Positions 1-64,000 of a stretch of 64,000 bases of DNA are shown piece by piece. Both the position numbers and the translations under genes were made by a program. How positions within the stretch are numbered: the first letter of the stretch is position 1; each line of letters opens with the position of its first letter. The stretch lies in NCBI GenBank assembly GCA_043825735.1, contig JBDRRP010000022.1, positions 69,231 through 133,230 on the forward strand. The letters are read 5' to 3'. This DNA is from Pseudomonadota bacterium (lineage in GTDB: Bacteria > Desulfobacterota > Desulfobacteria > Desulfobacterales > JBDRRP01). Under the pieces are notes generated by a model. It had not been told where the DNA came from and did not search any database. It saw only the letters and a program-made list of their open reading frames with translations.

Positions 1-2125
1 GTGGTGATGGCTGCATCTTGGTGTGGATCTTGATTTCTTTCCGGGTTCTTCCAAACATGGTCGCGCTGCCCAGCAACAGTTCGTTGACATCGATGGGCGT
101 TACCTCGTATTTGCCGCCACGGGCAAAACCCAAAAGCTGCCGCGTCAGTTCGGCCGCGCTTCGGATGTACTCCTCGATGGCATTGATGTGCTCCAGATGC
201 GGGTGGGAAGCATCCAGGTCCACCGACATCAATGACGACCGGCCCTGAATGCCCATGAGCAGGTTGTTGAAATCGTGGGCGATACCACCGGCCAGCGTGC
301 CGATCGCCTCAAATTTCTGAGTCTGCTGGAGCTGCCGTTCCATTTTGGATTTCTCGGTGATGTCCTCGTAGATTACGAACTGGTCGCCGTTTTCCATCGT
401 GACCGGCCGAAAATGGATTTCCTTTTTTGATCCGTCGCCGCAGGTCACCGTAAATATCCGCGGCCGCGCCTGCCCGATCCCGGCCTGTTTCCGATCGTCG
501 ACCCAGGTACTGATGACCGCCTGCCGGTAGTCAGCATCCGGGAAGGCCTTGTTGAACCAATCGGCACCGGTGGGCGTATCCTCGAGGGTGTAGCCGAAAA
601 CGGCCGAGAACTGTGGATTGAAATATTTGTAGCGACCATCGTGTGAGATCAACGATATCCCCAGCGGGCTCTTTTCAACGAGTGTACGGAACCGCTCCTC
701 GCTTTCATGCTGCGCCGCCTCAGCCCGTTTTCGCTCGGTGATGTCGCGGCCCACGCCCACGATGGCAACGAGGGCGTTGTCATCGTCCAAAATGGCGGTA
801 TCCTGCCATCCCAACCACCGCCAGCCGTCCTTGGTCATGGCTCGCTGCTCCATGTAGGCTGAATACGGCGGCTGAAACAGCCTCGCCATTTCCCGTGCCG
901 TCGATTCACGATCGTCTTCATGCACCAACGGCATGAAGTTTCGATGAAGGAGTTCCCCTTCGCGCTTTCCGAACAGTTCACAGTAGGATGGGCTGACAAA
1001 CAGGAAGCGCCCCTCCATATCGACTTTGACAACAAGATCCGTCTGGTTTTCAACAATCAGACGATACTTCTCCTCGCTTTCCCGTAGCGCGTTCTTTGCC
1101 TGATTGCGCTCGTCGATTTCATTTTTCAATTGCACATTGATGTTTTCGAGCGTCAACGTCCGCAGGGCGATCTGCCGCTTCAGGCTTCGGTTCCAGATAA
1201 GAATCGCTGTAATGACGATCAGGGCAAGGACCGCTGCGCCGCCGGAGATGATCCAGAATTGGCGGCTTTTGTAAAAAGGGACGTACCCCAGAGAGATCCA
1301 CTTTCTGTATATGGCCTCCCTTTCGGTCTGAGTGATGAGCTCAAGCCCTTTATCGAGTATCCGGTGCAGGATCGGCAGATCCTTTCTGGAAGCAAAAGCG
1401 AGCGCGTTCACATACTCGGTGTTTCCTGCAACGCGAAGGTTAGTGATCCCCATTTTCTCGATGATATATGAGGCGGCTGCGAGATTGACAACCGATGCGT
1501 CGACGCTTTTTGTGGAGGTTTCGAGCAGACAGCGAAGATCGCCGTCCAGCGGCACGAGCTGAAGGTATCCGTAATTGTTTTTGATATGCTCATGAATCGC
1601 AAAGTCCTTGGTGACCGCGATTTTCATCCCACGCATGTCTTCCAGGGAGAGGGGCCCTTTGATATCTTTCCGGACAATGATGACATTGGAAATCTTTATA
1701 TAGGGTCTCGTAAATAGAGCATATTCAGCGCGTTTAGGGTTCTCCTGAAGGTTGTTGTTCACGTCTATTTCGCCGTTGCGAAATCTTTCCATGAAGTTTT
1801 GCCAGCTGTCCGGCTTGTCCATTTTGAACGTGAAGTTGAGTTTTTGCTCGATCAGTCGCTGGTAGTCCATGACAATCCCGAACGGGTTGCCGGCGGCATC
1901 CGTATCGATAATCGGTGGCCAGCCGGATTCATTGTTGACGACAATTTTGCCGTCATGCTGCTTGAGCCATTGTCTTTCCTCAGGCGTCAACGGATCGGCT
2001 GCACCCCACGCGGCCGGCGTGATTGCCGCAACATTGACATGAGCGACGATCACCAGAACGGCCAGCGCGATTGCGCGAACAAGCGTTGCGCCGGTGTTGA
2101 AGTGTGAATTGCAGCCGGTTGGCAT
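1..2125 (-). CDS. Sensor histidine kinase, partial (3' end lies beyond window start): periplasmic solute-binding-like domain, TM, two PAS-like segments, HisKA H-box
   Basis: Missing from the ORF track because it has no stop inside the window. My minus-strand translation starts at the ATG at 2125-2123: [27 protein letters not shown]... It continues through a periplasmic SBP-like region, a TM ([22 protein letters not shown]) and coiled/PAS segments ([36 protein letters not shown]). The H-box is [19 protein letters not shown]. The frame stays open to position 1. Confidence 0.85.
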
Positions 2126-2383
2126 GTTATCCTTAAAGAAGATTGTCACGATGATATCCAACATGGATGAGGTGTGAATAGAATAATGAAGGATATACTC
2201 GAAAAGGAATCAGGCGCAATAGACGATTCAAGGGGAAAAAGAGCGCGAGAATTCACTGACGGGGCCGGGGGTCAACGTCAACCAGGCGTCTCGGGGCACC
2301 GTATCGTCAGTTGCCGCCGATCCAACCTGCCAGGACATCCATGCCCGTGAGTCGGTCCATCATTGGTACCCTCGGGAACCGAC

Positions 2384-4168
2384 CTAAAAAAACCATTCAC
2401 TCATCGCCGGTTCATACGAAACGGTTTCTACCAGCGGATTGGGCTCGGGAAATTCCGGGTGATGACGCGGCCACGAGGTTTCGAATCCGGTGGCGGGAGA
2501 AAGCGCTATGGACTGGCTGGAGTCGGGCTCCCCGGCGGCCTGCCAGGCTGACAGGCGTTGAAGGTTGTCGATGACCACCTGGTGGGGATAGCACGACAGC
2601 GCTTTGTCCAGCCAGACTTCGGCGGCCGGGACATCGCCCTGGGCGGCGGCGATGCAGGCCCGGGCGTTGTGGATCAGGCCCGGAAGACCGTATTTCGCGT
2701 CAGCGGAACGCTTCAGGTGGCGTTCGGCATCGCTGATGTGACCCGCCCGCAGACAGGCGTTGCATTGATCCATGTGGGCCTCGGGCAGATCACCCATTTT
2801 GTCCAGGACCCGGGCGCCGTCTTCGGGAGTCGCCGTCCAGAAATTCTGGACCCCTTCGTAAGGCGCCAGGGCGGCGAGAATACGCGGGGCATCCTCCGGT
2901 TTCCCGGCAAAGCAGGTCAGGTGCATGAAATCACGGTCAAAGAATGTTTCAGGGGATACCGCTCCGCTGCGTCGGAACACCGCGTATTCCGCCGTTCCCG
3001 GGTAGAGGTGAAACTGGGTGAAGACGAACTGACTTGGCCGGGCCCGGGCGATGAAATCGAGGCTTTCGGAAAAGGTCTCGAAGGTTTCGCCCCGGTTGCC
3101 CACCATCATGTAATAACGCACTTGAATGCCGACATCTTTTGCCATCTCGGTCGCAGCCAGAACGGTTTCAGGGACAATGCGTTTTCTAAGGCGGTTCAGG
3201 ATCTTCCGGGAGGCCGATTCGACGCCGATGCTGATTCGGCTGCACCCCGCCCGGCGCATGGCCATGAGCATCTCCGGGTCCAGGCAGTCTGCGCGGGTCT
3301 CGCAGCTCCAGGTAAAGCGCAGATCCCGGCTGCAGATCGCATCGCAGATGGCCATGACCCGCTCCCTGTCGGCCGTGAAGGTGTCGTCCTTGATGGTGAC
3401 GATGGGCTGGCCTTGCTGTCTCACCGTGTGCTCCAACATATCCATTACGTAATCCACCGAGTGAAACCGCAGGCTCCGGCCCCACATCAGGTTGCTGCAG
3501 CAGAAGGTGCACCGGCCGGGACACCCCCGGGAGGTGAGGATGGTGCGCATGGCAAAACAGGACTGGGGCGGCACCAGGGTGTCAAGGTCTTCGATGGGCG
3601 TCCGCTCACGGATGAGCTTGATGTTTTCCCTCTCGCGCCAGGCCGTTCCGGCGATTCCGGTGACCGCATCCCCGGCGGCCAGATGTTCGAGCACTTCCGA
3701 AAAAACCGCCTCCCCCTCTCCCATGACCACGGTGTCGATGGCGTCGTAGTGGACCAGCGTCTCCGCTGGCAGCGCGCTCACGTGCGGGCCGCCAACGATG
3801 ATGTGAGCCCCCGGATGGGCATCCCTGATAAGCCGGGCCGTCATGGCGATGCCCCGCCGGTTGGCCGTGACGCACGACAGGCCGAAGAGATCGGCCTCCT
3901 GATTGCGGATGAACTGGACGACTTTGGTCCAGCAGGCATTGGCCAGGTTGCCGGTGGTGACGGCGTGGCCGGTGTTTTGGGCTTGGGCGGCGATAGAGAG
4001 CAGCCCGTAGGGCGCCTGGAGAAAATCGCCGTCCAGCAGAGGCGCCGGATCACTGCCTGCCGGCGCGCCTTCCCCCGGTGGGTAGGGGGCCTCGCCGGGG
4101 CGGTGAATTTTCCAGGGCGGCGGATAGATGAGAACGATGCGCATGGTCACCGGCTCCAGTCGAAACAC
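2384..4168 (-). CDS. B12-binding-domain radical SAM protein with C-terminal TPR-like region
   Basis: 594-aa ORF. The N-terminus (MRIVLIYPPP...) is typical of B12-binding rSAM proteins. CxxxCxxC motif RGCPGRCTFCCS. C-terminal helical repeats (CNACLRAGHISDAERHLKRS...AAAQGDVPAAEVWLDKALS). The true start is probably the ATG at 4144 (MRIVL), since 4168 is a GTG. Confidence 0.8.
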   Translation of the reverse strand: MFRLEPVTMRIVLIYPPPWKIHRPGEAPYPPGEGAPAGSDPAPLLDGDFLQAPYGLLSIAAQAQNTGHAVTTGNLANACWTKVVQFIRNQEADLFGLSCVTANRRGIAMTARLIRDAHPGAHIIVGGPHVSALPAETLVHYDAIDTVVMGEGEAVFSEVLEHLAAGDAVTGIAGTAWRERENIKLIRERTPIEDLDTLVPPQSCFAMRTILTSRGCPGRCTFCCSNLMWGRSLRFHSVDYVMDMLEHTVRQQGQPIVTIKDDTFTADRERVMAICDAICSRDLRFTWSCETRADCLDPEMLMAMRRAGCSRISIGVESASRKILNRLRKRIVPETVLAATEMAKDVGIQVRYYMMVGNRGETFETFSESLDFIARARPSQFVFTQFHLYPGTAEYAVFRRSGAVSPETFFDRDFMHLTCFAGKPEDAPRILAALAPYEGVQNFWTATPEDGARVLDKMGDLPEAHMDQCNACLRAGHISDAERHLKRSADAKYGLPGLIHNARACIAAAQGDVPAAEVWLDKALSCYPHQVVIDNLQRLSAWQAAGEPDSSQSIALSPATGFETSWPRHHPEFPEPNPLVETVSYEPAMSEWFF

Positions 4169-4524
4169 GAGATAACGTTGGTTTCAATGCCATCGTACAA
4201 ACGGCATTGAGCTTGCGGCTGCGGGTATCGCGGGTTGGGCGCGCTTGCTTGTGGTGAGGGTCCGGTGAGTTCAAGGGGCCCGTGACGGGCCTTCGGTATC
4301 GCTCGAGGGGAGGTCCAGATAAACGGTGGTCAGCCCATGCAGGGGAAACCGTCGACGCAAAACAGTATAGCCCATCTGCCTGGCCGGGACAACCGCGGTT
4401 TGGGTTAATCCATGGTCGTATGGGGGGTCCCGGCGGTGTGCTCGTGTAACCCATGGCATCGAGGAGGCTCTATCGGCATAAGTCCATGAAACCCAAACCT
4501 CTCATCTGCTGCTCAGGAGGAGTG

Positions 4525-5514
4525 ATGTCGGCCAAAATTTCCCGAAGACTGTTTCTCAAAGGATCCCTGCTGGGCGCCGGTGCGGCGGCGCTGCCGGCCG
4601 TCGCTACGGCCCGGGCGAAAGACAGCGTTTCCCGGCAGCCGCTGGCCACGCTGCTGGACATCAGCAAGTGCGTCGGCTGCGGGGCCTGCGTGGAGGCCTG
4701 CCGCGAGTCCAATGCGGACAAATTTCCCGAACCCGTGAAGCCTTTCCCCAAAATGCTCCCCGAGCGTGTCAAGGTGGAGGACTGGTCCGATAACCGCGCG
4801 GTGGACGACCGGTTGACGCCGTATAATTGGCTCACGATCCAGAGCGCCGCGGTGACCATTGGCGGTGAGGCCCGCGAGATCAATATTCCCCGCCGCTGCA
4901 TGCACTGCGTCAATCCGCCGTGCGTGAAACTGTGCCCCTGGGGTGCGGCACGGCAGGAGGCCAATGGGTTGTCCCGGATCGATTCGGATCTGTGCATGGG
5001 CGGCGCCAAGTGCCGCCAGGTGTGCCCCTGGAAGATACCCCAACGCCAGACCGGCGTGGGCCTCTATCTTGATCTCATGCCGTCACTGGCCGGCAACGGG
5101 GTCATGTACAAATGCGACCGCTGCCATGACCGGCTGGCAGAAGGCGAGCTGCCGGCGTGCGTCGAGGCCTGCCCCGAGGGGGTGCAGACCATCGGTCCGC
5201 GCGATGAGATCATCAAAAAAGCCCACGATCTGGCCAAAGAGATGGGCGGGTATATCTATGGTGAAACCGAAAACGGCGGCACCAACACCATCTACGTTTC
5301 TCCGGTGCCGTTCAAGGATCTAAACAAGGCCATCGACAAAGGCCCGGGCCGCCCCCATCTCAAACCAGTGGCAGACGCCATGGCCGATGCCGACAACATG
5401 GCAACGGCCCTGGTGCTGGCCCCGGTGGCCGGTGTGGCCGCTGCCGTAGGGCGCTTTGTTCACAGCATGAAAAACAGCAATGCCGCGACCAAGGAGGACG
5501 AAAATGTCAGCTAA
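4525..5514 (+). CDS. Tat-exported 4Fe-4S ferredoxin-type iron-sulfur subunit (DmsB/PsrB/HybA-like)
   Basis: AGGAGG RBS at 4516-4521, then ATG 4525. Twin-arginine signal SRRLFLKGSLLGAGAAALPAVATA. Several Cys clusters (CVGCGACVEAC, CMHCVNPPCVKLCP, CMGGAKCRQVCP, CDRCHDRLAEGELPACVEACP). Confidence 0.8.
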   Translation: MSAKISRRLFLKGSLLGAGAAALPAVATARAKDSVSRQPLATLLDISKCVGCGACVEACRESNADKFPEPVKPFPKMLPERVKVEDWSDNRAVDDRLTPYNWLTIQSAAVTIGGEAREINIPRRCMHCVNPPCVKLCPWGAARQEANGLSRIDSDLCMGGAKCRQVCPWKIPQRQTGVGLYLDLMPSLAGNGVMYKCDRCHDRLAEGELPACVEACPEGVQTIGPRDEIIKKAHDLAKEMGGYIYGETENGGTNTIYVSPVPFKDLNKAIDKGPGRPHLKPVADAMADADNMATALVLAPVAGVAAAVGRFVHSMKNSNAATKEDENVS

Positions 5515-6004
5515 ATCATTGCCCAGTGGGGTATCGCCCTGGTTCGGGCGCGGGTTCGCGCTGGTGCTATTTTTCTCGGCGCTGACCGGTTTTGCCCAGA
5601 TGCCCATCTTCAAACGCTACTACATCGCCGACATCCCGGGGCTGGGGTGGCTGGCGAACTACACTGCCACGTTTACCCTACACCACGTCAGTGCGGCGCT
5701 GTTTCTGCTGCTCGCGGCCTTTGCCCTGACCGATCATCTGCTTCAGGGCCGGGGCCGCTACCGGCTGACCACGGCCGGGGCCGTCAAAGCAGGGCTGCTG
5801 GCGGCCATTGCCGCCACCGGCGGGCTGCTCGTGCTGCGCAACCTGCCGGGGTACCGCTTTTCACCGAATACGGTCATTGTCATGGACATGGGCCACCTTG
5901 GACTGGTGATGGCCTTTCTGATAACGGCGGCGGTTACGGCGTTGATTGGAAAGCGCACCGTCGAAGCCGGATCGCCGCAGCGCATCGCCGACAGCGACCG
6001 CTGA
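5504..6004 (+). CDS. Small polytopic membrane protein, probable membrane anchor/quinone-interacting partner of the Fe-S subunit
   Basis: AAGGAGG at 5491-5497 precedes ATG 5504, which overlaps the upstream stop (ATGTCAGCTAA). Four hydrophobic helices and conserved His residues (TFTLHHVSAALFLLL, MDMGHLGLVMAF). The function is inferred from gene pairing only. Confidence 0.55.
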   Translation: MSAKSLPSGVSPWFGRGFALVLFFSALTGFAQMPIFKRYYIADIPGLGWLANYTATFTLHHVSAALFLLLAAFALTDHLLQGRGRYRLTTAGAVKAGLLAAIAATGGLLVLRNLPGYRFSPNTVIVMDMGHLGLVMAFLITAAVTALIGKRTVEAGSPQRIADSDR

Positions 6005-6287
6005 TCCACCCCTGCCGTGCCTGAACGACTTGACGGCTGCGGCGGCTTGCCCCGCCGCAGCCGTCGTCGCCGGGCGACCGCGACACCGCGCATACCCCAC
6101 CCGATGGACACCGTGTTTTTTCTCGATCCAGCCTTTGATCCAAGGTCATCTCCCCGCCCGCCATAGGCCTGAAAGAGGATGAAAAGATTGCAATCGTTCA
6201 GTGATTGTGAAAACTATCAGCGCCGCGTTGATTTCAAGATGACTCCGGCGACAACTTGCGTGAACCGGAGACAGGAGTGGATCTGAG

Positions 6288-9200
6288 ATGAAAGCATTTC
6301 TGAAATCGATAGCGCTGCTGTCGTTGTGGATCGTCGCCGGCTGTCAAACGCCGGGGGCTGTCTCCGATCCCGCCGCCAGCCAGCCGATGAGTTTCGAAGA
6401 GGCCCGGGACCTGGTGCTCGAAATGCAGCAGATTCCCATGGCGCCGCCCCCGAGAAAGATGGACGATATCCGCGGCCTGCTTGAAGCCGGCGGGGGGGCC
6501 ACTGCGGTCATGAAAGATCTCCAGCGCAGGGCCGATCTGCCGGATGCCGCCCACCTGCCCGCCGACGCCCGCTACCAGTTTTACAAATCCCGGGGAAACG
6601 CCCGCTACGAGTTCAGCAGATTCAACGAGGCGGCCGAAGATTTTCACCGGGCCATCGACACTGGAAAACAGATTCGGGTTGCCGACTCAGCGCTGTATTT
6701 GCGCCTGGCCGAGCTGGAGATGCTGGCCGGGCGCTATGACGCCGCCATGGACCTGAGCGAAACGGCCATGGGGCTTTTGGGGGGCCGGGGGTTTCGCATC
6801 GGGCCCTACTACGCGTTCCAGGCACGCGTGCATCAGCGCATGGGCAATTTTTTGAGATCCGGTTATGCCATCCAAAGAGCCTACAGCTATTACCGGAAAC
6901 TGCCGGCCAACGTCCGGTTGAGTCTGATCACGGACAGCGGGCAGATGGACATCGGCAACGAACTTGACATCATCGGCGCCGAGGCGGAGCTCATGGAGGC
7001 ACAGGGCGATTATGCCCGGGCCTTCACCCTGCGGGCCCAGGTGCTCAACTACACTGCCAGCCTGCGGGAGAAACGGCCGCGGGCCGCGGTGACCGCCGAG
7101 CTCGCCATGGCGGAAAACCTGCTGCACCAGGGGCGACTCGTTGCCGCGGAAAATGAAGCCCGGTGGGCGGTAAAGCATGCGGTGGGGCTCTTCGGCCGCC
7201 AGTCGCCGGTAGCGGCCGCCGCTGCCCAGACCCTGGGGCAGGTCATGCTGGCCAAGGGGAATCTGGCGGATGCCAGCATTCTTTCGGGCATTCAAGCCAA
7301 TATTCTGGACGCCCTGGCAATGCCCGGAGACGAAGACATCATGATCCGGGCCCGCCTGTTCCGCGGGGCTGTCCGTTGCGCCGGGGCCGACTTTGAGCAG
7401 GCGATGGCCAGCTTCGATCCGGCTCTGGCGGGGATGCGGGATAACGACTACCTGTATCGGCGATACGCCCTGAGAAACATCGATCTGATGTTGAGCCTTG
7501 CTGAAACCGGACGGCGTACCGACGCCTGGCGCCTTATTCAGCAAAGCCGCGCTGAAAGCGGCGTCTTCGGCGGCGACCGATCCCGTCAGACCGCGGAGAT
7601 CACCGCCGTAAAGGCCCTGCTGCTTTTCCGGGAGGGGCGGGCGGCCGAGGCCGGCGCATTGTTCGATGAGGCCGTACCGGAGCTGACGGCGATTCTTCAG
7701 GACCCGGGCAGCACCTTTCAGCAACGCCGGCGCGTGGACTACCTGCTGCGGGTGTATGTGGACCTGCTGCTCGATCGCACTGCCCGGGGCGACGGTGACG
7801 TGGCGGAAACACTGCTTTTCCTGGCCGACATCCAGCACGGCCGGGTGGAGACCGCCCTGGGGCAGAGCGCTGCCAGGGCGGCATCCCTGGCCGACCCGAC
7901 CCTGGCCGACCTGGTGAGGCAGGAGCAGGATACCGGGCTGAAGGTCGCCAGCTTAAAGGCCACTTATTTCAATGCCGTTGCAGCCGGCGGCAGTAATCTG
8001 GCTGAACTCGAAAGGGCGATCCAGGCGCTCACCCGGGCGTGGGAGGCGCTTCAGGCGCGCATCGCGGAAGCGTTTCCAAAGTACGACAATTATGTCCGCG
8101 CACGGCCGCCGTCACTGGCCGACATAAAGGGGGCGCTCGCCGCCTCGGAGGCATTGATCACCATCTGGACCCTGCCGGATAAAACCCTGGTGTGGGCCAT
8201 CCCCCGAAATGGCGCCCCGTCGTTTGCCGTGGTGCCCCTGGGTGCGGCGGATCTGGGCGATAAGGTCCGGCAGCTCCGGCGCGCCCTCAAACCCGACGCC
8301 CGGCGACTCGGCGATCTGCCCGCTTTTGACGTCGAAATCGCGCACGCCCTGTACCGGGATCTCCTGGAACCGGTGGCCCCGGGGTGGCAGGCGGCCGACC
8401 AACTGCTGACCGTGGTCCGCGGCCCCCTGGATCAGATACCACTGGCCCTGCTGGTCACAGGCCCGGTACAGCCCCCGGTTGACACCGGGCTCGCTTTCGA
8501 CGGTTACCGCCGCGTGCCGTGGCTGATCCGCAAAGCCGCGATCACCCGGTTTCCGTCGGCCTCGGCCATGGTGATGTTGCGCGCAATGCCTATGCCGGCC
8601 CGGGGTCGTGAAGCTTTTGCCGGCTTCGGCGATCCGCTGTTCAATCCGGACCAGGTCAAACCGGCAGAGAACGGCGCTGCCGCGCTGGCCCGGCGCGGGG
8701 CCGGCGCCATCGCCATCCGCGGCATTCGCGTGACCGAGGCCGGGGGACTCGACAGTGCCGGGGGCGCTTCGGTGAAGATCGGGCAGCTCAACCGGCTCCC
8801 CGACACCACCGAGGAAATCCTGGAGATTGCCGAAAGCCTGGACGCCGATACTTCGACAGACGTATTTCTGGGCAAGGCGGCGACGGAAACCGCGGTAAAG
8901 ACAACGGATTTGTCGAGAAAACGCATCCTGGCGTTTGCCACGCACGCACTGCTGCCCGGAGATCTCGACGGGCTCACCCAGCCCGCGCTGGCCCTTTCCG
9001 CGCCGGAGGTGACCGATCTGGACGAAGACGGGCTGCTGACGGCCGGTGAGATTCTGACCCTGCGCCTCGATGCCGATCTCGTGGTGCTCAGCGCCTGCGA
9101 CACCGGCGCCGGTGACGGCAGCGGCCAGGAAGCGGTGAGCGGACTGGGCCGGGCGTTTTTCTATTCCGGCGCCCGCGCACTGCTGGTGACCCTGTGGCCG

Positions 9201-9416
9201 GTGGAGACCACTTCGGCCAGAAAGCTCACCACCGGTCTGTTCCGCTACAAGAAACACCATGCCGAAGCCACCTGGGCCAAGGCGCAGCAGGCGTCAATAT
9301 TGGAACTCCTGGATACGGGTGGCATGCAGAACGCCGCCGGCACCACGGTGGCCAGTTACGGGCACCCGCTGTTCTGGGGGCCGTTCGTGGTGGTGGGCGA
9401 TGGCGGAGTGCGCTGA
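6288..9416 (+). CDS. TPR-repeat / CHAT-domain (caspase-like) lipoprotein
   Basis: 1042-aa ORF. Lipobox-type signal MKAFLKSIALLSLWIVAGC. Long TPR-like helical N-terminal two thirds. C-terminal CHAT hallmarks FATHALLPGDLDG (His) and LVVLSACDTGAG (Cys), then FFYSGARALLVTLWPV. Confidence 0.8.
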   Translation: MKAFLKSIALLSLWIVAGCQTPGAVSDPAASQPMSFEEARDLVLEMQQIPMAPPPRKMDDIRGLLEAGGGATAVMKDLQRRADLPDAAHLPADARYQFYKSRGNARYEFSRFNEAAEDFHRAIDTGKQIRVADSALYLRLAELEMLAGRYDAAMDLSETAMGLLGGRGFRIGPYYAFQARVHQRMGNFLRSGYAIQRAYSYYRKLPANVRLSLITDSGQMDIGNELDIIGAEAELMEAQGDYARAFTLRAQVLNYTASLREKRPRAAVTAELAMAENLLHQGRLVAAENEARWAVKHAVGLFGRQSPVAAAAAQTLGQVMLAKGNLADASILSGIQANILDALAMPGDEDIMIRARLFRGAVRCAGADFEQAMASFDPALAGMRDNDYLYRRYALRNIDLMLSLAETGRRTDAWRLIQQSRAESGVFGGDRSRQTAEITAVKALLLFREGRAAEAGALFDEAVPELTAILQDPGSTFQQRRRVDYLLRVYVDLLLDRTARGDGDVAETLLFLADIQHGRVETALGQSAARAASLADPTLADLVRQEQDTGLKVASLKATYFNAVAAGGSNLAELERAIQALTRAWEALQARIAEAFPKYDNYVRARPPSLADIKGALAASEALITIWTLPDKTLVWAIPRNGAPSFAVVPLGAADLGDKVRQLRRALKPDARRLGDLPAFDVEIAHALYRDLLEPVAPGWQAADQLLTVVRGPLDQIPLALLVTGPVQPPVDTGLAFDGYRRVPWLIRKAAITRFPSASAMVMLRAMPMPARGREAFAGFGDPLFNPDQVKPAENGAAALARRGAGAIAIRGIRVTEAGGLDSAGGASVKIGQLNRLPDTTEEILEIAESLDADTSTDVFLGKAATETAVKTTDLSRKRILAFATHALLPGDLDGLTQPALALSAPEVTDLDEDGLLTAGEILTLRLDADLVVLSACDTGAGDGSGQEAVSGLGRAFFYSGARALLVTLWPVETTSARKLTTGLFRYKKHHAEATWAKAQQASILELLDTGGMQNAAGTTVASYGHPLFWGPFVVVGDGGVR

Positions 9417-9546
9417 TGTGGGGGCTTCGTAAAAGCCATAATGAACATGGAGGACACGGAGCGCACGGAGGTTTTCGAATAAATTATGCCGCTTCTCTAT
9501 AAGGCTCCAGTTGAGCGCCAAAGACCGATGTCCCCGATGGCATTGT

Positions 9547-9639
9547 GATCACCACGGAGCCACGGAGAGCACGGAGAAAATCAAAAGAGGCTGATTTTGC
9601 ATATAAAATCTCCGTGTCCTGCGTGGCTCCGTGGTGATC
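9547..9639. repeat. Hairpin repeat, CACGGAG-type module
   Basis: GATCACCACGGAGCCACGGAGAGCACGGAGA ... TCTCCGTGTCCTGCGTGGCTCCGTGGTGATC forms an imperfect inverted repeat. A half copy (GGACACGGAGCGCACGGAGG) lies at about 9451-9475. Confidence 0.85.
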
Positions 9640-9730
9640 AAGCAATCTGGATGGGTAGTGCGGAGCGAATTCCACCATCGCCACGCCTAAAAAATTGTAA
9701 CCTATCGATCCGGGCAGGATCATAAAAATC

Positions 9731-10056
9731 ACACACTCATCGAAGGCGCCGCCCCTATCGGCGCTTTCCCCTCCACCTACGAGCCGCCACGCCCCTGGCG
9801 GCTCGTCCTCTTTTGTCTCGGCGTTTTATAAATCCGTCATACCGAAACCGATTCGGTATCCGGAAAATTTTTCCAGCCGTCATACCGGGCTCGACCCGGT
9901 ATCAAGGGGCGCCTTTAACTGGCCATTCTAAACAACTAAAGACATTGAACCGCGAAGTACGCGAAGGGCGCGAAGTTTGATCGAATCGGGTCGCCGGGAA
10001 AAAGCCCCCGGCTCACGATTCGAACAAAGGGGCATGGCCCTGCGGGCATGTTGAGG
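9731..10056 (+). repeat. Left copy of a long direct repeat bracketing hicAB
   Basis: Aligns by eye with 10814-11100. Shared blocks: GCGCCGCCCCTATCGG, a GAGCCGC..GGCGGCTCGTCC+T-run hairpin, GTCATACCGGGCT(C/T)GACCCGGTATC, GGCCATTCTAAACAACT(A/C)AAGACATTGAACCGCGAAG..., TCGAATCGGGTCGCCGGGAAAAAGCCCCCGGCTCAC(G/A)ATTCGAACAAAGGGG. The left copy has an extra ~45 bp hairpin (ATACCGAAACCGATTCGGTAT). Confidence 0.85.
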
Positions 10057-10135
10057 CCTTCTGTTACCTGTTCGGATTTTGTTAAAAACATTGGCAGGTC
10101 GTCAAATCTCTTTGATCCGATAAAATAGACCATTC

Positions 10136-10164
10136 TTGACGTTGTACACGCATGGGTGTACAGT
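10136..10164 (+). promoter_or_regulatory. Putative hicAB promoter with overlapping palindromic operator
   Basis: TTGACG (10136-10141), 17-nt spacer, TACAGT (10159-10164). The inverted repeat TGTACAC-gcatgg-GTGTACA (10143-10162) spans the spacer and the -10 element. The hicA ATG is at 10171, so the transcript would be nearly leaderless. Confidence 0.4.
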
Positions 10165-10170
10165 CGGCAC

Positions 10171-10347
10171 ATGAAGAAACGCGACTTGGAAAATGCGCTT
10201 CGCAGGCTTGGATGGGCGTTTCTTCGTCATGGCAAGCGCCATGATATCTGGACCGACGGGGAACGCGAGGAGGCAATCCCTCGCCACAACGAGATCAACG
10301 AAACGCTTGCGAGAGCAATTCTTAGGCGAGCGGAGAGGAAATCCTGA
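10171..10347 (+). CDS. hicA: HicA-family mRNA interferase toxin
   Basis: MKKRDLENALRRLGWAFLRHGKRHDIWTDGEREEAIPRHNEINETLARAILRRAERKS. Size and the G-x-H ... IPRH pattern fit HicA/YcfA. The stop lies 1 nt before the hicB ATG. Confidence 0.8.
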   Translation: MKKRDLENALRRLGWAFLRHGKRHDIWTDGEREEAIPRHNEINETLARAILRRAERKS

Positions 10348-10348
10348 T

Positions 10349-10768
10349 ATGCGTTTTTACGGTAAAGTATATAAAGATGGAAAGTTCTGGCTGGCGGAGG
10401 TGCCGCTTCTCGATGCTATGACACAGGGCCATACGCGCATGGAGGCGTTTGGCATGGTTGCGGATTTGTTGGAGAGTTTGGTGAACAGGGCAGGTTTTTC
10501 AGTTACGGTGCACCCGGGCAAGCATGGAGACTTTGAGGTGAGCTCAAGCGATCCGCGCGCCCTGATCAGCCTGTTTTTACGACGGCAGCGTGAAAAGAGC
10601 GGCCTTTCGCTTTCCGAAGCCGCAACGCGGCTGGGCGCCAAGTCACGGAATGCCTATGCCCGATACGAGCGAGGAACCTCGATGCCGAGTATCGAGAAAT
10701 TGACTGAATTATATCAAGCGATTGCGCCCGGAAATGATATTGTTCTGCACAATAGTGTGATTGCATAA
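10349..10768 (+). CDS. hicB: HicB-family antitoxin with C-terminal XRE-type HTH
   Basis: Internal ATG of track ORF 10193..10768. MRFYGKVYKDGKFWLAEVPLLDAMTQGHTRMEAFGMVADLLESL is a HicB-type fold. The C-terminal HTH is SGLSLSEAATRLGAKSRNAYARYERGTSMPSIEKLTELYQAI. Confidence 0.8.
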   Translation: MRFYGKVYKDGKFWLAEVPLLDAMTQGHTRMEAFGMVADLLESLVNRAGFSVTVHPGKHGDFEVSSSDPRALISLFLRRQREKSGLSLSEAATRLGAKSRNAYARYERGTSMPSIEKLTELYQAIAPGNDIVLHNSVIA

Positions 10769-10813
10769 AATAGCTGGTGTGGATGCAAGCAACCCGGTTG
10801 CCGGCAGGGTCCA

Positions 10814-11100
10814 ACACACCATACTACTCATCAAAAGCGCCGCCCCTATCGGTTGTCCGCTACAAACGAGCCGCGACCGCCTGTGGCGGCTCGTCCTTTT
10901 TTTGTCAGGGCGTTACTCCAATCGGTCATACCGGGCTTGACCCGGTATCCAAGGGCGCTTTTAATTGGCCATTCTAAACAACTCAAGACATTGAACCGCG
11001 AAGCGCGCGAAGGACGCTAAGATTTGTTCGAATCGGGTCGCCGGGAAAAAGCCCCCGGCTCACAATTCGAACAAAGGGGCCCGGCCTGCGGGCATGTGGG
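10814..11100 (+). repeat. Right copy of the long direct repeat bracketing hicAB
   Basis: See 9731-10056. Confidence 0.85.
10868..10902 (+). terminator. Rho-independent terminator-like hairpin downstream of hicB (inside the right direct repeat)
   Basis: GAGCCGC-gaccgcctgtg-GCGGCTC followed by GTCCTTTTTTTG. The paralogous hairpin in the left copy is GAGCCGCCA-cgcccc-TGGCGGCTC followed by GTCCTCTTTTG (9781-9816). Confidence 0.6.
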
Positions 11101-11130
11101 AGAACAGGCGAGTCGATTAGACGCACTCAT

Positions 11131-11273
11131 AATTTTGATGCTTCCGTAAAAAGTCCGAATCTCTCGCAAAGCCGCAAAGATCGCAAAGGCAACACACGAA
11201 TATTAAAGGAGGTTTTCTTGGTGTGCTTAGCGTCCTTGCGAGAAAATTGCTTTTTTACGGATTCATCAATTTT
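11131..11273. repeat. Modular hairpin repeat, CGCAAAG-type
   Basis: Termini AATTTTGATGCTTCCGTAAAAAG ... CTTTTTTACGGATTCATCAATTTT are inverted copies. The left arm is CGCAAAGCCGCAAAGATCGCAAAG (11165-11188) and pairs imperfectly with GCTTAGCGTCCTTGCGAGA. Confidence 0.85.
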
Positions 11274-11458
11274 GAGTTTGAGCCGCTACTTTTATCTTGA
11301 TCCCATCCGACAATCTCGCTAAGAACATTTTCAGATCCCTCATCTACATTCTGGTTTTCCAGCTCAACTCCGGGAAAGCGGTTCGATCCGGCCTTTGCAT
11401 TGGCGCCGGTTCAGCTTCTGAAATGGTTCGGTTCGCAAGAGACCAACAACAGATGGCC

Positions 11459-11591
11459 TCGTAAAAAGTTGAATTTCTCATTTTTCTGTCATCCCGGCGA
11501 AGACCGGGATCCAGAGATTTCAAGCACTACTGGACCCCGGCCTTCGCCGGGAGTGACGCGCTTTGGGGCTTTTTACGGCTCCATCAAAACA
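11459..11591. repeat. Modular hairpin repeat, GTCATCCCGGCGAAGACCGGGATCCAG-type
   Basis: CCTCGTAAAAAG ... GTCATCCCGGCGAAGACCGGGATCCAGAG ... CTGGACCCCGGCCTTCGCCGGGAGTGACG ... CTTTTTACGGCTCCATCAAAAC. Same termini as the other modules. Confidence 0.8.
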
Positions 11592-11592
11592 G

Positions 11593-11760
11593 ATGATCCC
11601 GTAAAAAGTCTGAATCTCTCGCAAAGCCGCAAAGATCGCAAAGCTAAAGGATTGATATTAAATATGCTTTGTTTGGCGCACAGGGCGTCTTCTTGTCCGG
11701 CGTAGCTCGCAGAGCGAAGACTGATGCGAGAATATTGCTTTTTTACGGCGCCATCCAAAC
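11593..11760. repeat. Modular hairpin repeat, CGCAAAG-type
   Basis: GATGATCCCGTAAAAAGTCTGAATCTCTCGCAAAGCCGCAAAGATCGCAAAG ... GCGAGAATATTGCTTTTTTACGGCGCCATCCAAAC. Confidence 0.85.
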
Positions 11761-11997
11761 AGCCCATTGGAATTTCTCGGGAGAGATGCTGCCATAATGC
11801 TGGGGAATACGCATGACACCTTCGGAGCACCTTCGATCCGGTTTTACAATTTGGGTCCAACAGTTTCAGCGTCCGGACTTCGCCCGCGTAAACTAGCGGC
11901 GAAAGTCTTCCATTGGTGTTTTTGTATTGCAAAACAAGTCATCGAAATTGCTAAACGGAAATGAACGTTTTGAACAATTGTTGCGTCGGCATACGCC

Positions 11998-12049
11998 GCA
12001 TAACCGCGCGGTTTTCCCAAAATTTTCGGCGGTCGAATAACTGTTATGC
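11998..12049 (+). other. attC-like boundary site 0 (atypical)
   Basis: R'' GCATAAC (11998-12004) and R' GTTATGC (12043-12049) are perfect complements. The internal stem ACCGC(G)CGG / TCGGCGGT has a bulged G. The site is short (52 bp) and the spacers are asymmetric (0 vs 9 nt), so it could be a degenerate attC or a secondary/attI-like site. Confidence 0.4.
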
Positions 12050-12065
12050 ATCATGAGGATTACAC

Positions 12066-13676
12066 ATGCCGTATAGATATCTAAACGCTCTTTTAGCAAA
12101 AAATGAGTTCTCAGAACATGAATTTAATGATCTGTTGGCCTCTGACGTAAGTGTTACTCCATACGATGTTTCACCTGATCATGGATTTGAAGGTGTCCTG
12201 TATGTAAAAAATTCACAAATGCAGCGGCCACGCTGGAGTTTGCTGGCCGATGCAATTGTTGGTGCTCAGATCGACCAACTTGGTAATAAATCAAGTTCAG
12301 CAGTCTTGCTTATTCGTATAGATGACCATGTATTCGCTTTTACATTTGGATACGGTCGTTTCCTACTAAACATAGCATATTTCGTTCAAGATTTTGGTTT
12401 AAAAACTGCATTGAACACGTTGAACCAACAAAGTCTAAGAAGTGTTGATCTTCACACTTTGGAAGATCAGCCAATTCAGAAAAAATCGCAAGCCGTTAGA
12501 GGCGCGGAAGCGAGTGTGTTCGGCATTGATATCTTTCGTGATGTTCTTCGCGCGGTGACAGGGTCACCTCGAGCCGGAGTAGGATACAAGAATATTTCTG
12601 GTGGTGATGCTATCTATTCTTTCGGCTTGGAAATGCAGGTAAACGAATTCCCCGCTATCACCAAACAACTTTTATCATATTACCAGATTGATCTTTACAA
12701 AAGTTCTTTTGGTTGGGTTGATAATATACGACGAGTCAAAGATAGGGATACAATAAAAGACCTCGATGATTTATTAGTTGAATCTGTAAGATCTAAAGAT
12801 CCCGAGTTAGTCATCACTCTACCCGAAATAATTGCATGGGATAATGTCCATGGATTTAGCTTTACTCGATCAAAACGAGATCTTTCACCAACAATTGACA
12901 CTGAAAAATACCTCGAAAATATTAACGTTGAAGATGTCTCTATCGAGTCAATAAAAAAAGATCGCCTTTTTGTTACGGATGTACACGAAAACAAGTTTCC
13001 TTACTCAATTTATACATGCATCTACTTTGAGATTGATGGAGAAGATACTAAAAAAATAATCTTTGGTGGTCACTGGTATGAAGTAGACAAATCATTTATG
13101 TCAGGAATCGAAGCTACCCTATCAGAAATTGATCTGACTGATATTGAGTTTCCAGGCGTTGAAGTCTGGGTAGAAGATGATGAAAAAAAGATCGAAAATG
13201 AGGGCGATTACAATATACGGGCAGCTGAACACTTAAATTGTTACCTACTCGATAAAAAGCTTGTTAAATGCACAAAGACAACCACCCCAATTGAGCTTTG
13301 TGACCTACTAACAACAGAGAAACAACTTATTCATGTCAAACACAGGAAAGGAGGCTCTGCTGGTTTGAGTCACCTTTTTGCTCAAGGAGGCGTGGCCGCC
13401 GAGGTTCTGTTAGGTGACAAAAGATTCCGTAAAGAAGCACGCAAGGTCCTTAAGCGTGTCAATCCATTTGCGCGTGATCTTGTACCGATAAATAGTATTA
13501 ATAGCCCAGATTATGAAGTAGTGTTTTTAATCCTCGGGAATGAACATGATCAGGTAAAGGCGCAATTGCCTTTTTTTAGCAAAGTGAATCTTACGAGGAC
13601 ATATGAAAACCTTGCTCAACGTGGATTCAGAGTGAAAATTGGCGGGGCTCAAAAGGTCGAAAGAATTATTGCATAA
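12066..13676 (+). CDS. Cassette 1: TIGR04141/DUF6119-like sporadically distributed protein with a C-terminal (D/E)xK nuclease-like motif
   Basis: 536-aa ORF with a GAGGA RBS. Recognised family features: VFAFTFGYGRFLL, LRSVDLHTLEDQPIQKKSQA, and C-terminal PIELCDLLTTEKQLIHVKHRKGGSAGLSHLFAQGGVAAEVLL. The family assignment is from memory, not from a search. Confidence 0.6.
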   Translation: MPYRYLNALLAKNEFSEHEFNDLLASDVSVTPYDVSPDHGFEGVLYVKNSQMQRPRWSLLADAIVGAQIDQLGNKSSSAVLLIRIDDHVFAFTFGYGRFLLNIAYFVQDFGLKTALNTLNQQSLRSVDLHTLEDQPIQKKSQAVRGAEASVFGIDIFRDVLRAVTGSPRAGVGYKNISGGDAIYSFGLEMQVNEFPAITKQLLSYYQIDLYKSSFGWVDNIRRVKDRDTIKDLDDLLVESVRSKDPELVITLPEIIAWDNVHGFSFTRSKRDLSPTIDTEKYLENINVEDVSIESIKKDRLFVTDVHENKFPYSIYTCIYFEIDGEDTKKIIFGGHWYEVDKSFMSGIEATLSEIDLTDIEFPGVEVWVEDDEKKIENEGDYNIRAAEHLNCYLLDKKLVKCTKTTTPIELCDLLTTEKQLIHVKHRKGGSAGLSHLFAQGGVAAEVLLGDKRFRKEARKVLKRVNPFARDLVPINSINSPDYEVVFLILGNEHDQVKAQLPFFSKVNLTRTYENLAQRGFRVKIGGAQKVERIIA

Positions 13677-13733
13677 CAATTTGCTGGTAGGGACGCGCAA
13701 ACTGCCGCGCGCCCTACCAGCAATACGTTGGGA
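13671..13733 (+). other. attC-like site 1
   Basis: R'' GCATAAC contains the stop codon. Then aat, stem TTGCTGGTAGGG(A)CGCGC, loop, CGCGCGCCCTACCAGCAA, tac, R' GTTGGGA. There is one extrahelical A in the R''-side arm. R'' equals rc of the preceding R' (GTTATGC) at 7/7. Confidence 0.75.
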
Positions 13734-13753
13734 TAGAAAAAGGAGCACAATAA

Positions 13754-15163
13754 ATGCATGAAAAGATACTATATCTCGTTATCGCATATTCAATTGCTTC
13801 ATTCTTTGTTATTATTGGCATTTTGACTATAGCGGTAACCTTTTTCGCAAAAGCATTGGAGAAAAAAGGAATCGGTATATCGGATAAAATGAAAAATGTA
13901 TTATTCGCGAAACTTATTTTAGAAGTTATCGCTGTAGGATTTCTTATTTTCTATTCTGGGCCACCTGTTCCGCCCACAACAGGAAATCACACCATTCCTG
14001 GTCATATGAATCATGAAGTTTATCAAATTTACATTTCGGCATTTGATCAATTCGGAAAAGGCAACTATCAAGCTGCTATAGATTTGTTTGCCAGCGCAAT
14101 AGGAAAAGATCCTAAAAACTATATTCTTTATGCCAACCGTAGCGTTGTATACCTTCAAAACAATAAGACAACGGAAGCCATAGAAGATTTGAAAACCGCT
14201 ATGGATCTGTACGCTGAACTAAGCGATCAACAAAAGCGACGCGAACGCATGTATCGCCTTTTGATAGTTAATCAGTTGATAGCCGCGTATGTCTCAGCGA
14301 ATGAATATGAGAAAGCATGTACTATTTATGAAAATGAATCTAACTTGTTAGATGATACATCTGACTCAATAATGAGAATATATAATAATATTGGGAATGC
14401 TTTTTATGAAGATCACAGATGGGCTGAAGCCTCAACCGCATACGAGAAGACGTTCAATCTTGCGAAAAGTCTTGGTAATTCAGAAATGCTAATTAGATCA
14501 AGTATAAATCTTTCAAATTCAAAATATTGGATAAACGGTCAAGAGTTGCAAGCTTTAAGTTCCGCAGAACATGCTATAGAATTGCTCGACACATTCGATC
14601 TTGGAATTGAAAAAGAGGCAGAACTGAGAGCAAGCAGTCTCAATTCGCTAGGCCTTGCAAAATCAATATGCACTGAAAAAGGATTAAAAAATTATTCTAT
14701 TGATTTAATCATTGATGATTATTCTGAAGGGATTGAACTCTTAAAACCCTTTTCCGATAGATCGGAAACCGAATATCTTGTCTTGTCTAATTTATACGCT
14801 AATCGGGCTAATTCTTACAGAGAACTTAAAAATATCGAACTATCTTTTAGTGACTATACCACCGCATGCAATCGGTTTATAAATAGACGATATGAGAATG
14901 GCATTTCTCGTCAATTAGTTGGTATATATAAGATATTAAGAACAAAAGAACCATTACCTAAAAATGAATTGTATGCCCTAATATACTTTGCCAATAAAAT
15001 AGGTTCAAATAAGCCTCCGAAACAAAAGGAAGAGGACCACCAGTTACTGGCTGAAATAGAAACCAAACTTAAAAGTCATCAAAGAACCGAAATTCAAAAG
15101 CATGTATCAAAATATCTTGAGTTGGCGACAAAGATACCTAAAAATGCTTGGGAACAATTCTAA
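13754..15163 (+). CDS. Cassette 2: membrane-anchored TPR-repeat protein
   Basis: 469-aa ORF with an AAGGAG RBS. Two N-terminal hydrophobic helices (ILYLVIAYSIASFFVIIGILTIAVTFF, LILEVIAVGFLIFY), then TPR-like repeats (YQAAIDLFASAIGKDPKNYILYANRSVVYLQNNKTTEAIEDLKTAMDL...). Confidence 0.65.
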   Translation: MHEKILYLVIAYSIASFFVIIGILTIAVTFFAKALEKKGIGISDKMKNVLFAKLILEVIAVGFLIFYSGPPVPPTTGNHTIPGHMNHEVYQIYISAFDQFGKGNYQAAIDLFASAIGKDPKNYILYANRSVVYLQNNKTTEAIEDLKTAMDLYAELSDQQKRRERMYRLLIVNQLIAAYVSANEYEKACTIYENESNLLDDTSDSIMRIYNNIGNAFYEDHRWAEASTAYEKTFNLAKSLGNSEMLIRSSINLSNSKYWINGQELQALSSAEHAIELLDTFDLGIEKEAELRASSLNSLGLAKSICTEKGLKNYSIDLIIDDYSEGIELLKPFSDRSETEYLVLSNLYANRANSYRELKNIELSFSDYTTACNRFINRRYENGISRQLVGIYKILRTKEPLPKNELYALIYFANKIGSNKPPKQKEEDHQLLAEIETKLKSHQRTEIQKHVSKYLELATKIPKNAWEQF

Positions 15164-15234
15164 TCACAATATTGCCTTTTACTCGGATGGCAATTCCGCT
15201 GCGCTCCATTGCCACCGGTGAAGGCGCGTTAGCT
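15164..15234 (+). other. attC-like site 2
   Basis: R'' TCACAAT. Stem GCCTT(T)TAC(T)CGG(A)TGGCAAT against ATTGCCACCGGTGAAGGC. R' GTTAGCT (15228-15234). Extrahelical bases lie in the R''-side arm. R'' matches rc of the preceding R' (TCCCAAC) at 5/7. Confidence 0.6.
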
Positions 15235-15252
15235 TCGTAAACGAGAGTCAAA

Positions 15253-18200
15253 ATGCGATTTCTCAAAGACAGCCCGTCAATACCAGATGCCTTGTTAATT
15301 GCCCGTGATGAAGGGCGGGTGGTATTCTTTTGTGGTGCCGGTGTTTCAAGGGCGCGTGCAGGTTTGCCGGACTTCTTCGGCCTTGCTGACGATGTAATTA
15401 ACAAGCTTGGTGTTCCCACGGATAACCCTGCCTGTAAAATTCTCAATGAAGCCCGGGAGATAGACAATCGAACCGGTGTAAGTGGACTTATTTCAGCGGA
15501 TCGTATTTTCGGACTACTAGAGCGTGATTTCCTTGTACGTGATATCGAAGCCGCAGTTGCTGAAGCTTTGCATCCCGCTGAAGATGTCGGCCTATCCGCT
15601 CACCAAATTTTACTGGATTTGGCAACTACACCTGAAGGTAAGGTGCAATTGGTAACCACTAACTTCGATCGATTGTTTGAAGACTGTTCCGACACGCTAA
15701 AAATCTGGCAACCACCTCGTTTGCCCGATCCAGCGCGGCATGGTGAGATGGATGGGATAATTCACCTTCATGGCTATGCAACCAAGGACTACACCGGTGC
15801 GGAAGGCGACGGCTTCATTCTCTCAAGTTCGGAATTTGGTCGCGCCTATCTATCGGACGGTTGGGCAACTCAGTTTTTCAGAGAGATTCTATACCGCTAT
15901 GTTGTTGTATTCGTAGGATATACGGCAGACGACCCGCCTGTTCATTATTTGCTTGAAGCGCTCAATAAAAAGGCTGGTGGGCTTGACGGTGTTTACGCAT
16001 TTCAATCGGGCATGGCAAACGAGGCAGCAGCAAAATGGCTACACAAAGGTGTTGAGGCCATTCCTTATGCCGAAAATGATGGGCATCGAGCACTATGGGA
16101 AACATTAGCGGCATGGGCAGAAAGGGCAAAGGACCCTGATGAATGGTACAAATCAGTCATTGGCCTCGCCAAGAAGGGACCAGAGCAACTTCAACCACAT
16201 GAACGTGGCCAAGTAGCGCACATAATTTCAACGGTTGAAGGCGCTCGAAAATTTTCGGAGGGTGATGATCCTATACCGGCTGAATGGCTCTGCGTATTCG
16301 ACCCCAATCAGCGCTATTCAAAGCCGGGACGTACAGGGGGTTTTGGCGGGCATGGGCCAATTGTAGATCCGTTCGATCTTTATGGATTGGATACTGATAT
16401 TGTGCCCAAGCAAATAGATCCAGATGATTATTTTGAAAAACGGGAAGTTCCTTCAACTGCATGGGATGCCTTCGCGGCGAATAGGCTGGATCGGCAAAAT
16501 CTCAGAGACGATAGTTTCTCAGCTATTCGGGGGCATTGGGCAACAAACGTCCCCGTACTTCCATCGCGCCTATCAGAGATTGGCACATGGATAATGAAGG
16601 TAGCAGACCAGCCCGCTTCGGTATGGTGGGCAGCAAGTCAATTCGGACTCCATCCAGACATACAAAAGAGAATCCAGTGGCAATTGGAACGCTCGCAAAA
16701 AGAAGCTGGGTCGGTGATACGTCAAGCGTGGCGGTATCTGTTTGAGGCTTGGGAAAAAAACAAAGGAGGCTTCAGTTGGGATTGGTATAAGCTGAAGGCG
16801 GCAATTGACAAAGACGGCTGGAATAGTGCGGTAATTAGAAAATTTGTCGCCATCAATCGTCCATATTTAAAGGTTGAGCGTAATTATTGGAGTGGGCCGA
16901 AACCGCCTCAATGGGAGAAAGACATTAAAATTCAGGATATATTGAGATTAGAGGTGGAGTATCCAAAACCTATAGACGACGCGAATATACCTGATGAATG
17001 GCTCACATTTGCGGTACGAGAACTTCGGAAAAACCTTGAGCACGCGATGCAATTAGAAACCGAATTTTGTGGGTATGGGTTGAATAATATCAGCCCAATC
17101 ATACCGGATGATGCACCAGGTAGTGATCGCTACGGACGAACGCATGGTTTATCGGGTAGCGTTATATCGTTTTCGACGTTTTTCGAACGCTTGATTAAAT
17201 TTGACATTAAGTCGGCAAAGCAAGAAATAGAAGCCTGGCCCGTAAACGATGACACAATTTTCTCCCGATTAAGGATATGGGCATCTGGAAATGGTGAGTT
17301 GGTCTCTGCGAAAGCTTTTGGACCGGTAATCGCGGACTTGAGCGATGAGGCTTTTTGGGACAGCTACCACAAAAGAGATCTCCTAATGGTTTTGGCGAAG
17401 CGTTGGGGCGATTTGAGTGAGCAAACACGAAAAGAAATCGAAAATCGTCTTATTCAAGGTCGCACTAAGTGGGACGGCGAAGACGATGCCGAATTCATAC
17501 ATCACAAGGCATGGGCGACTTTAAACCGTCTTCACTGGTTGGTAAACAAGGGGTGTAAATTCACTTCCGATTTGGGTGCCGAAACCACGAAACTACAGAG
17601 CTTTGCAACTGAATGGAAACCGGAATATTCCGAGAAGGCCGCAGAGTCTATGGAAGGTCGTGGTGGTTGGGTTAAAACTGAAACTGAGCATTCATTACTT
17701 CTACTTGAGCCTCTTGATAGCATTCTCGCAAAAGCTTGTGAGTTGAGCGGGAAAAAAGGAGATTTTCTCGTCGAGAATGATCCGTTTGCTGGACTGTCTG
17801 CCGAACGCCCTATTCGAGCGTTCTCAGCTCTTTCCGACGCAGCGAAACGCGATGAATATCCAGATTGGGCGTGGCGCACATTCTTGAACTCTGAAGCACG
17901 AAAGAGTGACAAACCCCAATTCTCAGCACTTATTGCTGAACGCATTTCAAGATATCCAAATGACGCCGTGGCTGAATTTATTCGCCCCGCATCAGACTGG
18001 ATATTGAATATAAGCCAGCAACTTTCATCTAATTTTCCTAAATCTTTCGACAGAATAATATCGAAACTTGTCAACGTGCTTCGTTCTCAACCGCCTAGCA
18101 GCAACTCCGCAATCGTAAGGGGGAACAAAGAGCCTGATTGGACTATGGAAGCGATCAACGCCCCGGTCGGAAAAATTGCGCAGGCTCTATTTAATGATCC

Positions 18201-19095
18201 GAGAAAGAATGATTTAGAGGTGGGTGAGGGATTCCCTGCAGATTGGCTTATATTCGTGGATAATTTGCTATCATTGAAAGGCGATCTTCGCTGCCATGCC
18301 TTGGTAATATTTGCGCACAACATGAACTGGTTTTACACCATAGATCCGATTTGGACCGAAGCCAACATGCTGTCGGTTTTGGACAGAAGCGATAATTCGG
18401 ATCGAAACGCTATTTGGAGTGGCTTTTTCTGGGGCTCAAAGGTTCCGAACCAAAAGTTATATATGCGGCTGAAGCCAAATTTTTTGACATTTGCGGATAA
18501 ACGCAGCTTGCCAAATCGGAAATATGGAAAGGTGCTTGCCGGCATAATTCTTGCGGGTTGGGGCAGCATTAATGAAAAAACTGGAGAACGGTGCATTTCT
18601 AACGCTGAGATGCATGATGTTCTATTGCATACTGATGACGATTTGCGCTCACATATCCTCTGGCAGGTTGAAAGATGGTCAGAGATTAAAGTAAATGGTT
18701 CAGGTGAAAAGTGGGCTAAAATGTTATCAGAACTTCTTCGAGATGTCTGGCCTCGTCAGAAATCAGCAAAGACACCGCAAATATCAGCTCGTTTGTGTGA
18801 CCTCGCATTCTCAAACGTCGAACGGTTTCCAGAGATAGCGGAAATTGTCCTACCACTACTGACAACCATCGACCGAGATCATTTAATGTTTCCCAATCTG
18901 CGCAAATCTAAAGACAATATTGTTGATTTATATCCGCAGCAAACTTTAGCGCTCTTGCACGCGGTCCTGCCGGACAATGTTGCAGCTTGGCCGTATAGCA
19001 TCGAAGAGACTCTTCAGCGAATAAGCGAGGCCGATAAAAGTTTAAATTCGGACGGAAGACTATTAGAACTCAAACGAAAATGGAATGCCCGTTAA
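15253..19095 (+). CDS. Cassette 3: 1280-aa SIR2_2-domain protein with a large uncharacterised C-terminal region (DSR1-like architecture)
   Basis: N-terminal SIR2-family motifs VVFFCGAGVSRARAGLPDFFGL (GAGxS), LVTTNFDRLFE (TNxD) and DGIIHLHGY (catalytic His), plus VVVFVGYTADDPPVHYLL. The remaining ~950 aa are helical-repeat-like with no motif I recognise. Confidence 0.75.
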   Translation: MRFLKDSPSIPDALLIARDEGRVVFFCGAGVSRARAGLPDFFGLADDVINKLGVPTDNPACKILNEAREIDNRTGVSGLISADRIFGLLERDFLVRDIEAAVAEALHPAEDVGLSAHQILLDLATTPEGKVQLVTTNFDRLFEDCSDTLKIWQPPRLPDPARHGEMDGIIHLHGYATKDYTGAEGDGFILSSSEFGRAYLSDGWATQFFREILYRYVVVFVGYTADDPPVHYLLEALNKKAGGLDGVYAFQSGMANEAAAKWLHKGVEAIPYAENDGHRALWETLAAWAERAKDPDEWYKSVIGLAKKGPEQLQPHERGQVAHIISTVEGARKFSEGDDPIPAEWLCVFDPNQRYSKPGRTGGFGGHGPIVDPFDLYGLDTDIVPKQIDPDDYFEKREVPSTAWDAFAANRLDRQNLRDDSFSAIRGHWATNVPVLPSRLSEIGTWIMKVADQPASVWWAASQFGLHPDIQKRIQWQLERSQKEAGSVIRQAWRYLFEAWEKNKGGFSWDWYKLKAAIDKDGWNSAVIRKFVAINRPYLKVERNYWSGPKPPQWEKDIKIQDILRLEVEYPKPIDDANIPDEWLTFAVRELRKNLEHAMQLETEFCGYGLNNISPIIPDDAPGSDRYGRTHGLSGSVISFSTFFERLIKFDIKSAKQEIEAWPVNDDTIFSRLRIWASGNGELVSAKAFGPVIADLSDEAFWDSYHKRDLLMVLAKRWGDLSEQTRKEIENRLIQGRTKWDGEDDAEFIHHKAWATLNRLHWLVNKGCKFTSDLGAETTKLQSFATEWKPEYSEKAAESMEGRGGWVKTETEHSLLLLEPLDSILAKACELSGKKGDFLVENDPFAGLSAERPIRAFSALSDAAKRDEYPDWAWRTFLNSEARKSDKPQFSALIAERISRYPNDAVAEFIRPASDWILNISQQLSSNFPKSFDRIISKLVNVLRSQPPSSNSAIVRGNKEPDWTMEAINAPVGKIAQALFNDPRKNDLEVGEGFPADWLIFVDNLLSLKGDLRCHALVIFAHNMNWFYTIDPIWTEANMLSVLDRSDNSDRNAIWSGFFWGSKVPNQKLYMRLKPNFLTFADKRSLPNRKYGKVLAGIILAGWGSINEKTGERCISNAEMHDVLLHTDDDLRSHILWQVERWSEIKVNGSGEKWAKMLSELLRDVWPRQKSAKTPQISARLCDLAFSNVERFPEIAEIVLPLLTTIDRDHLMFPNLRKSKDNIVDLYPQQTLALLHAVLPDNVAAWPYSIEETLQRISEADKSLNSDGRLLELKRKWNAR

Positions 19096-19162
19096 GTTTC
19101 GCGTCCTGATACCGCATGACCGCTTTGAGTCGAACGCAGACACTTAAACAGTGATCAAAAAA

Positions 19163-19243
19163 AGCTAACAAACCCATTAACTCGGACAGCAAAAAGCTAC
19201 ACTGCGCTTCACTTTTTGCTGCCGGTTATGGGTGGCGTTAGCC
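19163..19243 (+). other. attC-like site 3 (clearest example)
   Basis: R'' AGCTAAC, aaa, stem CCCAT(T)AAC(T)CGG(A)CAGCAAAAAG, loop ctacactgcgcttca, CTTTTTGCTGCCGGTTATGGG, tggc, R' GTTAGCC. Three extrahelical bases lie in the R''-side arm. R'' equals rc of the preceding R' (GTTAGCT) at 7/7. Confidence 0.8.
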
Positions 19244-19299
19244 AGAAGACTGGCCTTAATACGCTTAGTGACCAAGGATTGTCCCCAGGAGCATAGCCA

Positions 19300-21024
19300 A
19301 TGTTGCAGATAGCGACTGGTCGATTTCATAAGGTTGCTGCGGCCAGGAAACACATAGGTTACGCCACCTTGTTCTCAAGCGGGGATATCTACCGCGATCT
19401 ACGTACACCGATGGGCACCATAAAGCGGTCCACGGCGACTGGACGCCTCGCCGGCCATGTACATGAGTATGTACAACACCATACGGCGCCCGGCGAAGGT
19501 GTTTTGGTGTGGGGTGGTGACCGAGAGCTAAATGACGATTTAGCTGCTGCCATGACGCTGTTCTTGCCTGGCTTTTTTGACGCAGACCAAGCGGTGGTCT
19601 TGGCGGCGACAGAACGGGACCCAAGTGGCCACCCACGCGATGAACGCTTGCCAAGCAACTTCCTGCCATCCAAGTTGCGCCTGCCACTTGCCAATCCCAC
19701 CGGCGAACTCGGTCGCTTTGAATCGCTACTTGACCGTCTGGTACAGCTCCCCCGGTCCGATTTCGAGGTCCTAATCGAAGCGATGCGAGCGTTTAAGCGA
19801 GCAATTCTGGCGCTTCGACTTGATCACCTGCTAGCGTACTCCAATCTCGTATTTTGTCTCGAATCCCTCGCGCAGAATCTGCAACCATACAAGGCGGAAT
19901 GGGAAGACTACCCCGACGCGGACCGGACGCGAATCGAGGTTTCACTCAACGGTTTGGATATAGATATCCAAGAACGGGTCAAAGCAGCGATTATCGAGGA
20001 CCGCCAGTTGCGGTTAACAAAACGGTTCGTCTCTTTTATAGAAGAGCGGGTCCGACCAACATACTATCGAAACGAAGCTTCGGGAATAAAGGGAGCAATT
20101 CGGCCGTCCGAACTAGAAAACTGTCTAAAAGTTGCTTATCAGATTCGGTCTGGGTATGCGCACTCCCTCGCCAAACGCTTCAAACACATTCAGATTCCTA
20201 TGATTGCCGATGGGGAAACGTATACCTGGGATGGCCAAACTGTACCTACTTTTGCCGGATTGGCACGCCTCCTTGAACACGTAATGCGCACGCTAATTAT
20301 GGAGGCTGTCCCGGTGGAACCAGAGGAAATCCCTTTCACAAGGCTCATGCCAGGCGTCATCACGATGAAAGTGGCACCAAAACATGCCCTCGCCAACTAT
20401 AAGGTGTACAAGTCGGGGTGGGCGCAACGGGTTCTATCGCTTGTTGTGACACACCTGTGGTTCCTGCCCGCCGCCAAACCCGTAGAGCGGAAAGTGATCC
20501 TTGTGGAGGAGTTTATGGACGATGCCATCGCCAAATTGGGCCAGATGAACGCTCATGAAGAGTGTTGCGCCCTGAACTTGGTTCGGCTGTACGAGCCGTA
20601 TCTGGGAACCAGCTTGAAACCAGAATGGCGGAAACTGCTCGAAGCAAGCGACGAGAAGCTCCGAAAAGCAAACTGGCCCAATCTGGTTTCTGTAATTCTT
20701 GTAGGCGGATCATTGGATAATGACGGCGATTATGCTCTTACCGCGGCTGACGAACTACAGCGCATCTCAACAAAGAAAAATGGTCCGGATATTCCAAAGG
20801 ACTTGGTCTTGGCCGCTCGCACAGTTGCAGTGTCGATGATATTTGAAGACAAACCGGACCGCGGCAGGGACCTCAATGGAGCCCTCGTGTTGGAAGCCGC
20901 GGGACGGCCGAGAGCGCAAGAACTGATTGAGCGGATTGATGATGAGTACACGATTCCCGAACTCCAACGAGCCCTGCTTGGCGTCCCGGAACCTGAACAA
21001 GCCGGCAGAAAAGATGAGGAATGA
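19300..21024 (+). CDS. Cassette 4: 574-aa hypothetical protein with a central Rx4H (HEPN-type) motif
   Basis: AGGAG RBS at 19287-19291. The motif is CLKVAYQIRSGYAHSLAKRF. No other family signature recognised. GC is visibly higher than in cassettes 1-3. Confidence 0.45.
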   Translation: MLQIATGRFHKVAAARKHIGYATLFSSGDIYRDLRTPMGTIKRSTATGRLAGHVHEYVQHHTAPGEGVLVWGGDRELNDDLAAAMTLFLPGFFDADQAVVLAATERDPSGHPRDERLPSNFLPSKLRLPLANPTGELGRFESLLDRLVQLPRSDFEVLIEAMRAFKRAILALRLDHLLAYSNLVFCLESLAQNLQPYKAEWEDYPDADRTRIEVSLNGLDIDIQERVKAAIIEDRQLRLTKRFVSFIEERVRPTYYRNEASGIKGAIRPSELENCLKVAYQIRSGYAHSLAKRFKHIQIPMIADGETYTWDGQTVPTFAGLARLLEHVMRTLIMEAVPVEPEEIPFTRLMPGVITMKVAPKHALANYKVYKSGWAQRVLSLVVTHLWFLPAAKPVERKVILVEEFMDDAIAKLGQMNAHEECCALNLVRLYEPYLGTSLKPEWRKLLEASDEKLRKANWPNLVSVILVGGSLDNDGDYALTAADELQRISTKKNGPDIPKDLVLAARTVAVSMIFEDKPDRGRDLNGALVLEAAGRPRAQELIERIDDEYTIPELQRALLGVPEPEQAGRKDEE

Positions 21025-21050
21025 GGGGGCGGAAGACTGCTGGACCGTTT

Positions 21051-21116
21051 CGTTAACAAATCGGTCAACACGACCACTCGGCTGCGCCTCGCGGCGGGTT
21101 ACCTCAATCGTTCGGT
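21051..21116 (+). other. attC-like site 4 (weaker)
   Basis: R'' CGTTAAC and R' GTTCGGT. The arms GGT(C)AAC...ACTCGGCTGCG / CGCGGCGGGTTACC pair imperfectly. R'' matches rc of the preceding R' (GGCTAAC) at 5/7. Confidence 0.5.
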
Positions 21117-21123
21117 AAAAGTC

Positions 21124-21708
21124 ATGAAAGCAATCTTAACACGTAGTCAACTTGACCTCATATGGAATATTGAAATTTCTTGCCGTCGATGTGTGCGAGG
21201 TGCTCGGTACTTCAATGCACTACCGAAGTCAAAAGACCGCCGGTGGGCTTACACACAGAACTGTTTCGGAGGTATATCTGTCGTGTTTTGGTGTCAGATT
21301 TTCGGCAGCTATTCGGAGCCAACCCACTACTATAGACTTTTCGCTGAAAACACAACGTTGCCCTTAAGCAGAAGCGATGTAACCACCCGACTGCAAAAGG
21401 CGATAGGCATGACAAAATCCGAATACAAAGAATTCTGGAAGGGCGTCAAAGATGCCCGTGACAAGTTTTTTGTGCATAATGAGTTCGATACGGAAGATAA
21501 ACCACGTTTCCCCGATTTGGGCCTCATGGCCCAAGTCTGTCTCGAAATGAGAATGGTACTTCGTGAGATTCTTGACGCCTGCACTTCAGAAGAAGTCAAA
21601 TTTCAAAAACGCATTGTTCACTGGATTTCTTACTTCACAAACGATGTGTTTCTCAAGGATGTGGAAAAGGATCTCCCACAGCTCCAGAAAGAAGCATCGC
21701 TGAGCTGA
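21124..21708 (+). CDS. Cassette 5: 194-aa hypothetical protein with an Rx5H motif resembling AbiU2-type HEPN
   Basis: The motif is WKGVKDARDKFFVHNEFD. The size fits small stand-alone HEPN/Abi proteins. The assignment rests on the motif only. Confidence 0.4.
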   Translation: MKAILTRSQLDLIWNIEISCRRCVRGARYFNALPKSKDRRWAYTQNCFGGISVVFWCQIFGSYSEPTHYYRLFAENTTLPLSRSDVTTRLQKAIGMTKSEYKEFWKGVKDARDKFFVHNEFDTEDKPRFPDLGLMAQVCLEMRMVLREILDACTSEEVKFQKRIVHWISYFTNDVFLKDVEKDLPQLQKEASLS

Positions 21709-21711
21709 AAA

Positions 21712-21769
21712 ACCGAACCAGGCACTGCACGGTACGGTTTACCACCTCCCGTGAGTGCAACCGTTAGCC
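21712..21769 (+). other. attC-like site 5
   Basis: R'' ACCGAAC, cag, stem GCACT(G)CACGG, 16-nt loop, CCGTGAGTGC, aacc, R' GTTAGCC. R'' equals rc of the preceding R' (GTTCGGT) at 7/7. Confidence 0.7.
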
Positions 21770-21777
21770 GGAGAACT

Positions 21778-22587
21778 ATGGAAAGAATTCCATCATTTGA
21801 TGCTCAAAAACTGGAAGCGGCATGTCGGGTTCTTGCTGATACTGAACGTGGGCTTACCGGTTCAGAGATTGGATATTTACTTCAAGATTGCAAATTAACC
21901 GATACCAGTCCAACTGAGACTAAATGGATAAGACTCTTTAATGCGCTTATTGAAGCCCAAAACAAGTATCAAGTTGGCAACCACTTAATAATGTTTATAA
22001 ATCGTGCCCTTGATCCAGTAAAGTATGCACGGCAAAAAGAAAAATTCGAATGGCGACGGAACGAGTTGAATGTTGTTCTTTCATTTTCTGGTTTTAGCGT
22101 TCGAGAGGACGGCAAGGTTATTCATAGTAAAAAAGAAACGACATTGAAGGGTGCACTGGCAAGGGCCGGGGCTCTGAAATCCAAACTTGATGATAGGAAG
22201 GCGCATGTTGAGATTTTTAAATATTGTAAAGCAGAACTTTTAGAAGAAAATTATTTTCATTCTGTTTTAGAGGCAATCAAGGGCGTGGCCAGTCGAATCA
22301 GAGAGTTGTCCGGCCTTACATCTGATGGGGCTGAGCTTGTAAACAAAGCTTTTTCTGTTAAGTACCCTGTTCTCGCAATAAATACATTGTCAACTGAAAC
22401 CGAACAAAGTGAGCAAAAGGGGTTTAGCAATATGCTTATTGGAATATTCGGCGCAATTAGAAATCCTACTGCACATGCCCCTAAAATATCATGGCCTATT
22501 ACAGAACAAGATGCACTGGATATTTTTTCAATGGTTTCCTATATTCATCGGAAGTTGGATATAACCAGTAAAGTAGGTAGCCCATAG
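21778..22587 (+). CDS. Cassette 6: TIGR02391 (Hypoth_Ymh) family protein, HEPN-type RNxxxH motif
   Basis: The track ORF starts at GTG 21751, inside attC site 5. ATG 21778 follows a GGAGAA RBS just after R'. The C-terminal signature is SEQKGFSNMLIGIFGAIRNPTAHAPKISWPITEQDALDIFSMVSYIHRKLD. Confidence 0.7.
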   Translation: MERIPSFDAQKLEAACRVLADTERGLTGSEIGYLLQDCKLTDTSPTETKWIRLFNALIEAQNKYQVGNHLIMFINRALDPVKYARQKEKFEWRRNELNVVLSFSGFSVREDGKVIHSKKETTLKGALARAGALKSKLDDRKAHVEIFKYCKAELLEENYFHSVLEAIKGVASRIRELSGLTSDGAELVNKAFSVKYPVLAINTLSTETEQSEQKGFSNMLIGIFGAIRNPTAHAPKISWPITEQDALDIFSMVSYIHRKLDITSKVGSP

Positions 22588-22593
22588 GGAGAT

Positions 22594-22655
22594 GGCTAAC
22601 CAAAGGATTAAGAGCGACGGCAAAAAGCCGCCGCGTCTAATGCCTGCCGTTATGC
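22594..22655 (+). other. attC-like site 6 (last site of the array)
   Basis: R'' GGCTAAC, caaa, arms GGATTAAGAGCGACGGC / GCCGCCGCGTCTAATGCC with bulges, tgcc, R' GTTATGC. R'' equals rc of the preceding R' (GTTAGCC) at 7/7. R' is identical to that of site 0. Confidence 0.7.
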
Positions 22656-22723
22656 AACCCCAACATTTAATAAAGTATTTCTTTTTGAATCTGTTTTCTC
22701 AATAATTAGGAGGTAAGGCAGGT

Positions 22724-23599
22724 ATGCTTGGCGGCTCATATACAGCAATGATCACTCCCTTCAAAAATGGAGCGCTTGATGAAACGGCGTTCCGGCGAAT
22801 GGTCAATTGGCAAATTGATAACGGAACCCAGGGATTGGTACCCATGGGTACTACAGGAGAATCCACAACCGTAACCGAAGAAGAGCACAAACGAGCTGTT
22901 GAAATAGTTGTTGAGGAAGTGGCCGGTCGTGTTCCGGTCATCGCAGGTGCCGGATCAAACAACCCTGTTGAAGCGCTCCGTTATGCACAGGGTGCACAAG
23001 AAGCAGGTGCAGATGCGATACTGTGTGTAGCGGGTTATTACAATCGCCCCTCCCAAGAAGGCATATATCAACACTTCAAATACGTTCATGACGGAACCGA
23101 TATCCCGATCATTGTCTACAATATTCCCCCGCGCACCATTATCGACATTTCGCCCGAGACCATGGCAAAGCTGGCAGCATTGCCGCGTGTCATTGGAGTA
23201 AAAGATGCCACGATGGATTTGTCCAGGATAAGCCGTGAGAGAATGCTTATCAAAAAACCATTCAGATATTTTTCAGGGGAAGATATGACAGCGGTCGCGT
23301 ATAACGCAAATGGAGGAAACGGCTGTATATCAGTAACCGCAAATATCGCTCCAGGGTTATGTTCACAAATGCAGAGCGCCTGTATTGCAGGAAACTACAA
23401 ACATGCATTGGAATTGCACGAAAAGCTCGTGCCGTTGCATCAAGCATTATTTCAAGAGCCAAGTCCATCCGGCGTCAAGTATGCTGCTTCACTAATGGGT
23501 TTGTGTAGCGCTGAAGCCCGCCTTCCCATGGTACCGGTTAACGAGCAGACAAAGGTTAATATTCGAAAAATAATGGAGGATTTAAAACTGACAAACTAG
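22724..23599 (+). CDS. dapA: 4-hydroxy-tetrahydrodipicolinate synthase (DapA family)
   Basis: 291 aa with an AGGAGG RBS. MITPFKNGALDETAFRRMVNWQIDNGTQGLVPMGTTGESTTVTEEEHKRAVE...YNIPPRT...GVKDAT is typical DapA/NAL-family sequence. Composition is intermediate (29/60 GC at 22801-22860). Confidence 0.85.
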   Translation: MLGGSYTAMITPFKNGALDETAFRRMVNWQIDNGTQGLVPMGTTGESTTVTEEEHKRAVEIVVEEVAGRVPVIAGAGSNNPVEALRYAQGAQEAGADAILCVAGYYNRPSQEGIYQHFKYVHDGTDIPIIVYNIPPRTIIDISPETMAKLAALPRVIGVKDATMDLSRISRERMLIKKPFRYFSGEDMTAVAYNANGGNGCISVTANIAPGLCSQMQSACIAGNYKHALELHEKLVPLHQALFQEPSPSGVKYAASLMGLCSAEARLPMVPVNEQTKVNIRKIMEDLKLTN

Positions 23600-23727
23600 T
23601 AAAAAGTCTAGAATCACCACAGAGGACACAGAGAGCGCAGAGATAACTTATTAATTATTCATCATATTCTCTGCGGTCCTCTGCGGTCTCTGTGGTTCGA
23701 AATCACTTTTTACGGATTAATCAAAAC
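23599..23727. repeat. Modular hairpin repeat, CACAGAG-type
   Basis: GTAAAAAGTCTAGAATCACCACAGAGGACACAGAGAGCGCAGAGA ... TCTCTGCGGTCCTCTGCGGTCTCTGTGGTTCGAAATCACTTTTTACGGATTAATCAAAAC. It starts at the dapA stop. Confidence 0.85.
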
Positions 23728-23753
23728 TAATTTGAAAAGATGCATCTAATGAG

Positions 23754-23999
23754 GTGCCAATGACGGCAAAGAAGGAAATCGTTTTTCTGTTGGTTTCATT
23801 GGTTACTCTGGTCTTTCTCAAAGTCTCGGCAGATGGCGGTCCGTGTCCTCCAGGCGGCACCCACCGGTATTTTTTCAAGCTCTATGCCCTCGATGTCGAA
23901 CTCGCACAGGAACCGGGGCTTACCAAGGCCAAATTGATCGAGGCCATGAAGGGCCATATCCTGGCCGAAGGGCAGCTGATGGGGCGGTACAAACGATAA
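23754..23999 (+). pseudogene. Truncated PEBP/YbhB-YbcL family gene (only the C-terminal ~60 codons are family-like)
   Basis: [54 protein letters not shown] matches the conserved C-terminus of bacterial PEBP proteins. The N-terminal ~100 residues of the family are absent. Confidence 0.55.
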
Positions 24000-24048
24000 G
24001 AGGGCCCGGGGCATTAATAGAAAACACGCTGAACAAAGGAAGGCGTTT

Positions 24049-25476
24049 ATGTCTGTCATGAGAGCATGCGGCCTATTGGCGCTAGTTGGCCTGCTGAATG
24101 TAACAGCCGCCATCCGGCCGGCAATTGCAGGTGCTTATGACACGGTCTGGGCCGTGGTCAACAAGGGCGCGTTCGTGATCCCGAGCGAAGACGCGGGTTA
24201 TACCGATCCGGAAGGAAGGGCCGCCGGAAAGCGGATCGGTTACATCCCTGCAGGCGATCTGGTCAGGGTCGGCGTCTGCAGCCATGTCAATGGTCCGGAC
24301 GAAGAATCGACAGGCAACTACTGCAACGTCCACAGTGAAAACGGGGTCCAGGGTAAGACCATTGAAACACAGCTTTCCCCCCTCCGTCCGGGGAGCACCT
24401 ATGCCGTTGCCAGAAGTGAGATCGCACTATACGACCGCGAGCGCACCACCCAGCCGCGCGGCCGGTTTTCCAGGAACGCAGGACTTATCGTCGAAATCGT
24501 CGGCGACTGGCAGCAAGCGCCGCCCGAAGCCGCCGTCGATGTCATCGCCACATACAACGTCGGCAAAGCCGACGCTGTGACCGAGGTGGCAATTTTAAAA
24601 AGCGATCTCATCGAATCCACCCACATCATCGAAATCCCGGCGAACGCAGAAACTTCGCCGATGAAGTATGTCGCGCAGCGGTCACCGACCGGCGTTCTGG
24701 GGCTCATCGGTGAACCGGTCGGCATGTGGATTTTCAGGCCGGCCACCGCCGAATCCGCCGCCGTCCTGGCCGACCGCGTCTACCAGGACCTGGGATGGCA
24801 AGATGAAACCGGCACTGATGCAAAGGCACTGATCGCCAAGGCTTTCGACCTCACCACCACCACGCTGGACAAAATTCTCTGCACGGCGGCCATGGACCTG
24901 AAGGTGTCTTCGGGGTTCGAGGTGCTGGGAAACGAGTTGAAACTCAGCGGCGCCCTGCCAATCTACCGAACGGGCAAACTTTTTGATTTCGATGTGGATG
25001 TGATCGAACGCGACGGCAGGGTTCAGTACTGGGTGCTCACATCGAAAACCGTTACCTGCGATATGGGTGCCGGCATCTATGATTCCCGACCTAGGGCAGT
25101 GGACAGTGTGACGGTGTCGGTCTTTCGCAAGGGCCATGCAACCGACGTGCCGGTGCGTCTGACCGTGGATGGTGCCAAGCGATTGGGGCTTGGCATACCC
25201 GACGCGGTGGATCGGTACAATATCCCCCGTCTGTTCATCATTGAAGAATACCTGAATTATTTTGCAGCGCGGCGGTACATCGCCGACAGAATTGCCAATT
25301 CGACGATTTACGACGAAATGTCCCGGCAGGAGCGGATCATTCTCTATCATGTGCTTATCGCCAAGCTGGCCTATTTCCCCCGTGAGGTGGCTCCGGAAGA
25401 TGTCGCCGCCCATTCGGCGCCCGAAAATGAGCCTGGAAGTGCAAAGGCGGTTAAGTATTTAAGCCTGTTAAAGTAA
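24049..25476 (+). CDS. Secreted hypothetical protein (475 aa)
   Basis: RBS AAGGAAGG. Signal peptide MSVMRACGLLALVGLLNVTAAIRPAIAGA. No recognisable family motif. Confidence 0.55.
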   Translation: MSVMRACGLLALVGLLNVTAAIRPAIAGAYDTVWAVVNKGAFVIPSEDAGYTDPEGRAAGKRIGYIPAGDLVRVGVCSHVNGPDEESTGNYCNVHSENGVQGKTIETQLSPLRPGSTYAVARSEIALYDRERTTQPRGRFSRNAGLIVEIVGDWQQAPPEAAVDVIATYNVGKADAVTEVAILKSDLIESTHIIEIPANAETSPMKYVAQRSPTGVLGLIGEPVGMWIFRPATAESAAVLADRVYQDLGWQDETGTDAKALIAKAFDLTTTTLDKILCTAAMDLKVSSGFEVLGNELKLSGALPIYRTGKLFDFDVDVIERDGRVQYWVLTSKTVTCDMGAGIYDSRPRAVDSVTVSVFRKGHATDVPVRLTVDGAKRLGLGIPDAVDRYNIPRLFIIEEYLNYFAARRYIADRIANSTIYDEMSRQERIILYHVLIAKLAYFPREVAPEDVAAHSAPENEPGSAKAVKYLSLLK

Positions 25477-25492
25477 AGAATACTATTTAAAG

Positions 25493-26053
25493 ATGCGTGT
25501 GATAGAACTCAAAGAAATCATCGAGGCGCCGGCGTGCCAAGTCTTTGATTGGTTCATGAATTTAGACAAGAACTATATCGATTGGCACCCGAGTGCTCAT
25601 CAGTATTTCCGATGGTTGACAGAGAAGCCGATCGGCGAAGGATCGCTCTTTGAGTTTTCAGAAGAATTTGACGGGCATCCTCACCGAATGTTCATGAAGA
25701 TTACAGCGTTCAAAAAGAATCAAAAACTGTCCTTTGCGTCCGAAAGAATAGCTGTTGATTCTACTTTCCTGCCCGCCTGGCTTATTGAGCGCGCTGCTGC
25801 CGTATTTCAGGTCAAAATCGAGATGCACAGAACGTTCAGGTCGACTTCAAGCGATTCAACGGAGCTTTCTACCCGGCATATTTATGGATCACAACTGCCC
25901 ATCTTCGGGCGAATAATCGATTGGATACTGGATCGCTTTTTTATCTCAGACAGGAGTCATTTGTTACATATGAAGGAAGAGAGCTCAAATATGATACGGG
26001 AGTTGGAAAAAGCTGCCGGTGCAGATATCCATAGGGCTCAAGAGGCAACTTAG
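25493..26053 (+). CDS. SRPBCC-superfamily (polyketide cyclase/START-like) protein
   Basis: The N-terminus MRVIELKEIIEAPACQVFDWFMNLDKNYIDWHP is typical of SRPBCC/AHSA1-like proteins. 186 aa. Confidence 0.5.
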   Translation: MRVIELKEIIEAPACQVFDWFMNLDKNYIDWHPSAHQYFRWLTEKPIGEGSLFEFSEEFDGHPHRMFMKITAFKKNQKLSFASERIAVDSTFLPAWLIERAAAVFQVKIEMHRTFRSTSSDSTELSTRHIYGSQLPIFGRIIDWILDRFFISDRSHLLHMKEESSNMIRELEKAAGADIHRAQEAT

Positions 26054-26216
26054 AAGCGTCCAGACAAGGGTGTGAACACCGGAAGGGGGACTAAGAAGCT
26101 CCAGCAACCTTATGTTGCCGCAAAACGCGCCATGAATGCCGAGTCTCGGGGCGCCGATGGATCGGTCCACCGGACAACTTGAGCTTCATGGATATGCGTC
26201 AAAAAGGAAAAAAGCC

Positions 26217-27305
26217 ATGGCTAACGCGAAAATTACCATTATCAGCGACATCCACATGAGCAACAACGCCTCGTACGCCTGGTTTCAAGATAAACAAGCC
26301 GCTCTTCTTATCGGGATGTTAGATAGCGCCGCCAATAACACCAAACTGGACGAACTCCTGCTTTTGGGCGATGCCTTTGACCTTTGGGTCTATCCCATCG
26401 ATGTCGCGCCATGGACATTCGAAGAAGTCGTCAATCAGTGGCGCAGGCCTGCCAAAGGCACGACTCAAAGCGTGATCGGCGCTCTCAAACGCTGCATCGA
26501 AAAGGTGCCAAACGTCTATTACATCAACGGCAACCACGACATGCAGGTAACCGCCAGCCAGGTAGAAAGCATCGCATCCGGTGGCAATCGCATCCATTGG
26601 ACCACGCCCCAGGCGTATCGCCAAAAATACGGCGGCCGGTTGCACGTTGAGCACGGGCATGGCGTGGACATGTTCAACGCACCCGATAACTCTACGGACA
26701 CCCTAAACGGGATGCCCCTGGGATATTACATCACCCGGCTTGTAGCGAGCGCTGCCGATCCGGATACTAAACAGACAAAGCTCAACGGAATGCTTCTCGG
26801 TTTTCAAAAAAAGTATCTCACCGGTGCCAAACAAAGAGATGGTGATGACCAAAAATTGGGGGAAATCCTCGTCAACGCCATTATCGATCTGCTGACAGCC
26901 GATCTTCTAATCCACGGCAAACTGGTGACTGATGACACCGAGATCGTTTTTGCCGACCCAAGCCGGAATGTCACCATCGGTCAGGTGAAAGACGCCTACC
27001 ACAGTCTCCTCGGCACCTGGCACACCGGCGGCTGGGATCAACTGCTCGATAACATGCTGGTTTGCGCTATACCGAACGGGCTCGACTGGTATGCCAAAAA
27101 CCTCCTCGAAGGTCAGAACCCGCCCCAGGCCGTCGTCTTCGGTCACACCCACCACAGCGAACAAAACATTTACGGCGCCAGAAAGTACGGAAACGACGGG
27201 TGCTGGTGTAACAGCCCGAAGAATTCGAGGCCTTCATGCATCGCGCTAGATGTCACCCCGTCCGCTATCGACGTCACATTGGTAAACTGGATCGTTTCAG
27301 GGTAA
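26217..27305 (+). CDS. Calcineurin-like metallophosphoesterase
   Basis: Start MANAKITIISDIHM. Motifs DxH (SDIHM), GDxxDxW (LLLGDAFDLW), GNHD (INGNHD), GH (VEHGHG) and GHTH (VFGHTHH). Confidence 0.75.
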   Translation: MANAKITIISDIHMSNNASYAWFQDKQAALLIGMLDSAANNTKLDELLLLGDAFDLWVYPIDVAPWTFEEVVNQWRRPAKGTTQSVIGALKRCIEKVPNVYYINGNHDMQVTASQVESIASGGNRIHWTTPQAYRQKYGGRLHVEHGHGVDMFNAPDNSTDTLNGMPLGYYITRLVASAADPDTKQTKLNGMLLGFQKKYLTGAKQRDGDDQKLGEILVNAIIDLLTADLLIHGKLVTDDTEIVFADPSRNVTIGQVKDAYHSLLGTWHTGGWDQLLDNMLVCAIPNGLDWYAKNLLEGQNPPQAVVFGHTHHSEQNIYGARKYGNDGCWCNSPKNSRPSCIALDVTPSAIDVTLVNWIVSG

Positions 27306-27307
27306 AG

Positions 27308-27577
27308 ATGGGTGAAAAGCACGGACGACAGATGACGTTGGCGGCAGAGACCACCGTGGGAAAATGGATGCAAAACGGCAAGACGGTAACAGTGACCGGA
27401 GGGTCCGAACTCGAGTTTCTGGACGGACAGTTTTCACAATCGCCGACTACAGTTGATAGGCTGGCATTAGAAAACATCTCACTAATTCCGCGACCCCGAA
27501 GACCGGGCCGCGAACGGGGTGTCTGTGGAGACGATAACTGGGTAAATGGTGGAGATAGATGGATTCACCCTACATAA
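27308..27577 (+). CDS. Small ORF (89 aa) wedged between the metallophosphoesterase and the radical SAM gene; coding status unproven
   Basis: The ATG lies 2 nt after the upstream stop, and the ORF 3' end overlaps the rSAM start by 19 nt. MGEKHGRQMTLAAETTVGKWMQNGKTVTVTGGSELEFLDGQ...GVCGDDNWVNGGDRWIHPT. No family recognised. Confidence 0.3.
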   Translation: MGEKHGRQMTLAAETTVGKWMQNGKTVTVTGGSELEFLDGQFSQSPTTVDRLALENISLIPRPRRPGRERGVCGDDNWVNGGDRWIHPT

Positions 27578-28836
27578 GCAATCTTGCGATCAGTGTGGAA
27601 AAACAGGGCCCGGTCCGAGTCGCCAAGAATAGTTTTCCACTCCGATATGGCAGGTATTCGGAGATAAGAACATCCGAGTACGAATATCTGTTCAATTTGA
27701 ATGGGGAGATCAAATTTATTCGGGGTCTCAATGCAAATTGGCCTCATCCGGCTGAGCAACTAAAAAGGACGGATGGCAATGATTGGGTGTATTATTCGGT
27801 TGGCGACACCAGCGGTGAAAGCGGCATAATTTCCTGGCTGGGAGAATACTATTTACCTTGTCTTCCCTATTCCAGCAATTCAATTTGGGAGATTAATTAC
27901 TTTTCGAACCCCGAAATAATGAAGGCATTTGGCGCATGGCCGCAATTGTACGGGAGCCTTTATGAGTATGGGAAAGATCGGCTGCCTGCTAAAGCAAGAG
28001 AGTTAACAGGGCTCATTATAGAAAACCATGACGGAGCATTGTACGATCGGGCGAAGAGATTGAATCAAATCATCGGTGAACGGATTTCAGTTCTTCCGCC
28101 GGATACGCGGCATGTCGATTATGAGATAATTCCGCTCCCGATTTCAAATGGCTGTCTTTATCACTGCGATTTCTGCTGTGTGAAATCGGACCAGAGATTC
28201 AAGGTCCGTTCCAAGGCGGATATCCTTGATCAAATAAGGAAATTAAAAGAGTTTTATGGCCGTAATCTTGAAAATTATCACGGCCTGTTTTTGGGAAACC
28301 ACGATGCTCTTGCAGCGGGGCAAGAATTGATTGTCACTTCAGCCACCGAAGCATACAGCGCTTTTGGGTTTGACAGACCCGGTGGAACGACACCGATGCT
28401 TTTCCTGTTTGGCAGTGTGGATTCCCTGCTCAAGTTTGAGAATAAAGCATTCGAGAAGTTGAATCAGTTGCCTTTTTATACCTACATTAACATCGGATTC
28501 GAATCTATTGATACGGAAACGCTGGCTTGTCTGGGTAAACCCGTAGACGAACCAAAGGTAAGAGCGGCGTTTCAGAAGATGCTTGATATCAACGCCAGTT
28601 ATCGAAACATAGAAGTGACGGGAAATTTTGTTATCGGAGAAGGATTAACACCCGAACATTACCAATCCATAAAAGGGCTGCTTCAAGATGTGCCGAATGC
28701 TTCTCGCGGTAACGGGACAATATACTTGTCTGCTTTAAAAAATAGTCCAAAGAAACGTGAATTATTGCCAATAATTAAAGAAATTCAGGATAGTAGTAAA
28801 ATCCCTGTTTACGTATATTTGATTCAGCGCCTTTAA
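27559..28836 (+). CDS. Radical SAM protein with an uncharacterised ~190-aa N-terminal domain
   Basis: In-frame TAG immediately upstream and a GGTGGAG RBS. CxxxCxxC motif ISNGCLYHCDFCCVKS. AT-rich (20/60 GC at 27661-27720). Confidence 0.7.
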   Translation: MDSPYISNLAISVEKQGPVRVAKNSFPLRYGRYSEIRTSEYEYLFNLNGEIKFIRGLNANWPHPAEQLKRTDGNDWVYYSVGDTSGESGIISWLGEYYLPCLPYSSNSIWEINYFSNPEIMKAFGAWPQLYGSLYEYGKDRLPAKARELTGLIIENHDGALYDRAKRLNQIIGERISVLPPDTRHVDYEIIPLPISNGCLYHCDFCCVKSDQRFKVRSKADILDQIRKLKEFYGRNLENYHGLFLGNHDALAAGQELIVTSATEAYSAFGFDRPGGTTPMLFLFGSVDSLLKFENKAFEKLNQLPFYTYINIGFESIDTETLACLGKPVDEPKVRAAFQKMLDINASYRNIEVTGNFVIGEGLTPEHYQSIKGLLQDVPNASRGNGTIYLSALKNSPKKRELLPIIKEIQDSSKIPVYVYLIQRL

Positions 28837-28901
28837 GATGAAATTCGGTACTTGTAGCACGACGATACATCCTTTCTATCAAATCTGTAGGTATCGAAAA
28901 G

Positions 28902-29432
28902 TTGGAAACTTTCACTGAAGTCAAAAAAATGGTGGAAAACCCGAACTATCTATCCCAAAAGAAAGCTATCCTGAGCGGTCTCACGAATGATATGATCGAC
29001 CTTCCGATTATCGGGTTGGTAAACGGGCTCAACAGTCTGCCTTATTGTTTCACCCTGCAATGCTGTTATGGGCATTTTCTTTGCGACGGTCAAAGCGACC
29101 CGCACAACCTGGAACCTCTGCCGGTAAACGGTACCCGGAACGATGTCGAATACCGGATCGCATACGTTGCATTCTGCGTTGAAAAAAGCGACGCGGGAAA
29201 AGCACTGCTGGCCACCATGAAAAGGATTCCGGCCATCGACCCGGGATATGTCCAATTCGGGTGTGCTGAATGGTTCTGGAACAGCCAGGTCAATTCGTAT
29301 GCACTGCAGGTGGCGCCGGATCGATTCAAACATCAAGACACGGCGATAGTGGATTTTCGGGAGGCCTTGCATATTGAAAAAATACGAAACGCATTTTTTG
29401 CTCAGCTATGTGGTGAATTTGATTTGGCATAG
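28902..29432 (+). CDS. Hypothetical Cys-rich protein (176 aa)
   Basis: ORF only. Cys/His cluster PYCFTLQCCYGHFLCDG. The likely start is ATG 28929 (MVENPNYL), since 28902 is a TTG. Confidence 0.45.
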   Translation: METFTEVKKMVENPNYLSQKKAILSGLTNDMIDLPIIGLVNGLNSLPYCFTLQCCYGHFLCDGQSDPHNLEPLPVNGTRNDVEYRIAYVAFCVEKSDAGKALLATMKRIPAIDPGYVQFGCAEWFWNSQVNSYALQVAPDRFKHQDTAIVDFREALHIEKIRNAFFAQLCGEFDLA

Positions 29433-29478
29433 ACGGGTTCGGCGCTGTTTCCGTCTTGCGCTTGCTCGATTTATCTGT

Positions 29479-29900
29479 CGATTTTCTGGGGGCGTGAACG
29501 CACAATCAGGCGCGGTGACAGCCGTGAGGGCACTTTTGCTCGTGACCGCGCTGGCTCATGCCGGTGAGATCGAACCCAGAGCCTATTCCAAAAAATAATG
29601 ACTACTTCGGTAACAGGACCCTTGAGCAGGATCCCGTCTACTCCACCCAGGCCCACGGCACATATAGTTTTGGCGGCGGCGTTTGGGCGGCATTGAGCGG
29701 GACTTACGATTATGGCGGGCGCACGAGGATAGACGGCGTGGAGGTCCCTGATTTCGAGAACAATTGGCGCGTGGGCGTCACGCTGGCGCTGCCAGTGAAC
29801 CGGAACAACTCGATAAAATTTAACGCCAGCACCGGTGTATACACCGCTACGGGGAGCGATTTCGACCTGTTTGGGATTTTCTGGCAGTACCGCTGGGGCC
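29479..29900 (+). pseudogene. Remnant of an outer-membrane transporter (MetA-pathway/PF13557-like beta-barrel), frameshifted and internally deleted
   Basis: In one frame: signal-like ...LLLVTALAHAGEIEPRAYS. In another frame: C-terminal ...YDYGGRTRIDGVEVPDFENNWRVGVTLALPVNRNNSIKFNASTGVYTATGSDFDLFGIFWQYRWG. The middle of the barrel is missing. Confidence 0.55.
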
Positions 29901-30325
29901 AAGGGTTGTTACATCCGCCGAGCATCCTGGGAGTTCAGTCCGCATCAGGCCATCAGGCCATCAGGGGATCGCTGATTCAATTGAGGGCAAACGTGAAATT
30001 TTCAAGCGATGCCCCGTTTGATCTGATAACGCTTCATCAGAACATTTACTATTTCCCAGTCGATAAGCGGGTGCCATTGTTTCGGCATCTCATCGGACAT
30101 TTGAATCGCGGTGGCAAACTGTTGTTGACGTCGATCGGTCAAGGCGGCGGGCCGGGTTTCCAGGCATTGAACATCTGGTGCTCCACAACGGAAGGGTGCG
30201 GCCCGTTGCCCTACCCGGATCAACTCTGTGATCAATTACAAAAAGCCGGGTTTGGTAAAGTAAAGAAGAAGCGGTTGATTCCCTTTGAAAGTTTCTGGGG
30301 ATTTGTTGCTACAAAAACAGCATGA
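29901..30325 (+). pseudogene. C-terminal fragment of a class I SAM-dependent methyltransferase fused in frame to the OMP remnant
   Basis: FDLITLHQNIYYFPVDKRVPLFRHLIGHLNRGGKLLLTS...QLQKAGFGKV. The N-terminal GxGxG SAM-binding motif is absent. Confidence 0.5.
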
Positions 30326-30429
30326 TAACAACGGATAAATACGAGGGCTGGCTGAACGGAAAGCTGGCATTCACTTATTTCAAGGTGCAGTGACCCGGCC
30401 ATAAATTGCACTCAGCAGCCTTTACGAAA

Positions 30430-31089
30430 ATGCTCTGTAAGGTAACAAGACTGGCAAACCCTCCGAAGGGGGATTCAAACTGGGATAACCCCCCGTGGAA
30501 AGACATTGCCTCCGAGCAGATCCTGAACCACATGGGAAAGAGGCCTGACCATTTCCCAAAGGCAGCAGTGAAGATTGCCTACGATGACATGGCGATCTGG
30601 GTGATGTTCCGAGTCGAGGACAGATATGTTCGTGCCGTAGCCAAAGCGCACCAGGATAGTGTTTGCAGGGACAGTTGTGTAGAATTCTTCTTTACGCCTG
30701 GCGCTGACGTTTCCAGAGGATACTTCAATTTTGAGATGAATTGCGGCGGCACCATGCTCTTTCATTTCCAGCCGCTGCCCGGAAAGGGCCGGATCGAAGT
30801 CCCAGAGAGTGAACTCAACAAGATAAGCAGCGCCCACTCGTTGCCACGTATTGTTGATCCGGAAATCACTGAATCGGTCACATGGACCGTTGAGTATAGA
30901 ATTCCCACAGCGATGTTGGAGAAATACTGCCCGGTGACCCCGCCCGCGCCAAACGTGCTCTGGCGGGCGAATTTTTACAAATGCGCCGACGAGACATCGC
31001 ATCCGCACTGGTTGACATGGTCGCCGGTCGATCTTCCCGATCCCAATTTTCACGTCCCTCAGTCATTTGGTATTTTAAAATTCGAGTGA
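30430..31089 (+). CDS. Carbohydrate-binding family 9-like (DOMON-like) domain protein
   Basis: NWDNPPWKDIASEQI...IAYDDMAIWVMFRVEDRYV...SCVEFFFTP...YFNFEMNCGGTMLFH...WRANFYKCADETSHPHWLTWSPV...NFHVPQSFGILKFE. The family call is from memory. Confidence 0.5.
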   Translation: MLCKVTRLANPPKGDSNWDNPPWKDIASEQILNHMGKRPDHFPKAAVKIAYDDMAIWVMFRVEDRYVRAVAKAHQDSVCRDSCVEFFFTPGADVSRGYFNFEMNCGGTMLFHFQPLPGKGRIEVPESELNKISSAHSLPRIVDPEITESVTWTVEYRIPTAMLEKYCPVTPPAPNVLWRANFYKCADETSHPHWLTWSPVDLPDPNFHVPQSFGILKFE

Positions 31090-31205
31090 AACGCAATGGT
31101 GTTGTGGCGCGCAGTATGTCTATATTCTTAATATTTAAGATGTGACCGTAAGGGTACCAAAAAACGGAGGATATTTTGAACAAATCGGAAAGGGAAAAGT
31201 AAATT

Positions 31206-31430
31206 TTGGATAGAAAATTGATGATTTTACTGTTAGCCGGGGGGATCGGCCTGTTCAGTCAAGGCTGCACCTACCGCGCATGGTATGAAGGCTGGCGGGA
31301 GCAGCAGCGACAGGACTGCTATAGACATGCGAACCAGAGTGACCTTCAGGAATGCCTGGAAAAAGTTAATGGCATGACCTATGAGCAATATGAAAAAGAG
31401 CGGGAAGCAATGAAGAATCGACCAAAATAG
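31206..31430 (+). CDS. Small exported/lipoprotein-like protein
   Basis: (M)DRKLMILLLAGGIGLFSQGC signal-like N-terminus. 74 aa. The start is a TTG; an alternative is ATG 31221. Confidence 0.4.
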   Translation: MDRKLMILLLAGGIGLFSQGCTYRAWYEGWREQQRQDCYRHANQSDLQECLEKVNGMTYEQYEKEREAMKNRPK

Positions 31431-31440
31431 TGCCACTAAA

Positions 31441-31577
31441 CTTGATGAAACCGTAAAAAAGCAATTTTCTCGCAAAGACGCCAAGCACGCAAAGAAAATT
31501 TATTTAATATCAATGGGTTAACTTTGCGATCTTTGCGGCTTTGCGAGAGATTCGGACTTTTTACGAGACCATCAAAC
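31441..31577. repeat. Modular hairpin repeat, CGCAAAG-type (inverted orientation)
   Basis: CTTGATGAAACCGTAAAAAAGCAATTTTCTCGCAAAGACGCCAAGCACGCAAAG ... CTTTGCGATCTTTGCGGCTTTGCGAGAGATTCGGACTTTTTACGAGACCATCAAAC. Confidence 0.85.
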
Positions 31578-31880
31578 TTGGCTGTGGTGGGCGTTTTTCA
31601 GCCGGACCGGGCCGAGCTGCCCGCGGAACTGGTGCGCCGGGCGCAGCTTTTCGTGGACACCCGTGAAGGGGCCCAATCGGAGGCCGGCGACCTGATCCTG
31701 GCCGGTGTGGACGGGGCCGCCGTGACGCCGCTGGAAGCGGTTCTGGCGGGAGAGCGCACGCCCCGTCTCGATGCGCCTGTGGTATTTAAAAGTGTGGGCC
31801 ATGCGCTGTTCGATCCGGCAGCCGCCGTGGTGGCCGTGACCGGTCCAATTGCGTCCGGGCATGCATCCGGCCGCCGATGA
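31578..31880 (+). pseudogene. C-terminal fragment of an ornithine cyclodeaminase/mu-crystallin family gene
   Basis: VVGVFQPDRAELPAELVRRAQLFVDTREGAQSEAGDLILAGVDGAAVTPLEAVLAGE...VVFKSVGHALFDPAAA. Only the last ~100 codons are present, and they begin right at the repeat. Confidence 0.55.
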
Positions 31881-32013
31881 AAGATATGGCGGGGAGCCAT
31901 CGGGCCGCCGGCCACTTCGCCGGTGCCGACGGGATGAATGCGTTTTTTCGATCAGGCGCCCGCTATCTTTCAAGCGTGTGCCGCGGGCATCGCGCGGGGT
32001 ATTTGACGTATCT

Positions 32014-33345
32014 TTATTTGTTGATCACCTTGTTTGGAAAACCGTTTTTTTCCAAATCCTTGGACAAGTCTTCCGCGGCAGGCCGGGTGGGGTTTGCGCC
32101 GACGAACACGTGGTGTCCGTTGCCGGCGACGATGGTATACGGGAAGTACCCTTTTTGCGTCAGCCGTCGGGAGGCGGCGTCGGCCAATGCTGCGGACGGA
32201 TAAGACCCCACCAGACAGGCATAGCGTGTGTGGCCCACCAGCGCATCCTTGAGGTGATATTTTTTGACGGCGTCCGAAGCGGAAATGGCATCGGGGAAAT
32301 GCCCGAAATGAAGACGATACCAGATCCCTTTCTCGCCCAGATCGGTGCGTACCAGAAATGCCTGGAACCCCCGTCCGTATTCAGCGGCCATTTTTCGGGC
32401 CAATTCCGGATCTCGATAAGAGGCCATGTGAATGGAATACGGGTACAATCGCTCGACGTAGGCGGCGACCGCGGCAGGCTTTTTATCGGTCGCGGCCTTG
32501 GATGCAACGGCCCCCGATGGGGTGGGCGTCTGGACTGCAGCCGGCGGTTCCAAAGGGGCTATTTTGTGGAAGAGGATGCCGCTTTCAGCGGTCGATGTGG
32601 CCGGCGCTTCGGATTGGTAGGTCTTAAAATACATCACCGTGCAGACAACAAAGCCCAGCACTGATCCCCATAGCATGATCCGGCCCAGCTGCGGGGTCGC
32701 CTTAGGTCTTCCAGTCGTTGGCGACGGCGCTTTAGCCTTTGGCGGTCGGGCATTGCCCGCTCGGCGATGGTCTCCGGTAACTTTTTTGGGAGCCGGCGCG
32801 ACAGGCTGTGAGATATTCAGATTTGGTTTTTGCGCGGTCTCCGGCGCTGCGGGAGGCTTGGGCGGCGCTGCCTTCTTCACGGTTGCGGCAGTCACTTTCT
32901 TTGAAGTCGTTGCCGGAGGCGGTTCCGTGTCGGCTTTGGGCGCAGTGCTATTAGCCCGCGGTTTCACCGATTGTGCCTTATTGGGGGCCGGCGTTTTTGG
33001 GGACATAAAGACGGCGGCCGGGTCAGGAGTGGCCATCGGCGGCGGCGGGACGATGATTGTCGCCGCAGGCTCCTGATCCGCTGCCGCCCCACCCGTCAGG
33101 AGCGGCGTGTCATCTTCCAGACCATCAGCGCCGATAACGTCTTCATCCTCATCAATCCCCCCGAAGAGGTCATCGAGTTTTTCATCGACCGCTTCGCGAA
33201 GGTCGGAGACCTTCACCGGTGGCGCTTCCGTTGCGGTGCGATCCCTGTCAGGGGCACCGTCGGTGTTGTCGATGGCAGCGTCTCCGGGTTTATGGTTGAT
33301 GTCGCCAGGATCGCCTTCGGCCGCTTCGGGTTCATTGTCCGCCAT
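32014..33345 (-). CDS. SPOR-domain protein with a Pro/Ala-rich linker and one TM
   Basis: Start MADNEPEAAEG with a GGGAGAA RBS. TM IMLWGSVLGFVVCTVMYF. Two C-terminal SPOR-like repeats (YPYSIHMASYRDPELARKMAAEY...GIWYRLHFGHFPD and YACLVGSYPSAALADAASRRLTQKGYFPYTIV). Confidence 0.7.
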   Translation of the reverse strand: MADNEPEAAEGDPGDINHKPGDAAIDNTDGAPDRDRTATEAPPVKVSDLREAVDEKLDDLFGGIDEDEDVIGADGLEDDTPLLTGGAAADQEPAATIIVPPPPMATPDPAAVFMSPKTPAPNKAQSVKPRANSTAPKADTEPPPATTSKKVTAATVKKAAPPKPPAAPETAQKPNLNISQPVAPAPKKVTGDHRRAGNARPPKAKAPSPTTGRPKATPQLGRIMLWGSVLGFVVCTVMYFKTYQSEAPATSTAESGILFHKIAPLEPPAAVQTPTPSGAVASKAATDKKPAAVAAYVERLYPYSIHMASYRDPELARKMAAEYGRGFQAFLVRTDLGEKGIWYRLHFGHFPDAISASDAVKKYHLKDALVGHTRYACLVGSYPSAALADAASRRLTQKGYFPYTIVAGNGHHVFVGANPTRPAAEDLSKDLEKNGFPNKVINK

Positions 33346-33644
33346 ATTATTCTCCCTGCTGGGTGGAATATTCTTTGTATTAAAGCATATCATTTCAGCC
33401 GGTCAAGGGCTGGCAACAATAAGCGGCCATTATCTGATTCCAATGGTGCGTGCACTCTCCGTGAAATTGGATTGGCTCCGGCCATAGGGCTGCGGCATTG
33501 CGGCCGGATCGTCGGTGATCCGCTCGCCCAATGCGTTGACATTCCTTAAGCGATTCTTAATACTTTACAAACTCATATTCCGGGGGAAACGGGATGCTGG
33601 GTGTTCCGGTGCCCCGAACCGTATCCGTGAAAGCGAATCGCATC

Positions 33645-34775
33645 ATGGCCAAACGCATTTTCCTTGTCATCCTCGGACTACTTCTGGTGGTCGGCACAAT
33701 CGGCGGCATCAAGGCGCTCCAGATCAAGCGCATGATCGCCCATGGAAAACAGTTCGTCCCGCCGCCGGTAACGGTGACAACGGCAACGGTGGGCCGCTTT
33801 TCCTGGGAATCACGGCTTTCATCGGTTGGATCATTGACTGCGGTGCAGGGAATCACGGTCACCGCCGAGCTCACCGGCAAGGTGGTGCGCATCGGGTTCG
33901 AATCGGGTGCGCCGGTCAAAGCCGGAGACCTGCTTGTTCAGCAGGACACCACCTCGGAAGCAGCGCAACTGCGCGCTGCCGAAGCGTCGGCGGCGCTCGC
34001 CAGGAGCAACTTCGAGCGCATCCGTGAGCTGCTGCCTGAAAAAGTCGCCACACCGGCCGATTTCGACAAGGCCCAGGCGCAGTTCAAGGAAGCCCTGGCC
34101 CAGGTGGACGGCATTAAGGCGGTCATCGACAAAAAATCCATCCGCGCCCCGTTTGCCGGGCGGCTGGGAATTCGCATGGTCAATCTGGGGCAGATCCTCA
34201 ACGATGGCAATCCCATCGTTTCGCTTCAGATGCTTGACCCGATTTTCGTGAACTTTTCCCTGCCGCAGCAGTATCTGGGACAGGTACTTCCGGGCATGAC
34301 CGTACGCCTGAGCACCGATGCCCTGCCCGGTCGCGACCTGTCGGGAACGATCACGGCCATCAACCCTGAAATCGACCCGGCCACGCGCAACGGCCGCCTG
34401 CAGGCCACCCTCGCCAATCCCGACGAACGCCTGCATCCGGGGATGTTTGTTACCGTAAATGTCGTTCTGCCGCAGAGTGAAGCGGTTCTTGCCATTCCAG
34501 CGACCGCTGTGCTGTATGCGCCATACAGCGATTCCGTATTCGTGGTCGATGAAAAACAGGTCGAATCCGGAGCGCTTCCGGGCAAGGTCCTGCGGCAGCA
34601 GATCGTCCGGACAGGAGAAAAGCGCGGTGATTTCGTGGCGGTGCTCTCCGGCCTTAAGGAAAACGAGACCGTGGTGAGCACCGGCGTGTTCAAGCTGCGA
34701 AACGGCCAGGCGGTCGTTGTGGACAATCAGCTATCGCCTGAATTCAGTTTGACGCCGACGCCGAAAGACAACTGA
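33645..34775 (+). CDS. Efflux RND transporter periplasmic adaptor (MFP) subunit
   Basis: MAKRIFLVILGLLLVVG anchor. HlyD_D23-type features (VKAGDLLVQQD, coiled coil, IRAPFAGRLGIRMVNLGQ, barrel and MP domains). Confidence 0.85.
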   Translation: MAKRIFLVILGLLLVVGTIGGIKALQIKRMIAHGKQFVPPPVTVTTATVGRFSWESRLSSVGSLTAVQGITVTAELTGKVVRIGFESGAPVKAGDLLVQQDTTSEAAQLRAAEASAALARSNFERIRELLPEKVATPADFDKAQAQFKEALAQVDGIKAVIDKKSIRAPFAGRLGIRMVNLGQILNDGNPIVSLQMLDPIFVNFSLPQQYLGQVLPGMTVRLSTDALPGRDLSGTITAINPEIDPATRNGRLQATLANPDERLHPGMFVTVNVVLPQSEAVLAIPATAVLYAPYSDSVFVVDEKQVESGALPGKVLRQQIVRTGEKRGDFVAVLSGLKENETVVSTGVFKLRNGQAVVVDNQLSPEFSLTPTPKDN

Positions 34776-34803
34776 CTAACAGCGCTGCTCCGGTGTGATG
34801 ACC

Positions 34804-37800
34804 ATGCGATTTACAGACATTTTCATTCGGCGTCCCGTTCTGGCCCTGGTGGTCAACCTGGTCATCGTTATCGCCGGCCTCCAGGCGATACGCTCGCTCA
34901 ACATACGCCAGTATCCCCGCAGCGATAACGCGACGGTCACGGTGACGACCGTCTATGTGGGCGCGAGCGCAGAACTGGTGCGCGGTTTCATCACCGTCCC
35001 CCTGGAACGGGTGATTGCGGCGGCCGACGGCATCGACTATCTCCAGAGCCAGAGCGCGCAGGGCGTTTCCACTATCAGCGCCCGGCTCAAGCTCAATTAT
35101 GATCCCATTAAGGCCCTGTCGGAAATCAGTTCCAAGGTGGACCAGGTCCGCAGCGATCTGCCGCCGGAGGCGGAAGTGCCGGTGATCAACGTGGTATCGG
35201 CCGACAGCCAGTTCGCGTCGGCCTATCTCAGCTTCACCGCAGACGGGCTCCAGCAGAACCAGATCACCGACTTTCTCGTTCGCGCGGTGCAGCCGCGGCT
35301 TTCGGCGCTGCCGGGCGTTCAGCGCGCCGATATTCTCGGCGCCCGCACATTCGCCATGCGCATCTGGCTCGATCCGGAGCGCATGGCCGCCCACAACATC
35401 AGCCCGGCCCAGGTACGCCGGGCCCTGGCGGCCAACAACTATCTTGCCGCCGTGGGTGAGACCAAGGGGGCGCTGGTTCAGGTCAACCTGACCGCCAACA
35501 CGGATCTGCAGTCGGTGGCCGAGTTCAAGCGCCTGGCCATTCGGGAGCAGGGGGGGGCCGTCGTGCGGCTGGAAGATATCGGCGAGGTTGTCCTGGGGGC
35601 CGAGGACTATGATGCCGAAGTTCATTTTTCCGGTCAGACCGCGGTGTTCATGGGTATCTGGCCGCTGCCCAACGCCAACGCCATCGATGTCATTGGCCGC
35701 GTTCAAAAGGAAATGACGGCCATCCAGGCAGGGCTGCCCAGCGGCATGACAGGCCGTGTGGCCTACGACGCCACCAATTACATCCGCACTGCCATCAAGG
35801 AAGTCGTCAAGACGCTGAGCGAAACCCTGCTCATCGTCGTGGTGATCATCTTCCTCGTTTTAGGGTCGATCCGGACCGCGTTGATACCCGTGGTGGCCAT
35901 CCCGCTGTCTCTGATCGGCGCCGTGTTTCTCATGCAGGTGTTCGGCTTCACCGTCAACCTGCTCACCCTTCTGGCCATCGTGCTGTCGGTGGGGCTGGTG
36001 GTGGACGACGCCATCGTGGTGGTGGAAAACGCCGAACGGCATCTGAGCGATGGGTTGTCGCCCTTTGAGGCCGCCATCAAGAGCGCCCGGGAGCTGGTCA
36101 ACCCCATTATCTCGATGACCATCACGCTGGCGGCGGTTTACGCGCCCATCGGTCTTCAGGGCGGGCTCACCGGGGCGCTGTTTCGGGAGTTCGCCTTTAC
36201 CCTGGCCGGCGCCGTGACCATCTCCGGCGTGGTGGCTCTGACGCTGTCTCCCATGATGTCCTCGGTATTCATGAAGCCGGGACTGGAAGAGCGCGGTCTT
36301 GCCGGTAAAATCAGCCGGGATTTCAAGCGCATTCGCGCCCTCTATGGTCGCCTGTTGGACGCCACGCTCAACACCCGTCCGGCCGTCTACTTGGTCTGGA
36401 TCGTCATCAGCGGGCTCACCATCCCCATGTTCATCATGTCGCCCCGGGAACTGGCACCGGCCGAGGACCAGGGGGTCATCTTCGGGATCATCGATGCGGC
36501 GGCCAATTCGACCCTGGACCAGAACAGCCGGTATGCGGCCGCGGTCAACCAGGTGTATTTCAGCTTTCCCGAGACCCGGTTCTCCTTCCAGATGACCATG
36601 CCCTCATCCGGCTTTGCCGGGATGGTGGTCAAACCCTGGGACGAGCGCAAGCGCACCATCTTTCAGCTGCTGCCGCTGGTTCAGGGCAAGTTGGCCGCGA
36701 TTCCGGGCGCCCGGGTGCTGGCAGTGACACCGCCGGCACTGCCTGGCGGGGGGCAGTTTCCGGTCGAGTTTGTCCTGGCTTCCACGGCTGAACCGGAACG
36801 GATCCTGGCGCTGGCCCAGCAGCTCCAGTTCAAGGCCATGAAGAGCGGGCTCTTTGCCTTTCCGCCCATTATCGATCTCAAGATCGACCAGCCCCAGAGT
36901 GAGTTGGTCATCAACCGGGATAAAGTAACCGATCTCGGACTCGACCTGCAGGCGGTGGGCGGCGATCTTTCGGCCATGCTGGGCGGCAACTTTGTCAACC
37001 GCTTCAACATCGGCGGCCGCAGCTATAAGGTCATCCCCCAGATTCGGCGCCTGGATCGGCTCAATCCAGACCAGCTTAAAAACATTTATGTCACCGGACC
37101 CGCTGGTGAGATGGTGGCGCTAAGTACTTTCGCCACCGTGCGAAACACCACCGTGGCGCGCTCTCTGAACCGCTTCCAGCAGCTCAACGCCGTCACGATC
37201 AGCGGCGTGTCGATTCGCCCCCTTGACGAGGCCCTGCGGTTTCTCGAAGACGAAGCGGGTAAAATCCTGCCCAAGGGCACGGTGATCGACTACACGGGCG
37301 AATCTCGCCAGCTGAGGACCGAAGGCAACACCTTCATCCAGGCCTTTGGGCTGGCCGTGGTGCTGATTTTTCTGGTACTGGCCGCCCAGTTCAACAGCTT
37401 TAGAGATCCCTTCGTCATTCTGGCCGGATCGGTGCCGCTGGCCATGTTCGGAGCGTTAGTGTTCACTTTTCTTAAGATGCCCGACCCCAATGTGGCCTTC
37501 TGGACGAAGGGCTGGACCACGACCCTCAACATTTACTCCCAGGTGGGTCTGGTGACGCTGGTGGGTCTGGTTTCAAAAAACGGCATTCTCATCGTCGAGT
37601 TCGCCAACAAGCTTCAGGAGACCGAGGGGCTGAGCAAGCGTGCTGCGGTGCACGATGCGGCCCTCACCCGTCTGAGGCCCATCCTCATGACCACCGGTGC
37701 CACCATTGCCGGTCATTTTCCATTGACCCTGGTGAGCGGCGCCGGCGCCGCCGCACGAAATTCCATCGGTCTGGTGCTCGTGGGCGGAATGGCCATCGGT

Positions 37801-37941
37801 ACGCTGTTCACTCTTTTTGTCATCCCATCCATCTACATGCTCATCGCCCGTGATCATGCCAAGGACCGGGAGCGGGACCGGGCGCGCCGCGTGAGTGACG
37901 CTGCCGGCGGCGATGCGATCCCGGCCGGCGACGGGGCTTGA
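34804..37941 (+). CDS. Efflux RND transporter permease (AcrB/MdtB superfamily)
   Basis: MRFTDIFIRRPVLALVVNLVIVIAGLQAIRSLNIRQYP... 12-TM architecture with two large periplasmic loops. About 1045 aa. Confidence 0.9.
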   Translation: MRFTDIFIRRPVLALVVNLVIVIAGLQAIRSLNIRQYPRSDNATVTVTTVYVGASAELVRGFITVPLERVIAAADGIDYLQSQSAQGVSTISARLKLNYDPIKALSEISSKVDQVRSDLPPEAEVPVINVVSADSQFASAYLSFTADGLQQNQITDFLVRAVQPRLSALPGVQRADILGARTFAMRIWLDPERMAAHNISPAQVRRALAANNYLAAVGETKGALVQVNLTANTDLQSVAEFKRLAIREQGGAVVRLEDIGEVVLGAEDYDAEVHFSGQTAVFMGIWPLPNANAIDVIGRVQKEMTAIQAGLPSGMTGRVAYDATNYIRTAIKEVVKTLSETLLIVVVIIFLVLGSIRTALIPVVAIPLSLIGAVFLMQVFGFTVNLLTLLAIVLSVGLVVDDAIVVVENAERHLSDGLSPFEAAIKSARELVNPIISMTITLAAVYAPIGLQGGLTGALFREFAFTLAGAVTISGVVALTLSPMMSSVFMKPGLEERGLAGKISRDFKRIRALYGRLLDATLNTRPAVYLVWIVISGLTIPMFIMSPRELAPAEDQGVIFGIIDAAANSTLDQNSRYAAAVNQVYFSFPETRFSFQMTMPSSGFAGMVVKPWDERKRTIFQLLPLVQGKLAAIPGARVLAVTPPALPGGGQFPVEFVLASTAEPERILALAQQLQFKAMKSGLFAFPPIIDLKIDQPQSELVINRDKVTDLGLDLQAVGGDLSAMLGGNFVNRFNIGGRSYKVIPQIRRLDRLNPDQLKNIYVTGPAGEMVALSTFATVRNTTVARSLNRFQQLNAVTISGVSIRPLDEALRFLEDEAGKILPKGTVIDYTGESRQLRTEGNTFIQAFGLAVVLIFLVLAAQFNSFRDPFVILAGSVPLAMFGALVFTFLKMPDPNVAFWTKGWTTTLNIYSQVGLVTLVGLVSKNGILIVEFANKLQETEGLSKRAAVHDAALTRLRPILMTTGATIAGHFPLTLVSGAGAAARNSIGLVLVGGMAIGTLFTLFVIPSIYMLIARDHAKDRERDRARRVSDAAGGDAIPAGDGA

Positions 37942-38060
37942 ACCTTTAGAAAGGCTCAATACTCAATGATCGATTCTCACTGCGGTGTCGCTACGCTCCG
38001 GTGTTTTTTTTAAATGCCAGCATGTTTGACTTGAGTGTTGAGAATTGAAAATTTATAGCC

Positions 38061-38188
38061 CTGTAAAAAGCCTGAAATTACCACAGAGGACACAGAGAGC
38101 GCAGAGATAGGTTCTAATTAGTTGGGATATCCTCTGCGTTACTCTGCGGTCTCTGTGGTTTAAAATCACTTTTTGCGGTTTTATCGAC
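38061..38188. repeat. Modular hairpin repeat, CACAGAG-type, between convergent RND and TolC genes
   Basis: CTGTAAAAAGCCTGAAATTACCACAGAGGACACAGAGAGCGCAGAGA ... CTCTGCGTTACTCTGCGGTCTCTGTGGTTTAAAATCACTTTTTGCGGTTTTATCGAC. Confidence 0.85.
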
Positions 38189-38221
38189 ATTGAGTCTCTA
38201 AGTCTCTCCGCTTTTCTCCAG

Positions 38222-39541
38222 TCAACGTTTGCCCACCGCTTCGTCCAGATCCGCGCGGGCGACCCCGCTGCCGTAGAGGGCCTGGTAGAAGCCGGTTTCG
38301 GCGCGGCTCAGGTAGGTGCGCGCGTCCAGGACTTCGGTAGAGGTGGTCAGCTGCTGCCGAAAGCGCAGGTTTGTGATGCGCCAGTGCTCCCGGGCCTGGC
38401 CGAGTGCTGTGCGCATGGTGATGATGTTCCTGTCGGCCACATCCAGGTCGAGCCAGGCCTGCTGCACCTGGAGACGGGCCCCGTCTTTAAGCCGTTCCAG
38501 CGCCTTTTCGATGGCCCGCTGCTCAGAGCGGGCCCGGGCGACCCGGGCACGGGTTTTTCCCGCCTCGAAGAAGACCCACCGGGCCTGAACGGCAATGCTG
38601 GCGTTGTACTGATTGCCGTAGTCGTTGGTTCTTGCCATGAAATCATCGCCGTCCTGCTGGTATTTACCCGTGAGATCGAGGCGGGGATAGTAGTCGCTTT
38701 GAGCCAGACGGATTTCTTCGCTTCTGGCGGCGGCGGCCCGTTCGAGCACGGAGATGTCCGGGCGATTAGACAGCGCTTCGGCCACCAGGGCGTCCAGACT
38801 GGCGATGCCTTCCGGGGTAGCCTCCGCGACATCCGCCACCCGGGTATCGGCATCGTAGTCTCTGCCGAGCACGACGTTGAGAGTGCTTTTGGCGCTGCGC
38901 ACCCGGGCCGTTGCGCGCGCCAGCTCCTGAACGGCTTCGGCCCGCGCCACCTGGGCCTTGAGCAGGTCGTTTAAGGGGATGAGGCCCTGCTCATGGAAGC
39001 GCTTAGCATCATCCTCGTGGGCAGCCAGGTTTGTTTCGGAGGCTTGCGCGACCTCATGGACCTTCATGGCCATCAGCAGCCCGAAATAGGCGTGCTTCAC
39101 CTGTTGTGCGAGGGCCAGTTCGGTCTGCCGGGCCTCCAGCTCGCGGGTTTCGAGCCCCAGTTGCGCGATCTGGTGGCGGGCGGTAATGGCAAATCCGGTA
39201 AAGAGCGGCTGGCTAAGGCTCACCTCCCAGTGCTGCTGCTGGGTGGAATTGATCACCGCCTTGCGCCCGGCAAGGACAACATAGGGGTCTTCGGCGAACC
39301 TCTGGTAGCTGTATGCGGCGGACGCTTTTGGAAAGTAGTCCGCACGCGTTTCATCGGTGCCGGCGGCGGCCGCATTCCGCACGGCCTCGGCTTGGGCCAT
39401 CTGGGGGTTGTTCATCAGGGCTTCGGCAACGGCTTCATCCAGGGTGATTTCTTCTGCGGCGGCAACACCCCCGGCCAGAAGTGCCGCAAAGAGTGAGAGC
39501 ATCAGCAGCCTGATAGCGGGCGTTTTCCCATTTTGATTCAT
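38222..39541 (-). CDS. TolC-family outer membrane efflux protein
   Basis: ATG 39541 follows an AAGAGGTG RBS (track start 39550 is a GTG). Signal peptide, then tandem OEP repeats (LTLDEAVAEALMNNPQMAQAEA..., LDALVAEALSNRPDISVLERAAA...). Confidence 0.85.
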   Translation of the reverse strand: MNQNGKTPAIRLLMLSLFAALLAGGVAAAEEITLDEAVAEALMNNPQMAQAEAVRNAAAAGTDETRADYFPKASAAYSYQRFAEDPYVVLAGRKAVINSTQQQHWEVSLSQPLFTGFAITARHQIAQLGLETRELEARQTELALAQQVKHAYFGLLMAMKVHEVAQASETNLAAHEDDAKRFHEQGLIPLNDLLKAQVARAEAVQELARATARVRSAKSTLNVVLGRDYDADTRVADVAEATPEGIASLDALVAEALSNRPDISVLERAAAARSEEIRLAQSDYYPRLDLTGKYQQDGDDFMARTNDYGNQYNASIAVQARWVFFEAGKTRARVARARSEQRAIEKALERLKDGARLQVQQAWLDLDVADRNIITMRTALGQAREHWRITNLRFRQQLTTSTEVLDARTYLSRAETGFYQALYGSGVARADLDEAVGKR

Positions 39542-39555
39542 TGCAGTCACCTCTT

Positions 39556-40677
39556 TTACTCCAGGGTCTTTCTGAATTTGACCACGGCCAGGCTCAGGAA
39601 ACCGGCAGCCAGCGCGGCCTGGATGCCGATGGCCCCCCAGAGCGTGCTGAAGCCAACGCCCTTGACCACAATGCCGTGAAGAATTTGCAGAAACCAGCGC
39701 ATGGGGTTGAGCAGGGTGATCACCTGCACCGCCTGCGGCATGTTGCGGATGGGGAAGATGAATCCGCTGAGCAAAATCGAGGGCATCAGGATCAAAAACG
39801 CGGTGAGCAGCGCCTGCTGCTGGGTTCTGGACGTTACGCTCACCAGCAGGGCCAGGCCCAGGTTGCCCAGCATGTAGATGCCGGCCGTGAAGTAGAGCAG
39901 CACCAGACTGCCGTGCACCCGGATGTCGAAGAGCGCGAAGGCGATGATAAACATCAGGCTCATGGTGATATAGCCGGTGATGAGAAACGGCAGCGTCTTT
40001 CCAAGGATGAACTCGGTGCGCCGGATGGGGGTCACCATCACCTGTTCGATGGTGCCGATTTCCTTCTCCCGGACGATGGCAAGACTCGTGAGTACCAGGC
40101 CGATGAGGATGAGCATGACGGCGATGAGTCCGGGAACAAAGTAGTATTTGCTTTCCAGGTTCGGGTTGAACCAGGCGCGGGTGCGAAACGTGACCTGCTC
40201 GGGGGTGATGCCGGCGGCCGCTGCCCGTTGCCGGAGAAGGGTCTCATTGATCCGCTGCACCGCCTGGCTGGCGTAGTTGACGGTGATGGCCGTGTCGTTT
40301 CCCATGGTCCCGTCGGTGATGAACTGGAGGCGCGCGCTGCGGCCGGCGCGCACGTCGGCGCCGTAGCCGGTGGGAATGCGCACTACGGCGAGCGCCTTGC
40401 CGGTGTCCAGATATTCCTGAACGCCCCGGTCCGAGCGAAGGGTGTCAATGATTTCGAAATACCCGCCGGCAGTGAATGCGGACACCAGTTCCCGGCTTTC
40501 GGGCGTGTTGTCCGGATCGACCACCACGGTGCGGATGTCTTTGACGTCCGTGGTCAGGGCAAATGCCAGCACCGTGAGCTGAACCAGGGGCATCACCAGC
40601 ACCACCGCCCGCATCCGGACATCCCGGAACATGTGCAGGAACTCTTTGATCAGCATCTGCTTGAGCCGGTATTTCAC
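39556..40677 (-). CDS. ABC-2 type transporter permease (YbhR/YbhS-like)
   Basis: 373 aa. Cytoplasmic N-terminus, large periplasmic loop, and five C-terminal TMs typical of ABC2_membrane_3. Confidence 0.8.
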   Translation of the reverse strand: MKYRLKQMLIKEFLHMFRDVRMRAVVLVMPLVQLTVLAFALTTDVKDIRTVVVDPDNTPESRELVSAFTAGGYFEIIDTLRSDRGVQEYLDTGKALAVVRIPTGYGADVRAGRSARLQFITDGTMGNDTAITVNYASQAVQRINETLLRQRAAAAGITPEQVTFRTRAWFNPNLESKYYFVPGLIAVMLILIGLVLTSLAIVREKEIGTIEQVMVTPIRRTEFILGKTLPFLITGYITMSLMFIIAFALFDIRVHGSLVLLYFTAGIYMLGNLGLALLVSVTSRTQQQALLTAFLILMPSILLSGFIFPIRNMPQAVQVITLLNPMRWFLQILHGIVVKGVGFSTLWGAIGIQAALAAGFLSLAVVKFRKTLE

Positions 40678-40680
40678 AGA

Positions 40681-41826
40681 CTATCCTTCCAGTTTCAGCC
40701 GCATTTTTTTATGTGCCAGCACCACCATCACCCCGCCGTAGACGGTCAACAGCAGCGCGTTGAGCCAGAGGATTTCGAGACCGACGCCTTTGAGAAAGAT
40801 GCCCCTCAGCATGGCGATGAAGTAGCGGGCCGGAACGATATAGGTGATCGCCTGGATCGCCAGCGGCATGTTGTGGATGCCGAAGACAAAACCCGAGAGC
40901 ATCAGCGTGGGCAGGTAGCCCGAAAACAGGGCGATCTGGTTGGCCAGCACCTGGGTTTTTAAAACGATGCTGAGCAGCAGCCCGAGAAACAGCGCTCCGG
41001 TGAGAAACACCGATGCCATGGAAAACAGCAGCGCCGGGTTGCCCCGCAGGGGGACGTCGAAAATCCATCGCCCCATGACCACGGCCACAGCCACATCGGT
41101 GAGTCCGATCACGAAATAGGGCACCACCTTGCCGATGACCAGCTCCGGCACCCGGATGGGGGTGCTGATGAGCTGCTCCATGGTGCCGGTCTCCCACTCC
41201 CGGGCCACGGTGACGCTGGTGAGCATGGCGGCGATGACCACCATCACCAGTGCGATGATGCCAGGGATGATCACGTTGCGGCTGCGCATTTCAGGGTTGT
41301 ACCAGGCCCGGGGCTCCATGACGACGGGCAGCCCCCCGGCGCTCAAGCCCCGGTCGTTCAGGCGTTGAGCCAGAAGCCGGCTGTTGAAGATCTGGCCGAT
41401 GGCCGTCACGTATCCCATGGCCAGGCTGGCGTTGTTGGCGTCGGCGCCGTCGACGATGGCCTGGACCACCGACGGGCGGCCGGCGCGTACCGCGTCGGAA
41501 AAATCCCCGGGGATGACCATGGCCACCATGGCCTGGCCGCTGTCGATCAGGGCCTTCAGATCCCGGTAGGTGTCCACGCTGTGAGTGATCGAAAAATAGG
41601 GGGAGCCGTTGTAGAGGCTGAGCAGCTCGCGGCTTTCCGCCGTCCGGGACTGGTCCCAGACTGCCGTGGGGACATCGGTCAGATCCATGGTCAGGGCATA
41701 GCCGAACAGGGCGATGAGCAGGATGGGGATGGCGATGGAGAGCACCAGACTCCGCCAATCGCGGATCACGTGGATGAATTCCTTCCGGGCAACGGCCCAC
41801 AGCCGTCTATGATTGATGCCGGTCAT
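40681..41826 (-). CDS. ABC-2 type transporter permease (YbhS/YbhR-like)
   Basis: Start MTGINHRRLWAVARKEF follows an AGGAAG RBS (track GTG at 41880). Same architecture as the downstream paralogue. Confidence 0.8.
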   Translation of the reverse strand: MTGINHRRLWAVARKEFIHVIRDWRSLVLSIAIPILLIALFGYALTMDLTDVPTAVWDQSRTAESRELLSLYNGSPYFSITHSVDTYRDLKALIDSGQAMVAMVIPGDFSDAVRAGRPSVVQAIVDGADANNASLAMGYVTAIGQIFNSRLLAQRLNDRGLSAGGLPVVMEPRAWYNPEMRSRNVIIPGIIALVMVVIAAMLTSVTVAREWETGTMEQLISTPIRVPELVIGKVVPYFVIGLTDVAVAVVMGRWIFDVPLRGNPALLFSMASVFLTGALFLGLLLSIVLKTQVLANQIALFSGYLPTLMLSGFVFGIHNMPLAIQAITYIVPARYFIAMLRGIFLKGVGLEILWLNALLLTVYGGVMVVLAHKKMRLKLEG

Positions 41827-41894
41827 GAGGCTTCCTTTTTCCCGGATATCCATAATGCTCCAGTGCCTAAGACGTTTCACTGAGGGTTGATTTT

Positions 41895-42367
41895 ATCGGT
41901 ATTCGAAATCGGTATCGAAATCGATTTAGGCTCATCCTTATTGTGTTTCCTGTTCCGGTCGACGCCTTCCGATACCGATAGCGATTCCGATTTCGATTTG
42001 GATGGTTCACCCCGCAGCAAAGCGGTCGATCGGTCCGTTGAAAATTGATCATTAAACATTGATGGCCCCGAAAAAACGGGGCTTCTCGCAAAGCCGCAAA
42101 GACCGCAAAGCTAAGGCGCTGATGCTAAAAATATTTTACGCTTATACATAATGCTCCAGTAGGTCTCTTCCCACAGTGATGTTGAATCACGGATTCATTG
42201 AGGGCACGGAGATTTTATAATTCATATCTCCCGCAGAGGCGCAGAGGCGCAGGAAAAAGCACTCGCGCAATTCAATTTCCCGCAGTTCTCTGCGTCTCCG
42301 CGCCTCTGCGCGAGAAATATTTTTCTTGGCGTATGTGGCGCCTCTGAGAGAAAATCGCTTTTTCACG
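41895..42367. repeat. Stack of three hairpin repeat modules inside the ABC efflux operon
   Basis: 41895-42000: ATCGGTATTCGAAATCGGTATCGAAATCGAT / CCGATACCGATAGCGATTCCGATTTCGAT inverted repeat. 42066-42140: CGCAAAG-type partial copy preceded by the CCCCGAAAAAACGGGG hairpin. 42181-42367: CGCAGAGGCGCAGAGGCGCAGG / CTCTGCGTCTCCGCGCCTCTGCGCG module ending in CGCTTTTTCAC at the ATPase stop. Confidence 0.85.
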
Positions 42368-44291
42368 TGCGCCGGTCCTCCCGTTCGATGAGGGAGACGA
42401 ACACGTCTTCCATGCTGGGGATGATCCGTTCCACCCGTATATCGGTTTGTTGCAAGCGGCCGAGAGCCTCCCGGATCCGGTCTCCGGCGGCATCGGCATC
42501 GTCCACCGTGACGTGCAGCCCGGCACCGAACAGGGCCGCGTCGCGGACGCCCTCCAGCGCGCTCACCGCATCGATGACATCCTGGGGCCGGTGGCAGCGC
42601 ACATCCAGGATGGCGTCTTCCATGAGCCGTGTCTTGAGCCGGTGCGGGGTGTCCAGTGCGATCACCCGCCCGTGGTAGATCAGCGCCACGCGGTCACAGT
42701 ATTCGGCCTCTTCCATGTAATGGGTGGTGACGAAGACGGTGATGCCGCGGCCGGCCATGTCGTAGATCAGGTCCCAGAACCGTCGCCGGCTCATGGGGTC
42801 CACTCCGCTGGTGGGTTCATCTAAAAATACGATGGGCGGCTCGTGCAGAATGGCGCAGGCCAGCGACAGGCGCTGCTTCCACCCGCCGGCGAGCAGCCGT
42901 GCGAACGTCTTCTCCCGGCCGCCGAGACCGGCCATGTCGATGGCCCATTGCCGGCGCGCTGCCAGTCGCGCCCCGTCCAGCCCATAGATGCCGCCATAAA
43001 AGGAGATGTTTTCCGAGACGGTTAGGTCCTCGTAGAGGGAAAATTTCTGGCTCATGTAGCCGATGCTGGATTTGATCTGCTCGGCCTGGGTGAGGATGTC
43101 GCAGCCGGCGACGCGTCCTGAGCCTTCAGTGGGCGCCAGAAGGCCGCAGAGCATGCGGATGGTCGTGCTTTTTCCGGCGCCGTTGGGGCCCAGAAAACCG
43201 AAGATCTCGCCGTGAGGGACCGTGAAGCTGACCTTGTCCACGGCAGTGAAATCGCCGAACCGGCGTGTGAGCTCCGCCACTTCCACGGCCGTGGCATCTG
43301 CCGGGCAGGTCGACGCCGCGGGGGCGGCCACTGCGAAGTCAGCGCCCGCCGTTGACGTCGCATCACTTCCCAGCGTGCTGACGAACACGTCCTCCAGGCT
43401 GGGGGAAATCTCCCGGATTTCATCTGCGGTGATGTTTTGTGAGCTCAGTACGGCGCCGATCCGGCTGGCCGTGGCATCGGCATCGCGGCAAACCACGTGC
43501 ACGCTGTCGCCGAAGACGTTTGCGCTGACGGCATCGGTCAGCTCCCGGCGCAGGATGCGGCTGATTTTTCTTGCCTGGGGGCTTCTAACCGCCACGATCC
43601 GGTGGTGCATGCCGCGGCGGATTTCGTCAGGCGTGCCCTCGGCCATGAGCCGGCCGTCGCTTAAAAGCCCCACCCGGTTGCAGCGCTCGGCCTCGTCGAG
43701 ATAGGCGGTGGTGACCAGGATGGTGACCCCGTCCTTGAGCAGGCGGTAGAGGATGCGCCAGAAATCCCTTCGGCTCACCGGGTCAACGCCATTGGTGGGC
43801 TCGTCGAGCAACAGCACTTCGGGGGTGTGGATCAGCGCGCACACGAGCTGAAGTTTTTGCTTCATGCCGCCGGACAGGTTGGCGGCCAGGCGCTTTTTGA
43901 ATGGCCGCATGTTTGAAAAGCCGAGCAGATCGTCGATGCGGGCCTCGCGCCCCTTTCGAGGGACTCCGTAGAGGTCGGCGTAAAAGGAGATATTTTCCGC
44001 CACCGAAAGATCGGGGTAAAGGCCGAAGCGCTGGCTCATGTAGGCGATGTGCTCCTTGGCCGCGGTGGCCTCCTCGGGCAGGCGGCAACCGAACACCCGG
44101 GCGCTGCCGCCGGTGGGGTCCAGGATGCCGGCCAGCATTCGCAGCGTGGTGGTCTTGCCGGCGCCGTCAGGTCCGACGAGTCCGTAGATCTCGCCTTTGG
44201 CCACCGACAGATTCAATGCGTCGACGGCCGCGAGGTCGCCGAATCGCCGCGAAAGACCTTCGGTATGAATAACGGCGTCGGTGGGTGTCAT
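42363..44291 (-). CDS. ABC transporter ATP-binding protein with two fused ATPase domains (YbhF-like)
   Basis: Walker A GPDGAGKTT and GPNGAGKST. Signatures LSGGMKQKL and LAGGWKQRL. Walker B LLLDEPT and VFLDEPT. Confidence 0.9.
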   Translation of the reverse strand: MTPTDAVIHTEGLSRRFGDLAAVDALNLSVAKGEIYGLVGPDGAGKTTTLRMLAGILDPTGGSARVFGCRLPEEATAAKEHIAYMSQRFGLYPDLSVAENISFYADLYGVPRKGREARIDDLLGFSNMRPFKKRLAANLSGGMKQKLQLVCALIHTPEVLLLDEPTNGVDPVSRRDFWRILYRLLKDGVTILVTTAYLDEAERCNRVGLLSDGRLMAEGTPDEIRRGMHHRIVAVRSPQARKISRILRRELTDAVSANVFGDSVHVVCRDADATASRIGAVLSSQNITADEIREISPSLEDVFVSTLGSDATSTAGADFAVAAPAASTCPADATAVEVAELTRRFGDFTAVDKVSFTVPHGEIFGFLGPNGAGKSTTIRMLCGLLAPTEGSGRVAGCDILTQAEQIKSSIGYMSQKFSLYEDLTVSENISFYGGIYGLDGARLAARRQWAIDMAGLGGREKTFARLLAGGWKQRLSLACAILHEPPIVFLDEPTSGVDPMSRRRFWDLIYDMAGRGITVFVTTHYMEEAEYCDRVALIYHGRVIALDTPHRLKTRLMEDAILDVRCHRPQDVIDAVSALEGVRDAALFGAGLHVTVDDADAAGDRIREALGRLQQTDIRVERIIPSMEDVFVSLIEREDRRT

Positions 44292-45475
44292 TTCTCGATC
44301 CGGATCACCGCGTCGGCTGGCATTCCCGGTTTCAATCGGCCGCCGGTGTTGTCCAGGGTGATTTTCACGCGGTACATGAGATTCACCCGCTCCTCGAAGG
44401 TCTGGACCGATTTAGGGGTGAATTCCGCCTGGCTGCTGATAAATGTGAGCCGGCCGGTGACGGGTTTGTCCGGGGCACCGTCGGTGGTGACCTCCGCGCT
44501 CTGGCCGAGACGGATGCGGCCCAGGTCAGTCTCGCTCACGAAGGCCCGGAGCCACACCTGGTCAATCTGGGCAACGGTCACTACCGGCGCTCCCGGATTC
44601 AGGTAGGCGCCCGGTTCAGCCGACTTGCTGAGGACTACCCCGTCAAAGGGGGCGGTGATGGCGGTGTCGGCCAGTTGCTGCCGAAACAGGTTGAGCGCCT
44701 CCTCGGCGGCTGTGGCACGTGCGCCAGCCTGGGCGATGGTTTCCTGCCGGGGGCCGGCGGTCACCAGCGCGAGCTCGGCCTCGGCCTGGGCCAGGGCGGC
44801 TCGGGCCTGCCGGATCTGCTCGCTGCGCGGTCCTTCCTTGACCAGACTCAACCGCTGGCTGGCGATCCGGACCTGGGCCGCGGCCTCTTCGCTGGAATTG
44901 TTTGCCGTCTCATGCTGCGTTCGGTAGGCGTCGTAGGACTGGCGGCTGATCCCGCCGTCCCTGAATACAGCGCCGTAGCGCGCGAGGTCCGCTGCGGCAA
45001 GCGCGCGCTGGCTCTCTGATGCCTGTTGGGCGGCCTTGGCCTGGGATAGCCCGGCTTCGGCTTCTGCGATCTGCTGTACACGGCTGCCGGTTTCCAGCTC
45101 CTTCAGTGCATAGCGCATCTGCTGCACCCGGGCGGCGGCCCGGGCGATTTCTTCCGGACGGCTACCGGCCTCGAGCTCGGCGAGCACACTGCGGGCATAG
45201 TCCCGGTCAGCTTCGGCCTTTCGCACCTGAAGCGTTTGATCCGTCGGATCGAGCCGGGCGACGAGATCCCCCCGATGGATGCGGTCGCCCTCGTCCACGC
45301 GGCGCTCGGCCAGCCGGCCGGGGATCTTGAAGGCCATGTCCACCTGGGTGACTTCGATGTTGCCGGAAATCCGGACATCTTTCCCGTTGCCGCCGTTGCG
45401 GAAAAACAGGTTCCAGATCAGCAGTGCGCTGACCACAATGAGCACCGGTATGGCGATGCGAAGTCGTTTTTTCAT
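44288..45475 (-). CDS. HlyD-family periplasmic adaptor (YbhG-like)
   Basis: The N-terminal anchor is MKKRLRIAIPVLIVVSALLIW. A long coiled coil follows, and the barrel sandwich contains ITAPFDGVVLSK. The stop overlaps the ATPase start by 4 nt. Confidence 0.85.
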   Translation of the reverse strand: MKKRLRIAIPVLIVVSALLIWNLFFRNGGNGKDVRISGNIEVTQVDMAFKIPGRLAERRVDEGDRIHRGDLVARLDPTDQTLQVRKAEADRDYARSVLAELEAGSRPEEIARAAARVQQMRYALKELETGSRVQQIAEAEAGLSQAKAAQQASESQRALAAADLARYGAVFRDGGISRQSYDAYRTQHETANNSSEEAAAQVRIASQRLSLVKEGPRSEQIRQARAALAQAEAELALVTAGPRQETIAQAGARATAAEEALNLFRQQLADTAITAPFDGVVLSKSAEPGAYLNPGAPVVTVAQIDQVWLRAFVSETDLGRIRLGQSAEVTTDGAPDKPVTGRLTFISSQAEFTPKSVQTFEERVNLMYRVKITLDNTGGRLKPGMPADAVIRIEK

Positions 45476-45505
45476 ATGATGTCTCCCATGACCGAGAATA
45501 ATGGG

Positions 45506-46183
45506 TTATTTGTCGGATTGCTCGAGCTGCTGTCGGATGCCGGCGACGGCGGCCAGTGAAAACCGTGTCACATGCTCAGCCAGTTCATCGATGAGCGCTT
45601 CTTCGGTGAGATCCAGGCCGGTGAGACGGGTGATCACCGGGCGGGCCATGGCATAATGGAAGCACTGCCCGATGACGCTGAGCTGGCATTTTAATACGTC
45701 CCGTTCCGAAGCGGACGGTCCCAGCATCGTCGACACGATCCCGCCCAGAACAGCGGCCGTGGGGCGGATGAAATCATCCACCAGCTGGTTCAGGACCGGA
45801 GACGGATCGGCCAGCTCCCGGGCCACGAGCTGGCCTTTGCCGGAATCCCCGGACAGACCGCCGGGGGCGAGCAGGCGCTGGAGGGTGGCGAGGACAAAGG
45901 TTCTGAGCCGTTTTTCGGGCGGATCCGCCGCATCGCTTTCGATGGCCACCGGAAAGCGTGAGAACGCTCTGCCTACCAGATCACAGGCCACGGCCCTGTA
46001 AAGCCCTTCCTTTCCCTGGAAGTGATAGTTTACGGCTGCCAGGTTGACCCCGGCCCGGTCGCAGATCTCCCGCACCGTGGCGGTGGCATACCCCAGGCGG
46101 CCAAACACCTCGACGGCGGCTTCCAGAATCCTCTCCCGTGTCGTACCGGGTTTTTCCTGTATCATCGTCATACGGGCTCTCAT
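45506..46183 (-). CDS. TetR/AcrR-family regulator (YbiH/CecR-like, CerR-type C-terminal domain)
   Basis: HTH TRERILEAAVEVFGRLGYATATVREICDRAGVNLAAVNYHF. It heads the adaptor-ATPase-permease-permease operon, as in E. coli ybiH-ybhGFSR. Confidence 0.8.
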   Translation of the reverse strand: MRARMTMIQEKPGTTRERILEAAVEVFGRLGYATATVREICDRAGVNLAAVNYHFQGKEGLYRAVACDLVGRAFSRFPVAIESDAADPPEKRLRTFVLATLQRLLAPGGLSGDSGKGQLVARELADPSPVLNQLVDDFIRPTAAVLGGIVSTMLGPSASERDVLKCQLSVIGQCFHYAMARPVITRLTGLDLTEEALIDELAEHVTRFSLAAVAGIRQQLEQSDK

Positions 46184-46497
46184 CTAAACGTTAGTTTTAT
46201 ACAAACGTTTAAAACAAGCGTTTCATTCTGTCAAGAAATTTTTCCTCCCGCGATCTTGGAGGCGATGAAACCCCGACTGCGCGTTGCGGCCGGGTGATCA
46301 CGGCAATTGTTCTATGACAATACGTGGCAGGACGCCCGGCAGTGGCTGCAGGAAGCCGGATCACCGGCGGAAGGCGGGAATCGAAGCGCTTGATGAATTC
46401 ATGGATCTGAATCTTGAGGCGGGCGCGCAGGCTGTGGATGGCCCGCGTGAGCATGGGGCTGCGGTCGCTGCGGCCCACGACCTGGGCGCCGTGATGC

Positions 46498-47676
46498 CTA
46501 ATCAGGCCTTCGGCCGTGTTCCTCGGTGCAGACCATGGCCGGCGCGCCGGTGCGATGGGTCTGGAGCAGGGCTCCCACCGCGGAGCATTCGAGCCCGAAG
46601 GGTAGGTAGCCGGCCCAGCCGGGCAGGGGCATTTCGAAAATGTGGGCGGCCTGGACGTAGGGGATGGTGTAGATCCATTTGGCCAGGCTCAAAAAGTTCC
46701 ACATTTCCCAGAAAACGCCGCAAAGCAGCGCCGCTGCCGCTGCTGCCACCACGGGCCGCCATTCGCCACCGGCAATGGGGGTGAGCGGATGGGGTTTCCC
46801 TGCAAGCTGGCGGATTGAAATGAGTAGGATGAGGGGCGAGATCCAGAGCAGGGGAAAGAGCAGGTCGGGCCAGATGCCGATGCCGGCAAGACTTGCTGCT
46901 GCCAGCGCCAGGCCGGCGGCGGCCCACGCTTTCGGGCGGCGCGGGGTCCACGCGGGCACGCCGGTGAATCTTCCGCTCAGCCAGTGGGTGCTCATGAGCC
47001 AGTCCCGGGTGCTCAGGACCGCCGGCAGGACCGTTGAAAAGCTCAAGGAGGCAAGGGTGAAATAAGCGAGCGGGCCGTATTCGGCGCCGGTGTAGTACCA
47101 GTTCTGGACGAACCGGTTGAGGTATTCAAACAGCCACCAGAAGGCTGCGCTGAAGGGGAACAGGCACAAAAAATATCCGGTATCGCGGGTCATCATGCAC
47201 CCGCCGGTGCGGCGGGTGGTGAGGGCGTTGACCACGATGATATATGACAGCCACAGGGGAAAGAAGGTGTGGGCCTGCAAGGGGGCGAACCAGGCAAACC
47301 GGTTCCAGGCCAGTACCCAGAAGATCGCAGCGCCGGCCGCCCCCAGCCAGCCCCACCAGGGAAAGGGTCCGGCGGCCGGCGCCGGCAGCGCGCCGCGGCC
47401 CCGTGAGCGGATGCCCAGTAGCGCCAGGGCGGTCATGACGCCGAAGCCGAAAAGAATATAGCCCATGAATATCGGCACGGAAAACGCGGCATGAACCACG
47501 TACCGGGTCGTGGGGGGAAACTCCAGATAGCGACCGGCCGGATGACCGGAAAGGACGGCGCCGGCCAGGGGCAGGAGGATCACGGCGGCGGTGATGACTG
47601 CGAGCAGCAACAGGTCGGCCGGCAGGGTTTCCTTTTCCGGCGCTGGTGCCGGGGCGTGGAAAGGTTGCTGCATCAT
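46498..47676 (-). CDS. Polytopic integral membrane protein of unknown function
   Basis: The likely start is MMQQPFHAPAP at 47676. About 10 hydrophobic helices, Trp/Phe-rich. No family recognised. Confidence 0.55.
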   Translation of the reverse strand: MMQQPFHAPAPAPEKETLPADLLLLAVITAAVILLPLAGAVLSGHPAGRYLEFPPTTRYVVHAAFSVPIFMGYILFGFGVMTALALLGIRSRGRGALPAPAAGPFPWWGWLGAAGAAIFWVLAWNRFAWFAPLQAHTFFPLWLSYIIVVNALTTRRTGGCMMTRDTGYFLCLFPFSAAFWWLFEYLNRFVQNWYYTGAEYGPLAYFTLASLSFSTVLPAVLSTRDWLMSTHWLSGRFTGVPAWTPRRPKAWAAAGLALAAASLAGIGIWPDLLFPLLWISPLILLISIRQLAGKPHPLTPIAGGEWRPVVAAAAAALLCGVFWEMWNFLSLAKWIYTIPYVQAAHIFEMPLPGWAGYLPFGLECSAVGALLQTHRTGAPAMVCTEEHGRRPD

Positions 47677-47779
47677 GGAAAGCCTAAAAAAGTCGAACCG
47701 GCTTATACATAGTTCCCAAGTGGCCCTGTTGGCTGCGTTGGATATGAACCACGGAACACACGAAAATAAGTCGAGCCCT

Positions 47780-47893
47780 TCCGTGTTTTCAGGCATCTCT
47801 GGACCCCGGCCTTCCGCCTTCGCTCTGCGAGCTACGGCGGACAGGTCGCCGGGGTGACGGCTTTTTAAACTTTTTACGGATTCATCAATATTG
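47780..47893. repeat. Partial modular repeat (CTGGACCCCGGCC-type) with the conserved right terminus
   Basis: CTGGACCCCGGCCTTCCGCC...GTCGCCGGGGTGACGGCTTTTTAAACTTTTTACGGATTCATCAATATT. Compare 11459-11591. Confidence 0.75.
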
Positions 47894-47908
47894 CGCGCAG
47901 CGCGGAGA

Positions 47909-50638
47909 TCATTTTTTGTCTTTCAACGCCGCATGCGCGGCCGCCAGCCGGGCGACGGGCACCCGGTATGGGGAGCACGACACGTAATCGAGCCCCAGCT
48001 CGTGGCAGATCGCGATGGATTTGGGATCGCCGCCGTGTTCGCCGCAGATGCCGAACGACATGTCCGGGCGGATCGATTTGCCTAGGGCGACGGCGGTTTT
48101 CATCAACTGCCCCACGCCGTCACGGTCCAGATGGGTAAAGGGGTTGCACGGCAAAATCCCGTTTTCGATGTACTCGATGAGAAAACCGGCCTCGGCATCG
48201 TCTCTGGATATGCCGAAGGTGGTCTGGGTCAGATCGTTGGTGCCGAAGGAGAAAAACTCGGCATAAGCGGCGATCTGGTCGGCCGTGAGGGCGGCCCGCG
48301 GCAGCTCGATCATGGTGCCGAATTTGTACTCGATTTCGGTCTTTTGTTCTTCCATTACCTGGCGGGCCTCGGCTTCGAGCACTTCGCGTTGACGCTTGAG
48401 CTCGTTGGCGTGGGCGGTCAGCGGGATCATCACCTCCGGTTTCACCGTGATGCCTTCGCGGGTCACCAGGCAGGCCGCTTCGAAAATGGCCCGCACCTGC
48501 ATCATGGTGAGCTCGGGGATGTGGATGCCCAGGCGCACGCCCCGCAGACCCAGCATGGGGTTTTGCTCCCGTAGGCTCTCAACGCGTTTGCGGATGGATT
48601 CCTTGACCCGTATCTGCCCGAGCAGATCGTCGATCTGGGCCAGGGTGACGGCGTGTTTGATCCGCAGCTTGAGATCGGAGAGCTCTTCCATGAGGGTCAC
48701 GAGATCGGGAAGGAACTCGTGCAGCGGCGGATCGATGAGCCGGATGATGACGGAGCGCCCGTCCATGACCCGAAACAGGCCGGCGAAGTCTTCGCGCTGG
48801 AAGGGCAGCAGGGCGTTGAGGGCTTCGCGACGGTCTACGTTCAGGTCGGCCATGATCATTTTCTGGAAGAGCGGCAGCCGCTCGGTCTGGAAAAACATGT
48901 GCTCGCTGCGGCACAGACCGATGCCCTCGGCGCCGTATTCGAGGGCGCGCCTGGCGTCATCCGGGTAGTCGGCATTGGCCCACACCCCCAGGGTGCGGAT
49001 CTCGTCGGCCCAGCCCAGCAGTTTGATCAGCCACGGGTCGCGGATGTCGGGCACCTTGGTTTCCAGCTTGCCGAGGAAGACTTCACCCGTGTTGCCGTCG
49101 ATGGACAGCCAGTCTCCTTCGTGAATGAGGATATCTTTGACGCTCATATAGCGCTTGACCATGTTGATCTGCAGGGCGCTCACCCCTACCACCGCGGGCT
49201 TTCCGAACTGGCGGGCCACCAGGGCCGCGTGGCTCGTGCGGCCGCCGCGGCTGGTGAGGATGCCCCTGGCGGCCAGCATGCCGTGCACGTCGTCGGGCTT
49301 GGTTTCCGGGCGCACCATGATGACCTGCTTGCCTTCTTTTTTGCCCCAGGTTTCGGCCAGGTCGGCATCGAAGGCGACAATGCCAAAAGCAGCCCCGGGA
49401 GAGACATTGAGCCCTCTGGCCAGCAGTTTGCCGCTATGGTGCGCCGCCTTGACGGCATCATGGTCAAACTGGGGGTGCAAAAAGAAGTCTACCTGATTCG
49501 GGGTGATCCGGGAGACGGCCGTTTCTTTGGTGATCAGTCCGGTTTCGGCCATTTCCACGGCGATGCGGACAGCGGCCTGGGCCGTTCGCTTGCCGTCGCG
49601 GGTCTGGAGCATCCATAGCTTGCTCTTTTCCACGGTGAACTCGATGTCCTGCATATCGCGGTAGTGATGCTCGAGTTTTGCGGCGATTTCAGTCAGTTCG
49701 GCGAAGGCGGCGGGCATCTCTTTGGCCATCTCATGGATGTCCTTGGTCTGCCGGATGCCGGCCACCACGTCTTCGCCCTGGGCGTTGGTGAGATAGTCAC
49801 CTTCCATGACGGGCTCACCGGTGGAGCCGTTTCGGGTCATGGCCACACCGGTGGCGCAGTCATCGCCCATGTTGCCAAAGACCATGGCGACGATATTCAC
49901 CGCGGTGCCCAGATCGTGGGCGATTCCGGCGGCGTTTCGGTAGTCCACGGCGCGCTTTCCGTTCCATGACTTGAAAACGGCTTCGGTGGCCATCTTGAGC
50001 TGCTCGTAGGGATCTGCGGGGAAATCGTGGTGGGAGTGCCGACGGAAAATGGTTTTGAACAGCCCAATGACGTGACTCCAGTGCTCGGCGGTGAGCTCGG
50101 CGTCGGTTTCCACGCCGGCTTCCCGCCGGGTCTCCGTGATGACGTCTTCGAAGGGCTCGTCGGGGATGCCCATGACCACGCAACCGAACATTTGGATCAG
50201 CCGGCGGTAGGCATCGTAGACGAAGCGGGAGTCTTCGGTGAGCGAGATCATGCCTTCCACGGTGTCGTCGTTAAGGCCGATGTTGAGCACCGTGTCCATC
50301 ATGCCGGGCATGGAATACTTGGCGCCGGAACGGCAGGAGACCAGCAGGGGATTGGCCGGGTTGCCGAAGGACTTGCCGGTCTGGGTCTCCACCACGGTCA
50401 TGGCCGTCAGTACCTGCGCCCACATGTCGTCGGGAAAGACGCCGCCAGCTTTCAGGTAGCCGTTGCAGGCTTCCGTGGTCACGGTAAATCCCGGTGGCAC
50501 CGGCAGGCCGATCCGGACCATCTCGGCCAGGTTGGCCCCCTTGCCGCCAAACAGGCCCCGCACCGCGTCCCAAGACCCGCCCACGTAGCGTTCCGCTGCT
50601 TCCACTTCTTCAAACCGATACACCCACTGCGTCGTCAT
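47909..50638 (-). CDS. ppdK: Pyruvate, phosphate dikinase
   Basis: 909 aa. MTTQWVYRFEEV...GGKGANLAEMVRIGLPVPPGFTVTTEAC. The phospho-His region is GGRTSHAALVARQFGKP. The C-terminal PEP-utilising TIM barrel contains FFSFGTNDLTQ...CGEHGGDP. Confidence 0.95.
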   Translation of the reverse strand: MTTQWVYRFEEVEAAERYVGGSWDAVRGLFGGKGANLAEMVRIGLPVPPGFTVTTEACNGYLKAGGVFPDDMWAQVLTAMTVVETQTGKSFGNPANPLLVSCRSGAKYSMPGMMDTVLNIGLNDDTVEGMISLTEDSRFVYDAYRRLIQMFGCVVMGIPDEPFEDVITETRREAGVETDAELTAEHWSHVIGLFKTIFRRHSHHDFPADPYEQLKMATEAVFKSWNGKRAVDYRNAAGIAHDLGTAVNIVAMVFGNMGDDCATGVAMTRNGSTGEPVMEGDYLTNAQGEDVVAGIRQTKDIHEMAKEMPAAFAELTEIAAKLEHHYRDMQDIEFTVEKSKLWMLQTRDGKRTAQAAVRIAVEMAETGLITKETAVSRITPNQVDFFLHPQFDHDAVKAAHHSGKLLARGLNVSPGAAFGIVAFDADLAETWGKKEGKQVIMVRPETKPDDVHGMLAARGILTSRGGRTSHAALVARQFGKPAVVGVSALQINMVKRYMSVKDILIHEGDWLSIDGNTGEVFLGKLETKVPDIRDPWLIKLLGWADEIRTLGVWANADYPDDARRALEYGAEGIGLCRSEHMFFQTERLPLFQKMIMADLNVDRREALNALLPFQREDFAGLFRVMDGRSVIIRLIDPPLHEFLPDLVTLMEELSDLKLRIKHAVTLAQIDDLLGQIRVKESIRKRVESLREQNPMLGLRGVRLGIHIPELTMMQVRAIFEAACLVTREGITVKPEVMIPLTAHANELKRQREVLEAEARQVMEEQKTEIEYKFGTMIELPRAALTADQIAAYAEFFSFGTNDLTQTTFGISRDDAEAGFLIEYIENGILPCNPFTHLDRDGVGQLMKTAVALGKSIRPDMSFGICGEHGGDPKSIAICHELGLDYVSCSPYRVPVARLAAAHAALKDKK

Positions 50639-51042
50639 GGTCTGTCACTCCGTGAAATGGGGTTGCTGCCAAATGGGTAGAAATGAAAAATAATAAAAAT
50701 AGCACAGGGATCGCCGGGCATTTAAAATGCCGTCTGACAAGGTGAGCACTTCTGGGCACGATCGGGATTATTCCGTATGTGCAAGCGAGGAGGGTGCGAT
50801 GCTGACGGGAAACCCCTGATAAGACGGTAATTATAAAGAAACCGGTCTTGCATGTCAATTGACCGGGTGATCTTGAAACGCCAGGAGATGTCGAGTCTGG
50901 GCAAAAAACGGGTTTAGAAAAACAATCAACGATATTGGCGTGTTAAGAGGATAATACGGAACTAACTATATATAGTGGCGGCAATGGTTGACAAAACAAG
51001 ATGTTGGCGTATTCTATCAGAACAACACATAACGGAGGCATC

Positions 51043-51300
51043 ATGAACACAATTACCCCCCTGCTCAACAGCCGCCTGAAGTCCATCGGCCTTGACGGCA
51101 ACAGCCGTGTGGGGTTTCTCCGCAGCCTGTCCCAGGAACTCACGCTCAGGCCTGAAGCACAGCTTGCGGCGGTCAATCGCCAGCTTCAGTATCTGGGTTG
51201 GCAGGATGTGGAACTGGACTACCATACCCTGCAGTTGGCGGTGGCCCATTTCGAAGTCGAGAACGGCTGCCGGGGCGATACGGTGCCGTGCACGTGGTAG
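51043..51300 (+). CDS. Small hypothetical protein (85 aa)
   Basis: A GGAGG RBS precedes ATG 51043. A sigma70-like TTGACA (50988-50993) and TATTCT (about 51010-51015) lie upstream. No family recognised. Confidence 0.4.
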   Translation: MNTITPLLNSRLKSIGLDGNSRVGFLRSLSQELTLRPEAQLAAVNRQLQYLGWQDVELDYHTLQLAVAHFEVENGCRGDTVPCTW

Positions 51301-51475
51301 TCCGGCGCTTTCACACTGGCAATGCGTGCAAAGCGGGCGGGGATGAGCCCCGCCCCGACGTTTCATAAGGCATACCGCCCCACCCGGTTTTACCGTTCGG
51401 CTTCATTGTTGACTCCCCCAGCCCTTCCCGATATCTTCGGCCCCTGTTTGGCGCACAATCCGCCAATGGAGGCCC

Positions 51476-52417
51476 ATGACAACCGGTACCTTAAAATCCA
51501 ATGCCTTGCTGCTGATCACCGCTGCCATCTGGGGGTTTGCCTTTGTGGCTCAGCGGGTGGGCATGGAATTTGTGGGGCCTTACACCTTCAACGGCGTGCG
51601 TTTTGCCCTGGGGAGCCTGTCCCTGCTGCCGCTGTTGATCATGACCGCCAACGGGAAACCCGATGGACCGGCCACCGCCGGACCCGTCCCCAGCGTTCGT
51701 CTGACGATTCTGGGAGGCACAGCAGCCGGCGTGGCGCTGTTCTTGGGTGCTTCCTTCCAGCAGGTGGGGCTGGTCCATACCACGGCTGGAAATGCCGGTT
51801 TCATTACCGGTCTTTACGTGGTCATAGTGCCCATTTTAGGTCTTATCTGGCGTCAGCGGCCGGACGCAGGCACCTGGGCCGGCGCCATCCTGGCGGCTGT
51901 GGGGCTTTATTTTCTCAGCGTCACCGCATCTTTCACCATCGCCTACGGTGATGTGCTGGAGCTCATCGGTGCTTTTTTTTGGGCGGGGCACGTGCACATC
52001 ATCGGTTGGCTGTCGCGCCGGATCCATCCACTGCGCATCGCCTTCATCCAGTTTGCCACCTGCTCGGTGCTGAGCCTTGCGACCGCCGTTTTCCTGGAAA
52101 CCATTACCTGGGCGGGCATCCAGGCGGCGCTGATCCCCATTCTCTACGGCGGCCTGATGTCCGTAGGGATCGCCTATACCCTCCAGGTGGTCGCTCAGAA
52201 GGATGCCCACCCGGCCCATGCTGCCATTATTTTGAGCCTGGAGGCTGTATTTGCGGCCATCGGCGGATGGCTTCTCCTGGGCGAAGTGCTTTCCGCCCGC
52301 GGTATCACCGGCTGCGGTCTCATGCTGGTCGGCATGCTGCTATCTCAAATGGGACCGATGCTGTTGCGCAAAAAACAGGCGACATCCGGTGCGGCCTCGG
52401 TTGCCCGACCGTCCTGA
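51476..52417 (+). CDS. DMT-superfamily (EamA-like) transporter
   Basis: 313 aa with ten TMs in two EamA halves (LLLITAAIWGFAFVAQRVG..., and SLEAVFAAIGGWLLLGE). Confidence 0.8.
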   Translation: MTTGTLKSNALLLITAAIWGFAFVAQRVGMEFVGPYTFNGVRFALGSLSLLPLLIMTANGKPDGPATAGPVPSVRLTILGGTAAGVALFLGASFQQVGLVHTTAGNAGFITGLYVVIVPILGLIWRQRPDAGTWAGAILAAVGLYFLSVTASFTIAYGDVLELIGAFFWAGHVHIIGWLSRRIHPLRIAFIQFATCSVLSLATAVFLETITWAGIQAALIPILYGGLMSVGIAYTLQVVAQKDAHPAHAAIILSLEAVFAAIGGWLLLGEVLSARGITGCGLMLVGMLLSQMGPMLLRKKQATSGAASVARPS

Positions 52418-52433
52418 TGTGATCCACCGATAC

Positions 52434-53519
52434 TTACACGATGCGTTGGATGAGATCGCGGTAGATGGTGGCGGCCTGGAGGACCTGGCTGAAGGCGATG
52501 GACTCATCTTCGGTGTGGGCTTGGGAGAGATGGCCCGGACCCAGGACGATGGGTTTGATGCCGGCGCCCCAGAGCTGGTTGGCGTCGGAGTGGCTGGGGA
52601 ATGCCCCCGGCTGCCAGGAAAGACCCTGAGCCGAGATGGCCTCCCGAAGGGCCTCGACCACGGGGCCCTTTTCCGGGAGGATGAAACCCGCCTCGTTGGT
52701 GGTGTTTCGAAAGCGCGCATTCAGTCCGTCAGCCACTTTCTCGCCCTGGCAGATGTCTTCCAGTTCGGCGACGATGTCACCGATGGCGATCCCCGGCGGC
52801 ACGTGGATATCCAGCCAGGCCTCGCAATGCTCGGGTACGGCGAATCCGGCCGCGGTGCTGAAAAGATCCCGGATGTTGTAGATCACCTCCGGGCGCACGG
52901 TGTCCAGGTGGCGAATGAGTTTCAGCAGCGTTCGGAACATGACCTTGATGGGGCTTGTACGGGCGTTGCCCATGGCCGCGTGTACGCGGCGCCCGGAGGC
53001 CGCCACTTCCACCTCGACGTAGCCGTAGCAGCTCAGATTCGGACGCAGATCCGTGGGTTCTCCCACCACGGCCCAGGGGAAGTGGTAGGTCCGGGTGAGC
53101 TGCCAGGCGCCGTCACCGGTTTCTTCTTCCCCAACCACCAGGCACAGGGCCACCGGCATCTGGGTCGCGCCTTCTTCCCAGACAGACAGGTAGGCTTCGA
53201 TCATAGCCGCGCACCCGCCCTTCATGTCGGCGGCGCCGAGCCCGTAGATCATGTCCTCGTCTTCTTCATAGCCAAAGCAGTCCAGATCGTATGCGGTGAC
53301 CGTGTCCACGTGACCGATCAATGCCAGCTGGATGTCCGGCCCTTCGGGTGCCACGATAAGGTTGTAGCGGTTGTCGTCAACGGGCTGAATGGTCACGGGC
53401 AGCCCCCGGCGCTTGAGGGTGTTCTTGAGGAACTCGAGAACCGCCTCCTCTTTGCCCGAGGGGCTGTAGATTTCGATCATCTGGCGCAGGAGCTGGCGCA
53501 GGCGCTTGGGCTGGATCAT
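52434..53519 (-). CDS. M20-family metallopeptidase (ArgE/DapE/ACY1 type deacylase)
   Basis: Metal ligand motifs IGHVDTV, GLGAADMKGG and VVGEEETG, plus a C-terminal HTEDESI. Confidence 0.75.
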   Translation of the reverse strand: MIQPKRLRQLLRQMIEIYSPSGKEEAVLEFLKNTLKRRGLPVTIQPVDDNRYNLIVAPEGPDIQLALIGHVDTVTAYDLDCFGYEEDEDMIYGLGAADMKGGCAAMIEAYLSVWEEGATQMPVALCLVVGEEETGDGAWQLTRTYHFPWAVVGEPTDLRPNLSCYGYVEVEVAASGRRVHAAMGNARTSPIKVMFRTLLKLIRHLDTVRPEVIYNIRDLFSTAAGFAVPEHCEAWLDIHVPPGIAIGDIVAELEDICQGEKVADGLNARFRNTTNEAGFILPEKGPVVEALREAISAQGLSWQPGAFPSHSDANQLWGAGIKPIVLGPGHLSQAHTEDESIAFSQVLQAATIYRDLIQRIV

Positions 53520-53523
53520 GACG

Positions 53524-54168
53524 TCACTTTCTTTGCGGGAGCGGTTTTTTCTTGGCGCGTTTTTTCTTTCGCTTTTTAGCGGCCAGATTCATGGTGAGAT
53601 AAATATGTTTTTGGGGGTTATCGAATCCGAGTTTTTGAAACAGCTTCAGGGCCGGGAGGTTTTCTGCCTGCGTGTCCACCATCAGGATGCGCGCACCTTC
53701 TTTGACCATGATGGCTTTGAATCGCCGGAAAAGTTTTTCAGCGATTTTATGGCGCTGGCTTCTCGGGTGAATGCCCAGCCAGATGAGGTAGCCGTATTTC
53801 CAAGCCGAGTGGCTCTTGGTGATGGTGGTGCCCAGGGCGAACCCGACGATGCGGTCATCGATTTCGGCCACCAGGCAGTATTCCGAGTCGCTTTGGAACA
53901 GCCCCACCACTTCGTAGGGGTCCCAGGTGCGGTACATGTTGGGCACTTCCTGTGCCTTAAAGAGCGTCTCTCCTAAGTGAAACACCGTACTGAGATCATC
54001 GATCTCCATTTCCCTGATGTGAAGCGCGATTTTTCCATTGCTCTGTGGGGCGTCCGGTTCGTCCACGGTAATCCTCTCTTTGATGTCAATAAAATTAAAG
54101 GCGCCGTTGCGTCCATTGGGCGCAAGACCCGGAACCCGGATAATAAGACGCCGGTGTTTGCCTGCCAA
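53524..54168 (-). CDS. GNAT-family N-acetyltransferase with a Lys-rich C-terminal tail
   Basis: IREMEIDDLSTVFHLGETLF..., VAEIDDRIVGFALG, LGIHPRSQRHKIAEKLFRRF (acetyl-CoA loop). The tail is AAKKRKKKRAKKKPLPQRK. Confidence 0.7.
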   Translation of the reverse strand: MAGKHRRLIIRVPGLAPNGRNGAFNFIDIKERITVDEPDAPQSNGKIALHIREMEIDDLSTVFHLGETLFKAQEVPNMYRTWDPYEVVGLFQSDSEYCLVAEIDDRIVGFALGTTITKSHSAWKYGYLIWLGIHPRSQRHKIAEKLFRRFKAIMVKEGARILMVDTQAENLPALKLFQKLGFDNPQKHIYLTMNLAAKKRKKKRAKKKPLPQRK

Positions 54169-54253
54169 CAGGAAATTACCGAATCGGGGCCATGCAGGAA
54201 AGTTTTTGGCCTGAAAACAACTCAGCCTCCTCGGGCGGCCGCGCGCCCGGGAG

Positions 54254-54313
54254 GCTTTAGCTTTGCGATCTCAGCGGCTTTGCGAGAGATTCGGCCTTTT
54301 TACGGGATCATCC
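54254..54313. repeat. Half copy of the CGCAAAG-type modular repeat
   Basis: GCTTTAGCTTTGCGATCTCAGCGGCTTTGCGAGAGATTCGGCCTTTTTACGGGATCATCC. Confidence 0.75.
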
Positions 54314-54516
54314 TACTTAAAGGCCACTCCCGGTTTCACGCCAACGGCTTTTAGGATTTTTGCCATGGGACAAAATCCGGTGAAGGATGCCTGGAGAAGA
54401 TTGGCGCCGACGAAAGCGGTAAACCAAAGCCAGTGCGGGGAGTGCACAACCGATAAAATAACGCTGAGTAAAATAAAACCGCCGGCCACGCCCATTACGA
54501 TGCGATCGATTGCCAT
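54313..54516 (-). CDS. DUF2892 (YgaP-like) small membrane protein
   Basis: [22 protein letters not shown]...[28 protein letters not shown] is the characteristic two-TM, C-terminal Cys pattern. Confidence 0.7.
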
Positions 54517-54615
54517 GGTGTCCTCCTTGTATATCCGTGTGAAACACCGGCCTGTTGGTGCCCGTGTTTACGTCGCCGCTGATATCAGAGATGCCGCTCG
54601 GAAAATGGTTGCACC

Positions 54616-55515
54616 TCAGTTGACTGAAAGTGTGCGATGGTTTTCCTGAATACGGGTATAGATGTCCATGGGCGACAGATTGTTTTTACCACCGATTTCT
54701 TTCAGGGTCCATTGCGCCGTGGCAGTGATCCCGGCATCACTGAGCAGCCTCAGAACAGCCGGCAGTTGGAGGTGGTATTCGGCCGCCAGATCGGCCAAGG
54801 GGCGGCTGCCGGTTCCCAGGGGTGGCGATGACGGCATTGTCGCCGCGGCTTCGGCCGGCTGCGCCGGCTTCATGATGATATAGAGGCGCTGGGGCGCAAC
54901 GCCGTTTTCCTCGGCGATCCGTGCAAGCGTTTTATCCGGTGCGGCTCCGGTGATGCCGGCGTTATTTAGCCGGGCCAGGCTTTGCGGCAGATCGAGTTGG
55001 GTTTTGCCGGCAAACGTCTTCAACGTTGAAAGCTCGGCATGCCCGTAGGGGGGGTCTCCGTAAATGCGCGCGGCCCGGTCTTTTATGGCGGCGTTCAGGT
55101 TTAAAATGGTGGAAAACGGCGGCACGTGAAAATAGGTGCCGGCCACTGCGGCGACCACCAACAGAAAAGCCACGTTGAAGTCCGGTGTGAGCACTGTGAG
55201 CCTGCGCATCCGGTTTTTCAGGTACGCGGTAATGGGTTTCCAGTTGAGATAAATATGGACCACGATGGCGATGAGAAATATCACCCCCAGGTTGATGTGA
55301 ATGTCTGTCCATTGGGTCTTGCCAAGGCCCCACAGGCGCCAGTCCGCCCAGTAGGCCACACGTCCCTGAGGAACGATGTACAGGATAACGCTGGTCAGCA
55401 GCATGAGAAGAAATGACAGCAGGGCGGTAAGCGATGTGGTCCGGCGAATGTTCACAGGCACGACCTCCATTGGGTTTGTTGATGCATTGTACAACTGTGA
55501 TCCGGTTCGTTGCAA
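54616..55515 (-). CDS. Membrane protein with an N-terminal DUF4405-like four-helix domain and a soluble C-terminal region
   Basis: LTALLSFLLMLLTSVILYIVPQGRVAYWADWRLWGLGKTQWTDIHINLGVIFLIAIVVHIYLNWKPI. The family call is from memory. Confidence 0.5.
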   Translation of the reverse strand: MQRTGSQLYNASTNPMEVVPVNIRRTTSLTALLSFLLMLLTSVILYIVPQGRVAYWADWRLWGLGKTQWTDIHINLGVIFLIAIVVHIYLNWKPITAYLKNRMRRLTVLTPDFNVAFLLVVAAVAGTYFHVPPFSTILNLNAAIKDRAARIYGDPPYGHAELSTLKTFAGKTQLDLPQSLARLNNAGITGAAPDKTLARIAEENGVAPQRLYIIMKPAQPAEAAATMPSSPPLGTGSRPLADLAAEYHLQLPAVLRLLSDAGITATAQWTLKEIGGKNNLSPMDIYTRIQENHRTLSVN

Positions 55516-55519
55516 AAGG

Positions 55520-56161
55520 TTACATCCGGTCGTGGCGGGTGGCGTCGTCGATGGCGTGGCGTATGGCTACGGTGAGCGTTTCCAGCGCCAGGGGTGTTGG
55601 GGCCGACTGGGCGCCGCCTTTCGTGCCGGTGAGTTCGTCGCGCAGCGTGGTTGAGAGCTCCAGTTGAACGCCTCGAATCCCAGGAAAGCGGTTACACAGG
55701 TTGCGGGGGTGCATGCCGGGAAATTTTTTGGATGTGGTGGGGTGAAGCCCGGCTGCCAACAGCCGCGCCGCTAAGTGACGGCCCAGTTCGGTGTCCCGGC
55801 CGCCCAGGTAGACCACACGGTCCGGGTCCCGGCATCCGTGAATCACGACAAGGAGCCGCGCACTTGCGGCCAGTGCCATGGCCCGGGGCTCGTCAAAACG
55901 GGTGCTGGGCAGGTGAAGGGCGCGGTTGCCGGCGGAAAGGGTGCCGATAAAGGCGTAATAGCCGTGATCATCTCCGGCCACGGCATCGGCGATGATATGG
56001 GTGCCCGGCTCGATGCCCCCGCCGTGGGGTGCCATGACCAGAACACCGGTGCGGCCGACTCTGGTCACGATCCGGTAGTCCCGGTCTTCCACGTAACGGC
56101 GGCGGATGTCTTCAAAACAGGTCAGCGCGGCGGCGGGTGGCCCGGGGCGGTCCGCAATCAA
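55520..56161 (-). CDS. Poly-gamma-glutamate hydrolase family protein (PF05908/YjqB-like)
   Basis: GVLVMAPHGGGIEPGTHIIADAVAG...YYAFIGT...ALHLPSTRFDEP...LLVVIHGC matches the family metal-binding pattern. Confidence 0.65.
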   Translation of the reverse strand: MIADRPGPPAAALTCFEDIRRRYVEDRDYRIVTRVGRTGVLVMAPHGGGIEPGTHIIADAVAGDDHGYYAFIGTLSAGNRALHLPSTRFDEPRAMALAASARLLVVIHGCRDPDRVVYLGGRDTELGRHLAARLLAAGLHPTTSKKFPGMHPRNLCNRFPGIRGVQLELSTTLRDELTGTKGGAQSAPTPLALETLTVAIRHAIDDATRHDRM

Positions 56162-56300
56162 CTTGAAGATTCCTCTGGTGTGAATTAGAATGCCCTATAT
56201 CGGTGAACCAATGATCGGCGAATACCGCTGATTCGGTGACCGACAACGGAACCCAGCGCAGCATCCAAACCCATTACAGCCCCCTACGGAGGATACCGTC

Positions 56301-56768
56301 ATGCCGGACACACCATTGACCGACGTTCTCGACACTGCCATCCAGCGTGAGCGGGAGGCCTATCGATTCTACACGGACCTGAAGGGGCGCGTTCAGGACG
56401 ACAGTGCCCGGCAGGCCATTGAATTTATCGCCGGCGAAGAGCTCAAACACGAGGCGTTTCTTCTTGACTACAAAGGTGGCAAGCTGGGCGCCGGCGCGCT
56501 TCAGATGCGTCAGGCCATCCATTACAAGATCGCCGAGTACCTCGATGAGCCGGATGTGTCCGAAAACATGTCCAGCCAGGAGGTTTTTCTGGTGGCGGCC
56601 CACCGCGAGAGCCGCTCAAACCTGTTTTACGCCGAGCTCGCGGCCCTTCACGACGATGCCGACTTAAAGGACATGCTGCTGAAGATGGCCAACGAGGAGC
56701 TCAAGCACAAGGAAAAGATGGAGTACCTTTACGCCAATACCGCTTTTCCCCAGACAGACGGCGGATAA
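56301..56768 (+). CDS. Ferritin-like/rubrerythrin-family diiron protein
   Basis: Two E...ExxH motifs (REREAYRFY...IAGEELKHEAFL and ESRSNLFY...MANEELKHKEKM). Confidence 0.65.
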   Translation: MPDTPLTDVLDTAIQREREAYRFYTDLKGRVQDDSARQAIEFIAGEELKHEAFLLDYKGGKLGAGALQMRQAIHYKIAEYLDEPDVSENMSSQEVFLVAAHRESRSNLFYAELAALHDDADLKDMLLKMANEELKHKEKMEYLYANTAFPQTDGG

Positions 56769-56882
56769 ATGACATTGGGTGCGCCCGGACTGCAAGGGCG
56801 CACCCAATGTCATTTATATATCAACAGCAACTGCTTCATATCCTTTTTTCATGGTTCGCATCCCCGTTCATCACCAGTGTGA

Positions 56883-58448
56883 TCATAGCTGGGATTCGAT
56901 GGGCAGAAGGCCCATCAGGGCGATGCCGAACCGTTTCCAGAAGCCGGTGTAGGGATCGACGTCGAAGGTCTGGGGTTTGCCGTCGACCTCGCCGTGCCAG
57001 AGGATGTTTTCCCTTCCGCGGGCGTCTTTTGTCAGCGCCAGTCGAAACGCCACCTGATCGATGTGCGCATCAAACCATTGCCCCATCCCCTCGGCAATCT
57101 CGGCCGAATTGATCACCACCCCGATTTCCGTGTTTTCGACGACAGACCGGGGGTCCAGATTCAGTGACCCGATAAATACGCGCTGGCGGTCGAAAACAAA
57201 CGATTTGGCGTGTAGGCTGGCCTTGGACGCCCCGTGCCCCTCTTTTTTTTCAGCCTTTTGCGCCCGGGTCAGTTTTTTATTGAGCTCGTAGAGTTCAACG
57301 CCGCCGCGCAATAGATCCCTCCGGTAGCGGTCGTAGCCGGCATGGACCATGCCTACGTCATTTGAGGCCAGTGAATTGGTGAGGATTCGAACCCGCATCC
57401 CGCGCTTCACCAGGGTCGTGAGAAAGGCCGTTCCTTCATCCCCCGGCACGAAATACGGCGAGAAAATGATCAGCTCCCGGGTGATGCCGGCGAAGTACGG
57501 TTCAAGCTTTGGCGCCAGGTGATATTCGGTGCGATTGCGGTCCGTGGAAAGCTTTTCGGGGCTGTCGGAAACGACATCGGCGGTGCCCCAGGAAAAGGTG
57601 AGCAGGTTTTTGCGGAGCTGGTTGGCCAGATCGGAGTTTTTAAGCGCCTCTATGTAAACGGAATTTTCGTACTCGGCGATTTTTTCCTTAAACGCGGCCG
57701 TCTTTTCAGCCACCTCTTTTGCGCTGGGCGTGCCTCCTGCGAGCAGGGTTGCCGGATAGGCCAGGGAATCGTTCCAGTATCTGTCAAATGATGCGGAGAC
57801 ATCCTTGGCCGCAGGCCCCACGGCCAATACGTCGAGGTCTCCGAACATGAGATCCGGGTTCGCCTCGAAGTATTCGTCGCCGATATTTCGCCCGCCCAGG
57901 ATAGTGGCCTGGTTGTCGACGGTAAAGGACTTGTTGTGCATCCGTCGGGTGACAGATCCCAGGCGGCTCACAAACTGGGTCACGCGTCCGGTGTTGCGGC
58001 TGAAGGGGTTGAAAAGGCGCACTTCCATGTTGGGATGACTGTCCAGCAAGGTCGCGCCGAGATCCCGGCCACCCAGGTCCATGTCGTCCACCAGAAGGCG
58101 CACACGCACACCCCGATCGGCGGCCTTGATCAGCTGGTCAATGAACAAGGCGCCGGTCATGTCGTCGTGGAGCAGATAGTACTGAGCGTCGATGCTTTGG
58201 TCGGCGGTCTGAGCCAGCACTGCCCGGGCCACGAAGGCATCCACGCCGCTGGAAAGGACAAGAAAGCCTGATTTTCCAACGTTTGCGGCAGCTTGCGCGG
58301 CAATGGCGGTGCCGATGCGCGTGTTTTGGGTCCCGGTCACCGCGTGAGAGGTCCGCCGGTGGGAATTGTCCGGCAGGGTGGCGCAGGCGGTGACCATGGC
58401 CAGGGTGAAAAGGGCCATTAGGGCTGACAGGTACTTTCCAGCATTCAT
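56883..58448 (-). CDS. Phospholipase D-family lipoprotein (two HKD motifs)
   Basis: Lipobox LAMVTAC. HKD motifs MHNKSFTVDNQATILGGRNIGDEY and LHAKSFVFDRQRVFIGSLNLDPRS. Confidence 0.85.
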   Translation of the reverse strand: MNAGKYLSALMALFTLAMVTACATLPDNSHRRTSHAVTGTQNTRIGTAIAAQAAANVGKSGFLVLSSGVDAFVARAVLAQTADQSIDAQYYLLHDDMTGALFIDQLIKAADRGVRVRLLVDDMDLGGRDLGATLLDSHPNMEVRLFNPFSRNTGRVTQFVSRLGSVTRRMHNKSFTVDNQATILGGRNIGDEYFEANPDLMFGDLDVLAVGPAAKDVSASFDRYWNDSLAYPATLLAGGTPSAKEVAEKTAAFKEKIAEYENSVYIEALKNSDLANQLRKNLLTFSWGTADVVSDSPEKLSTDRNRTEYHLAPKLEPYFAGITRELIIFSPYFVPGDEGTAFLTTLVKRGMRVRILTNSLASNDVGMVHAGYDRYRRDLLRGGVELYELNKKLTRAQKAEKKEGHGASKASLHAKSFVFDRQRVFIGSLNLDPRSVVENTEIGVVINSAEIAEGMGQWFDAHIDQVAFRLALTKDARGRENILWHGEVDGKPQTFDVDPYTGFWKRFGIALMGLLPIESQL

Positions 58449-58460
58449 ATTCTTCCGTTT

Positions 58461-61400
58461 CTATTTCCGAATGGCGAAATCCACCCGGCTGAGCCGCTCC
58501 TTTGGCTTGCCATCGTCGTCGGTTTCCGGCGTCGGGTCCGGCTCCCTCAAAAACACCCGTTCGCTGTCGATCCGTTCGTCGGCTTGTATGAAATTCTTCG
58601 CCGTCTCGGCCCGCTGCATGGACAGGCGGCGCAAATCGGCTTCGGTGATGTCGATGCTGGTGAAGACCAGTTTTTCCATTTCATCCGGGGGCAGCGTCTT
58701 CAGCGACCCGTCGGGGTTGCGGGGTTTGGCGATGTCCGTCTTGTCATAGACCCGCTTGATGTAGACAGCGAATTCTTCGGCGCTAATCGTATCGGCGGTT
58801 TCAGGTGGTGTCGACGGGTTCTTTTTCAACAGATCCCGCAGTTTTTCAGCACGAACGAGATCCGTTAATCGCTTTTTCCGCAGGCTCATGCTGTCGGATT
58901 CCGGGTTGACCTGCCCCTGGATTTCGATATTCACGGCCGGGCGCGCTACCATTGCCGTAACCAGGAGCTGGAGTTTTTCTGTCGCTTCAGGGGTGAGATC
59001 ATATGCCCCGGCATTGAAATCCACGTAGCTCAGCTCGGGCCCGCCGCCCAGCATGCCTCCCAGTGCGGCAAAGGGGGCGGTGATGATTTTTGTGATGGTG
59101 CTGAGCAGTAATTGAAAGATAACGCCGCCGACACTGAATTCCGGGTCTTCGAGGTTTCCCCTCACCGGCAGGTCGATCTGAATCCGCCCGCTGGGGTCCT
59201 TGAGCAGGGCCACGGCCAGGTCTATGGGCAGATTGATGGCATCTTCGCTGGCCACGGATTCTCCCAGGGTGAACTGGTCGAGGTAGACTTTGTTTTCACC
59301 GGCCAGTTTCTTACCGGAAATTTTATAGCCCAGCACCAGGGTGAGTTTGCCCTTGTCCAACTGGCGACCGAGGTATTTTCCCGCGTAGGGGCTGAAGGGG
59401 CTCAGTTCGATGTCGCTGAACTCGATCTGGATATCGGTGTACTGATCTTCGATGAGGGGGTTGATCTGGCCGGTGATTTTGAGGGGCGACTGGTTTTCCA
59501 GCCGCCCGGCCAGAAACACGTCCGCCCGTGCGAGCGATTCTGAAGACAGGCCCGAAATCGTTCCTCCCAGTTCGAGCATTTTGGTTTCAAAGGTCGGCTG
59601 GATGGAGTTGTCGGAAAAATCCACCCGGCCGCCTTGCAAAGTGACCTTGGCGATCCGGATGTCGGGAATCGACGAGGTGCTTTGGGGGTGCTCAGGAGCG
59701 GTCGTTGCCGCTTTCGGAGGCGTGCTTTCGGGTGCTGCGGCCGCCGGTGCCGGATGCCCGGGCTCGGCGGCCAGAACCTCTTTAAGGTTGACCGACCCGT
59801 CGGCGTTGACCGCGAGCCGGGCGAAGTAATCCGTCAGGGCCACCTCGTCCAGCCTCACCTTCAAGGGCATGAGACTCACATCGATGCCTGAGAGGTAGAG
59901 CGATTTCCAGCTCAACAGGTCCTTGACGTTCCTTTTATCCACGGAAGCGAAGTCGTTGACAGCGGCTTCACCGGTATACTGAAGGTGCAATCGGTCCTTC
60001 ATTGTAACGGTCAGCGTCCCATCGGTGTCGAATTTACCCTTGGTGACGAGTGCGTGAATGTTTTCCGAGTAATAGGGCTGGCCGGGAATGAGGCTGAGGC
60101 CCACACTTTTTATCTTAAGCGTTGCCGCCAGCGGATTGATGGCAATGTCGCCGTCAGCCGACAGGGTGCCGTCACGAACGCCCACTACACGCAGATTCAT
60201 CCGCCCCTTCTTGCCGTTTCTTTCTGTTGTGAGCGAATCGAGCTGAACCGAGACGTCCTTGACTCTGGCCTGAGCGTCCTCCCTGAGGCTTTTATCCGCA
60301 AAGCCGATCTGAAATTTGGACAGGGCTGCGGTTTTCAGTTTGACGACAAAGGGGAGCGCTGCAAACGGATCGGCTGATGGGCTTTTCTGGGACGTTATCG
60401 CGCCGGTCGCTACCGGCGGCAGCGGCGCGGATTTTGGCAGCACGGCATTGAGCAGATCGATGCTGCCGTCAGGGTTGCGCACGGCCGTGATGTCGCCACC
60501 GGCGGTGGTCACCGTGTCTATGGTGAGGGCGCTGTCATCGGGGTCCAGGCGCACGCCTGCGACATCCAATTGGTTGATGGACACCAGATCCGCCGCGGCA
60601 CTGCCTGCTGACAAGCGGATGTTTTTCAGGGCGAGGTGGGCCTCGGCCATCCGGGGAAGCAGGGTGCCTGCCGTGAGGGTCAGGCCTGACACACCGGCCC
60701 CGATGCTGCCCACCACCACAGTGCTCGGGGCCATGGCCGTGCTGTGATCCCTCAAAACGGCCTTGAAATTTTCGATGGCAAGGCTCTCCAGTTGGACAAC
60801 CCACGGGGGCGCCTTGTCAGGATCAACGGGAGTCTTTCCGGTACTGTCCGGCGCGGCTACGGGCGGTGATGTTTTCGGAGAAATGCCGGCGCCGGCATCT
60901 TTCGGTGGGGTGGGGATGAGGGCGCTCAGGAGATTGATCCGGCCGTCACTATCCCGGGTGGCCTGAATGTCACCGCCGCTGGAGGCTACGGACGCCACCT
61001 GGACCAGCTTCTGATCGGGAACAAAGCGCACGCCCTCCACGCTGAAGCGGGGGACACTGAGCAGGGGGGCTCCGCCGGACTCAGATGAAAGCCGTACATC
61101 CGACGCAGACAGGTGGGCATTCTCCACGGTGGGCATTCCCGAGCCTTGTCCGGCGGTAAGCAAGAGACCGGACAATCCCATATCGAGCCCGCCCACTGCG
61201 AGGGTTGCTGGCGCAGCTGCGGCCCTGTCGGTGATGTGCCCAGACACACCCGACGCCGTGAGGGTGGTGAGCGCGATTCGCCATGGCCTGCTGTCGGGAG
61301 GGCTTCCATCCGGCGGGGAGCCAGACGGCGCCGTGGGTGGGGGGACCACCAGGTCGAGCAGGTCTATCCTGCCGTCGGCATGCCGGACGAGGTCCACCCG

Positions 61401-62447
61401 GGCGCCGGCAAGGGTTACGGCGCCGACGCCGAGAAAAAACTCGGCGGGTTCCAGGTTGACATCAGAGACGGTCAATCGCTGTAAATCCAGCAGTGGTGAG
61501 CCATTTGTCGGCGGAGATACCCGAAGTCCGGCAAGCGTGAAATTGGCCTGGCGCACTGCGGGCAGCGCCATGCCCGTAGTTCCCGAAGCATACTGGTAGT
61601 CGAAATCGAGATCCACCGTGCCGCTGTCGATGCGGCCCTTGAAATAGGGCTCGGCGTAAGGGGCCAGTGGTGGCAGGGGCATCCCCGCCACCTGGACATG
61701 GCCTCGGGAAGACAAGGCTGCCAGGTGAATCTCGCCGTCGGCCTGAATCCTTACACCGAGATCCGTTGTCATGGCCGCATTAAAGGTGCCGGGGCGCTTG
61801 GACCGGGTTCCCAGTTCTCCCGCGTCCAGGTTGAGTGTGGTGACGGCTGCGCTAAAGGCCGGTGTCACGGCATTGTCCTGCCACTGCAGCCGCGCGTCGG
61901 TCACGATCAGTCGGCGCACGAAGAAGGCGGGCAGCGATACCGGCGCCGGCGATTCCGGTGTTTTTACGGCTCCCGGTTTCAGCAGATCGGAGAAATTGAA
62001 GCTGCCGTTGGTGTTTCTTACCACCCGGGCGGCCGGCGTCTGAATGACGAGGGATTTCAGAGTGGGTGTGGCCGTGAGCAATGATACGAGTTCCGCGTTG
62101 GCCGTTATGGCGCCCACGGACGCAAATTCACCGCCATCGTGATCGCCGAGGGTCACACCGGTGATGTGGAGGCTGAGGGTAAACGGGTTGAAAGCCACCG
62201 TTTTCAATCCGAATGGCCGGCCGATGGCGGCGGAAATTTTTTCCGGAACCACGGTGATGATGACCTGCGGCACGATGAAAAATCCGGTCACCGCATAGAG
62301 AATGACCAGGCTGGGAACGATAATGAGGATCCGCTTCGCGTTTTTACGGAAAAATTCGATGCTGGCCTGCACGGATACCATGGCATGTTCCTGTCGGGGG
62401 CTGGAGTGTTTGGCTGTATGAGCGCGTATGTCATTATAGCGCCTCAA
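58461..62447 (-). CDS. Giant envelope protein, DUF748/AsmA-like repeats with a degenerate OmpA-like C-terminus
   Basis: 1328 aa. N-terminal TM ILIIVPSLVILYAVTGFFIV. Repeated beta-rich modules (...DGRIDLLDL..., ...DGRINLLSAL..., ...DGSIDLLNAV..., ...DGSVNLKEVL...). The likely start is MVSVQ at 62381. Confidence 0.55.
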   Translation of the reverse strand: MRRYNDIRAHTAKHSSPRQEHAMVSVQASIEFFRKNAKRILIIVPSLVILYAVTGFFIVPQVIITVVPEKISAAIGRPFGLKTVAFNPFTLSLHITGVTLGDHDGGEFASVGAITANAELVSLLTATPTLKSLVIQTPAARVVRNTNGSFNFSDLLKPGAVKTPESPAPVSLPAFFVRRLIVTDARLQWQDNAVTPAFSAAVTTLNLDAGELGTRSKRPGTFNAAMTTDLGVRIQADGEIHLAALSSRGHVQVAGMPLPPLAPYAEPYFKGRIDSGTVDLDFDYQYASGTTGMALPAVRQANFTLAGLRVSPPTNGSPLLDLQRLTVSDVNLEPAEFFLGVGAVTLAGARVDLVRHADGRIDLLDLVVPPPTAPSGSPPDGSPPDSRPWRIALTTLTASGVSGHITDRAAAAPATLAVGGLDMGLSGLLLTAGQGSGMPTVENAHLSASDVRLSSESGGAPLLSVPRFSVEGVRFVPDQKLVQVASVASSGGDIQATRDSDGRINLLSALIPTPPKDAGAGISPKTSPPVAAPDSTGKTPVDPDKAPPWVVQLESLAIENFKAVLRDHSTAMAPSTVVVGSIGAGVSGLTLTAGTLLPRMAEAHLALKNIRLSAGSAAADLVSINQLDVAGVRLDPDDSALTIDTVTTAGGDITAVRNPDGSIDLLNAVLPKSAPLPPVATGAITSQKSPSADPFAALPFVVKLKTAALSKFQIGFADKSLREDAQARVKDVSVQLDSLTTERNGKKGRMNLRVVGVRDGTLSADGDIAINPLAATLKIKSVGLSLIPGQPYYSENIHALVTKGKFDTDGTLTVTMKDRLHLQYTGEAAVNDFASVDKRNVKDLLSWKSLYLSGIDVSLMPLKVRLDEVALTDYFARLAVNADGSVNLKEVLAAEPGHPAPAAAAPESTPPKAATTAPEHPQSTSSIPDIRIAKVTLQGGRVDFSDNSIQPTFETKMLELGGTISGLSSESLARADVFLAGRLENQSPLKITGQINPLIEDQYTDIQIEFSDIELSPFSPYAGKYLGRQLDKGKLTLVLGYKISGKKLAGENKVYLDQFTLGESVASEDAINLPIDLAVALLKDPSGRIQIDLPVRGNLEDPEFSVGGVIFQLLLSTITKIITAPFAALGGMLGGGPELSYVDFNAGAYDLTPEATEKLQLLVTAMVARPAVNIEIQGQVNPESDSMSLRKKRLTDLVRAEKLRDLLKKNPSTPPETADTISAEEFAVYIKRVYDKTDIAKPRNPDGSLKTLPPDEMEKLVFTSIDITEADLRRLSMQRAETAKNFIQADERIDSERVFLREPDPTPETDDDGKPKERLSRVDFAIRK

Positions 62448-62747
62448 AAGCGCCCTTCAAGGTAAAATCGCGTCAATAATAGTTATTTGATTATACAGAA
62501 TGCGCCAGCCTTTTCACTGGTGGTTGATTTCCTCGGGGGCGAAATCGCTTGGGCTTTGCGCCGTCGAGGAGGCTATGGCAGGGCCAGTGACGGCAGCCGA
62601 TCTGCCATTTGTAAAAAGGCTCTAAATTTCAAAAATGCTATTTGGTTTGACAACGAACGATAATTGCCTGTAGGGCTATGGATATACTCAATAGTGAGTT
62701 GAGGGGCCGGGTACCAACGCCATTACCGGAATCTTAAAAGGGGGGTA

Positions 62748-63605
62748 ATGTTCCAAATGAAGCGCTTAATCGTTACCGACAGCACCGCCGATTTGCCCGA
62801 GGAGATCGTCAAGAAATATGGCATCAGAGTGATGCCCGTCAACGTCATTCTCGACGGCAAGACACACAAGGACGGTGTGGATATTACCCGTGCCGATTTT
62901 TATGCGAAATTCTACAACTACCAGTCCATGTCCACCGAGCCCATTCGCTACGAGGATTACGCCCTGGAATTCCTCCAGATGATCCAGGCCTATGACGAGA
63001 TGATCATCATCCACTGTAGCGGGCATCTGTCCGACACGGTCAACGTGGCCAAGCGGGTTAACGAGGAGTTCGGCGCGCATTCCAATTGCCGGGTCCAGGT
63101 GATCGATTCCAGGCTTTGCAGCATGAGCATGGGGATGGTGATCATTGCTGCGGCCCAGGCCAGCGCCAAAGGATGTTCGTTTGAAGAGGTCCTGGCAGTC
63201 ATCGAAAAGACCAAGGACAGGCTGGGCAACTATATGGCGGTGCCGACACTGAAGTATCTGAGAAAAGGGAAAAAAATAGGGGGGTTCAAAGCCCTGTTCG
63301 GCCTGGCCCTGGGAGTAAAACCCGTCCTTGCCTTCGATGACGGTCGTCTGGTGGTCAATACCAAACTGTTCGGCAAGCAGAAAAACATGATTCTCAGCAT
63401 GATGGACACCATCAAGGCGGATGTCGGCGCTCACCCGATCACCCTGTCTATTATCTATTCCGGTGACGAAAGCCTGGTGAAAAACCTAAAGGATGTTTTT
63501 TCCTCAACATTCGACTGCCGGGACGTATACATCGCACGGTTCGGACCGGCCATCTCCATCAACACCGGTCCCGACAGTTATGCGGTAATGTTCATCAAAC
63601 ATTAA
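62748..63605 (+). CDS. DegV-family fatty-acid-binding protein
   Basis: KRLIVTDSTADLPEEIVKKYGIRVMPVNVILDGKTHKDGVDI... 285 aa, typical DegV. Confidence 0.85.
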   Translation: MFQMKRLIVTDSTADLPEEIVKKYGIRVMPVNVILDGKTHKDGVDITRADFYAKFYNYQSMSTEPIRYEDYALEFLQMIQAYDEMIIIHCSGHLSDTVNVAKRVNEEFGAHSNCRVQVIDSRLCSMSMGMVIIAAAQASAKGCSFEEVLAVIEKTKDRLGNYMAVPTLKYLRKGKKIGGFKALFGLALGVKPVLAFDDGRLVVNTKLFGKQKNMILSMMDTIKADVGAHPITLSIIYSGDESLVKNLKDVFSSTFDCRDVYIARFGPAISINTGPDSYAVMFIKH

Positions 63606-63712
63606 AATACCGAGAGGGAAGGCCGTTGAGCGGTGTTCCCTCTCGGTATTTGTGACATTTCTTTTACAGTTTGCCCATTGTCCGGCGATTCCTATTGCAT
63701 TAACTGAAAGGT

Positions 63713-64000
63713 ATGCGAGCCGTTCTATCATTTGCACTGGGCTTGTGGGTGTTCGGAACCACAGCACTGTACACACTGCTGGTTGTTCCACCCATTCTGG
63801 CTGCGGCGGTGTTTTCCCGCGGCGGCCGGGCACCGTTTTTCTTCGGTCGCCTTTGGAGCTGGATGCTACTGAAAACCCACCGGGTCCGGGTCGTCGCCAT
63901 TGGGGGAGAACTGCTGCAGCCGGATCACTCCTACGTGTTTATTTCAAACCATGCCAGCCATCTGGACTCTCCGGCCATCGCCCTCAGCCTGCCCCATACG
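63713..64000 (+). CDS. 1-acyl-sn-glycerol-3-phosphate acyltransferase family protein (partial, runs off the window)
   Basis: My translation from ATG 63713: MRAVLSFALGLWVFGTTALYTLLVVPP...YVFISNHASHLDSPAIAL, containing the HX4D acyltransferase motif. Confidence 0.7.
   Translation, partial: MRAVLSFALGLWVFGTTALYTLLVVPPILAAAVFSRGGRAPFFFGRLWSWMLLKTHRVRVVAIGGELLQPDHSYVFISNHASHLDSPAIALSLPHT

Follow-up and report, generated by a model that had tools for sequence, protein, structure and literature searches.

Bacterial MITEs such as Correia, ERIC, RUP, and Nezha are non-coding elements of ~100 to 170 bp that lie between genes, form long hairpins, and carry inverted repeats and target duplications, with mobility documented by filled and empty sites in related genomes (PMC3184786). 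The MITE Chunjie was described from Geobacter uraniireducens Rf4, a deltaproteobacterium in the older sense (Chen et al. 2008; PMC3184786, PMC10969869). Its dozens of intergenic copies vary in size, some being partial and without ends, and it has terminal inverted repeats of ~21 bp, direct repeats at its flanks, and a stable, long hairpin (PMC3184786, PMC10969869). REP, BIME, and REPIN sequences are also multicopy, extragenic, palindromic hairpins (REPIN as defined in PMC3116915), and REP sequences display no MITE signatures (PMC3184786). A 2024 review of prokaryotic MITEs has no entry for Desulfobacterales. Here, we report a repeat family from a 64-kb window (the whole stretch of DNA analyzed, 64,000 nucleotides) of a Desulfobacterales genome. 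The repeats taken as a whole are very probably a MITE family moved in trans by a transposase encoded outside the window.

The family shares all of the Chunjie features listed above. It differs in size (130 to 160 bp, against 178 to 235 bp) and in duplication length (6 to 7 bp, against 9 bp) (PMC3184786), and its different termini and tandem CRCRRAG arms set it apart from the Chunjie description. Correia, ERIC, RUP, and Nezha differ from it in hosts, termini, and duplication lengths, and here one terminus is common to at least eight unrelated cores. Unlike REPs, the elements have both termini and duplications. A search of the open literature for the termini and the triplet strings returned nothing relevant, only unrelated primer matches, and the family is apparently an undescribed member of a well-known kind of element rather than a new kind of system.

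The window contains six full copies and about six partial ones. A full copy measures 130 to 164 bp and ends in a 20-bp inverted repeat, GATG-NNN-YCGTAAAAAGTC. Copies were scored against a triplet profile built from metagenome copies only, with the window copies left out, and, for one core type, against a GTCAY-doublet profile from other genomes; z-scores refer to predicted hairpins. The features are as follows.

9550-9635: terminus-less inner hairpin with CACGGAG units (profile positions 26-105 only, E 4e-8; z -13.5)
9951-9975, + strand: lone CGCGAAG triplet arm that has no partner to pair with, within the long direct repeat upstream of hicAB
10997-11021: twin of the solitary CGCGAAG arm, in the second long direct repeat
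11131-11136 and 11268-11273: exact 6-bp target-site duplication, AATTTT, of the next copy
11137-11267: full 131-bp triplet-arm MITE, CGCAAAG subfamily (profile full length, E 1e-21; z -4.7)
11452-11585: full 134-bp copy with the usual termini, its core an inverted doublet of a REP-like GTCA-stem-loop-stem-TCCA unit (GTCAY-doublet profile full length, E 3e-22; z -7.3); flanks ACAACA / AAAACA
11592-11755: 164-bp copy, CGCAAAG subfamily, its right arm carrying a nested 33-nt hairpin module (from the alignment of window copies; profile positions 1-131, E 3e-13); flanks AAAACA / CAAACA
23584-23589 and 23723-23728: exact target-site duplication, AAAACT, of the next copy
23590-23722: full 133-bp copy, CACAGAG subfamily, its left terminus, GACAAACTAGTAAAAAG, degenerate (profile full length, 23591-23721, E 4e-19; z -7.4)
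31438-31443 and 31574-31579: exact target-site duplication, AAACTT, of the next copy
31444-31573: full 130-bp copy, CGCAAAG subfamily, in the opposite orientation to the 11137 copy (profile full length, E 6e-26; z -8.1)
38054-38185: older 132-bp copy, CACAGAG subfamily, 81 to 82% identical to the copy at 23.6 kb, with decayed termini (TATA...TGTAAAAAG / CTTTTTGCG...TATC) and a decayed duplication (AAAATT / GACATT) (profile near full length, 38058-38185, positions 1-127, E 1e-14; z -6.7)
42061-42136: left half copy with an altered terminus, GATGGCCCCGAAAAAACGGGG (profile positions 1-78 on the best strand, E 3e-5)
42218-42327: terminus-less inner hairpin with GCAGAGG units (profile positions 14-120 only, E 1e-8; z -7.6)
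42345-42373: possible decayed right terminus, GAGAGAAAATCGCTTTTTCACG, a weak assignment (direct-repeat family; weak profile match at 42318-42367)
47780-47886: partial copy with one terminus (CTTTTTACGGATTCATC, right end) and one GTCAC unit with a loop insert (GTCAY profile positions 93-132, E 5e-6)
54255-54312: right half of a CGCAAAG-subfamily copy (direct-repeat family; profile positions 74-131, E 3e-7)

A copy or fragment thus lies at every site where the original prediction, made from the window alone, had placed one. The range 11131-11273 proved to hold one 131-bp copy (11137-11267), the remainder being its two AATTTT duplications. The copies at 11452 and 11592 have the AAAACA between them in common, which points to two successive insertions into one target. 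The three parts at 42061-42136, 42218-42327, and 42345-42373 may be one disrupted copy of 313 bp. Dinucleotide-preserving shuffles predict 0.38 occurrences of the nonamer CGTAAAAAG, and the window has 8; three-unit CRCRRAG runs with 8- to 9-bp spacing number 9 in the window and appear in none of 50 shuffles.

The extent of the termini was taken from 339 non-identical ends (window and related loci), which gave the profile GATG(G)-NN-CCGTAAAAAGT(C), with conservation stopping outside GATG. The termini had been predicted as TTGATG...CATCAA; the ends are really GATG...CATC, and the TT and AA are part of the duplicated target. Shared termini hold for most of the predicted copies, and the exceptions are the hairpins at 9547-9639 and 42218-42320, which have none and match the inner family profile only. 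Nor does every module have the complementary arm ascribed to it, as the CGCGAAG arms at 9951-9975 and 10997-11021 are without a partner.

Target duplications were scored in the window and in 242 loci fetched from genomes and metagenomes, which together gave 154 paired ends. Exact duplications flanked 66 of these (53 of 6 bp and 13 of 7 bp), and 82 had at most one mismatch; mismatched control pairs, with left and right flanks from different copies, matched at 6 bp or more in ~0.9%. The genome-scan loci had an exact 6- to 7-bp flank duplication at 39 of 120 left ends, and among strict full-length triplet copies from metagenomes a duplication was present in 24 of 31. The duplicated sequence varies from copy to copy around the consensus AANNTT, and where longer flanks of copies from other genomes were read, direct repeats adjoin GATG...CATC on the outside. 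About half of the copies have no exact duplication, presumably through decay. Ends of the form TG...CA with a 4- to 5-bp duplication were considered and rejected; a 6-bp duplication is the simpler reading, since exact 6-mers at the GATG...CATC boundaries already need an A-N4-T target.

One clean empty site was found. Locus L061 (...CGTATGCTTTCTGG...) has a single ATGCTTT, and its filled counterpart, L065, reads ATGCTTT followed by an element (GATGG...152 bp...CCATC) and then ATGCTTTCTGG, a sequence that runs uninterrupted in L061; the flanks of the two loci are ~92% identical. Two further candidates had non-homologous right flanks. As supporting evidence, presence or absence downstream of PPDK adds to this case: in three relatives (86 to 90% protein identity) the spacer that carries the partial copy in the window is only 16, 57, and 75 bp long.

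Variable duplications and an empty site fit insertion by staggered transposase cleavage, and the published definition of bacterial MITEs fits the feature set (PMC3184786). That definition covers short elements (less than ~400 bp) without coding capacity, and the full copies here are 130 to 164 bp, with no Pfam match for the ORFs that overlap copies; terminal inverted repeats, copy-specific duplications, many dispersed copies, and a filled/empty site pair were all found. The MITE-like dispersed family first proposed from the window is accordingly demonstrated in its termini, duplications, one empty site, dispersal, and variety of cores, and the trans-acting protein that the conserved termini had been taken to imply gains support. 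In the mechanism that we propose, a transposase encoded outside the window would bind the 20-bp inverted repeat at both ends, excise or copy the 130- to 160-bp unit, and insert it at AT-rich, AANNTT-like targets through staggered cuts of 6 bp (sometimes 7 bp), the repair of which would leave the flanking duplication. The interior would be cargo that the enzyme need not read. We infer an enzyme of the DDE type, acting in trans on the termini. The ordered triplet arms, and the inner hairpins that lack termini and match only the inner profile, are a misfit to this simple MITE logic, which does not explain them.

The original prediction also offered a REP/BIME reading, on which the same results bear; such a family, or a REPIN family, would be spread by a RAYT, the HUH tyrosine transposase that reads hairpins as single-stranded DNA. 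The copies are indeed extragenic, palindromic, and hairpin forming, and the GTCA unit has a 5' tetranucleotide, compensatory stems, and inverted doublets inside and outside the termini, as in REPINs (PMC3116915). This reading is nonetheless contradicted by the 20-bp terminal inverted repeats, the variable 6- to 7-bp duplications, and the precise empty site, and no Y1 transposase is present among the window ORFs. To our knowledge, HUH-type transposition (IS200/IS605, RAYT) makes no such target duplication. We therefore regard RAYT-driven spread as unlikely for the family, and it could apply to the GTCA core units alone, outside the termini.

Dispersal was assessed with a termini-anchored census of the kind that the original prediction had suggested. 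A scan of one genome per species with the pattern CCGTAAAAAG-N85-115-CTTTTTACGG matched at least 117 stretches, and the first 80 matches listed include true copies from at least 29 MAGs. Nearly all carrier MAGs among the matches listed were Desulfobacterales (Desulfobacteraceae, Desulfosalsimonas, Desulfosarcina, Desulfococcus, and Desulfatitalea), with a few Syntrophales and others. Matches in Bacillus, Eisenbergiella, and a Clostridia MAG, and a separate Pygmaiobacter repeat, were unrelated to the family. A metagenome scan for the terminus plus two CRCRRAG units found at least 120 contigs. In an independent assembly of the same organism, contigs end inside copies, as a multicopy repeat predicts. 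The MITE family is thus abundant and widespread among sulfate-reducing sediment bacteria.

These numbers leave next to no room for the view that the repeats are a handful of local duplications in this region. Three copies do lie within 630 bp, and two arms sit inside a duplicated 340-bp repeat, but the family is carried by the MAGs and metagenome contigs just counted, the window copies are recovered by a profile from other samples, and one terminus surrounds at least eight unrelated cores.

Between the termini, clustering separated at least eight unrelated classes of core, the triplet class among them. One class, with a 91-nt core, comprised 120 copies in 83 loci; the GTCAYYCCSGC doublet class comprised 16 copies, including the window copy at 11452; and several further classes were singletons. 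In this genome the core cargo is mostly an imperfect hairpin with two to three CRCRRAG units of 8 to 9 bp per arm, with one GTCA doublet, and other Desulfobacterales carry several other hairpins. A core-less ancestor consisting of termini only was not found.

Among strict triplet copies the commonest length is 131 bp, and they align end to end, including linkers and the AT-rich loop. The metagenome-only profile recovers five window copies at full or near full length (E 3e-13 to 6e-26), so the arms are diverged subfamilies and not swapped modules. The CGCAAAG, CACAGAG, CACGGAG, and GCAGAGG arms are diverged versions of one ~131-bp element; they differ by transitions at three purine positions, and all eight CRCRRAG variants are present. 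Arms have two units (104 arms), three units (116 arms), or four to five units (4 arms), with a period of 8 bp in 153 cases and 9 bp in 185. The idea of interchangeable modules therefore fails for the CRCRRAG arms and stands for the GTCAYCC core and several others, which are unrelated cargo.

In the GTCA-stem-loop-stem-TCYA unit the 5' tetranucleotide is conserved and the stem varies in a compensatory manner, with at least 10 such variants. The unit lies inside termini in 29 cases and outside them in ~12, including 9836, 9879, and 10925 in the window. By analogy, this unit behaves like a REP and its inverted doublet like a REPIN (PMC3116915). The CRCRRAG triplet arms and the termini are without such a REP-type unit (5' tetranucleotide plus covarying stem). 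Small hairpins are nested in two copies, one at 11592-11755 and one at locus L030:66-296.

One terminus common to many hairpin cargos makes two ideas testable, namely, MITE diversification and the hitchhiking of REP-like hairpins on a transposase of another kind. A bolder version, which we consider possible but doubtful, is that the 20-bp terminus is a generic vehicle. One transposase, possibly of a poorly characterized family, would then move a guild of unrelated hairpin cargos, including REP-like GTCA doublets thought to depend on RAYTs, and the CRCRRAG arrays (C1, C3, A6, and G7 fixed; 8- to 9-bp period; two to five units) would be functional arrays for a host or transposon protein rather than slippage debris.

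Long hairpins were predicted in seven of the eight window copies folded (z-scores, -4.7 to -13.5). The copy at 11592-11755 (folded as 11600-11749) has no long hairpin (z -0.4), because the 33-nt insert interrupts its right arm. The stability of these hairpins, and the position of most window copies just after stop codons or between convergent genes, would suit selected functional RNA or transcription elements (small RNAs, mRNA-stabilizing hairpins, or bidirectional terminators) that are not mobile. There is also some arm covariation: on a hand-specified structure, 33 double-change cells were counted against 21.7 ± 4.6 in shuffles, a count reached in 3 of 500 shuffles, and 83.7% of cells were paired on that structure against 82.6% in shuffles. 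Such covariation can stem from shared ancestry.

Other results run against an RNA role. No Rfam 15 family matched at gathering score in the window or six related loci, and permissive E-values brought up only generic plant miRNA-precursor hairpins, below threshold. Arm positions are only about two-thirds Watson-Crick paired. With copies oriented by alignment, G.U-compatible mismatches numbered 116 and 102 on the two strands (p = 0.38), and this equality gives no hint that the transcript of one particular strand is selected. Neither this symmetry, nor the incomplete pairing, nor the modest covariation favors the suggestion in the original prediction that the 8- to 9-bp periodicity marks a protein- or RNA-binding unit. 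A consensus scan for a hairpin plus T-run terminator matched none of the long MITE hairpins; its matches inside copies were short local stems in the nested-insert region of 11592-11755 only, and the T-run of the copies is part of the outer stem. The duplications and the empty site show insertion. Immobile RNA elements are thus a very improbable account of the family. Because the evidence for hairpin selection is weak, we take any role as RNA or terminator to be a possible side effect and not the nature of the element.

Integron attC sites have conserved inverted ends, variable imperfect-hairpin centers, and similar lengths. That likeness in hairpin centers and length, and the presence of copies near a hicAB cassette bracketed by long direct repeats, raise the reading that the repeats are sites of a site-specific recombinase, like attC sites bounding cassettes. 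The ends, however, are GATG...CATC and not RYYYAAC...GTTRRRY core sites, and the flanking duplications vary between copies, which excludes recombination at a fixed core. The window ORFs include no integrase, and copies are scattered singly among housekeeping genes. We consider recombinase sites extremely unlikely. Another modular comparison is with pneumococcal BOX and neisserial NIME/dRS3, units made from combinable submodules, some of them short palindromes of the ATTCCC-N8-GGGAAT type. Those palindromes presumably resemble the GTCATTCCCGC...GCGGGAATC core found here, and we know of no common inverted terminus with a 6-bp duplication in BOX or NIME/dRS3 arrays.

The mobilizing enzyme was sought in the window and beyond. 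The original prediction had noted no RAYT or transposase in the window, and a Pfam search of its ~45 ORFs agreed, with no match to a transposase, RAYT, Y1 transposase, or integrase. An autonomous partner with these termini was absent from 1.49 Mb of fetched DNA, mostly MAG derived. Pairs of termini 300 to 8,000 bp apart, with or without matching duplication, enclosed only ordinary genes between separate copies (an EAL regulator, a TraB-like protein, glmM, and glucosamine-6-phosphate deaminase). An untargeted search for insertion sequences of any kind, defined by inverted ends plus a duplication, gave one chance match, and clustering of 1,739 ORFs for multicopy proteins gave syntenic orthologues only. 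Orphan ends were rejected as traces of a partner, being decayed copies. A scan of viral contigs found no partner and mostly chance matches in coding sequence (e.g., a phage portal-like ORF), and a plasmid BLAST search returned no match. MAGs tend to be poor in insertion sequences, so the missing partner is weak evidence. Parent insertion sequences are known for several of the Correia, ERIC, RUP, and Nezha families, and the ISNCY/ISDol1 group, named after Desulfococcus oleovorans (Desulfobacterales), is listed with 6- to 7-bp duplications.

A repeat of Desulfobacterales and sediment bacteria is now precisely defined by its ends, its 6-bp AANNTT-like duplication, and its modal length of 131 bp. 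Short-read assemblies break at its copies, which also give rise to spurious ORFs, change the ends of genes, and gather at island borders; a MITE profile would improve MAG annotation, and the copies are a marker for strain-level insertion polymorphism.

All window copies are intergenic or at gene ends, where they may affect neighboring genes. The copy at 23590-23722 overlaps the DHDPS ORF (22724-23599) and supplies its last three codons and stop, the copy at 38054-38185 lies between convergent AcrB-type and OEP genes, and the putative terminus at 42345-42373 overlaps the 3' end of an ABC-transporter ORF. The gene remnant reported at the 31444-31573 copy is real: ORF 31524-31880 is a C-terminal ornithine-cyclodeaminase remnant that matches only positions 221-304 of 314 of OCD_Mu_crystall. 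A 20-kb low-GC island, which looks like a defense island, is bordered by the cluster at 11137-11755 on one side and by the 31444 copy, beside the cyclodeaminase remnant, on the other. A composite transposon carrying this island was rejected because the bounding copies each keep their own duplication. The partial copy at 47780-47886 lies just downstream of the PPDK stop codon. The closest relatives of the window PPDK itself are in Desulfosarcinaceae and Desulfobacteraceae.

The copy of the MITE (a non-coding hairpin element with GATG...CATC inverted termini) at window positions 23584-23728 sits within the final codons of the DHDPS open reading frame, and the C terminus of the protein (...Thr-Asn-stop) comes from MITE sequence; the empty site, as reconstructed, would encode ...Leu-Ile-stop. 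In Logan assembly SRR26275510, two short contigs from the same organism (L119 and L001) stop inside the MITE copies at 23.6 kb and 11.7 kb, and MITE repeats therefore fragment short-read assemblies.

MITE copies, together with a truncated ornithine-cyclodeaminase gene (31524-31880), also form the borders of an island of low GC content (0.40-0.49 versus about 0.61), which resembles a defence island and was annotated as follows:
12066-31089, low-GC island: DUF6119, TPR protein, SIR2_2-domain protein (1280 aa), Hypoth_Ymh, DHDPS, metallophosphoesterase, radical SAM protein and CBM9 protein

A toxin-antitoxin gene pair, hicAB, is enclosed by direct repeats:
9700-10040 and 10780-11090, direct repeats either side of hicAB (~310-340 bp; identity, 89-94%)
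10171-10347, hicA (HicA toxin)
10349-10768, hicB (HTH antitoxin)

Within each repeat are a hairpin resembling a terminator, stem-loop units of the form GTCATACCG...CGGTATC and a single CGCGAAG triplet arm that lacks a pairing partner (such an arm is an array of 8-9 bp units, normally one side of the MITE hairpin), and the whole looks like a duplicated cassette boundary.

One MITE copy carries a small GTCCGGCGTAGCTCGCAGAGCGAAGAC-like hairpin module within its right arm (module at 11692-11724), and another carries it in the loop of a GTCAC unit, a REP-like stem-loop core (module at 47815-47850); this module may be a further mini-repeat family. MITE copies in other genomes enclose a nested hairpin rich in C/G, CCCTCCCCCTCGAGGGGGGAGGG...GGGTGGGGG (L030:66-296 and L141).

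In the spacer downstream of PPDK in two relatives (L121:12730-12788 and L122:4300-4376), a small hairpin differs between the relatives (CACGGGACACGGAG...CCCGTGTTCTCCGCGG in L121), and this position seems to be a repeated landing place of hairpin repeats.

A repeat of ~110-128 bp with conserved flanks, found in a metagenome-assembled genome (MAG) of the Firmicutes member "Candidatus Pygmaiobacter gallistercoris" (L031, L042, L053, L107, L114 and L115), starts with CCGTAAAAAGG and ends with CCTTTTTACGG; its resemblance to the MITE is by chance, and it is a separate, unrelated family.

Follow-up and report, generated by a model that had tools for sequence, protein, structure and literature searches.

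A very probable integron gene-cassette array without an integrase in cis on the chromosome of an uncultured Desulfobacterales-like bacterium

In a 64-kb stretch of DNA (hereafter the window, meaning the whole stretch analysed), six co-oriented genes follow one another closely, and each is succeeded by a short sequence that resembles the attC recombination site of an integron. What kind of element this is, and how its genes came to lie together, is the question that the locus raises. The answer given here, held with high confidence, is that positions 11998-22655 are an integron gene-cassette array without an integrase in cis (a CALIN), carried on the chromosome of an uncultured Desulfobacterales-like bacterium.

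Sites and cassette boundaries

The array and its sites, all on the + strand, are as follows.

11998-22655, +: array of six cassettes and seven attC-like sites (s0-s6), with co-oriented ORFs
11998-12049, +: s0; R'' GCATAAC, R' GTTATGC; 52 bp; degenerate; left end of the array
13671-13733, +: s1; R'' GCATAAC, R' GTTGGGA; attC of cassette 1
15164-15234, +: s2; R'' TCACAAT (mutated), R' GTTAGCT; attC of cassette 2; degenerate
19163-19243, +: s3; R'' AGCTAAC, R' GTTAGCC; attC of cassette 3
21051-21116, +: s4; R'' CGTTAAC, R' GTTCGGT; attC of cassette 4; weak hairpin
21712-21769, +: s5; R'' ACCGAAC, R' GTTAGCC; attC of cassette 5
22594-22655, +: s6; R'' GGCTAAC, R' GTTATGC; attC of cassette 6

The positions and boxes of the seven sites, first listed in an earlier note made from the sequence, were reproduced exactly. 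All seven R' boxes begin with GTT, and AAC closes the R'' box at six of the seven sites, that of s2 ending in AAT. The distances from ORF stop to site in cassettes 1 to 6 are 0, 0, 67, 26, 3 and 6 nt, within the 0-70 nt reported earlier; the site length given there, 58-81 bp, fits s1-s6, s0 being 52 bp long.

The strongest regularity lies in how the boxes are chained. From s1 to s6, the R'' box complements the R' box of the preceding site at 7, 5, 7, 5, 7 and 7 of 7 positions, the same scores as originally claimed, versus 4, 2, 6, 3, 4 and 5 of 7 for the R' box of its own site; R'' of s5 (ACCGAAC), for instance, complements R' of s4 throughout. Restricted to the variable box positions, the count is 21/24 for the previous R' and 7/24 for the site's own. 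When the R' boxes were reassigned among sites, only 2 of 720 permutations equalled the observed chain score, the second being a swap of two identical boxes. This is the arrangement expected if each unit consists of one tightly packed ORF and an imperfect-palindrome attC, and if units join at G|TT of R', so that the TTRRRY after each site would belong to the next cassette and complement the R'' of that cassette. Cassette 1 accordingly begins directly after the G at 12043 in R' of s0. GC content is 36-54% in the cassettes and 60% in the host DNA; the earlier description of the cassettes as AT-rich is therefore correct only relative to the host.

Recognition and folding of the attC sites

Recognition of the sites was examined with a covariance model, R1, built from 14 attC sites that all come from other arrays and none from the window. 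RNAalifold predicted no structure on the MAFFT alignment of these attCs; column pairs were instead taken from individual folds and checked with pair counts, in which compensatory support was present. Run with filters off over the whole 64 kb, R1 returned as its five best matches s1, s3, s6, s5 and s4; all lie on the + strand, their ends are exact, and they score 19-25 bits (E 4e-4 to 0.02). Site s1 scored 25.3 bits on the + strand versus 13.1 on the - strand, s3 24.0 bits, and s6 22.6 versus 16.9; s5 (22.5 bits) and s4 (19.1 bits, E 0.022) were matched on the + strand only. Site s0 reached only 10.6-10.9 bits on either strand, s2 went undetected, and nothing in the window outside the sites fell below E=1. 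As a positive control, R1 was applied to three class 1 integrons, where it recognised, beside intI1 and on the strand of the cassettes, the attC sites that follow blaVIM-2, aac(6')-29a, aac(6')-Ib4, arr-3 and a DUF1010 ORF (20-34 bits); as a negative control, 1.39 Mb of Desulfobacterota-type DNA gave one match of at least 18 bits. With R1 as a surrogate, the attC-model check that the earlier note had proposed is thus passed by five of the seven sites, on the + strand and at the coordinates listed above. The matches from an Rfam scan of 9000-33000 in E-value mode were all chance ones to miRNA and lncRNA families, none being of attC type. A loose scan for AAC...GTT hairpins was swamped by GC-rich host hairpins; a stricter one retained s1, s3, s5 and s6 without turning up any convincing further site.

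The attCs of class 1 mobile integrons after blaVIM-2, aac(6')-Ib4 and arr-3 score 20-34 bits with R1 against 19-25 here, and share with this array the order R''-spacer-stem-spacer-R', the position just after the ORF and the coding-strand orientation. Unlike class 1 integrons, the array has no intI1, attI1, Pc promoter or resistance genes, and in sequence its sites come nearest to those of environmental arrays, L097 among them.

Folding gave a more graded picture. The sites had been described as imperfect hairpins throughout, a description that is strongly borne out for s1 and s3 (z -6.8 and -6.5 relative to shuffled sequence) and moderately for s2, s5 and s6 (z about -2; s2 -1.9), but not for s0 (z 0.19) and s4 (z 0.22, folded at 21050-21115, one base offset from the site coordinates), which fold no better than shuffles and form no convincing spanning hairpin; the best fold of s4 is two small separate stems. 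Unpaired bases, said to sit in the R'' arm, do so for the most part in s1, s2, s3 and s5, the bulge motif T-CCG-A of s2 being the same as in s3, but s6 carries more of them on its R' arm. The R''-arm bias appears in most of 27 folded sites from the window and other arrays. None of the seven sites scored as a terminator and their hairpins lack T tails; neither terminator-like nor promoter-like sites are in excess, and none of the latter lies upstream of s0. Two or three of the junctions may have lost the ability to recombine, given that the model misses s2, that s0 reaches about 11 bits on either strand and that s0 and s4 fold no better than shuffled sequence.

Cargo and its occurrence in other arrays

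The six cassettes, again all on the + strand, carry the following genes.

12044-13727, +: cassette 1; 1684 bp, 40% GC; ORF 12066-13676, DUF6119/TIGR04141, 536 aa
13728-15228, +: cassette 2; 1501 bp, 36% GC; ORF 13754-15163, TPR-repeat protein, 469 aa
15229-19237, +: cassette 3; 4009 bp, 47% GC; ORF 15253-19095, SIR2/Dsr1-like, 1280 aa
19238-21110, +: cassette 4; 1873 bp, 54% GC; ORF 19300-21024, 574 aa, no known family
21111-21763, +: cassette 5; 653 bp, 46% GC; ORF 21124-21708, 194 aa, no known family
21764-22649, +: cassette 6; 886 bp, 41% GC; ORF 21778-22587 (ATG start), 269 aa, Hypoth_Ymh/TIGR02391

The product of cassette 1 matches its families at 2e-134 (Pfam) and 8e-138 (NCBIfam), and the TAA stop codon of its gene lies inside R'' of s1; a search for an informative solved structure of DUF6119, or literature on it, found none. 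The cassette 2 protein matches TPR families. In cassette 3 the PADLOC Dsr1 model is matched at 2e-91, chiefly over the first ~350 aa, which form the SIR2 domain (Pfam SIR2_2), and the score against the full-length Dsr1 equivalog NCBIfam NF041818 is 378, below its cut-off of 1400; by these matches, the size and the N-terminal domain of the protein are Dsr1-like and its C-terminal region is divergent. For the cassette 4 protein, Pfam, NCBIfam, PADLOC and PDB all returned no match. That of cassette 5 has no family or solved-structure match and gives only sub-threshold Pfam hints of Imm30 and HEPN_AbiU2 (E 0.04-0.1). The cassette 6 protein, whose length of 269 aa is also that of the gene caller in read-assembly contig L002, matches PADLOC PD-Lambda-3_B at 4e-133 and Pfam Hypoth_Ymh at 4e-44. 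PD-Lambda-3 is a two-gene system of which only this B-like protein is present, no A-component model being matched among the six cassette proteins. Taken together, the Dsr1-like sirtuin, the Hypoth_Ymh, DUF6119 and TPR proteins and the two without a known family look like a cargo of likely anti-phage defence.

Homologues of two of these cassettes lie in other arrays. Cassette 1 has homologues of 66-74% identity in at least four, where the boundaries are the same but the neighbours differ, and the similarity sets in at TTATGC; in L003/L004, L088 and L094/L095 they are bounded by G|TTATGC...GCATAAC, and in L006 the GCATAAC end is kept and the start is TTAGGC. A homologue of cassette 3 with 81% identity lies in the array L097/L098 between the same TTAGCT...AGCTAAC boundaries and behind the same 5' leader; this conserved start confirms R' of s2 as GTTAGCT. 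That array has 13 sites, which obey the chain rule as well; two of its attCs resemble s1 and s6, the one like s6 being the last attC of L097. The same unit thus recurs in different arrays for cassettes 1 and 3, as expected of mobile units, and their genes are also found outside cassettes. In the loci retrieved, cassettes 2, 4, 5 and 6 have no relatives, and the cassette relatives in other arrays adjoin TIR, HEPN and Abi genes. Differences in GC content and in relatives indicate that the cassettes were acquired independently.

Array ends, origin and significance

The DNA on either side of the array bears on whether it is complete.

11592-11755, +: MITE-like repeat, left bracket; ends CCGTAAAAAG...CTTTTTTACGG; about 240 bp left of s0; repeat families D2 and D5
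22650-23597, +: possible seventh cassette; starts with TTATGC of R' of s6; dapA at 22724-23599, 46% GC; without an attC
23598-23730, +: MITE-like repeat, right bracket; same kind of ends, as read from the sequence; directly after dapA

A 27-mer of the left repeat has four copies in the window, one of them in host-GC DNA at 54278. Upstream of s0 the DNA holds MITE-like repeats and hicAB, the latter flanked by direct repeats; beyond them is a 61% GC stretch with a CHAT-domain gene at its end. On the right, dapA is an equivalog match to TIGR00674 with its nearest named relatives in Gammaproteobacteria (66-72% identity), and its stop codon is abutted by the MITE-like repeat. Neither the hairpin scan nor R1 found an attC after dapA, which may nonetheless represent a seventh cassette, to judge by where it begins. 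The read-assembly contigs L001 and L002 break inside repeats at both array ends. A further break inside s2 was considered as a cassette polymorphism and rejected: it falls at the hairpin apex, the two contigs match the window at 100% identity, and it is treated as an assembly artefact. The host assignment rests on one neighbouring RND efflux-pump gene pair, about 80% identical to Desulfobacterales MAGs, and the flanks of the island are shared by none of the Desulfobacterales-type relatives found through this pump.

The earlier observation that the 64 kb holds no tyrosine recombinase ORF agrees with tblastn searches of the window with IntI1 and XerC, which returned nothing below E=1. The IntI1 query matches genuine IntI1 at 100% identity, and both queries detected a 30%-identical integrase in another contig (L005). 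The same searches found no integrase in the 41 kb downstream of the array, nor was one found at the related array loci, whose contigs are short. Of the three marks of a complete integron, intI, attI and Pc beside the first cassette, there is no intI, s0 has an attC-like R'', and no promoter-like site lies upstream. A CALIN, in comparison, is defined by at least two attC sites that share a strand and follow one another at less than 4 kb, with no intI nearby, and held about 5 attC sites on average in 2016 (PMC4889954). Here there are five R1 matches on the + strand over 13671-22655, plus s2 and s0 as read from the sequence. Like published CALINs, the array has few, co-oriented attCs, no intI or recognisable intI pseudogene near it, and cassettes unrelated to clinical resistance cassettes; it differs from them in the 4.0 kb of cassette 3 (PMC4889954). 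Counting s2, neighbouring sites are at most 3.9 kb apart (s2 to s3); with s2 missed, the widest gap becomes 5.4 kb (s1 to s3), and an automated run might then split the array. Cassette 3 sits at the edge of the 4-kb clustering rule of automated integron finders.

How the array came to lie here admits other readings. One, which is unlikely, is that it was built in place by a trans-acting integrase, the first cassette entering a secondary genomic GTT site and later ones entering its attC. Insertion outside att sites has been described (bioRxiv 10.1101/2022.09.11.507474), and R' of s6 equals R' of s0 (GTTATGC), as repeated insertion into one resident site would predict. GTTATGC is, however, common in this attC pool, at 2 of the 13 L097 sites, the last L003 site and, in L088 and L094, the site that precedes the DUF6119 gene, so the identity may be coincidence. 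Moreover, secondary-site insertion should leave no R'' on the left, but s0 has a perfect GCATAAC (a 7/7 inverted pair with its R') at attC spacing, and s6 is followed by a foreign, low-GC dapA rather than host sequence. More improbable still is the distal end of a contiguous, complete and active sedentary chromosomal integron with intI and attI outside the window. The source contig measures 151 kb, of which the window covers 64 kb, and the attC-like rather than attI-like R'' of s0 suggests that cassettes once lay further upstream. Against this stand the absence of cassettes directly upstream, where repeats, hicAB and host-type DNA with the CHAT-domain gene are found instead, the lack of further attCs in the window by model and scanner, and the integrase-free 41 kb downstream; an intI elsewhere in the genome would still leave the array a CALIN. 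The earlier note had offered a CALIN or the distal part of a sedentary chromosomal integron, and the former fits better because of this upstream DNA. Scarcely credible, finally, is an ordinary vertically inherited operon with terminators or REP-type repeats and coincidental boxes: genes that are co-oriented and closely spaced, with several intergenic hairpins, would suit it, but the chain rule, the tail-less hairpins, the unequal GC contents of cassettes and host, the strand-specific matches of a model from other arrays, and two genes that sit elsewhere between identical boundaries beside different neighbours (the last contradicting the fixed operon that the earlier note had named as its refutation) all speak against it.

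The array is therefore best regarded as a CALIN and, since its left end is of attC rather than attI type and both ends abut host MITE-like insertions, most likely as a fragment of one that was longer. Going by established integron biology, mobilisation would proceed through an IntI provided in trans, which would attach to two attC sites in their folded bottom-strand form, cleave within the R box, release the cassette as a circular molecule and insert it again at attI. In the absence of IntI, the array would be a static store, its genes expressed by read-through or from internal promoters.

The array adds a new member to a known kind of element, only its 4-kb cassette being mildly unusual, and it leaves the general understanding of integrons unchanged while contributing a documented Desulfobacterales-like example to the known spread of integron-derived elements. 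Defence genes in the cassettes of sedentary chromosomal integrons are described as streamlined and shorter than their counterparts elsewhere (bioRxiv 10.1101/2024.07.02.601686). The defence-type cargo here (SIR2/Dsr1-like, PD-Lambda-3_B-like) resembles those anti-phage cassettes; in contrast to them, one cassette is taken up by a sirtuin-type protein of full length (1280 aa), the host is Desulfobacterales-like and not Vibrio, and no integrase is present (bioRxiv 10.1101/2024.07.02.601686). The named relatives of the DUF6119 and dapA genes are mostly Gammaproteobacteria, and the host looks like a member of Desulfobacterota. It is quite possible, if not quite probable, that cassette 3 is a genuinely mobile 4.0-kb cassette with a full-size 1280-aa Dsr1-like sirtuin, common to arrays of different lineages, and that the cassette pool of this array crosses phylum boundaries. 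If so, integrons would move full-length defence genes and not only streamlined ones. The 4-kb sirtuin cassette, which has identical boundaries in two arrays, is a useful counter-example to the notion that cassettes carry small, streamlined systems only. More broadly, the locus offers candidate defence genes (DUF6119, the TPR protein and two proteins of unknown family) and supports the view of cassette arrays as stockpiles of anti-phage genes.

Site boxes and an attC covariance model

Read directly, the sequence at 11500-23200 holds six co-oriented ORFs on the + strand; an imperfect inverted repeat of 58-81 bp lies 0-67 nt past each stop codon, and a seventh, 52-bp site lies upstream of the first ORF. 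Every repeat has an ..AAC box (R'') at its left edge and a GTT.... box (R') at its right edge, and the boxes listed in the earlier note are identical to those in the sequence.

attC-like sites
s0: 11998-12049
s1: 13671-13733
s2: 15164-15234
s3: 19163-19243
s4: 21051-21116
s5: 21712-21769
s6: 22594-22655

The left box of each site matches the reverse complement of the preceding site's right box at 7, 5, 7, 5, 7 and 7 of 7 positions, the chain rule that had been proposed; at the four variable positions only, the preceding site's right box is matched at 21/24 and the site's own at 7/24. Upon reassignment of the right boxes just 2 of 720 permutations score as high, the second being a swap of two identical boxes.

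Scanning 9000-33000 against Rfam gave no attC-type match. Relatives of the cassette genes led to other arrays (loci L097/L098, L003/L004 and L088) whose intergenic sites follow the chain rule, and a covariance model, R1, was trained on 14 attC sites from these and zero window sequence, with 16 common column pairs taken from the individual folds of the training sites. Column pairing on the training alignment is 71.6% (63.3% in shuffles) and the covariation score 0.262 (0.160 in shuffles, with 0/500 as high). Run with filters off over both strands of the full 64-kb window, R1 returned s1, s3, s6, s5 and s4 as its top five matches, all on the + strand with base-exact ends (25.3 to 19.1 bits, E 4e-4 to 0.02), scores at these sites being lower or absent on the minus strand; s0 scored about 11 bits on either strand, s2 went undetected in this whole-window search, and nothing outside the seven sites matched at E<1. 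In three class 1 integrons from plasmids, the positive control, the best matches (20-34 bits) fell on the cassette strand, directly 3' of blaVIM-2, aac(6')-Ib4, aac(6')-29a, arr-3 and a DUF1010 ORF, and 1.39 Mb of Desulfobacterota-type genomic loci, the negative control, gave one match of 18.3 bits. In light of these controls, a 9-kb span with five same-strand matches of 19 bits or more goes far beyond chance, and by the measure of this model the five detected sites are of the same structural class as canonical attC sites.

Folded as single-stranded DNA, s1 (z -6.8) and s3 (z -6.5) are far stabler than shuffles, and s2, s5 and s6 are stabler to a moderate degree (z about -2). No extra stability is seen for s0 and s4, so that the hairpins previously described hold fully for five of the seven sites. 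Of 27 folded sites, the window's 7 plus 20 of other arrays, most have an R'' arm richer in unpaired bases than the R' arm, frequently with two single unpaired bases set 3 bp apart within the stem. The bias, also claimed before, appears in window sites s1, s2, s3 and s5 and is missing from s6. An intrinsic terminator was called at 0/7 sites, and promoter-like sites are not enriched across the array.

Cassettes as recurring units

Cassettes cut at G|TT of the R' box, 12044-22649, + strand (length; GC; product)
Cassette 1: 1684 bp; 40%; DUF6119/TIGR04141 protein
Cassette 2: 1501 bp; 36%; TPR-repeat protein
Cassette 3: 4009 bp; 47%; 1280-aa SIR2 protein
Cassette 4: 1873 bp; 54%; zero matches in family and solved-structure searches
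Cassette 5: 653 bp; 46%; zero matches in the same searches
Cassette 6: 886 bp; 41%; Hypoth_Ymh/TIGR02391 protein

The leader from R' to start codon is 8-56 nt, and the flanking host DNA has 60% GC. Homologues of cassette 1 (66-74% identity) are present in other arrays, where their neighbours vary, e.g., TIR-domain genes in L003. The attC 5' of them ends G|TTATGC, with exceptions in L003 (AATATGC) and L006 (GTTAGGC), and the 3' attC of each array-borne homologue opens with GCATAAC, the stop codon lying inside R''; DNA similarity to cassette 1 runs from the TTATGC boundary onward, and the attC stems are unlike. Cassette 3 has an 81% identical homologue in array L097/L098, with TTAGCT...AGCTAAC boundaries and the leader TAAACGAGAGTCAAAATG common to both. 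In L099, a Desulfocapsaceae MAG, a further homologue sits amid co-oriented defence-type genes, its 5' box degenerate and with no attC 3'. Both genes also occur in non-cassette settings (cassette 1 in L005, L089-L093 and L096; cassette 3 in L101 and L107). Two L097 attCs resemble s1 and s6 despite unrelated preceding genes, which points to a shared attC pool on which the window array and L097 would both draw. Given this resemblance and the recurrence of cassettes 1 and 3 elsewhere among varied neighbours, the array is not a fixed, vertically conserved operon, the arrangement that the earlier note had set against a cassette array.

The L097 array
L097 1-14923 (also L098): environmental contig, 13 attC sites, crowded with defence-type genes (HEPN, Abi_alpha, Hypoth_Ymh, SIR2 1280-aa protein, DUF2971, TIR, protein kinase); upstream end runs off the contig

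The chain rule, the R1 matches, the recurring cassettes and the lack of a tyrosine recombinase in the window thus bear out the original reading of an integrase-less cassette array. The element type is already known: integrase-less attC clusters are common, about 95% of them without a recognisable intI pseudogene nearby (PMC4889954). Only the 4.0-kb cassette 3 stands out, at roughly double the maximum cassette size given there and with a junction spacing near the 4-kb clustering limit; the rest of the array is ordinary for its class.

Array ends and genomic setting

The leftmost site, s0, carries an R'' box at the spacing of an attC and so looks less like an attI than like an attC left behind by an upstream cassette now lost. 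At the right end, TTATGC of s6 runs into dapA (22650-23599, 46% GC; host about 60%). Among named proteins, the dapA product is closest to those of Gammaproteobacteria (Thiothrix, Amphritea and Marinomonas, 66-72% identity), and a MITE-like repeat adjoins the stop codon of the gene; dapA may be a seventh cassette, its attC lost to the MITE-like insertion. The two ends lead us to prefer the view that the array is a remnant of a longer one, severed from the integrase and eroded on the left and on the right. The chief rival for its origin is in-place assembly at a secondary site.

The array lies within a lower-GC stretch (~9.4 to 31.6 kb). About 240 bp of non-coding DNA directly precede s0; further out come two MITE-like repeat copies, hicAB between 330-bp direct repeats, and a CHAT-domain gene lying in DNA of 61% GC.

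Features around the array
9546-9640: 32-nt inverted repeat, 91% complementary, CACGGAG-type motifs, just past the CHAT-domain gene
9825-10039 and 10914-11086: direct-repeat blocks of about 200 bp, 89-94% identical, flanking hicAB
10156-10768: hicA/hicB toxin-antitoxin pair, within 9825-11086
11137-11270, 11592-11755, 23598-23730, 31440-31575 (-) and 54278-54304 (-): MITE-like repeats, ends CCGTAAAAAG...CTTTTTACGG
23750-31580, +: about 8 kb of co-oriented genes, mixed GC (475-aa and 186-aa unknowns, metallophosphoesterase, radical SAM protein, CBM9 protein)
29558-30325: apparent gene fragments
31583-31879: open frame, by eye resembling an ornithine cyclodeaminase-type C-terminal end, 5' part missing

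Copies of the MITE-like repeat lie on both sides of the cassette array and of the wider lower-GC stretch; one is in host-GC DNA, and public read-assembly contigs break at them. The CACGGAG-type inverted repeat, probably another small repeat element, is the source of spurious Rfam miRNA matches. No attC sites were found in 9825-11086 or 23750-31580, and no tRNA in the window. A tblastn search of the window with IntI1 and XerC for a tyrosine recombinase had no match at E<1. The open frame at 31583-31879 begins directly 3' of a MITE-like repeat, and this 5'-less frame would suggest that a host gene has been disrupted or displaced by the lower-GC stretch. The closest relatives of an RND efflux pair near the array are in Desulfobacterales-type MAGs (about 80% identity); none of the Desulfobacterales-type loci found via this pair shares the island flanks.

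Predicted function of the cargo

Cassette-borne defence genes have been described, the systems being stressed as small and streamlined (bioRxiv 10.1101/2024.07.02.601686). PADLOC models of Dsr1 match the cassette 3 protein (2e-91), for the most part in its N-terminal SIR2 region, and the protein misses the NCBIfam Dsr1 equivalog cut-off (378 vs 1400); by sequence it is Dsr1-like, no demonstrated Dsr1. The cassette 6 protein matches PD-Lambda-3_B (4e-133), with no PD-Lambda-3 A partner found for it. Judged from homology and from the neighbours in other arrays, our best guess is that the array functions in defence.
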